From an uncultured delta proteobacterium (lineage in GTDB: Bacteria; Desulfobacterota; Desulfobacteria; Desulfobacterales; B30-G6): a stretch of DNA of 32,000 bases. The DNA lies in contig CAWGLD010000001.1 in the NCBI GenBank assembly GCA_963823335.1, forward strand, positions 556,548 to 588,547, read 5' to 3'. Positions 1 through 32,000 of this stretch are shown here, one piece after another. The position numbers and the translations under genes were made by a program. Under the pieces are notes generated by a model that searched no databases, was not told where the DNA came from, and saw nothing but the letters and a program-made list of their open reading frames with translations. Each line of letters begins with the position of its first letter. Positions within the stretch are counted from its first letter, which is position 1.

Positions 1-153
1 CCCATGGCCAAGAATGTCATCCGAGCACTCTCTGCCGCTGAAACCCGACCGTTTTTAGATACCGTTCTCATGCAGACCACCGCCGAAGACGTTGAGAAAC
101 TTGTTCGTGAAGCATACGGAGACATCATAACCCAGGCAACATCACCGGAATAG
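1..153 (+). CDS. C-terminal fragment of a PTS enzyme I / PtsP-like phosphotransferase (truncated by the window edge)
   Basis: Frame 1 reads ...PMAKNVIRALSAAETRPFLDTVLMQTTAEDVEKLVREAYGDIITQATSPE* with stop at 151-153; resembles the enzyme I C-terminal tail (RxLS..E/A..VL..TTAEDVEKLV). Only 50 residues visible. Confidence 0.45.
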   Translation, partial: PMAKNVIRALSAAETRPFLDTVLMQTTAEDVEKLVREAYGDIITQATSPE

Positions 154-184
154 GGGGAAGGGTATGAAGGGACCGAGGGTCCAG

Positions 185-278
185 GGTTCGAGGGTGATAC
201 AAGGGTTGGAGAGTGGCTGAGGGCAGTGAGCGAAAGGCACCTAATCGTCTACAGTCTAAACCGCTAAAAGGCTAACCA
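185..278 (+). repeat. Dispersed 3'-end-associated repeat family A, copy 1
   Basis: GGTTCGAGGGTGATACAAGGGTTGGAGAGTGGCTGAGGGCAGTGAGCGAAAGGCACCTAATCGTCTACAGTCTAAACCGCTAAAAGGCTAACC; starts ~30 nt after the ptsP-like stop. Confidence 0.75.
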
Positions 279-293
279 GGGAGTTGACCGTCA

Positions 294-755
294 ATGAATC
301 AGGGTCATATAAAAAAGATCGCAGAAAACCGAAAAGCGCGTTACGATTTTCATATCGAAGATACCTATGAGGCCGGAATTGTACTGCTCGGGACTGAAGT
401 TAAATCCCTCCGAACAGGCCGGGCCAACCTGAAAGACTCTTACGCCAAGGTTACCAATGGGGAGGTGTTCGCACACCAGATTCACATCGGCGCTTATCCC
501 TTCGCCTACTACGACAACCACGACCCTTTGAGGGTTAGAAAACTTCTTTTGAAAAATCATGAAATCAAACGGCTCTACGCAAAAGTCAACGAGAAGGGAT
601 ATTCTCTGATACCCTTGAGCCTCTACTTCAAGGACGGCAAGGCCAAGATGACCCTGGCCCTGGCAAAAGGCAAACGCAAGTACGACAAACGGGAATCCAT
701 CAGAAGCCGAGATGAAAAAAGAGATCTGGATCGTCAGAGAAAAGAGTACAAATAA
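294..755 (+). CDS. smpB: SsrA-binding protein SmpB
   Basis: 153 aa; IAENRKARYDFHIEDTYEAGIVLLGTEVKSLRTGRANLKDSYAKV...LLLKNHEI..L and C-terminal GKRKYDKRESIRSRDEKRDLDR are characteristic of SmpB. Confidence 0.97.
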   Translation: MNQGHIKKIAENRKARYDFHIEDTYEAGIVLLGTEVKSLRTGRANLKDSYAKVTNGEVFAHQIHIGAYPFAYYDNHDPLRVRKLLLKNHEIKRLYAKVNEKGYSLIPLSLYFKDGKAKMTLALAKGKRKYDKRESIRSRDEKRDLDRQRKEYK

Positions 756-808
756 AATCGCTGTGCGACTTTATTTGCGAATGCGTTCAGAGTAGATGGA
801 GTACTCTC

Positions 809-1186
809 ATGTCACTGAAAAAAACACCGAACACATCCAACAACCGTGACCGGATTGTTGCGGAAGCCCGTCGCGAACAGGCGCGTCGAGAAAAAAGCTA
901 CCGGGAACGGGCGCTCAAGATGTTCCCCTGGATATGTGGTCGTTGCGGTCGTGAATTTTCCGGACAGCGTGTTCGAGAACTGACCGTGCATCACAAGGAT
1001 CACGACCACGACAACAACCCGCCGGATGGGAGCAACTGGGAACTGCTCTGCATCTACTGCCACGACAACGAACACTCACGGGACCAGGTGGCAGAGTGGT
1101 ACCAACAGACCCCTGCGGATGACGAGTCGTCTCCGGTGGTCGGCCACAAGCCCTTTGCCGGTCTTGCCGATCTTTTAAAAAAATAA
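809..1186 (+). CDS. YajD-family HNH nuclease
   Basis: 125 aa with WICGRCGREF...ELTVHHKDHDHDNNPPDGSNWELLCIYCHDNEHS: CxxC plus HNH core typical of YajD. Confidence 0.85.
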   Translation: MSLKKTPNTSNNRDRIVAEARREQARREKSYRERALKMFPWICGRCGREFSGQRVRELTVHHKDHDHDNNPPDGSNWELLCIYCHDNEHSRDQVAEWYQQTPADDESSPVVGHKPFAGLADLLKK

Positions 1187-1238
1187 TACCAGTATAAAAT
1201 CGGGTAAGATCCTCTTTTCCCGAACACAAGGACTTGCA

Positions 1239-2447
1239 ATGAACAACCCGCCTGCAGTAGCCGTTGTCGGTACATTTGATTCAAAGGGAGAAGAACATCT
1301 GTTCCTCAAGAACCGTATTGAAGAATTGGGGCTCCAGGTGTTGACCGTAAATGTCGGGACCAGAGAACCCATTCCCTTCGAAGTATCCCATGACCTGTAT
1401 GCGTCCATGAAAAAGGATGCGACACTGGATGACAGTAACCGGGACAAAGCCATTCAGGGAATGATCCATGGAGGCATACAGTTAATAAAACAACTGTATC
1501 GCGATGGTAAAATCCAGGCCATGATATCCGCCGGCGGTGGCAGTGGAACGCACCTCTGTTCCAGTATCATGCGCGAACTCCCTATCGGGGTTCCAAAGGT
1601 GATGGTTTCAACCGTTGCCTCTCGAGACATGAAGCACACTGTCGGCACCAAAGACATCACCATGATGCACAGCGTGGTGGACCTGCTGGGGGTGAACAGC
1701 ATTTCCGGAATTATTCTGGACAAGGCCGCAGCAGCCGTTTGCGGCATGACCATGAGTCAATGGCGGCCTGCTAAAGACAAAAGACGTATTGCACTCTCAT
1801 TTTTCGGCTTCATCACAAAATCGGCCGAAGCAGTTAAAAAGGCCCTGGAGGGCATGGGCTATGAAGTGATTCCCTTTCATGCCAATGGCACCGGCGGTAT
1901 GGCCATGGAGGAGCTGGCCGCAGAAGGATATTTTGACGGCATTCTCGATCTGGCAACCCATGAACTGGCCGATGCGTTGATGGGTGGCTACTGCAGCGGC
2001 ATCGGGCCCGGGCGTTTCGAGCCGTCTGCGGGGAAAAATATTCCCCGGCTGATCACACCGGGAGGTCTTGACTGTGCCGTGCTCGAATTTACTCGCCAGC
2101 ATGTTCCCGAAGAATACAGGAACCGCAAGGTATTTTATTATGACTTCAGATCCGCCATTCGCCTCACCCTCGAAGAGAGCCGGGTACTGGCTGAACAGCT
2201 GTCTGACAGACTGAACAAGGACGTGAAAAATGTTCATGTCCTGGTTCCCACCCAAGGATGGTCCGAAGCAGACCAGCAGGACGGACCGCTGTATGACCCT
2301 GAAACAAATGCATATCTGGTTAAAATTTTCAAAGAAAAACTGGACAAACGCATTCAGCTTCAGGAAATCGACATGCACATCAATGATCCTGGTTTTGCTC
2401 AAATTGCGGCCAATGTAATGGATCAGATGGTCAAAGAGCGCAGCTAA
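1239..2447 (+). CDS. Tm-1-like ATP-binding domain-containing protein (UPF0261), paralogue 1
   Basis: 402 aa; AVVGTFDSKGEEHLFLKNRIEELG, ISAGGGSGTHLCSSIMRELPIGVPKVMVSTVASRD, HANGTGGMAMEELAAEGYFDGILDLATHELAD, PTQGWSEADQQDGPLYDPE: all hallmark segments of the Tm-1/UPF0261 family. Confidence 0.9.
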   Translation: MNNPPAVAVVGTFDSKGEEHLFLKNRIEELGLQVLTVNVGTREPIPFEVSHDLYASMKKDATLDDSNRDKAIQGMIHGGIQLIKQLYRDGKIQAMISAGGGSGTHLCSSIMRELPIGVPKVMVSTVASRDMKHTVGTKDITMMHSVVDLLGVNSISGIILDKAAAAVCGMTMSQWRPAKDKRRIALSFFGFITKSAEAVKKALEGMGYEVIPFHANGTGGMAMEELAAEGYFDGILDLATHELADALMGGYCSGIGPGRFEPSAGKNIPRLITPGGLDCAVLEFTRQHVPEEYRNRKVFYYDFRSAIRLTLEESRVLAEQLSDRLNKDVKNVHVLVPTQGWSEADQQDGPLYDPETNAYLVKIFKEKLDKRIQLQEIDMHINDPGFAQIAANVMDQMVKERS

Positions 2448-2487
2448 ATGTCTAACTCCGAATATCAAAAGCGGAGATCTTCCAAAA

Positions 2488-3366
2488 ATGATTATCAAAC
2501 CCGATTGCATCCCCTGTATCTTGAACATGTCTTTGCACTATCTTCGCAAACTGTCCCTTGGCGAGGAACAGGTCAACAAGATCTGTTCAGATATTCTGAC
2601 ATTGCGACCCCTCAGGGGAGAGATATGGGATATCACCAGCCCGGAAATCATCGAGCCGATCATGAAGAAAATCATGTCCGCTGTCGGCAGTCACGATCCC
2701 TTTGCAGTTGAAAGGGTAAAGCAGAACCAGAAGATGCTGACGCTGTATCCACAGCTGCAAAAAATGGTAAAGACAGCTGAGCATCCATTTAAAGCAGCAG
2801 CACACCTCGCCGGTCTTGGAAATGCCATCGATGTCATGCTGGTGGGGGGTGCCACAGATATTCAGAAAATCATCAAAGAACAACTCGCCGATCCTCTGCC
2901 GGAAAATGTATTAGAGATACTTGAAAAACGGATCATGAGCAGTCGCCACATTCTCTACTTTGGCGACAATGCCGGAGAAATCGTTCTGGACAGGCTGTTC
3001 ATCGAAACGATCAAAGAGCACTATGATACAGACATTACCTTTGTGGTCAGAAGTATGCCGACCTTGAACGATGCAACCCTGAAAGATGCAGAACAGACAG
3101 GTATGGCCAATCTGGTGCGTGTCATGGAGAACGGTATCGATGGTCCTGTCCCCGGAACCCTGCTGAATCGATGCTCAGGTGAGTTGCAGCGTCTTTTTCA
3201 GGAGGCGGATCTGATCATATCCAAAGGCGGTGGGAATTTTGACACCCTGGATGAGCTGCCGGAGAAGCGCAAAAGCAAGATATCCTATCTGCTGCTGTCA
3301 AAATGCCGCCCCTACCAAGAGCATTTTGGTGTGGGATTGCAGCGGGCGATACTATTTAACGCTTAG
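2488..3366 (+). CDS. DUF89 / ARMT1-like damage-control phosphatase family protein
   Basis: 292 aa; MIIKPDCIPCILNMSL N-terminus, HILYFGDNAGEIVLDRLFIETI, LIISKGGGNFDTLDE, YLLLSKCRP motifs of the DUF89 family. Confidence 0.85.
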   Translation: MIIKPDCIPCILNMSLHYLRKLSLGEEQVNKICSDILTLRPLRGEIWDITSPEIIEPIMKKIMSAVGSHDPFAVERVKQNQKMLTLYPQLQKMVKTAEHPFKAAAHLAGLGNAIDVMLVGGATDIQKIIKEQLADPLPENVLEILEKRIMSSRHILYFGDNAGEIVLDRLFIETIKEHYDTDITFVVRSMPTLNDATLKDAEQTGMANLVRVMENGIDGPVPGTLLNRCSGELQRLFQEADLIISKGGGNFDTLDELPEKRKSKISYLLLSKCRPYQEHFGVGLQRAILFNA

Positions 3367-3378
3367 AGAACTTTAAAA

Positions 3379-3535
3379 AAGGGTTTGAGGGTGATACAAG
3401 GGTGGTACAAGGGTTCGAGGGGGATAAAGGGGTTCGAGGGTCAGAGGGGGATACAAGGGTTGGAGGGTGGCTGACAGCAGTTAGCGAAAGGCACCTAATA
3501 GTCTACAGTCTAAACCGCTAAAAGGCTAACCAGGG
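3379..3535 (+). repeat. Dispersed 3'-end-associated repeat family A, copy 2
   Basis: ...GGGTTGGAGGGTGGCTGACAGCAGTTAGCGAAAGGCACCTAATAGTCTACAGTCTAAACCGCTAAAAGGCTAACCAGG; starts 13 nt after the DUF89 stop. Confidence 0.75.
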
Positions 3536-3650
3536 GTGGAGGGTGGTACAGGGGTTGGAGGGAAATAACTGTCATTTGCTTCGCGTAAATGAAAATGTTT
3601 CAGCTGTTAGGTTTTAAGTGTTAGGTAAGTCACGGGCTAAGAGCAACAAT

Positions 3651-3778
3651 AAATTACGCGCGCAGCGCAAATGACAGCCGAAGGCGAAATGTCGCGCGCA
3701 GCGCAAATGTCGTCCGCTAGGACAAATGACGCACGAAGTGCAAATGACATCCGAAGGATAAATGACGCCTGAAAGGCG
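3651..3778 (+). repeat. Tandem array of seven 18-19 nt units, each AAATGWC plus a 4-bp mini-hairpin (array 1)
   Basis: Units: AAATTAC-GCGC-GCA-GCGC / AAATGAC-AGCC-GAA-GGCG / AAATGTC-GCGC-GCA-GCGC / AAATGTC-GTCC-GCTA-GGAC / AAATGAC-GCAC-GAA-GTGC / AAATGAC-ATCC-GAA-GGAT / AAATGAC-GCCT-GAA-AGGC-g. Confidence 0.85.
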
Positions 3779-3795
3779 AATGCACAGGGGGGCCC

Positions 3796-5007
3796 ATGCA
3801 GAAACCAAGCGTACTTCTTGTGGCAACAATGGATACCAAGTTCAGGGAAGCCGGCTTCATAGAATCCTGTCTCAAAGAATCCGGCTGTGCGGTCACGGTT
3901 ATGGATGCCGGGATTCGTGGCGATAGCCCCGTACCTGTCACAATTACAAGACACGAAGTCGCCCGGGCCGGCGGAAAAACATTATCGGAAATTCAATCCA
4001 TAGGCCACGAAGGCGAAGCTCTCAACATGATGCTCATGGGCGCCTGCAGGATTGCGGACGAAATGATCGCCAAGGGTGCCGTCATTGGTGTCATAAGTCT
4101 GGGCGGCTCCATGGGAACCACACTCGGTACGGGTGTCATGCGCCGATTTCCCATCGGGGTCCCAAAGGTGATGATCTCCACCATGGCCTCCAGGGATACC
4201 CGCACGTTTGTGGGAACAAAAGACATTCTTATGCTGCACGCCGTCTGTGATCTCTCGGGCCTCAACCGGTTTTCGAGAAAAATACTCCACAACGGCGCCA
4301 TGGCCCTCTACGGCATGGTGTCCCGGAGCCGGAAAGACATTTCATCAGACAAATCCATGATCTTTATTTCCACTCTGGGAACCACCGAGAAATGTGTTCA
4401 GGAGATACGCGCCTCCCTCGAAAAACAGGGTAAGGAAGTCGTGGTCTTTCACACGGTGGGTTCCGGCGGCAGAGCCATGGAAGAACTCATCGCCTCAGAA
4501 CCGGTTGAAGCCCTGGTGGACCTCTCCCTGCATGAAATGGCGGATCATCGTTTCGGAGGGGATTACGATGCAGGACCTGACAGGGGTTCCGTGGCATTGA
4601 AAAAGGGGATTCCGGTCGTCCTGGTACCCGGAAATATCGATTTTCTTGTGTCAGGACCGCTGGAGCAGTCCCTGAAAGATTTTCCCGATCGGCCGTACCA
4701 TGTTCACAATACAGCCATTACGGTTGTACGAACGACCCGTGAAGAGATTGAAAGCATTGCCCGGCATGTAGGGGATTATTGTAATGCCGCCCCTGGACCG
4801 TACACCCTGGTAATTCCCATGAAGGGATTTTCAGCCTTTGACGCCATAGAGGGGCCGCTTCACGACCCCCAGGCACCGACCTGCTTTGTCAAAGCCCTGG
4901 AATCCCAGCTGTCCGACACATCACGGATGCACACCCTGCCATACCACATCAATGATTCCGGCTTTTCTGCAGCTGTGATTGAAAAGCTCCAAGAACTGTT
5001 GCCCTGA
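3796..5007 (+). CDS. Tm-1-like ATP-binding domain-containing protein (UPF0261), paralogue 2
   Basis: 403 aa; GVISLGGSMGTTLGTGVMRRFPIGVPKVMISTMASRDTRTFVGTKDILMLHAVCDLSG, FHTVGSGGRAMEELIASEPVEALVDLSLHEMAD, IPMKGFSAFDAIEGPLHDPQ. Confidence 0.9.
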   Translation: MQKPSVLLVATMDTKFREAGFIESCLKESGCAVTVMDAGIRGDSPVPVTITRHEVARAGGKTLSEIQSIGHEGEALNMMLMGACRIADEMIAKGAVIGVISLGGSMGTTLGTGVMRRFPIGVPKVMISTMASRDTRTFVGTKDILMLHAVCDLSGLNRFSRKILHNGAMALYGMVSRSRKDISSDKSMIFISTLGTTEKCVQEIRASLEKQGKEVVVFHTVGSGGRAMEELIASEPVEALVDLSLHEMADHRFGGDYDAGPDRGSVALKKGIPVVLVPGNIDFLVSGPLEQSLKDFPDRPYHVHNTAITVVRTTREEIESIARHVGDYCNAAPGPYTLVIPMKGFSAFDAIEGPLHDPQAPTCFVKALESQLSDTSRMHTLPYHINDSGFSAAVIEKLQELLP

Positions 5008-5013
5008 TCTCTA

Positions 5014-5388
5014 TCAGAAGCCATCAACAACCATCTTCCTGAAAAAAGCTATTGTGTCTTTTGCTTCAGTAATTACTGAATAAATAAGAACGCAAAACTG
5101 AAGACCAAAAATAACGCTTTCTAAAATAAAGAACTGTCTTGGGCTTGCGGTAAAAACAAGAAAAGGAACCAGTATCGCCGATAGCCAGAGAAAAATATAA
5201 CGGAATATAATCTTTTTCTTCCGATTTTTTTCCCTTATCAGAGAAATAATTTTCAACATAACATAAACAATAATAATATCCGAGATGCTCCACAATATCC
5301 CTTGAACTTTTGTGGTCAACAGATAGGCTTCTGTTGAAAAGCTCTTACCTATTTCCCAAAAAAACATATCTGTTAATTCTGAGATCAT
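5014..5388 (-). CDS. Small multi-pass membrane protein of unknown function
   Basis: 124 aa, three to four hydrophobic segments (GILWSISDIIIVYVMLKII; IIFRYIFLWLSAILVPFLVF; FFILESVIFGLQFCVLIYSV); start overlaps the stop of the upstream ORF by 4 nt (5385..5388). No family recognised. Confidence 0.6.
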   Translation of the reverse strand: MISELTDMFFWEIGKSFSTEAYLLTTKVQGILWSISDIIIVYVMLKIISLIREKNRKKKIIFRYIFLWLSAILVPFLVFTASPRQFFILESVIFGLQFCVLIYSVITEAKDTIAFFRKMVVDGF

Positions 5389-5981
5389 GCTAGCTTCTTT
5401 TTTAATAGGAAGAATATTTTAAGCCCAATCAGACCAACAATCCATTCTATGATAATCCAGAACATCCCGCATATTTTGATGTAAAAAGTAAAAGAATTTT
5501 GTATGTTCCTATGGGTATACCCGTCCATATCGACCAATGAGCCAAGATATGAATGGTAGGCAGCATAAAATGAAAAAAGACCTAGGAAGAATATACCCGG
5601 CCCAAATAAAAGAATCCTATTAAGTATTGGTTTTTTTCTCTCGATAACAATTCTTAACAGATTATAGATTTTGAAAACATAAATAACGATAGCCGCCTCG
5701 ATTGCTACCCAGAGGGTGCAAAAGAAATTCCACAAATAGCTGTAATAGAAATATCCTAATGGTTTGTATTTATTGCTTAAATACTTGTCGATATGTATCT
5801 CCTGGCCGAAGTTCAAACAGACAAGAAGAACAAAAACAGTGATACAAAAATAGATAAATGCTATTTGCCGGGCGTCACCATTTTTAAGAAAAATAAACCC
5901 TTTTCTGATATAAATCATAACCAATCCTTCGGCGAACAGCCAAAAGATTCCCATGATCTTTATAAAGAATGATAAACTCAT
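5385..5981 (-). CDS. Multi-pass membrane protein of unknown function
   Basis: 198 aa, hydrophobic segments (FFIKIMGIFWLFAEGLVMIYI; IAFIYFCITVFVLLVCL; YLWNFFCTLWVAIEAAIVIYVF; LLFGPGIFFLGLFSFYAAY; FYIKICGMFWIIIEWIVGLIGLKIFFLL). AT-rich relative to neighbours. No family recognised. Confidence 0.6.
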   Translation of the reverse strand: MSLSFFIKIMGIFWLFAEGLVMIYIRKGFIFLKNGDARQIAFIYFCITVFVLLVCLNFGQEIHIDKYLSNKYKPLGYFYYSYLWNFFCTLWVAIEAAIVIYVFKIYNLLRIVIERKKPILNRILLFGPGIFFLGLFSFYAAYHSYLGSLVDMDGYTHRNIQNSFTFYIKICGMFWIIIEWIVGLIGLKIFFLLKKKLA

Positions 5982-6014
5982 GTCTCTTAACCTGGATGAC
6001 GCCTACAACATTTT

Positions 6015-6695
6015 CTAAACGAGCATATCCGTCAAATCCGCGATGCTGTCAATGACGGCATCCGGGTTTTCCCGGCTCAACGCTTTATGGTCGTCAAACC
6101 CGGTGAGCACGCCAACCGTCTTCATCCCGGCTGCCTTACCCGCCTGAATATCTATACGCGCATCCCCCACATACATGCAGTCCCGGGGCAGGACGCCAAG
6201 ACTTTTACAGCCCTTTATCAATGGATCCGGCGCCGGCTTTTTACGGGGTGCATCCTCTGCATGGATGATGAACTCCAGCAGCTTGTCAATGCCTGAGTCC
6301 ACCAGTGTCGGCAGTTTGACCGCCATGCTTTGCCGGGGCGTGGATGTAACAATGCCCATCCTGATCCCTTTTTGCACCATGGCCTGCAGGGCTTTTTTTG
6401 CATCAGGGATCAGTTTTACCTGGTTTCTGAAAAGATTTGGATATATTTCGGCAATGATCTCACGGGTTTTCTTTATCAGGTGGTCTTTTTCTTGGGGTGT
6501 TTTTTTCGGGAACACACTGCCCCATTCAAAATCACCATTTTTTGCTGCCTCCCGAAGTCTGTCCCTGGAAGGCATCGGAAAATCGAGTCGATTGAATACT
6601 ATTTCAATAATCTGGTAGTATATGTGAATGGAGTCCAGAATCGTTCCATCGAGGTCAAACAAAACAGCAGTCACATTAATTTTCTTATTGTTCAC
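6015..6695 (-). CDS. HAD-superfamily hydrolase, phosphoglycolate phosphatase-like
   Basis: 226 aa; AVLFDLDGTLLDS-type motif (VLFDLDGTILDSIHIYYQ), GIVTSTPRQSM, KPAPDPLIKGCKSLGVLPRDCMYVGDARIDIQAGKAAGMKTVGVLTG. Confidence 0.9.
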   Translation of the reverse strand: MNNKKINVTAVLFDLDGTILDSIHIYYQIIEIVFNRLDFPMPSRDRLREAAKNGDFEWGSVFPKKTPQEKDHLIKKTREIIAEIYPNLFRNQVKLIPDAKKALQAMVQKGIRMGIVTSTPRQSMAVKLPTLVDSGIDKLLEFIIHAEDAPRKKPAPDPLIKGCKSLGVLPRDCMYVGDARIDIQAGKAAGMKTVGVLTGFDDHKALSRENPDAVIDSIADLTDMLV

Positions 6696-7277
6696 CTAAT
6701 TATCCTGCGCTTTCTTCTTGTGCATCCAAAAATAGTAAAAGGCCAACAAGGTCATGCCATTGTCGATGCGATTGTCATGAATCTCGGAAGAAACATGGGC
6801 CAGGGGAAGCTTGATGACATCCAGGTCTTCCCCTTCATCCAAGGCGGGTGCCTGCTGAAATTCAGCATCCATGGCCAGGCATACAACACATTTGTTGCTC
6901 AATATGGCCGGCTGGGGAAAACATTCACCAATCACACGAAAATCCCTGGATCCATAGCCGGTCTCCTCCAAAAGCTCTCTCCGGGCGGCTGCAATGGGAG
7001 AAGGATCATCCGGGTCCACCAGCCCGCCAGGCAGCTCCAGGTGTACCTTCTCGGTGCCATGGCGGTACTGGTTGACCATCACGACTTCCTGTTCCGCGGT
7101 AAGCGCCAGCACCACAACCCAGGTGGGGAAGTGAATGGCCATCACATTCATGGTCTTCCCGGTTCTGGGCGAGCGTGCCTCTTTTGATTCTATCTGCATG
7201 AGTTTGAAATCATGCAGGATTTTTCGATTCAATATTTTCCACGGTCGGATCATTCTGACAACTCCTTGATTACGCAA
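6696..7277 (-). CDS. NUDIX hydrolase, ADP-ribose pyrophosphatase-like
   Basis: 193 aa; NQYRHG...LELPGGLVDPDDPSPIAAARRELLEETGYG (Nudix box with Asp instead of the first conserved Glu). First ATG giving MIRPWK may be the real start. Confidence 0.85.
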   Translation of the reverse strand: MRNQGVVRMIRPWKILNRKILHDFKLMQIESKEARSPRTGKTMNVMAIHFPTWVVVLALTAEQEVVMVNQYRHGTEKVHLELPGGLVDPDDPSPIAAARRELLEETGYGSRDFRVIGECFPQPAILSNKCVVCLAMDAEFQQAPALDEGEDLDVIKLPLAHVSSEIHDNRIDNGMTLLAFYYFWMHKKKAQDN

Positions 7278-7311
7278 TGTTTTAGGTGTTAGGTATTAAG
7301 TTTTAGGTTCA

Positions 7312-7395
7312 GCCACAAGACAGGTGCCCCTTTGCTGTCCGCTAATGGCCGTCACCCTTATACCACCCTCCGACCCTCCAACCCCCTCATCACCC
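7312..7395 (-). repeat. Dispersed 3'-end-associated repeat family A, diverged copy in minus orientation
   Basis: Minus strand: GGTGAGGGTGATGAGGGGGTTGGAGGGTCGGAGGGTGGTATAAGGGTGACGGCCATTAGCGGACAGCAAAGGGGCACC; begins right at the LysR stop. Confidence 0.5.
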
Positions 7396-8343
7396 TCACC
7401 TCTGCTGGGCCAGTATCTTCAACATCAAGGCCCCGATATCCTGTGGTCGCATATCTTCGGAGCGTAATTTTTTCAAGACTTTTTCAAAAGCCCTGGCAGG
7501 CATGGACAAGGGTTGCTTTTTCAGGTAGGCAAAACTGACGTCAAGATAAATCTGTTGTCCTTTGAGGGGAATCGTGGCCAATTTTCCTTCTTCGATTTCC
7601 GCAGCCACACAGGCCTTCACAAGAATGGAAACCCCCTCCCCTTTCTGAACCAGCTGTTTGATAAATTCGTTGTTACTGGTTTCCATGAGAACATTGGGTG
7701 TACAATCATGCTGTTTAAAAAGCATGTTCACGCGCTTTCGGGTTCCTGAACCTGTTTCCTTCATGATCAGCGGCTCTTTAGCCAGGTCCTGGGGGGAGAT
7801 GTCTCCTTCGGCTGTCAGCGGGTGATTTACCGGAACAACAAGAATCAGCTCTTCCTGACTGAAAGGAACAAATGTAACCGCTGGATTCTCTGATGCCTTT
7901 GCAATGACAGCCACTTCATTCTTGAATTCCAGGAGGGTGTTGGTCATGTCCAGTGAGCTGCCCTCATCCAGATGAATTTTGATGCCGGGGTAGTCTTTAT
8001 GAAAGCTGGAGAGCAGCGACGGCATAAAATAGCGCGCATAGGTCTTGGTGGTTCCCAGCCTCAGAACACCCCGTTTCAGCTCCTTCATGTCATCGATGAC
8101 GTTCTCGATTTCTTTTTCATATTGAAAGATTTTCTGGGTGTATTCATACAGTGTCTTGCCTTCTTCCGTCAGATGTATCTGGCGTCCCTTTTTCTTGAAC
8201 AGCTTCAGGTTGCATCCTTCTTCCAGTGCCTTGACCTGGGCCGTTACAGCCGGTTGTGTTACGAAGAGCATGCCTGCCGCAACCGTAAAACTGGCATGCT
8301 TCGCTGCATAATGAAAGGTCCTGAGCTGGTTGAAGTTCAACAT
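7396..8343 (-). CDS. LysR-family transcriptional regulator
   Basis: MLNFNQLRTFHYAAKHASFTVAAGMLFVTQPAVTAQVKALEEGCNLKLFKKKGRQIHLTEEG is a LysR HTH; the ORF track extends to 8409 but the internal ATG at 8343 fits the family start. Divergent from the phenylphosphate synthase-like gene. Confidence 0.9.
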   Translation of the reverse strand: MLNFNQLRTFHYAAKHASFTVAAGMLFVTQPAVTAQVKALEEGCNLKLFKKKGRQIHLTEEGKTLYEYTQKIFQYEKEIENVIDDMKELKRGVLRLGTTKTYARYFMPSLLSSFHKDYPGIKIHLDEGSSLDMTNTLLEFKNEVAVIAKASENPAVTFVPFSQEELILVVPVNHPLTAEGDISPQDLAKEPLIMKETGSGTRKRVNMLFKQHDCTPNVLMETSNNEFIKQLVQKGEGVSILVKACVAAEIEEGKLATIPLKGQQIYLDVSFAYLKKQPLSMPARAFEKVLKKLRSEDMRPQDIGALMLKILAQQR

Positions 8344-8473
8344 GAACGTCTTCCTTTTTGAAGTATCTCCCAACAAGTCACGGGGCAAGCGCGCGCTGTC
8401 GTGTTTCAAAACTTTTATTTATGGAAAATAAATCACATAAGAAAATGTTATAATCAACATAAATTTAATTGAA

Positions 8474-8504
8474 TTGACAGAATATTTTAGTTACTCCATA
8501 AATA
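8474..8504 (+). promoter_or_regulatory. Candidate sigma70-type promoter in the LysR/ppsA-like divergent region
   Basis: TTGACA at 8474-8479, 17 nt spacer, CATAAA at 8497-8502, inside a strongly AT-rich segment of the 317-bp divergent region. Sequence inspection only. Confidence 0.3.
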
Positions 8505-8660
8505 TTTATATTATATCTCCTTCTGCTGCTGAATGTTTTTGCTGATACTTCTTACTGAGACTGGTTTCAGAGCCTCCATTATTCATCGTCCAAGCTTACC
8601 CTGCGGACCTTCAGGGTTCGGCAAAATTCCTATTAACCCCACACAAAAAGGAGGATAAAA

Positions 8661-10517
8661 ATGCCGGACGAAAAAGGAAGATTTCCAGATCCCCACGAGA
8701 TTCAGGTTCCCCCGGAACTTGAGGGATGGGAGGAGATGTATCCATCACATCACCTCTTTTCCAAGGACAGAGCAGACTGGGAAAAAGCGCAATTCTGGTA
8801 TCAGGACAAGATCCATGCACCCGAGCCGGTGCCACCCCTGGATCTCATTTTTCAGGAGGCGTGGCAGATCTCCCTTTCCCAGTACACTACCCGGGTATTT
8901 TGTATTCCACCTGCCCAGGGAATCGCCCAGAGAATGGTGGGCTGTTACCTGTACATCTGTGCCATTGCGCCCCCACCCGACGAAATTATCGGCCAGAAAG
9001 CAGCCCTGTTCGAAAAACGCGTTTTCTATGTATTTGAGCACTATGATGAACTGTGGGAAAAATGGCTCACAAAGTTCAAGGCGCTGGGCCAGGAAATGGA
9101 GGACGTGAAGGTCCCGGCGGAGTTGCCGAAATTTGTTCCGGATGATGAAGTGCTGCCCGCGCCTAAGGGCTACTACGATTCATACACACTCCTCGAATCT
9201 TTCGACAAACTTGTCAACCAGATGTTCAAGGGCTGGCAATATCATTTTGAAATGCTCAATCTGACCTATCTGGCCTACCTCATGTTTGCCGATGTAGCCA
9301 GAAAACTTTTCCCGGGAATCAGTGAAAGCGCCATCGGCAAGATGGTGGCCGGCGCATATGTTTCCATGTTCAAACCGGAGGAGGAATTGTGCCGACTCGC
9401 CAGACTGGCACATTCGACCCAGGCCGTGGCGGATATTTTAAGGAGCGACAACACGGCGGCGGAAAAAATCGCCACGCTTGAAAAAATATCTGAAGGTAAA
9501 AACTGGCTGGCGGAATATGAAAAATCCAAAGACCCCTGGTTCTCTGTGTCCTGCGGCAGCGGCTGGTTTCATCATGAAGGCAGCTGGACAACCAACCTCG
9601 ATATTCCTTTCAGCTATCTCAAGAGTTATGTGGACCGTTTAGCCAATGGAGAAACCATCGAACGTGCCCTGGAGGAGATCGGTAAAGAACGGGACAAAAT
9701 CGTCGAAGAATACAAAAATCTCATCCAGACCGACGAAGACAGACAATCCTTCGACGGTGCCTACAACACCATCCGAACCATCTATCGATATGCCGAGGAT
9801 CATCTCTTCTGGGTGGAACATTGGTTCCATACCATTTGGTACAGAAAAATCCGGAAGATCGGGAAACTGCTTGTCGACAACGGGATGATCGATCAAGTGG
9901 ATGACATTTTCATGTTCAACCGTTACGAAATTCCGCAACTTCTGACCGAAGTTTCAACGGCCTGGGCCCTGGGCGTAGACATACCCATGAGAAGTTCCCA
10001 CTACAAGGCCAAGGTTGTCAAGCGTCGAAGCATTCTGGAGGCCGCCGGAAAATGGAATCCGACACCGGCACTGGGTGTTCCGCCTGCAGAAGTGGCCGAG
10101 CCGTTTACGATCATGCTGTGGGGCATCACCACGGACAGGGTGCAGGAATGGCTCAAGGGCGTCGATGCGGCCCAGGAAGGCGATGTTTCCGAAATCAAAG
10201 GCTTTGCTTCTTCCGCCGGTGTAGCTCAAGGACCCGCAAGGGTACTGAAGTTACTCAAGGACATCCTGGATCTGCAGCCCGGAGAAGTACTGGTTTGTCC
10301 CTCAACCAACCCGTCCTGGGCACCTGTTTTTACCAACATCAAAGCAGCCGTTACCGACATTGGCGGTCTCACAAGTCATGCGGCCATCGTCTGCAGAGAA
10401 TACGGTATTCCGTCCGTCACGGGGACGGGTGTGGCTACGTCTGTTATCAAGACCGGCGATATCGTCAAGGTAGACGGCGATACGGGTTTGGTAGAGGTAA
10501 TCGAACGGGCAGGGTAA
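8661..10517 (+). CDS. Phenylphosphate synthase protein 1-like (about 70 kDa; central/phosphohistidine part of PEP synthase)
   Basis: 618 aa; C-terminal PEP-utilizer mobile domain [47 protein letters not shown] with the phosphorylatable His; no PEP/pyruvate-binding TIM barrel follows. Size and domain layout match Thauera phenylphosphate synthase protein 1 (PpsA). Confidence 0.8.
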
Positions 10518-10609
10518 TCCGACACCTACGTTGCCCGAACAACCATTTAAGCATGTTTGGAGCGGTGTAACCAACGCCGCTCCAAACTTCCTAAAACCCG
10601 TAAACGGGG

Positions 10610-11686
10610 GTGGAAATGGAGTATGTTCTTACTTTCCTGGAGGTAGACAAAAATTCACTGTCGCTGGTTGGCGGCAAAAACGCCAGTCTGGGAGAATTGA
10701 TAAAGGCGGACATTCGCGTGCCTCCCGGTTTTGCCGTAACCACGGAGAGTTATCATAAATTTATCACCGAAACCGGGATCAGGGACAAGATTTTCCAAAT
10801 ACTATCGGACATGAAGCCGGGAGACATTGCCGCCCTGAATGCCGCCAGCGAAAGTATCCAGACGCTGATACAGGGTTCAGCCCTGTCGGAAGACATCCGA
10901 TCGGCCATCGAAAAAGCATATGCGGAGCTCTGCGCCGACTGCCGGGTAATCGACATGCCGGTGGCGGTTCGTTCAAGCGCTACGGCCGAAGACCTGCCCA
11001 CGGCCAGCTTCGCCGGTCAACAGGACACCTATCTCTGGATTCAGGGTCACAAAGATGTCGCGGAAAAGGTTCAGCGCTGCTGGGCCAGCCTGTTTACACC
11101 CCGGGCCATCGATTATCGTGTAAAAAATAAGTTTGCACATGAGAAAGTTCTGATCAGCGTAGGGGTTCAGAAAATGGTGAACTCCAGAGCTGCCGGGGTT
11201 ATGTTTACATTGAACCCGACCGACGGCGACCTGTCCAAGGTCGTTATCGAAGGCAGCTGGGGGCTGGGGGAGACTGTCGTTTCCGGCTCCGTCAATCCGG
11301 ACAAGTTCGTGGTAGACAAGGTGGTCATGGAAACTTCAGACAAGACCATTTCCACCAAACACATCGCCTGCGTATACGACCCGCAGGCAGGTAAGGTCGT
11401 GGATGCGGATGTGGATGAAGACATGCAGTGCAAATGCTGTCTGGAGGATATGGAAGTCAAGGCCCTGGTGAGCATGGGCAAGTTGATCGAACGGCACTAC
11501 AAGCGCCCCATGGACATCGAATGGGCCATCGATAAAGACCTCGATTTCCCCGAGAATATCTTTATCGTGCAGGCGCGGCCGGAGACCGTCTGGAGCCAGC
11601 GTAAGACACGCTCGCTAATCGGCGCTAAAAGCGGCTATCAACTTTTGATGGAACAGGCCATGAAACGGATCAAGATACCCAGTTAA
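10610..11686 (+). CDS. Phenylphosphate synthase protein 2-like (about 40 kDa; N-terminal ATP-binding part of PEP synthase)
   Basis: 358 aa; LSLVGGKNASLGELI...VPPGFAVTTESYHKFI, VAVRSSATAEDLPTASFAGQQDTYLWI, GVMFTLNPTDGD..KVVIEGSWGLGETVVSG; ends after the ATP-grasp domain. Matches PpsB size and layout. Confidence 0.8.
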   Translation: MEMEYVLTFLEVDKNSLSLVGGKNASLGELIKADIRVPPGFAVTTESYHKFITETGIRDKIFQILSDMKPGDIAALNAASESIQTLIQGSALSEDIRSAIEKAYAELCADCRVIDMPVAVRSSATAEDLPTASFAGQQDTYLWIQGHKDVAEKVQRCWASLFTPRAIDYRVKNKFAHEKVLISVGVQKMVNSRAAGVMFTLNPTDGDLSKVVIEGSWGLGETVVSGSVNPDKFVVDKVVMETSDKTISTKHIACVYDPQAGKVVDADVDEDMQCKCCLEDMEVKALVSMGKLIERHYKRPMDIEWAIDKDLDFPENIFIVQARPETVWSQRKTRSLIGAKSGYQLLMEQAMKRIKIPS

Positions 11687-11693
11687 AAAATAG

Positions 11694-11783
11694 GGTTCGA
11701 GGGTCCGAGGGTCCGAGTGGCGAAGGGTGGCTGACGGCAGTGAGCGAAAGGCACCTGCAGCCTATCGTCTAAACGCCTAAAAG
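11694..11783 (+). repeat. Dispersed 3'-end-associated repeat family A, copy 3
   Basis: GGGTTCGAGGGTCCGAGGGTCCGAGTGGCGAAGGGTGGCTGACGGCAGTGAGCGAAAGGCACCTGCAGCCTATCGTCTAAACGCCTAAAAG, just after the 40-kDa synthase gene. Confidence 0.75.
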
Positions 11784-11944
11784 AAGTGCTTGGTTCTCAG
11801 CTGAAATTAACACTAAAACCTAAAACCTAAAACGAAAATACTGCACTAACGTCTATACCGCAAAAAAAATCGTTTGGTAAAAATCATATGGGTTTTGTTT
11901 GCATGTTTGTTCAATTCTAACCAATAAAGGAGGACTGTTGCTCT

Positions 11945-13351
11945 ATGAAGAACATGAGAGATTTTATCACAGAAGGTGAGAAAAAGGGCCTGTGTAAACG
12001 AATTTCAGCTGAAGTCGATTGGAATCTGGAGTTGTCGCATATCGCCAAACTCAATGAAGAGCAAAAGGGTCCGGCGCTGCTGTTTGAAAATGTGAAGGAC
12101 TATGACACACCGGTGATTACCAGTGTCTGTACCACCCCTGAAAGACTGGCATTTATCCTTGGTCAACCATTGGATTCCACGCTTGTAGATCTCTACGCGC
12201 ACTGGGCCAAGCTGGGGGACAACCTGTTGGAGCCCAAGTATGTGGAAAAAGCGGATGCGCCATGCAAAGAGAATATCATCACCGGGGACGACATTGACCT
12301 TTTCAAATTCCCCGTGCCGCAGTGGTATCCTCTGGACGGGGGCCGTTATATCGGGACCGCTCATTTCTTCATCAGCAAGGATCCCGAAACCGGCTGGGTA
12401 AACCTGGGAACCTACAGGGCTCAGCTATTGGGAAAAGACAAGATTGGCACCCAGTTTATCAAGGGCAAACATGCCGACATCATGCTGAAGAAATATCAAG
12501 CCATGGGGAAACCCATGCCGGTGGCTTCAGTAATCGGGTGTGATCCTCTGCTTTTTATCCTCGGTGCAGCACGCGTTTCAGCTTTTACTTCAGAATACGA
12601 TGTGGCAGGCGCCCTGCGCGGTGAGCCTGTAGAAGTCGTTAAAGGAGAAATCGTCGATCTGCCCATTCCGGCACATGCCGAGATCGTGCTCGAAGGAGAA
12701 GTGGATGCCGACAAATTTATGGAAGAAGGACCGTTCGGTGAATATACCGGGTATTATTCCGGCGTTGGTACGGATCCACGCAATTTCATGGATGTCCAAT
12801 GTGTCACCCATCGTAACAATCCGATTCTCTGGGGAACCACCGTCGGCCGGGCCGTTACAGACACGCACATGACCATGGCACTGTCATATGGGGCCACCCT
12901 TTGGCAACAATTGTTGGCCATGAAGATTCCAGGCTTGAAAGCGGTTTACTGCCCGCCGGAAGGCTCCGGACGGTTTTTGGCCATCATCTCCATGAAGCAG
13001 ATGTATCCCGGGCATGCAGACCAGGTGCTCACGGCTGCCATTTCAACGGAAATGGGTGCCTATGGTCTGAAAACCGTCATCGTCGTGGATGAGGATATCG
13101 ACCCCTGGGATATTCCCCGGGTCCTGTATGCCTTGAGTTTCAGATTCCAGCCCAACCGCAGTCAGGTCATCAAGAGAGGGCGGTCCACACCACTGGATCC
13201 GTCTCTGCCCATCAATGCGCGGGAAATTACCGGTAGACTTTTGTTGGATGCCACCATACCCTATGACTGGAAACACAAACCGATTCCCATTGAACTGGAC
13301 GCGGAAATGGTGAAAAGAGTCAAGTCGCGATGGTCTGAGTTGGGGTTATAA
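11945..13351 (+). CDS. UbiD-family (de)carboxylase, candidate phenylphosphate carboxylase subunit
   Basis: 468 aa; NEEQKGPALLFENVKDYDTPVITSVCTTPERLAFILG, GGRYIGTAHFFISKDPETGWVNLGTYR, EGPFGEYTGYY, VVDEDIDPWDIPRVLYALSFRFQPNRSQVI: UbiD-family signatures. Confidence 0.88.
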   Translation: MKNMRDFITEGEKKGLCKRISAEVDWNLELSHIAKLNEEQKGPALLFENVKDYDTPVITSVCTTPERLAFILGQPLDSTLVDLYAHWAKLGDNLLEPKYVEKADAPCKENIITGDDIDLFKFPVPQWYPLDGGRYIGTAHFFISKDPETGWVNLGTYRAQLLGKDKIGTQFIKGKHADIMLKKYQAMGKPMPVASVIGCDPLLFILGAARVSAFTSEYDVAGALRGEPVEVVKGEIVDLPIPAHAEIVLEGEVDADKFMEEGPFGEYTGYYSGVGTDPRNFMDVQCVTHRNNPILWGTTVGRAVTDTHMTMALSYGATLWQQLLAMKIPGLKAVYCPPEGSGRFLAIISMKQMYPGHADQVLTAAISTEMGAYGLKTVIVVDEDIDPWDIPRVLYALSFRFQPNRSQVIKRGRSTPLDPSLPINAREITGRLLLDATIPYDWKHKPIPIELDAEMVKRVKSRWSELGL

Positions 13352-13385
13352 AAATAAAAACGCTCAATTTAGGAGGAGTTAGGTA

Positions 13386-13901
13386 ATGTCCGATACCGAC
13401 ATGATAGAAGACAAAAAGGTTCTGGTGGTTGATGATGAACAGGACATTCTGGAGGTTTTGGAAGAACTGCTGGATATGTGCCATGTGACAACAGCGTCGA
13501 CCTTTGATCAGGCTAAAACCCTGTTGGAAACCCAGGCCTTTGACATCGCGATTCTCGATATCATGGGGGTTGACGGATATCGCCTGTTGGAAATTGCCAA
13601 CAAGAAAAAGATACCCGCAATTATGCTTACAGCGCATGCATTCTCTGCCGGCAACCTGGTAAAGACCATCAAAGAGGGTGCCTATGCCTATGTTCCCAAA
13701 GAAGAAATCGGCCGGATCGCCGAGTTTCTTTCAGATGCCTTGAACGCCAAAAAACAAGGCAAAAATCCCTGGCGCGTCTGGGAGGAAAGACTGCCGTCAT
13801 CCTATTTTGAAAAAAGATGGGGGGCGGCCTGGAAGAATTCGGACCGGGACTTCTGGAACAAATTCAGGGAAAGCATCAAAACGCGGGATGGGAAAAAATA
13901 A
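13386..13901 (+). CDS. Stand-alone CheY-like receiver protein with ~45-aa basic/aromatic C-terminal tail
   Basis: 171 aa; KKVLVVDDEQDILEVLEELL...FDIAILDIMGVDGYRLLEIA...IPAIMLTAH...GAYAYVPKEE; AGGAGGAG Shine-Dalgarno just upstream. No HTH or output domain recognised. Confidence 0.85.
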   Translation: MSDTDMIEDKKVLVVDDEQDILEVLEELLDMCHVTTASTFDQAKTLLETQAFDIAILDIMGVDGYRLLEIANKKKIPAIMLTAHAFSAGNLVKTIKEGAYAYVPKEEIGRIAEFLSDALNAKKQGKNPWRVWEERLPSSYFEKRWGAAWKNSDRDFWNKFRESIKTRDGKK

Positions 13902-13982
13902 CGCAGTTATCCCCAACCAGGATAAACCGGTTGGAGTGAAGCGAAAACCCTGGCTTGCCGGGGAAAAGATAAGACCTTTTAT

Positions 13983-14062
13983 CACGAAAGCACGAAAGTA
14001 CGAAAACACGAAAATTTTCATGGTCTTTTTCGTGTTTTTCAGATTTCGTGTTTTCGTGATTG
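13983..14062. repeat. CACGAAA-type interspersed inverted repeat
   Basis: CACGAAAGCACGAAAGTACGAAAACACGAAAA...TTTTTCGTGTTTTTCAGATTTCGTGTTTTCGTG: short direct repeats on one side and their reverse complements on the other. Confidence 0.6.
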
Positions 14063-14158
14063 CTTATATTTTTTTGCCACATAATTTACAAATTTTACAG
14101 TGCTCTGTGTCATTTGGACTTTATAGATAAGCATGAAAAAGAAAGAAGGAGGTTTGAA

Positions 14159-15814
14159 TTGAAACCGATTCGTTACCAGAAAGATATGATCGATGAATTT
14201 GTGACCGATGGTTACTGGACCGAAGAGCTTTTCTATGACTTCTGGGATAGAAATGCCCGGGAAATCGGTAACCGGGAAGCGCTGGTAGACTCGAAATATC
14301 GCCTGACATGGTCTGAAGCCAAAAAACTGGTGGACGCCATGGCCATTTCCTGGGTGGAAATGGGAATTCCCAAACATTCCCGGGTCATCATTCAATCGCC
14401 CAACAGTGTCTACGGGTTTCTCGCCCGAATCGCCTGTGAGAGGGCCGGACTCATTTCTCTTACGGTCTATCCATACCTTCGTCAGAGGGAATTGGAGTAC
14501 ATGCTGGAGAAAACAGAGGCCAAGGCAGTCGTTATTCTGAACATCTACAACAAATTCAATTATCTAAAAATGTACACGGAGCTCCAGAAACAGTTTCCCC
14601 ATCTAAAATATTTTTTTCTTTTCGACGATGACGTTCCGGACGATGCGCCTGCGGGTACCTATTCGCTGCCCCGGATGACCCAGCTCCGGGCAGAAAAACC
14701 AGTGGACGCATCCGTGCTGGCAGAACGCAGGTTGGACCCGTTCTGGAACATCTCCCTGCTCACGACCACATCCGGCACCACCGGTATCCCCAAGCTGGTG
14801 GAGTGGCCCACCGCGCCCCGCGTCTGCACATCCAAAGGCAGATGCGCCATCTGGAACCTCAACCGTGACGACACCACCATGGCCATCGCCCCTCATGCCG
14901 GCGGAGCGGCTGGAACACTGACGTATTTCGCCGCCCCCATTGCCGGTGCCAAAACCGTGATGTTGGAGGAGTTTTCCGGCGAAGGCGCGCTGGCGCTCAT
15001 CGAAAAAGAGAAAGCTACGGCCATCGGTGTGGTTCCCACCCACCTTATACGGATGCTGGAGGCCGACGTCTCCAAATACGATCTGAGTTCTCTGCGGTTT
15101 ATCCGCTCGGCCGGCGGGTATTTATCACCCCAGGTGGCCGAAGAAGCTGAAAACGCATTTAAGGCAAGCATTACCAGCGACCTTGGGACCCAGGACAAGG
15201 GATCGGTGTCCGGGTGCAGCGTAGAGGATTCAAAGGATCTTCGCCGCAGAACCGTCGGCCGCATGCTTCCGGGCAACAAGGTGAGATTGCTGGACAAGGA
15301 CACCGGCAAAGAAGTGCCCGAGGGCGAACCCGGAGTTCTCTGGCTCAGGGGCCCCCACGCCCCGGCAGGATACTTCCGGGACGAGGAATTGACCGCCACG
15401 GTGTTCGACAAGGACGGATGGACCACCACGGAGGATATCGTCAAATTCGATCAGGGCTGTCTGTGGATTCTGGGCCGGGCCAAGGACATGATCATCCGGG
15501 GAGGACAGAACATCTATCCTGCAGAGATCGAGGGCCTGCTCAATGATCATCCCGGGGTATCGTCTGTAGCGGTTGTGGGGTATCCGGACCGGGAGATGGG
15601 TGAACGGTGCTGTGCCTACGTCATCCCCAAGCCTGGTGTGGATTTTTCCTTTGACGAAATGGTTTCTTTTCTCAAGGGGAAAAATATTGCCATGTTCAAA
15701 CTTCCGGAACGGCTCGAAATTGTGTCTGAGTTTCCCCTGGTGGGAGATTCGGGCAAGGTCAACAAGGAAACCTTGAAGGAACAGATCAAGGCATTGGTTG
15801 AGAAGGGGAGCTAA
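14159..15814 (+). CDS. AMP-forming aryl/acyl-CoA ligase (ANL superfamily; 4-hydroxybenzoate-CoA ligase / dihydroxybenzoate-AMP ligase-like)
   Basis: LLTTTSGTTGIPKLVEWP (P-loop), DGWTTTEDIVKF, LGRAKDMIIRGGQNIYPAEIE, SGKVNKETL catalytic Lys. TTG start at 14159 proposed because AAGGAGG lies 5-11 nt upstream; ORF track starts at 14060. Confidence 0.88.
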   Translation: MKPIRYQKDMIDEFVTDGYWTEELFYDFWDRNAREIGNREALVDSKYRLTWSEAKKLVDAMAISWVEMGIPKHSRVIIQSPNSVYGFLARIACERAGLISLTVYPYLRQRELEYMLEKTEAKAVVILNIYNKFNYLKMYTELQKQFPHLKYFFLFDDDVPDDAPAGTYSLPRMTQLRAEKPVDASVLAERRLDPFWNISLLTTTSGTTGIPKLVEWPTAPRVCTSKGRCAIWNLNRDDTTMAIAPHAGGAAGTLTYFAAPIAGAKTVMLEEFSGEGALALIEKEKATAIGVVPTHLIRMLEADVSKYDLSSLRFIRSAGGYLSPQVAEEAENAFKASITSDLGTQDKGSVSGCSVEDSKDLRRRTVGRMLPGNKVRLLDKDTGKEVPEGEPGVLWLRGPHAPAGYFRDEELTATVFDKDGWTTTEDIVKFDQGCLWILGRAKDMIIRGGQNIYPAEIEGLLNDHPGVSSVAVVGYPDREMGERCCAYVIPKPGVDFSFDEMVSFLKGKNIAMFKLPERLEIVSEFPLVGDSGKVNKETLKEQIKALVEKGS

Positions 15815-15818
15815 AACA

Positions 15819-15914
15819 GGGTCCAGGGGTGATACAAGGGTGGTAAGAGGGTTCGAGGGTGGCTGACGGCAGTGAGCGAAAGGCACCTAAAAGCCTACAG
15901 TCTAAAGCCCTAAT
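15819..15914 (+). repeat. Dispersed 3'-end-associated repeat family A, copy 4
   Basis: GGGTCCAGGGGTGATACAAGGGTGGTAAGAGGGTTCGAGGGTGGCTGACGGCAGTGAGCGAAAGGCACCTAAAAGCCTACAGTCTAAAGCCCTAA, just after the CoA ligase stop. Confidence 0.75.
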
Positions 15915-15976
15915 TTTCTGAACTAGGTTCATCGGCTTTTCGCTAGTGTCCGTCCAAAAATAGAGATTTTCGCGTT

Positions 15977-17188
15977 ATGCCAAAGCAGATCCTGATCATA
16001 TCCACCCTGGACACCAAAGGGGTGGAAACACGTTACTTGAAGCAGAAAATCGAGGCGCTGGGTCTTTCCGCCATCCTCATGGATCTGTCCATGCGCGCTG
16101 ACGTTAAACTGCCGGCTGAAATAACCAATGCCCAGGTGGCTGAAGCAGGCGGCAGCAGCATCGAAGAAATCGGGCAATCCCGTGAACGAAGCAAGATCAC
16201 GAAAATCATGACGTCCGGGGCTTCCAAGCTGGCAAGGCAGTATTATGGCGAGGGCAGAATCGACGGTGTAATTGCAATGGGCGGATCCACCGGCACCCTG
16301 ATGGCATCCGATGTGATGCGGTCCCTCCCTTTTGGTGTTCCCAAGACAGTTATATCTTCTACGGCAGCACTTCCCGGTCTTTCCACCAGGTATATCGGAA
16401 CAGGGGATATTACGCTGTTTCATTCGGTAATCGAAATTTCCGGTCTTTCCAATTTGTTAAAAAACGTGATGGACAGGGCAGCACACGCCATCACCGCCAT
16501 GGTTCATGAGACAGTCACACCCCTGGTTACGGGCGAGGGAAAAGCCATCGCCCTGACCATGCTGGGTCCCTGTGAAAAATGTGCCAGCTTTGTCCGTATT
16601 GCCCTTGAAAAAGAAGGCTATCAGGTCATCGGCTTCTCCGCAGCCGGTGTGGGTGATCGGGCCATGGAACAGATGATCGCCGAAGGGTTTTTTCAGGGTG
16701 TCATCGACCTGGCGCCGGGTGGGGTCGGGGAGCATCTTTTCGGTTTTATGAGAGATGCAGGCCCGAATCGACTGGAAAATGCAGGCAGGATGGGAATTCC
16801 AATGATTGTTTCCACCTGCAGCGTCAATCACATGACACCCTCAAAGTCCAGATACCAAGCCGAATACCACCAGCGCCGCAAATATGACCTGGATAAATTT
16901 CGCACCTGGATACGATTGTCGCCGGAAGAGCTGCAGAGCGTTGCGCAAGCCTTTGCCGCGAAATTGAACAAAGCCGGCGGCCCGGTAAAATTCCTGATAC
17001 CGCAGAATGGTTGGTCTTCGGTGGACCAGCCCGGCAATCCGACCCACGATCCACAGGAGGACCGCATCTTCGTTGAGGTGCTGCAACAAAACCTGCGCCC
17101 GGACATCGACATCCTGGAAATACAGGCCAATATGGAAGACCCGGTCTTTGCCCAGGCTGTTGTTGAAACGGCATTGCATCTATTTTAA
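15977..17188 (+). CDS. Tm-1-like ATP-binding domain-containing protein (UPF0261), paralogue 3
   Basis: 403 aa; ILIISTLDTKGVETRYLKQKIEALG, GVIAMGGSTGTLMASDVMRSLPFGVPKTVISSTAA, AAGVGDRAMEQMIAEGFFQGVIDLAPGGVGEHLFG, IPQNGWSSVDQPGNPTHDPQED. Confidence 0.88.
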   Translation: MPKQILIISTLDTKGVETRYLKQKIEALGLSAILMDLSMRADVKLPAEITNAQVAEAGGSSIEEIGQSRERSKITKIMTSGASKLARQYYGEGRIDGVIAMGGSTGTLMASDVMRSLPFGVPKTVISSTAALPGLSTRYIGTGDITLFHSVIEISGLSNLLKNVMDRAAHAITAMVHETVTPLVTGEGKAIALTMLGPCEKCASFVRIALEKEGYQVIGFSAAGVGDRAMEQMIAEGFFQGVIDLAPGGVGEHLFGFMRDAGPNRLENAGRMGIPMIVSTCSVNHMTPSKSRYQAEYHQRRKYDLDKFRTWIRLSPEELQSVAQAFAAKLNKAGGPVKFLIPQNGWSSVDQPGNPTHDPQEDRIFVEVLQQNLRPDIDILEIQANMEDPVFAQAVVETALHLF

Positions 17189-17225
17189 TTGACCATATGC
17201 CTCTTGAAAAAGTAGCTCCTCTGGG

Positions 17226-17245
17226 ATAAAGAATCGATTCTTTAT
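17226..17245. promoter_or_regulatory. Perfect 20-bp palindrome ATAAAGAATCGATTCTTTAT, candidate protein-binding site
   Basis: Exact self-complementarity with no loop, in the gap between Tm-1 paralogue 3 and ubiX. Confidence 0.3.
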
Positions 17246-17361
17246 TCTGCTGGGAAGCGAGGATGCTTGGAGACTGGGATGCTGCTGTCCGTTTTTATCT
17301 CTCAGCCACCCTCGAATCCTTGGCCTCTGGAACCCTTTTTCCTAAAAAAAGCGAGGTACCC

Positions 17362-17967
17362 ATGTCCAAACGAATTGTCATAGGAATATCCGGTGCAAGC
17401 GGTGTGACGTACGGTGTGCGCCTGCTCAGCCTGCTGAAAGACAGTGATTATGAAACGCACCTGATCTTGTCCGAATCCGGCAAACTCAATATCAAGATCG
17501 AGACAGCCTACACACCCGAGGAAGTCCAGGCCATGGCCAGTCATGTGTATGACCACAAAGACATGGCCGCCGCTCTGTCATCCGGTTCTTTCCTGACCCA
17601 GGGCATGGTGGTGGTCCCGTGTACCATAAAGACCTTGTCCGGGATTGCCAACTCATATAACGAGAACCTTCTTGTGCGGGCCGCCGATGTCACATTAAAG
17701 GAAAAACGCAAACTGGTTCTGGTGGTGAGAGAAACGCCCCTGCACCTCGGTCACCTGCGCCTCATGACACTGGCGGCGGAAATGGGAGCCCTTATTGTAC
17801 CGCCGGTGCCCTCCTTTTATCATCAACCCGAAACCCTCCAGGACATCATCGATCAAACCATCGGCAAGGTATTCGATTACCTCGGTATCGAACACGCGCT
17901 TTTTAATCGCTGGGGTGAGAACAAAAGAATGCCCAGGACACCCGATGCCTCATTAAAAGCACTTTAA
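17362..17967 (+). CDS. ubiX: UbiX/Pad1-family flavin prenyltransferase
   Basis: MSKRIVIGISGASGVTYGVRLLSLL...MVVVPCTIKTLSGIANSYNENLLVRAADVTLKEKRKLVLVVRETPLHLGHLRLM; ORF track begins at 17263 but the ATG at 17362 follows a GAGG and gives the family N-terminus. Confidence 0.93.
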   Translation: MSKRIVIGISGASGVTYGVRLLSLLKDSDYETHLILSESGKLNIKIETAYTPEEVQAMASHVYDHKDMAAALSSGSFLTQGMVVVPCTIKTLSGIANSYNENLLVRAADVTLKEKRKLVLVVRETPLHLGHLRLMTLAAEMGALIVPPVPSFYHQPETLQDIIDQTIGKVFDYLGIEHALFNRWGENKRMPRTPDASLKAL

Positions 17968-18010
17968 AGGTGAGAATCTCTTTCCTCGGGGTGAGCTTTG
18001 ATTCTCTGTT

Positions 18011-18712
18011 TTAGGCGCCCTCATCTCCCCCGGGAAACCCGGGGCTTCCGGCAATACCTGTTCGTTTGCGGGAGCGCGGGCCCGCGGCGCCTTCAGATCG
18101 CCAGTCCTGTGGTTTCCGCACCTCATGGATCAAGTGAAGTTTATTCTGTCGCTGAAGCCTTTCATAGATCTGCCCCCATGCACAGGGAACCTCCGGGTTG
18201 ATTTCACAGCTGACGCCGTTGCTTCCCCCGCAAGGGCCGTTCAACAGGCTCTTTGCACATCGGGCGATCGGACAAATACCGCCGGTATAGGTCAGCAGGC
18301 AGTCGCCACATCCCCGGCACATTTCCTGCCATAGGCCCGGTTCAAAAGAGGCACCAAGAAAGGTTGTGTTCAATGCCGGAATCACAGGCAGGGGATCAAA
18401 AGCATCGGCCAGGGTCTGTACACCGGCCCCGCAGGCCAGAGAGATAACGGCATCGGTCCCTTGGGGAAGCTCGTGATAGGATTGGACGAGATCCAGCTCG
18501 CATTGCCTTAATATAACATCGACGGTTATGGGTGACGGCTCGGCCCCGTGGTACACTTTGCGGTTGAGCTCTTGGGCGAGCATCTGCACCTCGCGGTCTC
18601 CGCCGGAAAGACACACGGAAACACAGCTTCCACAACCGACGATGGAAATTTTTTCATAACCGGAAATAGATCGAATGATCTCCTCGATGGGTTTGATATC
18701 ACCGACAATCAT
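18011..18712 (-). CDS. Methylenetetrahydrofolate reductase C-terminal-like (MetV-like, MTHFR_C) iron-sulfur/zinc protein
   Basis: 233 aa; SIVGCGSCVSVCLSGGDREVQMLAQELN, CRGCGDCLLTYTGGICPIARCAKSLLNGPCGGSNGVSCEINPEVPCAWGQIYERL: MTHFR_C signature. Confidence 0.8.
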   Translation of the reverse strand: MIVGDIKPIEEIIRSISGYEKISIVGCGSCVSVCLSGGDREVQMLAQELNRKVYHGAEPSPITVDVILRQCELDLVQSYHELPQGTDAVISLACGAGVQTLADAFDPLPVIPALNTTFLGASFEPGLWQEMCRGCGDCLLTYTGGICPIARCAKSLLNGPCGGSNGVSCEINPEVPCAWGQIYERLQRQNKLHLIHEVRKPQDWRSEGAAGPRSRKRTGIAGSPGFPGGDEGA

Positions 18713-18721
18713 GACATAGCC

Positions 18722-19102
18722 TCATTTTTTTTCCATAAAGTGGGCCTTGACTTTGAGCGTCAGGGCCGGCTTGTGGCGTTCGCAAACAGGCGCTTCAAGT
18801 TTGCCCAGCTTTTCAGCAAGTGTTTCTCCAAAAGCGGCGGTATAAATCGGCTCGCCACACACACGGCAGTGCTCCAGATCGAGGGAGATGACCTCATCCC
18901 AGCGGTTTTGGAGCATATATTGAAATTCGACGGCATCCTGAGGGCACACACGCCAGCAATTCCCGCAGCGGGCGCATTTTGCCATATTGTGGCGAAGTTT
19001 TCTCTTTTTAGCATCATCCTGAACATCGATGGCATTGGCAGGACAATTCTGTAAACAGGCCAGACACCCGTTACATTTGCTGTTGACCTGGAAAAAGTTC
19101 AT
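18722..19102 (-). CDS. 4Fe-4S ferredoxin-type protein
   Basis: 126 aa; CNGCLACLQNCPANAI and CARCGNCWRVCPQDAVEF, plus CRVCGEPI. Confidence 0.88.
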   Translation of the reverse strand: MNFFQVNSKCNGCLACLQNCPANAIDVQDDAKKRKLRHNMAKCARCGNCWRVCPQDAVEFQYMLQNRWDEVISLDLEHCRVCGEPIYTAAFGETLAEKLGKLEAPVCERHKPALTLKVKAHFMEKK

Positions 19103-19103
19103 C

Positions 19104-19694
19104 TCAGTACTTCCTCCTTAAACAGGCGGATTTGCGGATATTGGCCGTTTGAAGCATGTCGGCATCGTCCCATCGCAATGCACCGGGTTCGCAAAAATGA
19201 ACACACTGCGGGTTTCCATTACACACATCGCACTTGAAAATCACCTGTCGGATTTCGTCGAAACCGATGGCCGCATAGGGACAGGCAGCCATACACGCTC
19301 GACAGGATACACATCGGTCATAATCCACCATGACCCTTCCCCAATCGTCATTCCAGACCATGGCCTCTTTGGGGCAGACAGCCATGCAAGGCGCATCCGC
19401 ACACTGCTGACAACAATTCGGTAAAAAGACATCACCCGTGTGCCATGCAATTACACGAATTCGAGATCGGGAAGTATCGATGTCGCCCAGATGGAAAAGA
19501 GAACAGGCAATTTCGCAGAGCCTGCACCCATTGCACTTTTGTGGATGAATTGTAATGACTTTCTGTGAGACGTGCGCTTCTTCCGGCCGTGGGGCCAGCA
19601 CGTTAAAGTCACCGTTTTTCAGTCGCTCCACGATATCTTCCGGGAGGCTGCTTTTTGTCTCCTGGCCAGCTTTGCAGAAACGCGTGTCGATCAT
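19104..19694 (-). CDS. 4Fe-4S ferredoxin, HycB/AorA-like electron transfer subunit
   Basis: 196 aa; CNGCRLCEIACSLFHLG, CCQQCADAPCMAVCPKEAM, CVSCRACMAACPYAAI, CDVCNGNPQCVHFCEPGAL. Start possibly downstream of the annotated M. Confidence 0.88.
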   Translation of the reverse strand: MIDTRFCKAGQETKSSLPEDIVERLKNGDFNVLAPRPEEAHVSQKVITIHPQKCNGCRLCEIACSLFHLGDIDTSRSRIRVIAWHTGDVFLPNCCQQCADAPCMAVCPKEAMVWNDDWGRVMVDYDRCVSCRACMAACPYAAIGFDEIRQVIFKCDVCNGNPQCVHFCEPGALRWDDADMLQTANIRKSACLRRKY

Positions 19695-19724
19695 GTTGGA
19701 TCACCTATTTCGTCACAACTTATT

Positions 19725-19740
19725 GTTCATTATATTGAAC
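19725..19740. promoter_or_regulatory. Inverted repeat GTTCATTATATTGAAC in divergent AOR/ferredoxin region
   Basis: 5-bp perfect arms GTTCA/TGAAC around TTATAT; AT-rich divergent intergenic region. Confidence 0.3.
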
Positions 19741-19841
19741 GCAATATGACAGTACTTTATCGACTAAAATGAATCCTTGTCAACTATAAAATGATAGATT
19801 ACAGCTCTTGTCATACGTATGTTCCGTTTGGCCTATTTGCA

Positions 19842-19857
19842 AAACAAGCGTTTGTTT
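19842..19857. promoter_or_regulatory. Inverted repeat AAACAAGCGTTTGTTT in divergent AOR/ferredoxin region
   Basis: 6-bp perfect arms AAACAA/TTGTTT with a 4-nt spacer. Confidence 0.25.
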
Positions 19858-20026
19858 GAAGTTGTTTGCCGAAGCAGCTTCGGAACGTTGTTCTGACAAA
19901 CTGTCTACAGGGATTATGTGTATTTTGCCCTTGACACCGGGGCCTGTTTTCAACTATAACCACACCATAATAATTCATCCTAATGAACAAACCCTTTTTG
20001 TGAAACAAACAGATGAGGAGCATGCC

Positions 20027-20332
20027 ATGGCCATCGACTCAAAAAATCTATCATCAGCCGAATCGTTACAGAAAGCCCGCACCTTCGGCAAAATCAGATG
20101 CCACAACCCCAGCTGCATGGAAAGGATGGAGCCGTCTCCCGGCGACGATCACGTCAAATGCGCAACCTGTGGCATGGAGTTTCGGCTCTTCTGGGTGCGC
20201 CCGGACCTGCCGCGAATCCGCGGACCGGTCTGGGATGTCAATCGTAAAATTGCGGAGCAGAAGTTGGCCGAGAAATTAAAAAAAGCCAGCCCGGTCTCAA
20301 AGAAAAAAATCAAAAAAGAGGGGGTATCCTAA
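20027..20332 (+). CDS. Small Cys4 (zinc-ribbon/rubredoxin-like) protein upstream of AOR
   Basis: MAIDSKNLSSAESLQKARTFGKIRCHNPSCMERMEPSPGDDHVKCATCGMEFRLFWVRPDLPRIRGPVWDVNRK...; ATG at 20027 preceded by GAGGAG; TAA end abuts the AOR start (20334). Confidence 0.65.
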   Translation: MAIDSKNLSSAESLQKARTFGKIRCHNPSCMERMEPSPGDDHVKCATCGMEFRLFWVRPDLPRIRGPVWDVNRKIAEQKLAEKLKKASPVSKKKIKKEGVS

Positions 20333-20333
20333 G

Positions 20334-22274
20334 ATGGCATTAGATCGAAAAATTGCATACATCGATCTTTCCGAAGGCAAGATTGAATCCAAGCCGATCC
20401 CGATTGAAATTCGAAAAAAATACCTGGGTGGCCGGGGGCTCGATGCATACCTGCTGTACAACCATGCGCCCAAAGGGTGTGATCCTCTGGGTCCTGAAAA
20501 CCCATTATTGATCAGCGGCGGCATTCTTACGGCAACATGCGCCTCAGCCACGGCCCGGACACACATCATGGCCAAATCACCCCTGACCGGTCTTTTGGGA
20601 AGTGCCAACATGGGCGGATTCTTTGCCCCTGAACTGGCATGGGCCGGCTATCATCACCTGGTCATCACAGGTAAGGCAAAAAAGCCTGTATATATCTGGA
20701 TTCACAACGGCACCATCGAAATTCGTGACGCCGCGCATCTGTGGGGCAAAACGACCACGGAAACCCAATGGGCCATCCGTGAGGAACTGAATGACGATGA
20801 AATCAAGAGCGCCGTTATTGGTCAGGCCGGTGAAAACCTGGTGCGCTATGCCAATGTAATGACCGGCGTCAAAAATGCCGCCGGCCGGACAGGCATGGGC
20901 TGCGTCATGGGATCGAAAAACCTGAAGGCCGTGGCCGTACGCGGAACCATGGACATCAAAATCGCCCACCCCATCGAAGCCCTGGACCACAATAAACGCT
21001 TCATCGATCAGATCACCAGCGCCAAGGTAAACAAAACCCAGGGCACATTGGGCACGCCTTTTATATGGGGGGCTACCAACAGCTGGGGTGGTGTGCGCAA
21101 CCGCAATTTTCAATACAACCAGCTTGAAAACGCCGACGACATCGAGCCCGAAAGAATCGACGAGATCGCCACGGAAACCATGGGGCCCTACCACATGGCG
21201 GGATGTTTTGGCTGCCAGGTCCATTGCCGGGCCCAGTACAAGATTCCATCGGGACCCTATGCCGGAAAGTACGATGAGGGTCCGGAATACACATCCCAGG
21301 GAGCCTTCGGGGCTGAACCGGACTGCACAAAAGCGGAAACGGTTCTGACAGGCAATCACCTGGTCGATCAGTACGGTGTGGACAACCTGGAGATCGGCAG
21401 CCTCATCTCCTGGGCCATGGAGCTTTTTGAACTTGGCATCATCACCACCAAAGAAACCGATGGGCTGGACCTTCGATTCGGCAATGACGAGGCCCTGCTG
21501 GAAATGATTCACCGCATCTGCCAGCGCAAGGGCTGGCTGGGAGACGCCCTGGCCGACGGCGGCATACCGGCATCCCAGAAGATCGGTAAAAAATCCTTTG
21601 ATTATCTGATCCAGGTCAAAGGGATGAGCAATCTGCACTCCGACGAACGCGGTACACCTGCCCTGGCCCTCAATATTGCCACGGCTTCCCGCGGCTCCGA
21701 TCATCTGCGCAGCCGACCGGCCATCGATCTCTATCATCTTCCCGAAAAAGTGCTTCGCAAGATATATGGCAGCCCGATTCCCTATGAAGGCCCCCTGAGT
21801 TCGGAGCACACCGAATACATCGGTAAACCCTGGCAGGTTTTCTGGCAGCAGAACTGTTATATGGCCGTCGACTGCCTGGGAATCTGTAAATACCACACGG
21901 TGTTTTTAGGCGCGACCCTGCCCAACTTCGAAGACTGGCCCAAGGTGATCTACTACAACACGGGTCTTGAATTTACACCCCGGGAGTTATGGGAAATTGC
22001 CGAACGCTGTAACAATATCGAGAGGTTGTACAACCTGAGAGAAGGACTTGAACGGGATGATCCTGTCAAAGGCGACACGCTCAATCACCGCTATTTCGAT
22101 GAGCCCTTACGAAGAGGGGCTCCTGACATTGTCGGACTGACAATCGATCGAAAAAAGTTCAAAAAAATGGTGGATGAATTTTATACCCATAACGGTTGGG
22201 ACAAAAAAGGTGTCCCAACACCCGAAACCTTGCGTCGGCTTGGTCTGGACCAGGAACCAGCCCACCTACTATAG
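20334..22274 (+). CDS. Tungsten-dependent aldehyde:ferredoxin oxidoreductase (AOR) family protein
   Basis: 646 aa; IDLSEGKIESKPI..RKKYLGGRGLDAYLLY, THIMAKSPLTGLLGSANMGGFFAPELAWAGYHHLVITGKA, IGQAGENLVRYANVMTGVKNAAGRTGMGCVMGSKNLKAVAVRG, MAGCFGCQVHCR. Confidence 0.93.
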   Translation: MALDRKIAYIDLSEGKIESKPIPIEIRKKYLGGRGLDAYLLYNHAPKGCDPLGPENPLLISGGILTATCASATARTHIMAKSPLTGLLGSANMGGFFAPELAWAGYHHLVITGKAKKPVYIWIHNGTIEIRDAAHLWGKTTTETQWAIREELNDDEIKSAVIGQAGENLVRYANVMTGVKNAAGRTGMGCVMGSKNLKAVAVRGTMDIKIAHPIEALDHNKRFIDQITSAKVNKTQGTLGTPFIWGATNSWGGVRNRNFQYNQLENADDIEPERIDEIATETMGPYHMAGCFGCQVHCRAQYKIPSGPYAGKYDEGPEYTSQGAFGAEPDCTKAETVLTGNHLVDQYGVDNLEIGSLISWAMELFELGIITTKETDGLDLRFGNDEALLEMIHRICQRKGWLGDALADGGIPASQKIGKKSFDYLIQVKGMSNLHSDERGTPALALNIATASRGSDHLRSRPAIDLYHLPEKVLRKIYGSPIPYEGPLSSEHTEYIGKPWQVFWQQNCYMAVDCLGICKYHTVFLGATLPNFEDWPKVIYYNTGLEFTPRELWEIAERCNNIERLYNLREGLERDDPVKGDTLNHRYFDEPLRRGAPDIVGLTIDRKKFKKMVDEFYTHNGWDKKGVPTPETLRRLGLDQEPAHLL

Positions 22275-22299
22275 ATTATGGAATGGAGAGGAAAAGACA

Positions 22300-22797
22300 A
22301 TGGAGAAAGTTCTATCTGTCGATTTTCAGAAGTGTACCGGTTGCCGTTTGTGCGAAATCATATGTTCGGTGATGCATGACGGTGTTTCCAATCCCGCCAG
22401 AAGCAGAATCAGGATCGTGAAATGGGAAGATGAAGGCCAATATATTCCCATGATCTGCCAGCAATGTGAGGATGCGCCCTGTCTGAATGTCTGCCCGGTG
22501 GGGGCCATATCCAGAGATGCGGATTACGGCTTTTTATCTGTCGACTACAATACCTGTATCGGTTGCCGTTCATGTGTGAGCGTCTGCCCTTTCGGGGCCA
22601 TGAACTATACCAGAATCGACAAAAAGATATTCAAATGCGACCTGTGCGGAGGGGATCCGCAGTGCGTGCGATTCTGCGAGATGAAGGCTGTGGATTATAT
22701 TCCATCTGATCGTATGGGTGCCGAAAAGAAAAGAGATGCGGCCACGCGTTTTTATGCCGCTCAAAAAAAGGCCACAGCACTCCAGGAGCCCTTTTAA
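22300..22797 (+). CDS. 4Fe-4S ferredoxin, HycB/AorA-like electron transfer subunit
   Basis: MEKVLSVDFQKCTGCRLCEIICSVMHDG, CQQCEDAPCLNVCPVGAI, CIGCRSCVSVCPFGAM, CDLCGGDPQCVRFCEMKAV; ATG at 22300 preceded by GGAGAGG. Confidence 0.9.
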   Translation: MEKVLSVDFQKCTGCRLCEIICSVMHDGVSNPARSRIRIVKWEDEGQYIPMICQQCEDAPCLNVCPVGAISRDADYGFLSVDYNTCIGCRSCVSVCPFGAMNYTRIDKKIFKCDLCGGDPQCVRFCEMKAVDYIPSDRMGAEKKRDAATRFYAAQKKATALQEPF

Positions 22798-22812
22798 CAC
22801 GGCAAATAAAAA

Positions 22813-24255
22813 ATGGGCATCAACACAATCAAATTACGTTCCGTAGGTATCGATGTCGGCAGCTCGACGTCGCATCTGGTATTCTCGAATCTGGTGTTGG
22901 TGAGGGATGAGATGTCCCCCTCCCGTCGCTTTAAAATCGAGCGCAGAGAGGTGATTTATGAAGGCCGGATCATCGACACACCCCTGCACGACAACGATAC
23001 GATTGACATCGATCGATTGATTGCATTTGTGAGGGATGAGTGCCGGCGGGCCGGTATCGATCCCGAAGAGATCGATACCGGTGCGGTGATCATCACGGGA
23101 GAAACGGCAAAAAAGCGCAATGCGCGCGAGATCGTGGAATCGTTGTCCAAAGATACGGGAAAATTTGTCGCAGCAACCGCCGGACCCAACTTCGAAAGCC
23201 TGCTGGCCGCCATGGGATCCGGTGCAACGACCCGTTCAAAGGACATGCAGAAAACCATCCTGTCCTGCGACATCGGCGGTGGAACCGCCAACATGGCCAT
23301 CTCCGTCAATGGGGAGGTTGTCTCCACAAGCTGTATTTCTGTGGGTGGAAGATTGCTGGCCATAAATTCCGACGGTACTATCCGCAAACTGGACAGACCT
23401 GCAAGAAAGATCATGCAGCATATCGGGCTGACCTACGACGTGGGGGATCGGATCCCCAAAGCGGATATGGGCAAAATCGCGTCATGCATGGCCGACGTGC
23501 TGATGGAGGTGCTCACCGGTCCTGCTGTCACGCTACTGGCCAAACAGTTGATGACGTCGCCCTCCCTGGATTTCCAGCATGAAATCGATGAATACTCTTT
23601 TTCAGGGGGTGTGGCCGAATTGATCTATGGGCCACCGTCCGATTACGGCGACGTGGGTGGCATGCTTGCAGAAAAACTGATGGCCCTGTTCCCCGATCTG
23701 AAGGCACCGGTGGTCGAACCGGTGAACAAGATCCGGGCCACCGTCATCGGTGCGGGAGCCTATTCATTGTCTATCTCGGGCTGCTCCGGATTTATGGATG
23801 AAAAACTGACCTTCCCCTTAAAAAACATTCCTGTGCTCAGGGTCGATGTAGAGCGCTCAAAACTGTCCGTCGAGCATGTCGTCTCCCAGGTAAATCTGGC
23901 CTATAAACGATTCGACTTACACGAAGGTGAAGAGACCGTGGCCCTGTACTTCAAAGATCCGGTTCAGGCATCCTATCCACGTCTGGAGCTGTTTGCAAAA
24001 TCGATCGAAGCCGCCCTGGTCAATTCCATTCAAAAAAAGATACCGATCATTCTCATTTTTGAAAAAGACGTCGCCTGCAGTGTCGGAAATGTCATTCAGC
24101 GGGAAACCGGTTTGAAAACAAACCTGCTCTCTTTGGACGAGTTGCTTTTAGAAGATGGAGAATGGATCGATATCGGCGCGCCTTTGGTTCATCGCCAGGT
24201 GTTTCCCGTAACCGTGAAATCCCTTGTGTTCCATTCCGACCCTTCAACGTGCTGA
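22813..24255 (+). CDS. EutA-like ethanolamine ammonia-lyase reactivating factor (ASKHA ATPase fold)
   Basis: 480 aa; LRSVGIDVGSSTSHLVFSNLVLVRDE, GAVIITGETAKKRNAREIVESLSKDTGKFVAATAGPNFESLLAAMGSGA, ILSCDIGGGTANMAISVNGEVVSTSCISVGGRLL. Confidence 0.85.
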   Translation: MGINTIKLRSVGIDVGSSTSHLVFSNLVLVRDEMSPSRRFKIERREVIYEGRIIDTPLHDNDTIDIDRLIAFVRDECRRAGIDPEEIDTGAVIITGETAKKRNAREIVESLSKDTGKFVAATAGPNFESLLAAMGSGATTRSKDMQKTILSCDIGGGTANMAISVNGEVVSTSCISVGGRLLAINSDGTIRKLDRPARKIMQHIGLTYDVGDRIPKADMGKIASCMADVLMEVLTGPAVTLLAKQLMTSPSLDFQHEIDEYSFSGGVAELIYGPPSDYGDVGGMLAEKLMALFPDLKAPVVEPVNKIRATVIGAGAYSLSISGCSGFMDEKLTFPLKNIPVLRVDVERSKLSVEHVVSQVNLAYKRFDLHEGEETVALYFKDPVQASYPRLELFAKSIEAALVNSIQKKIPIILIFEKDVACSVGNVIQRETGLKTNLLSLDELLLEDGEWIDIGAPLVHRQVFPVTVKSLVFHSDPSTC

Positions 24256-24270
24256 CAGGATTTTTCCCTG

Positions 24271-24543
24271 TTACCCCCCTGCCAGCATAAGGGTGATCTG
24301 GATTTCATCACCATCCCCTACAGGTTTCCTGAGTTCGTCAGGGTAGGTGCTTTCCAGATTGAGGTAGATTTCGATCAGCTTGTGCAAGGTTCCGTCAGCA
24401 TTATACAGAACCTTTTTCATATCGGGAAAACGGCCGACCAGATCGTTGAGACACTCTCCGATGGTCCGGCCGGCGACCTCGATGGTTTTCTGGTTATCGG
24501 TGTACCGACGATGGCTTGAATGTATGTTGACTTTGACGCTCAT
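24271..24543 (-). CDS. ThiS/MoaD-family ubiquitin-like sulfur carrier protein
   Basis: 90 aa from ATG at 24543: MSVKVNIHSSHRRYTDNQKTIEVAGRTIGECLNDLVGRFPDMKKVL...LNLESTYPDELRKPVGDGDEIQITLMLAGG*; ends in GG, beta-grasp pattern. Confidence 0.75.
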   Translation of the reverse strand: MSVKVNIHSSHRRYTDNQKTIEVAGRTIGECLNDLVGRFPDMKKVLYNADGTLHKLIEIYLNLESTYPDELRKPVGDGDEIQITLMLAGG

Positions 24544-24661
24544 GTTGCAATCCTGAATCGCTGAAATTGATTTGAAACCGTTATAACTGAACCCTGTAAC
24601 ATGCAATATAATAAACAATTCAGATTTTTTCCATCTCTATTGTCAAAAAAGGATCGTTTTA

Positions 24662-25450
24662 ATGTCCACCCTCGAACCGGTCACAAAACAACCGGGTTAT
24701 CAAGCTCCGGCCGTTCATAAGGCTTTCCAGCTGCTTCGCACCGTCGCTGCCTCCCATAAACCTTTGGGACTCACCGAACTGGCCCAGCAGCTCGGGTACA
24801 GCAAAAGCACCACCCACGGACTGGTCCATGCGCTTTTACGGGAAGGCGCCTTGGTCCAGGAAGCCAATGGACGCGGTCTTTTCTTGGGCCCGGTGGTTTC
24901 CGACCTGACCTTTGACAGCTGGAACTACCTCAAAGTGAATGAGTTGAGCCAGCCGATTATCAATGCCATTCGCGATGCAGCCGGTGAAACGGTATTTTTC
25001 GGTGTTTTGATCAACAAACGAGTGATCATCCTGACCATCGCGGAGGCTGCCGTACCACTGAAGATTTCCGGATCGACCGGCACCAGCATTTCACTTTTTG
25101 CCGGCGCTGTCGGTAAAGTCTTTCTGGCCGATGCAAACATTAGCGACGTAAAACTGTTGCTGCGGAAAAATAAACTTCCACGCTACACACCGCTTTCCAT
25201 CTGGAAAGAGAAAGACTACCTGCAGGAACTGGAACACGTGCGCAAGCTTGGTTATGCCGTTGACAACGAAGAATATCTGACCGGAGTGAAGGCGGTGGCC
25301 GTGGCTCTCCACAACCAGAAGGGCCCTCCCATGGCGGTCTGGGTCGTTGGATTGTCCAGTTCCATGACCAGGGCAAAAATGGACTGGATAATCGACAGTC
25401 TTGTTGTAAAAGCTGACATGCTCCGTCAAACATTGGCCGAAAACATGTGA
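24662..25450 (+). CDS. IclR-family transcriptional regulator
   Basis: 262 aa; VHKAFQLLRTVAASHKPLGLTELAQQLGYSKSTTHGLVHALLREGALVQEANGRGLFLGPVV plus effector domain segments. Confidence 0.9.
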   Translation: MSTLEPVTKQPGYQAPAVHKAFQLLRTVAASHKPLGLTELAQQLGYSKSTTHGLVHALLREGALVQEANGRGLFLGPVVSDLTFDSWNYLKVNELSQPIINAIRDAAGETVFFGVLINKRVIILTIAEAAVPLKISGSTGTSISLFAGAVGKVFLADANISDVKLLLRKNKLPRYTPLSIWKEKDYLQELEHVRKLGYAVDNEEYLTGVKAVAVALHNQKGPPMAVWVVGLSSSMTRAKMDWIIDSLVVKADMLRQTLAENM

Positions 25451-25451
25451 C

Positions 25452-26048
25452 ATGGAATGGAAGCGATTCATACAGGAACTTTATCTGCGGGCCGAGCCTT
25501 ATCTGATAACGAGGAATGATTCCGTTCACACCCGGGTTGCCCATGGCTATGCACTGCTTCTGCTCCAAAAGGAGGGCGGTGACCGCAACATCGTCGAACC
25601 GGCCATCATCCTTCACGATGTCGGGTGGTCGGCACTCAAACCGGAGGACATCGAGACTGCCTATGGGATTCGGGCCACGGGTGCAAAAGCGCGCGAGCTG
25701 AATCGTGTCCACGAAATCCAGGGCGCCGGAATTGCCGCAGAGATCCTCGCCGACCTGGGTTGTGACACCATAAGCATCGACAGTATCGTAAAGATCATCG
25801 ACCGCCACGATTCCGGAACGAGCCCCGATACATTGGAAGAGAAGCTGGTGAAAGATGCGGACAAACTTTGGCGTTTTTCAATAATCGGGTACTCTTACGA
25901 GTTGCAAAGGCAGGCCAGCACCCACACGGCAAGACACGCTTTTCTGTCCCAAAAGGTCGACAGCTGGTTTTTTACCCCAACCGCAAAAGCGCTGGCAGAC
26001 AAAGAACTTCGGGCGCGCGACAAAGAAAACTACAAGGGTTCGATCTGA
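25452..26048 (+). CDS. HD-domain metal-dependent phosphohydrolase
   Basis: 198 aa; TRVAHGYALLLLQKEGG...VEPAIILHDVGWS...HEIQGAGIAAEILADL...IIDRHDSG: HD motif pattern. Confidence 0.8.
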   Translation: MEWKRFIQELYLRAEPYLITRNDSVHTRVAHGYALLLLQKEGGDRNIVEPAIILHDVGWSALKPEDIETAYGIRATGAKARELNRVHEIQGAGIAAEILADLGCDTISIDSIVKIIDRHDSGTSPDTLEEKLVKDADKLWRFSIIGYSYELQRQASTHTARHAFLSQKVDSWFFTPTAKALADKELRARDKENYKGSI

Positions 26049-26866
26049 CATGTGGGGCAGATGTGACTGCTGCGCTGGCCCACCAGGATGCGTTGAATGG
26101 CGGAACCACAGCGCGGGCACGCCTGCCCGCCCCGGCGGAATACCTTGAGTTGATCGGCATTGCGGCCCTGGCGACCGGCCACCGAGTAGAAATTTCCCGC
26201 GCCACCACCCAGGGTCGTACCCATGTTTCGCAGCCCGGTACGCAGCACATACGGTATGGCCCGGTGCAGGTCAGTGATTTCTTTTTTCGAAAGTGAACAG
26301 CTGATACGCAAGGGGTGAATTATAGCCTTCCAGAGCGCTTCGTCCACGTAGATGTTGCCCAGACCGGCAATAAATCGCTGGTCCAGCAGCAGGGGCTTGA
26401 TCTGGCGTCTGCAGGCCTCGAGCATCTTGCCAAAACGGGCCGCAGTGAAGTCATCCGCCAGAGGTTCGGGCCCCAGTTTTCCCAGGACCGTCCCGGGGTC
26501 TTTGGTGAGGAGAATGCGGCCGAACTTGCGTGTATCCTGAAAGCGCAGCTCCCTCTTTTCCCCCAGATCCAGGATCACATGTTCGTGTCTGTTACGTTCC
26601 TTGCCCTTGAGCTCCCAGTTCAGATGCCCGGTCATACGCAGATGGATCAGCAGGGTCAGGCCCTGGGACAGCTCCATGACAATATATTTACCCCGACGCG
26701 TGATCTGCTGGATCGTGTGCCCCTCGATGCTTTTACAGAAGACAGCGGGCGTCATTTCGGCAATGGTCCTGGGCCAGTACACCCTGGCACCGGCAATACA
26801 ACACCCGGCGATCTTGAGCCCGTTCAGGTTGTCCACCACCGTCTGTACTTCAGGCAACTCGGGCAT
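26030..26866 (-). CDS. mutM: Formamidopyrimidine-DNA glycosylase
   Basis: 278 aa; N-terminal MPELPEVQTVVDNL, LLIHLRMTGHL, RFGRILL, LLDQRFIAGLGNIYVDEALWKAIIHP, C-terminal zinc finger CPRCGSAIQRILVGQRSSHICPTCQ. Confidence 0.96.
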   Translation of the reverse strand: MPELPEVQTVVDNLNGLKIAGCCIAGARVYWPRTIAEMTPAVFCKSIEGHTIQQITRRGKYIVMELSQGLTLLIHLRMTGHLNWELKGKERNRHEHVILDLGEKRELRFQDTRKFGRILLTKDPGTVLGKLGPEPLADDFTAARFGKMLEACRRQIKPLLLDQRFIAGLGNIYVDEALWKAIIHPLRISCSLSKKEITDLHRAIPYVLRTGLRNMGTTLGGGAGNFYSVAGRQGRNADQLKVFRRGGQACPRCGSAIQRILVGQRSSHICPTCQIEPL

Positions 26867-26878
26867 GATGACGTTCCT

Positions 26879-27721
26879 TTACCTGCCCAACCGTTGCAGC
26901 TCCACCTCCACGGCAGCTGAAAAACTCTCCAGGCTGCGTTGCCGCTGCAGACGCCCGTTGATGTATACCGCGGGCGTACCCCTGACATCGGCTTCTCTGG
27001 CCCATTGCACGTCCTTTAAAATCTGATCCGTCACCTGGGCTGCCTTGCGCTGGGTGTCGAAAGCGCTCTTGTCCAGATCGAGACTGACGCGGATCTCTTC
27101 CACCTTGGCCTCATTCAGGCTGTTGTAACTGGCAAAAAGAGCATCGTGAAATTCCCAGAAACGACCCTGGGCATGGGCCGCCAGGGCGGCAGCGGCGGCT
27201 TGACGCGCAAATTTGTGACTGCGCAAAGGAAAATTTTTGAAGACGAGCTTGACCTGTTGGGGATATTTCTCGAGCAACTGCTCGAGTACCGGCGCGAGCC
27301 GGGCGCAGTAAGGTCATTGAAAATCGGTAAAAACCACCACCGCCACGGCTGCGTCCAGAGCTCCCTTGGTGGGGGAACCGTCAACGGGAATATCCACGAT
27401 GAACGTCAGGATGAGCTCCTGGATACGATTGCCGGCGGAGTTGACCAGATAGAGACGATCCTCTGCCGGACCCGCTTGAATGCCGTCCACTCCGGGATCC
27501 ACCGTCAGGGTGTCGTACAGTTCGCCGGTGCTCTTGAAAATCTGCAGTTTGGCATCTGCCGTGAGCACATAGATATAGCGCCCGTTACCCGGAACGACCA
27601 GGTCAACAGGTGTTGCCTTGAGCTGGAAGGTACGTACCACCTGGGCCTCCACTTCGGCCTGAGCCGGGGAAACCACTGCCAGTAATAAAATTAGCGATAT
27701 CAGCCAATGGTGTGCTTTCAT
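26879..27721 (-). CDS. Probable selenoprotein: secreted DsbA-like thioredoxin-fold protein with in-frame TGA (Sec136), active site FQ-U-PYC
   Basis: The ORF track splits this into 27314..27721 and 26879..27277, but both are in the same frame, separated only by TGA at 27314-27316. Joined product: signal peptide MKAHHWLISLILLLAVVSPAQAE..., VAVVVFTDFQ[TGA]PYCARLAPVLEQLLEKYPQQVKLVFKNFPLRSHKFARQAAAAALAAHAQGRFWEFHDALF...ADVRGTPAVYINGRL. TGA falls at the first Cys of F-x-D-F-Q-C-P-Y-C. Confidence 0.85.
27269..27302 (-). promoter_or_regulatory. Candidate bacterial SECIS region: two consecutive hairpins 3' of the Sec TGA
   Basis: mRNA sense: CCGGC-UCGC-GCCGG (27302..27289) then CUCGAGC-AGUU-GCUCGAG (27286..27269), 7-bp perfect stem, 4-nt loop with G in second position, loop starting 34 nt after the UGA. 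Confidence 0.6.
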
Positions 27722-28053
27722 AAAAACATCCTTGATCCATTACAGGTAACGCGGGTTGCTTCACCCCACAGGTTCGGCTCATCCAGGAACGCATTGTTCC
27801 CATGTAGACATAACGCAATCGACATCAACGTCTATCATATTGTCGAAGCAAATAAAAGCCCTACCCACCTGCCGATTGACAACAACACCCACAGCAGGTA
27901 TTCTCACAACAAACACCACGCAAAGAGAAGGACGAAGGGCTTAGGAATGAGGACTGAGTTGCTGGAAAGCGACTGTCAGCCATCAGCTGTTAGCCGACTT
28001 AAAACCTAACACCTAAAACTTAAAACCGTCTTAAACTTAAAACCAGAATTAAT

Positions 28054-28785
28054 ATGGATTCAGTTAAAAATATCACCCTCTTCGTCCAGTGCCTGGTGGA
28101 TGGTCTCTATCCAGAGGTGGGAGAGGCCATGCTGACGATCTTCAAGCGTCTCGGCATCCAGGTGGACTGCCCCATGGACCAGACCTGCTGCGGCCAGCCC
28201 GCCTTCAACGCCGGTCATCGAAAGGCCGCCAGGGTAGCCGCCAGGAGGTTCATTGAAATTTTCGAACACGCGGAGTGGATTGTCTGCCCTTCGGGATCCT
28301 GCGTCAACATGGTAAAAAACCATTATCCGGACCTTTTCGAAGATGATGCTGTGTGGGCCGAGCGGGCAAAGCAGGTGGGACAGCGAACCTATGAACTGAG
28401 TCAGTTTCTGGTGGACATTCTGAGCGTCGAGGACCTGGGTGCCGCCCATCACGGCAAAATAACCTACCATGACTCCTGCCACCTGCTCAGAGGTCTGGGT
28501 GTCGGGGAACAGCCACGGCGTCTGATACGGCATGTAAAACAGGCTGAATTTGTCGAGATGAAAGATTCGGACCGCTGTTGCGGGTTCGGGGGAACCTTTT
28601 CGGTCAAATACCCGGACATCTCAACGGCCATGGTGGACGACAAGATCCGCAACATTCTCGCAACCGGGGCCGATACCGTTACCGGTTGCGACATCAGCTG
28701 TCTCATGAACATCCAGGGCAGACTCAGCCGCATAGGGTCATCTATCAAGGTGTTGCATATTGCGCAATTGTTGGCAGATAAATAG
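28054..28785 (+). CDS. LutA-like (Fe-S)-binding protein with cysteine-rich CCG domains
   Basis: 243 aa; LFVQCLVDGLYPEVG, DQTCCGQPAFNAGH, CPSGSCVNMVKNHY, YHDSCHLLRGLG, DRCCGFGGTFSVKYPDIS, DISCLMNIQG. Confidence 0.88.
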   Translation: MDSVKNITLFVQCLVDGLYPEVGEAMLTIFKRLGIQVDCPMDQTCCGQPAFNAGHRKAARVAARRFIEIFEHAEWIVCPSGSCVNMVKNHYPDLFEDDAVWAERAKQVGQRTYELSQFLVDILSVEDLGAAHHGKITYHDSCHLLRGLGVGEQPRRLIRHVKQAEFVEMKDSDRCCGFGGTFSVKYPDISTAMVDDKIRNILATGADTVTGCDISCLMNIQGRLSRIGSSIKVLHIAQLLADK

Positions 28786-28892
28786 CTGTTATAGAGGCCA
28801 AGGATCGAGAAAAGAAATTGTCATTTGCTTCGCGATATTTATGGTCATTTACTTCGTGTCATTTATTGTAGCTATCAGCTATGAGCAACAAT

Positions 28893-28982
28893 AAATGACG
28901 CCCGCAGGGCAAATGTCGCGCGCAGCGCAAATGACATCCGAAGGATTAATGACGCCCGCAGGGCAAACGGCGTCCGAAGGAA
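28893..28982 (+). repeat. Tandem array of five 18-nt mini-hairpin units (array 2)
   Basis: Units: AAATGAC-GCCC-GCA-GGGC / AAATGTC-GCGC-GCA-GCGC / AAATGAC-ATCC-GAA-GGAT / TAATGAC-GCCC-GCA-GGGC / AAACGGC-GTCC-GAA-GGAA; an opposite-orientation partner TGTCATTTGCTTCGCG lies at 28819..28834. Confidence 0.85.
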
Positions 28983-28985
28983 ATA

Positions 28986-30398
28986 ATGAAACCATCGAGC
29001 TACACGCGTCTGTCCCAATCGGCCATAAAAGATCCTGTGCTCCACACCGCCCTGGCAAACCTCCAGGAACGGTTCGGCAAGGGCGCGGCCCTGGGGTACC
29101 GGAAATTTCCGGAGGGACCGGGGCTGCGTCTCAAGGCCCATGATATCCGCATGAATGCCATCGAAAATCTCGACATCCTGCTGGAAACCCTCGCCCGAAA
29201 CATCCGCGGAAACGGAGGCCATGTTCATTTTGCCCGGGATGCCCAGACGGCTGTGGACTGCTGTCTCGACATCGCCCGTAAGCATGACGTGAGCATGGCG
29301 GTCAAGGGCAAATCCATGCTCAGTGAAGAAATCGGGCTCAACAAGGCCCTTCAAGAGGCCGGTATCGAAGCCGTGGAGACCGATCTGGGGGAATACATCA
29401 TCCAGCTGGCCGGCGAAACACCGTCCCACATCATCGCACCCGCCGTTCACAAAACCCGGCAGCAGGTGGGCCGTCTCTTTCAGAAAAAGCTGGGTATCCC
29501 CTATTCCGAGGATCCGCCCACCCTGACCCTGGCTGCCAGAAAAGCCCTGCGGGAAAAATTTTTGAAAGCCGAAATGGGCATCTCGGGCTGCAACCTGGCC
29601 TGTGCTGAAACCGGTCACATCACCACCGTGTCCAACGAGGGCAATATCCGCATGTCCACCACCCTGCCCCGGGTGCACGTGGCCTTCATGGGCATGGAAC
29701 GGGTTGTGGCCGATCTCAAGGACCACGAAATTTTTTTCCGTCTGCTTTCCATGGGCGGTGCCGCCCAGAACATGGCTGGCTATGTCAGCTACCGCGGCGG
29801 CCTGGGAGACAAAGGCCTCCTGGGCGGACCGGGTGAGTTTCATCTGATCGTCATCGACAACGGTCGCAGCCGGATCCTCGCCGATCCCGACTTCAAGGAG
29901 ATGCTCTGCTGCATCCGTTGCGGGGGCTGTCTCAACATCTGCCCGGTATACGGGGAAATCGGCGGACATGCTTACAATTCCCCTTATTCCGGACCGGTGG
30001 GGGCTGTTGTCACGCCCCTGTTACAAGGGATCAACCGCCATGCCGACCTCTGCCAGGGAGAGTCTCTGTGCGGGGCCTGCATGGATGCCTGCCCCGTCAA
30101 CATCGACATCCCCCGCATGCTGCTTCGGCTGCGCCAGAAACTGGCCGAGGGAGACCCCTCCTGGAATGTCACGATCAAGAGTCGCCTGGATCAGGCCGTT
30201 TTTGCCGCCTGGTCACTCCTGATCCGCAATCCGCGTCTTTACGATTTGTTTCTAAAATCCGCTGTTGTGGGTCAGAAATTTCTGCCCGGAAAAGAACAGA
30301 TGATCTCCAGGCTCCCTTTTTCCGGCAAAGGCTGGACCGACAGCCGGGATCTCAAGAAATTCGCCCAAAAGCGCTTTTTGGATCGTGGAAGATCATGA
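28986..30398 (+). CDS. LutB-like LUD-domain iron-sulfur protein
   Basis: 470 aa; KSMLSEEIGLNKALQEAGIEAVETDLGEYIIQLAGETPSHIIAPAVH, CCIRCGGCLNICPVYGEIGGHAY, CQGESLCGACMDACPVNIDIP. Confidence 0.93.
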   Translation: MKPSSYTRLSQSAIKDPVLHTALANLQERFGKGAALGYRKFPEGPGLRLKAHDIRMNAIENLDILLETLARNIRGNGGHVHFARDAQTAVDCCLDIARKHDVSMAVKGKSMLSEEIGLNKALQEAGIEAVETDLGEYIIQLAGETPSHIIAPAVHKTRQQVGRLFQKKLGIPYSEDPPTLTLAARKALREKFLKAEMGISGCNLACAETGHITTVSNEGNIRMSTTLPRVHVAFMGMERVVADLKDHEIFFRLLSMGGAAQNMAGYVSYRGGLGDKGLLGGPGEFHLIVIDNGRSRILADPDFKEMLCCIRCGGCLNICPVYGEIGGHAYNSPYSGPVGAVVTPLLQGINRHADLCQGESLCGACMDACPVNIDIPRMLLRLRQKLAEGDPSWNVTIKSRLDQAVFAAWSLLIRNPRLYDLFLKSAVVGQKFLPGKEQMISRLPFSGKGWTDSRDLKKFAQKRFLDRGRS

Positions 30399-31195
30399 AA
30401 CCAATCAAACCAGTAAATGGCCAATCCCCGATCCCCGTCGATCAAACCCGATTCATCGCTAACATCAAAAAAGCCCTGGGACGGTCCGATTTCGAGCATC
30501 GCCGAATGGAAGACCTCATTCAAACCAGCCCCGATAGCAACGATCTTGCCTTGATGCAAACCATCCAGAGCCGTGACCGAAAAATGCGACTCACCCTCCT
30601 GGACAGGATGATGGAGGTTGCCAAAACCATCAACACGAAAGTCGCGGCGGCAGAAACCAAAACCCAGATCGCGGCGGCCATTGCTAAAATCGCCATTGAT
30701 TCAAATGCGGAATGGGGCGACGGAAAATCCATCGTGGCCTGGGATCATCCCCTGGTGAATGGCCTGGATCTGCCCGCAGCCATGCAACCCCTGGGTGTTC
30801 CGGTCTATTTTCCGGAAAACGACGCCTGCAGTGCCGGAGCAAAGACTTTCCGCAAACAGTCCGAGACCGCCTTGATGGGCATAACCTCGGCTGATTTCGG
30901 TCTGGCGGAAACCGCTACCCTGACCATGAAAACCCGCCCCGGACAACCCCTGCACGTCTCCCTTCTACCCTCCATCCACATCGCCGTGATCCGGCTGGAA
31001 CAAATCCTGTCCAATCTCAAGGAGTTTTACGCCCTGCTCAAATGGGACCCCGCACAACAGGCTGAGGGTCTCACCCACAGCATGTCCTTTATCACCGGCC
31101 CCAGCAAAACCGCCGATATCGAAGCCACCCTGGTCCACGGCGCCCATGGCCCCAGGGAGCTGGTTATCTTCGTTTTGAAAAATGAAACGAGCTGA
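30395..31195 (+). CDS. LutC-like LUD-domain protein
   Basis: ATG at 30395 overlaps the lutB-like stop (ATGA); VYFPENDACSAGAKTFRKQSETALMGITSADFGLAETATLTMKTRPGQPLHVSLLPSIHIAVIRLEQIL...FITGPSKTADIEATLVHGAHGPRELVIFVL. ORF track extends 5' to 29918, out of frame with lutB. Confidence 0.9.
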   Translation: MKPIKPVNGQSPIPVDQTRFIANIKKALGRSDFEHRRMEDLIQTSPDSNDLALMQTIQSRDRKMRLTLLDRMMEVAKTINTKVAAAETKTQIAAAIAKIAIDSNAEWGDGKSIVAWDHPLVNGLDLPAAMQPLGVPVYFPENDACSAGAKTFRKQSETALMGITSADFGLAETATLTMKTRPGQPLHVSLLPSIHIAVIRLEQILSNLKEFYALLKWDPAQQAEGLTHSMSFITGPSKTADIEATLVHGAHGPRELVIFVLKNETS

Positions 31196-31250
31196 AACCA
31201 GCAATTACGTCTAACATCTCACATTTTGCGTCTCCCTCCCTGAAACTATG

Positions 31251-31814
31251 TCATTTCCGATTTAATCGCCAGCGCTGGCTGGTCAGCATAAAATTGGGCA
31301 AATGCCCCTTGCTGCTCACGTCCCGCGCCATCTCGGTCATGTAAAAAGCATCGGGATCTTCTTTCCGGACAGCGGCCAGTATGCGCTGCAAATCGCGTCG
31401 GCGACAGGCAATGCATAGTTCGTCCACGGGCCCACGCATACCCTCACCCCTGAAAACGGTCACCGGCTGTCCCATGGCTCGAATGCAACTCGCCAATGTT
31501 TTTCCGGCAGTTCTCGTGATCACCCGCAGAATAATGAAACCCAGTGCCAGTCTACGTTCAAGATTGATACCGACCACGTTGCCGGTCGCATACCCAAAGG
31601 CATAAAAAAGAGCCAGTATGGGTTGCTCGTTGATCTTGTGAATCACCGTACTCACCACCGTTATCCAGATCAGGAGTTCAAATATACCCAGGAAAAATGC
31701 GATGACTCTACGGCCCTGAACCGTTACGATGATCCTGACCGTCCCGAGGGATACGTCGACAATACGCATTACAAAAATGAGCAAACCCGTAGATAAAACA
31801 TTTAAATCAATCAT
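31251..31814 (-). CDS. UPF0316 / DUF2179-type membrane protein
   Basis: 187 aa; LLIFVMRIVDVSLGTVRIIVTVQGRRVIAFFLGIFELLIWITVVSTVI...ALFYAFGYATGNVVGINLERRLALG. Confidence 0.85.
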   Translation of the reverse strand: MIDLNVLSTGLLIFVMRIVDVSLGTVRIIVTVQGRRVIAFFLGIFELLIWITVVSTVIHKINEQPILALFYAFGYATGNVVGINLERRLALGFIILRVITRTAGKTLASCIRAMGQPVTVFRGEGMRGPVDELCIACRRRDLQRILAAVRKEDPDAFYMTEMARDVSSKGHLPNFMLTSQRWRLNRK

Positions 31815-31866
31815 TTCAACATCCTGTCAATTGAGAATCTGTGAAAAAAGGCAAACGTCGATGGGC

Positions 31867-31998
31867 TCACGTCCCGCAAAAGGTTTGATAGGGTTGCGCC
31901 GAAGGGGGCGGGGGCTGGTGATAGCCGGTCTGTTCCGGTGGATCTTGGTAGGGTTGAGACAGAGCACCCAGCAGTTTTTCCATGACCGTAAAATCCGA
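31867..31998 (-). CDS. C-terminal 43 residues of an unidentified protein truncated by the window edge (possibly SelO/YdiU-like)
   Basis: SDFTVMEKLLGALSQPYQDPPEQTGYHQPPPPSAQPYQTFCGT*; LxxPYxxxPExxxYxxPPP followed by a short Cys-containing C-terminus is reminiscent of SelO/YdiU tails, weak evidence. Confidence 0.35.
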   Translation of the reverse strand, partial: SDFTVMEKLLGALSQPYQDPPEQTGYHQPPPPSAQPYQTFCGT

Positions 31999-32000
31999 CC

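What the first reader, a model, noticed from the sequence alone, without database searches (positions are those of the whole stretch)
26879..27721. Unannotated selenoprotein: secreted DsbA-like oxidoreductase with U-P-Y-C active site
Seen directly: two same-frame ORFs on the minus strand are separated by one TGA (27314-27316), giving ...AVAVVVFTDFQ-TGA-PYCARLAPVLEQLLEKYPQQVKLVFKNFPLRSHKFARQ.... Known: thioredoxin-fold DsbA-like proteins carry FxDFxCPYC here, and DsbA-like Sec-for-Cys proteins have been reported in Sec-decoding bacteria. The TGA sits exactly at the first (nucleophilic) Cys, the resolving Cys is kept, and the cis-Pro loop RGTPAVYING and a signal peptide are intact. Inference: Sec136 in a 280-aa periplasmic protein. 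The ~110-residue N-terminal extension (FQLKATPVDLVVPGNGRYIYVLTADAKLQIFKSTGELYDTLTVDPGVDGIQAGPAEDRLYLVNSAGNRIQELIL) looks like beta-propeller blades fused to the selenothioredoxin domain, an arrangement I do not recognise. Standard annotation would call this a pseudogene or two truncated ORFs.
Basis: partly seen in the sequence, partly recalled or inferred. Interest (0 to 1): 0.85.

Follow-up and report, generated by a model that had tools for sequence, protein, structure and literature searches.

The report
Selenocysteine ScsC/DsbA-like periplasmic oxidoreductase gene
The apparent stop codon splitting this gene is almost certainly read as selenocysteine, giving a secreted 280-residue disulfide-exchange enzyme of a selenoprotein class known since 2005, though gene callers routinely cut this subfamily in two and its small two-blade propeller domain seems undescribed.

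Summary
One minus-strand reading frame (27721..26879) has a single in-frame TGA at 27316-27314, in the context FTDFQ-TGA-PYC.

The selenoprotein reading is strongly supported:
- Of 42 full-length orthologous loci in other genomes, 15 carry TGA at exactly this codon and 27 carry TGC/TGT.
- Sequence after the TGA is under purifying selection.
- A hairpin 34 nt downstream meets all four criteria of the published bacterial SECIS model. It shows compensatory changes and is largely lost in the Cys forms.
- TGA is still an ordinary stop for 11 of 30 other window genes.

The catalytic domain is closest to ScsC, which has a CPYC motif and a GTP cis-Pro loop. The N-terminal extension is two beta-propeller blades.

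The family is large, and its Sec forms are systematically truncated in public gene calls. Of the 150 best matches to the N-domain, 93 are ORFs that end exactly before the Sec codon.

Sec-containing DsbA-like and DsbG-like UxxC proteins have been known since 2005, so this is a new member of a known kind, not a new kind. The undescribed part is the two-blade domain, which may assemble a propeller in trans. That would make an oligomeric isomerase, but this is inference only.

No sel genes or tRNA-Sec could be checked, because the rest of the genome was out of reach.

The parts
26879..27721 (-). Whole selenoprotein gene: 280 codons plus TAA, with Sec at codon 136
   Evidence: Full-length Cys homologues of 280-295 aa at 65-72% identity. 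Identical gene in L081.
27729..27733 (-). Shine-Dalgarno AAGGA, 7 nt before the ATG
   Evidence: Read directly from the sequence.
27656..27721 (-). Sec-type signal peptide (residues 1-22, cleavage after AQA). There is no lipobox Cys.
   Evidence: Read directly from the sequence. Residues 1-16 have low pLDDT in the model of the homologue.
27377..27655 (-). N-terminal domain (residues 23-115): two beta-propeller blades, seven strands
   Evidence: AF2 model with pLDDT 88.5. All top Foldseek PDB hits are propellers, including 6r5x, which is built from 2-blade fragments. The family profile hits WD40/YVTN propellers. Related repeat proteins carry NHL/YncE/lactonase propeller Pfams. The domain has no Pfam model of its own.
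26906..27376 (-). DsbA/ScsC-like thioredoxin-fold catalytic domain (residues 116-272)
   Evidence: Pfam Thioredoxin_4 at 4.7e-24 and DSBA at 2.1e-18. Closest structures are 3gyk, ScsC, alpha-DsbA2 and BdbD.
27314..27316 (-). In-frame TGA, read as Sec136, the nucleophilic position of the U-P-Y-C motif
   Evidence: TGA at the same column in 15 of 42 orthologous loci, with TGC/TGT in the rest.
27305..27307 (-). Codon of the resolving Cys139
   Evidence: Invariant column in the family alignment.
27289..27302 (-). Hairpin H1 (CCGGC-UCGC-GCCGG), 11 nt after the UGA. It is an accessory stem conserved in Sec forms.
   Evidence: -8.2 kcal/mol. Four of its 5 pairs show compensatory changes.
27269..27286 (-). 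Hairpin H2 (CUCGAGC-AGUU-GCUCGAG), the SECIS core. It has a 7-bp stem, a 4-nt loop with G at position 2, and 34 nt between the UGA and the loop.
   Evidence: -10.7 kcal/mol. It meets the bSECIS criteria quoted in PMC13188914.
26972..26977 (-). Thr249-Pro250 of the cis-Pro loop (RGTPAVY)
   Evidence: Invariant T249 and P250. Aligns with QGTPA of P. mirabilis ScsC.

Best explanation
This is one gene for a secreted 280-residue selenoprotein.

Decoding (inferred from sequence evidence). The ribosome reaches UGA136. The hairpin that starts 27 nt downstream has the loop A-G-U-U. It would recruit SelB carrying Sec-tRNA(Sec), so selenocysteine is inserted instead of termination.

Product. The mature periplasmic protein has two parts:
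- a two-blade beta-propeller fragment (residues 23-115);
- a DsbA-fold catalytic domain of the ScsC/DsbG type, whose CPYC motif is U-P-Y-C.

Chemistry (from established thioredoxin-fold chemistry, not tested here). Sec136 is the attacking nucleophile and forms a selenenylsulfide with Cys139. It exchanges with substrate disulfides faster than a Cys would.

Likely role (inferred). Three features point to a disulfide reductase or isomerase of the ScsC kind rather than a DsbA-type primary oxidase:
- the CPYC-type dipeptide;
- the Thr-cisPro loop;
- the closest solved relatives, which are oligomeric ScsC, alpha-DsbA2 and BcfH.

The two-blade domain probably drives homo-oligomerisation by completing a propeller in trans. 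That would replace the coiled-coil stalk of ScsC.

What is shown: the UGA/Cys correspondence, the SECIS-like structure, the two folds and the family distribution. What is inferred: Sec insertion itself, the redox role and the oligomeric state.
For: UGA/Cys correspondence. Of 42 orthologous loci, 15 have TGA and 27 have TGC/TGT at the same column. Close Cys homologues at 65-72% identity are continuous 280-aa proteins with FTDFQCPYC.

Coding constraint after the TGA. Against L001 and L002, 40/65 and 55/88 differences fall at third codon positions. There are no indels, and amino-acid identity is 82-86%.

SECIS.
- Hairpin H2 has a 7-bp stem, loop AG[G/U]U, 34-nt spacing and -10.7 kcal/mol. This satisfies the four bSECIS criteria quoted.
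- In 15 Sec forms, 89.9% of cells pair, against 33-44% when the partners are slid. Seven pairs show compensatory change, and 0 of 500 shuffles reach the observed values.
- Mean folding energy of the 60 nt after the codon is -18.7 kcal/mol in Sec forms and -10.2 in Cys forms, p = 1e-6.

TGA is not reassigned: 11 of 30 other window genes end in TGA.

Domains.
- Pfam Thioredoxin_4 and DSBA.
- PmScsC aligns as FTDYNCPYCKRFDPLLEKITEQYP ... QGTPA.
- Foldseek top hits are 3gyk, ScsC, alpha-DsbA2, BdbD and BcfH.
- The N-domain is propeller blades.

Oligomerisation idea.
- Solved precedents exist for propellers built from 2- or 3-blade fragments (6r5x, 6r5z, 2m3x).
- Homologue P0142 carries three tandem copies of the 2-blade unit before one CPWC domain.
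- Removing the oligomerisation domain of PmScsC abolishes isomerase activity and turns it into an oxidase (PMC5524982; PMC11634996).

Lineage. Deltaproteobacteria are the most selenoprotein-rich group and include DsbA-like selenoproteins.
Against: - No selA, selB, selD or tRNA-Sec lies in the window, in about 15 kb of extra flanks, or in any locus fetched. The rest of the genome could not be read.
- No Rfam SECIS family matches, even at E <= 10.
- No redox partner (ScsB/DsbD, DsbB or VKOR) is adjacent, and the gene neighbourhood is not conserved.
- The oligomeric state is untested. The monomer model already has pTM 0.83, so the N-domain may simply pack on the catalytic domain.
- Three-blade variants also exist, so no single stoichiometry follows.
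- Some Cys forms (L018, L024) keep the H2 hairpin. Part of its conservation therefore reflects the LEQVLE peptide.
Confidence: 0.85

Rival explanations
1. The gene is a pseudogene or an assembly error. A TGC/TGT-to-TGA nonsense change or a base-call error inactivated an ordinary CPYC DsbA-like gene.
For: TGY to TGA is a single-base change. The related ENA long-read contig carries many indel errors (37 gap openings in 9.4 kb).
Against: The same TGA occurs in two assemblies of this organism and in 15 other genomes. The downstream frame stays intact with third-position-biased substitutions. A hairpin with covariation is specific to the TGA forms. Ninety-three cluster representatives end exactly at this codon.
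Confidence: 0.02
2. The TGA is a true stop. The cell makes a 135-residue secreted two-blade protein, and the downstream thioredoxin-like piece is separate or untranslated.
For: Gene callers annotate it this way. UGA-C is a leaky context, but termination always competes with Sec insertion, so some truncated product is expected.
Against: The downstream piece would lack a signal peptide, a ribosome-binding site and its nucleophile, yet it is more conserved than the N-domain. Cys homologues are single continuous proteins. The first strand of the thioredoxin fold (residues 126-132) lies before the TGA.
Confidence: 0.03
3. The UGA is recoded through the SECIS but inserts Cys or another residue rather than Sec. 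One route would be a SelB-dependent tRNA-Cys of the kind reported in some Sec-decoding lineages (from my own knowledge; not checked in the literature here).
For: Sequence alone cannot tell which amino acid is delivered. Cys works at this position in 27 of 42 orthologues.
Against: Such systems are rare. Interspersed Sec and Cys forms on the tree are the usual Sec/Cys pattern of genuine selenoproteins. The lineage is selenoprotein-rich.
Confidence: 0.04
4. It is a real selenoprotein, but it acts as a monomeric DsbA-type dithiol oxidase reoxidised by VKOR or DsbB. On this view the two-blade domain is a substrate- or partner-binding module, not an oligomerisation device.
For: The fold is DsbA. The monomer model is confident for both domains together (pTM 0.83). 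ScsC proteins show both oxidase and reductase activity in vivo. No DsbD/ScsB-like gene is nearby.
Against: The motif is CPYC-type and the loop is Thr-cisPro, as in ScsC. The NCBIfam DsbA equivalogs score far below their cut-offs (23.9 against 279). Two blades cannot close a propeller alone, and a homologue supplies six blades in cis.
Confidence: 0.3

Closest known systems
DsbA-like selenoprotein, form 1 (PF01323, UxxC; Zhang et al. 2005/2006; review PMC13188914)
   Same: The DSBA Pfam domain scores above its threshold, and a UxxC motif has Sec at the nucleophilic position. There are Cys homologues and a bSECIS immediately after the UGA. The family occurs in Deltaproteobacteria.
   Different: The literature defines this family only by Pfam domain and motif. 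I found no mention of an N-terminal two-blade propeller domain. I could not check whether this exact subfamily was among the genes counted.
DsbG-like selenoprotein, the Rcas_1661 family thioredoxin-like (seleno)lipoprotein (NCBIfam NF041057)
   Same: It is the best NCBIfam hit (9.3e-21), covering the catalytic domain. It is also a secreted UxxC thioredoxin-fold selenoprotein.
   Different: The score is 74.5 against a cut-off of 190. Only profile positions 78-245 match. The window protein has a plain signal peptide, not a lipoprotein signal, and a different N-terminal region.
ScsC (suppressor of copper sensitivity C) of Proteus mirabilis and Caulobacter crescentus; also Wolbachia alpha-DsbA2 and Salmonella BcfH
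   Same: They share the DsbA-fold catalytic domain. The active site is CPYC (UPYC here), in the very similar context FTD(Y/F)xCPYC...P(L/V)LE...YP. They share the GTP cis-Pro loop. Each has an extra N-terminal domain ahead of the catalytic domain.
   Different: Those proteins use Cys, not Sec. Their N-terminal domain is a helical trimerisation stalk, whereas this one is beta-propeller blades. No scsABD genes are nearby. Sequence identity is only about 25-29%.
Oligomeric beta-propellers built from few-blade fragments (PDB 6r5x, 6r5z; Ph1500, 2m3x)
   Same: The N-domain model superposes on 2- and 3-blade fragments that form closed 8-, 9- or 12-blade rings by oligomerisation.
   Different: The matches are weak (E about 2e-3 to 8e-3). 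6r5x and 6r5z are propellers formed from 2- and 3-blade fragments, and Ph1500 is a homohexamer. No assembly was tested for this protein.

Membership tests
Bacterial selenoprotein gene (UGA decoded as Sec) | In-frame UGA aligned with Cys in homologues (Sec/Cys pair), with UGA-containing homologues in other organisms | tested here: met
   Of 42 orthologous loci, 15 have TGA and 27 have TGC/TGT at the same column. Ninety-three cluster representatives are truncated exactly there.
Bacterial selenoprotein gene (UGA decoded as Sec) | Reading frame conserved and under coding constraint downstream of the UGA | tested here: met
   Same length, 82-86% amino-acid identity, and 40/65 and 55/88 differences at third codon positions.
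Bacterial selenoprotein gene (UGA decoded as Sec) | bSECIS consensus: 3-9 nt apical loop, 4-16 bp stem, G in the first two loop positions, 16-37 nt from UGA to loop, MFE <= -7.5 kcal/mol (criteria quoted in PMC13188914) | tested here: met
   H2 has loop AGUU, a 7-bp stem, 34-nt spacing and -10.7 kcal/mol. Covariation is shown.
Bacterial selenoprotein gene (UGA decoded as Sec) | Match to a curated Rfam bacterial SECIS family | tested here: not met
   No Rfam match at E <= 10 in 26800-27800. [quoted passage not shown]
Bacterial selenoprotein gene (UGA decoded as Sec) | selA, selB, selC (tRNA-Sec) and selD present in the same genome | not testable with these tools
   None in the window, in the extra flanks L081 and L083, or in any DNA held.
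Bacterial selenoprotein gene (UGA decoded as Sec) | Selenium physically present in the protein | not testable with these tools
   Needs 75Se labelling or mass spectrometry.
DsbA-like selenoprotein form 1 (PF01323, UxxC) | PF01323 domain above the gathering score, and a UxxC motif | tested here: met
   DSBA scores 67.2 bits against a cut-off of 25.6. The motif is U-P-Y-C.
DsbG-like / Rcas_1661 (seleno)lipoprotein, NF041057 | Score at or above the curated cut-off of 190 bits | tested here: not met
   74.5 bits, covering profile positions 78-245 only.
DsbG-like / Rcas_1661 (seleno)lipoprotein, NF041057 | Lipoprotein signal with a lipobox Cys | tested here: not met
   The signal peptide ends ...VSPAQA|EVE and has no Cys.
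ScsC-type disulfide isomerase | DsbA-fold catalytic domain with a CPYC active site and a Thr-cisPro loop | tested here: met
   Alignment to PmScsC (4xvw, 6nen) at E 4e-15 to 6e-15, with CPYC against UPYC and GTPA against GTPA. Foldseek gives 1.5e-11.
ScsC-type disulfide isomerase | N-terminal helical (coiled-coil) trimerisation stalk | tested here: not met
   The N-domain is all-beta, with seven strands.
ScsC-type disulfide isomerase | scs operon context with the ScsB partner | tested here: not met
   The neighbours are mutM and lutABC. No conserved redox partner appears in 42 loci.
E. coli-type DsbA oxidase | Match to the DsbA equivalog models | tested here: not met
   NF008198 scores 23.9 against 279, and NF047695 scores 28.1 against 290.
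Beta-propeller (WD40/YVTN/NHL type), for the N-domain | Four-stranded antiparallel blades related to propeller repeats | tested here: met
   Seven strands, which is about two blades. Every top Foldseek hit is a propeller. The family profile hits 2ymu, WRAP-T and 1l0q. Repeat-protein relatives carry NHL, YncE and lactonase Pfams.
Beta-propeller (WD40/YVTN/NHL type), for the N-domain | Closed ring of at least 4 blades | tested here: not met
   There are only two blades per chain. Closure would need oligomerisation, which these tools cannot test because no multimer prediction is offered.

The most novel reading that the evidence does not exclude
The two-blade N-domain assembles a closed beta-propeller in trans, for example three chains giving six blades. 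Homologue P0142 has six blades in one chain. The ring would display several Sec active sites, which would be a new way of oligomerising a Dsb-type isomerase. Sec would be the ancestral and commonest state of this Desulfobacterota family, and current annotation hides most of its members.
Probability: 0.3. Interest if true: 0.6.

Novelty: new member of a known kind. Interest (0 to 1): 0.38.

Why it matters
- Annotation. This subfamily is large: more than 800 homologues. Its Sec forms are almost always split or truncated in public gene calls, so periplasmic redox capacity and selenoproteome size in Desulfobacterota are undercounted. A dedicated family model would fix hundreds of entries.
- Biochemistry. 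The family supplies natural Sec and Cys versions of one ScsC-like enzyme at 70% identity. That is a clean system for asking what Sec buys in disulfide exchange.
- Structure. If the two-blade domain closes a propeller in trans, it is a natural example of propeller assembly from fragments, joined to a catalytic domain.

Tried and rejected
The tool also rejects a translation containing a stop. I therefore modelled the 72%-identical Cys homologue P0002 and, separately, the window's own N-domain.
- Rfam gave no SECIS match.
- Pfam gave nothing significant for the N-domain alone.
- The search for Sec machinery was negative everywhere I could look: no tRNA in the window, no sel-like ORF among the window genes, nothing in 10-kb extensions at both ends of the source contig, and no tblastn hit in any held DNA with E. 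coli SelD and SelB recalled from memory.
- Neighbourhood analysis found no conserved redox partner. In Desulfobulbales the gene lies between tig-clpP and phoH-ybeY.
- The SelO-like gene just outside the window is an ordinary Cys form, so it says nothing about Sec decoding.
I rejected this because no close query sequence was available.
- A look-up of the full-length protein written with U was not accepted.

Full report
**Observation**

On the minus strand, a single frame runs from ATG 27721-27719 to TAA 26881-26879. It has 280 sense codons and one internal TGA at 27316-27314 (codon 136), in the context FTDFQ-TGA-PYCARLAPVLEQLLEKYP. An AAGGA ribosome-binding site lies 7 nt upstream. Residues 1-22 are a typical signal peptide ending AQA|E. 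mutM starts 12 nt after the stop. A second assembly of the same organism (L081, an 828-kb ENA contig, 99.7% identical) has the identical gene with the same TGA. There the gene is called as two ORFs of 135 and 132 aa. Exactly these two fragments are also on record from an NCBI contig of 2.0 Mb. The observation, and the prediction that annotation would split the gene, are both confirmed.

**Is the TGA a Sec codon?**

Homologues. A protein search found more than 800 homologues. The best are 280-295-aa proteins at 65-72% identity with FTDFQCPYC.

Sec/Cys pairing. In 42 full-length orthologous loci from the species-level genome collection, the codon at this column is TGA in 15 and TGC/TGT in 27. 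The 15 are L001, L002, L004, L005, L008, L013, L015-L017, L019, L020, L027, L030, L032 and L036. The motifs are UPYC, UVYC and UPAC.

Coding constraint. Downstream of the TGA the frame is intact. Against L001 and L002 (about 78-80% nucleotide identity), 40 of 65 and 55 of 88 differences are at third codon positions. There are no indels, and amino-acid identity is 82-86%, which is higher than in the N-terminal part.

No reassignment. TGA terminates 11 of 30 other genes in the window, so the codon is not reassigned genome-wide.

SECIS. Two hairpins follow the TGA:
- H1 is CCGGC-UCGC-GCCGG at -8.2 kcal/mol.
- H2 is CUCGAGC-AGUU-GCUCGAG at -10.7 kcal/mol.

H2 has a 4-nt loop with G in second position followed by G or U, a 7-bp stem, and 34 nt between the UGA and the loop. 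This meets all four constraints of the published bSECIS model as quoted in the 2026 review.

Across 15 Sec forms, 89.9% of cells pair, against 33-44% when the 3' partners are slid. Seven of 12 pairs show compensatory change, and no shuffle in 500 reaches the observed values. The 60 nt after the codon fold to a mean of -18.7 kcal/mol in 16 Sec forms and -10.2 in 27 Cys forms (p = 1e-6). L036 has the same AGUU-loop hairpin 12 nt closer to the UGA.

Negatives. [quoted passage not shown] No tRNA-Sec or sel genes lie in the window, in about 15 kb of extra flank, or in any held DNA.

Support from lineage. The TGA, the hairpin and the coding constraint all persist across species about 20% divergent in DNA. 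That is hard to explain unless the lineage decodes it. The literature also describes Deltaproteobacteria as the most selenoprotein-rich group.

**What the protein is**

Catalytic domain. Residues 116-272 match Pfam Thioredoxin_4 (4.7e-24) and DSBA (2.1e-18). An AlphaFold model of the 72%-identical Cys homologue P0002 is confident (pLDDT 92, pTM 0.83). Its nearest solved structures are:
- 3gyk;
- ScsC of Proteus mirabilis and Caulobacter crescentus;
- Wolbachia alpha-DsbA2;
- BdbD;
- BcfH;
- C. diphtheriae DsbA/TsdA.

The alignment to PmScsC shows FTDYNCPYCKRFDPLLEKITEQYP against FTDFQ(U)PYCARLAPVLEQLLEKYP, and QGTPA against RGTPA. The active site is therefore the Sec version of the ScsC CPYC site, with a Thr-cisPro loop. 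The E. coli-type DsbA equivalog models score far below their cut-offs.

N-terminal domain. Residues 23-115 have no Pfam family of their own. Three results identify them as propeller blades:
- The family profile hits WD40 and YVTN propellers (2ymu, the WRAP-T designs, 1l0q) over positions 29-120.
- A model of the window's own N-domain (pLDDT 88.5) has seven strands, about two blades.
- Every top Foldseek hit is a beta-propeller. These include 6r5x (an 8-bladed propeller formed by four 2-bladed fragments), 6r5z and the hexameric Ph1500.

**Distribution**

Searching 1.84 billion cluster representatives with the N-domain gave 262 hits. The best 150 break down as follows:
- 93 are ORFs of about 137 aa that end exactly at ...[DE][FY][QE]. 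These are Sec forms cut off at the TGA by gene callers.
- 17 to 19 are full-length Cys forms.
- 27 are long repeat proteins with NHL, YncE or lactonase propeller domains.

This ratio overstates Sec forms, because short and divergent fragments split into more clusters. In genomes the share is 15 of 42. On a neighbour-joining tree, Sec and Cys forms are interspersed, which implies several switches. Two Cys forms (L018, L024) still carry the H2 hairpin.

Variants with three blades exist (P0270 as a Cys form; P0146, P0203 and P0249 as truncated Sec forms). One homologue, P0142 (502 aa), has three tandem copies of the two-blade unit ahead of a CPWC domain.

**Mechanism**

Shown by the sequence evidence: a UGA at the nucleophilic position, a SECIS-type hairpin, a secreted ScsC-like DsbA fold, and a two-blade propeller fragment.

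Inferred:
1. SelB with Sec-tRNA(Sec) reads UGA136.
2. Sec136 attacks substrate disulfides and forms a selenenylsulfide with Cys139.
3. The enzyme works as a disulfide reductase or isomerase, not a primary oxidase. The reasons are its CPYC-type motif, its Thr-cisPro loop and its closest relatives.
4. The two-blade domain oligomerises to close a propeller.

For PmScsC, removing the N-terminal oligomerisation domain abolishes isomerase activity and yields an oxidase (PMC5524982). Oligomerisation is also proposed to block access of DsbB (PMC11634996). The six-blade homologue P0142 and the solved fragment-built propellers make trans-assembly plausible. It is untested, however, and the three-blade variants mean no fixed stoichiometry follows. 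No redox partner is encoded nearby, and the neighbourhood is not conserved.

**Comparison with what is known**

DsbA-like and DsbG-like UxxC selenoproteins were described in 2005 from the Sargasso Sea. They were then found in Desulfovibrio, Anaeromyxobacter, Desulfotomaculum and the Olavius delta-1 symbiont, and counted as 45 genes in 41 organisms in 2016. The 2026 review lists them as 'DsbA-like form 1, PF01323, UxxC' and 'DsbG-like, NF041057'.

The window protein meets the definition of the first of these. It fails the NF041057 cut-off (74.5 against 190 bits) and is not a lipoprotein. It resembles ScsC in its catalytic domain but lacks the helical stalk and the scs gene context. Two literature searches found no description of a DsbA-like protein with a two-blade propeller domain.

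**Verdict**

It belongs to a selenoprotein class that is already established, so its novelty is modest. It is a new member (a distinct, model-less subfamily) of a known kind, with an apparently undescribed N-terminal architecture. Interest is moderate at 0.38.

Noticed in passing
window 8661-22797: The gene set looks like an anaerobic aromatic (phenol-type) degradation cluster. It holds a PEP-utilising enzyme pair resembling phenylphosphate synthase (8661-10517, 10610-11686), a UbiD-family decarboxylase (11945-13351), UbiX (17263-17967), an AMP-forming ligase (14060-15814), a tungsten-type aldehyde:ferredoxin oxidoreductase (20334-22274) and several 4Fe-4S proteins.
   Followed up: no
window 1239-2447, 3796-5007, 15977-17188: There are three paralogues of the UPF0261 (Tm-1-like) family within 16 kb. 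One lies next to an ARMT1-like gene (2488-3366).
   Followed up: no
window 28054-31195; loci L002, L015-L017, L019, L020, L032: lutABC lies divergent from the Sec gene. A CCG-domain Fe-S protein is also the upstream neighbour in 7 other Sec-form loci and in none of the 27 Cys-form loci. These are different proteins (LutA against a 400-aa GlpC-like protein), so the pattern may be coincidence.
   Followed up: partly
L018 3367-3426, L024 3367-3426: These Cys-form orthologues (Desulfocapsaceae) still carry an intact H2-type hairpin, GAGCAGGUGCUC. It may be a fossil SECIS left after a Sec-to-Cys change, or a by-product of the LEQVLE peptide.
   Followed up: partly
L036 3343-3402: This Sec form has its AGUU-loop hairpin 12 nt closer to the UGA and has no H1 hairpin. 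The SECIS position therefore varies within the family.
   Followed up: no
P0142 (502 aa); P0270, P0146, P0203, P0249: Some family members have more blades. P0142 has three tandem two-blade units (six blades) before a CPWC domain. The others have three blades, and three of them are Sec forms truncated at the TGA.
   Followed up: partly
L083 10999-20462 against window 1192-10602: The ENA long-read contig differs from the window by 37 gap openings in 9.4 kb and splits several genes that are intact in the window. That assembly therefore carries indel errors, although the Sec gene region is identical.
   Followed up: partly
L081 3497-4993 (about 4 kb beyond window end): A SelO-family gene ends ...TFCGT-TGA. 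It is the ordinary Cys form, not a selenoprotein. An MttB-family methyltransferase gene lies next to it.
   Followed up: yes
L014, L018, L023-L026, L028, L029, L031, L033, L035, L037-L041: In Desulfobulbales the orthologue sits in a housekeeping stretch, downstream of tig-clpP and directly followed by phoH and a ybeY-pdxJ-like gene.
   Followed up: no
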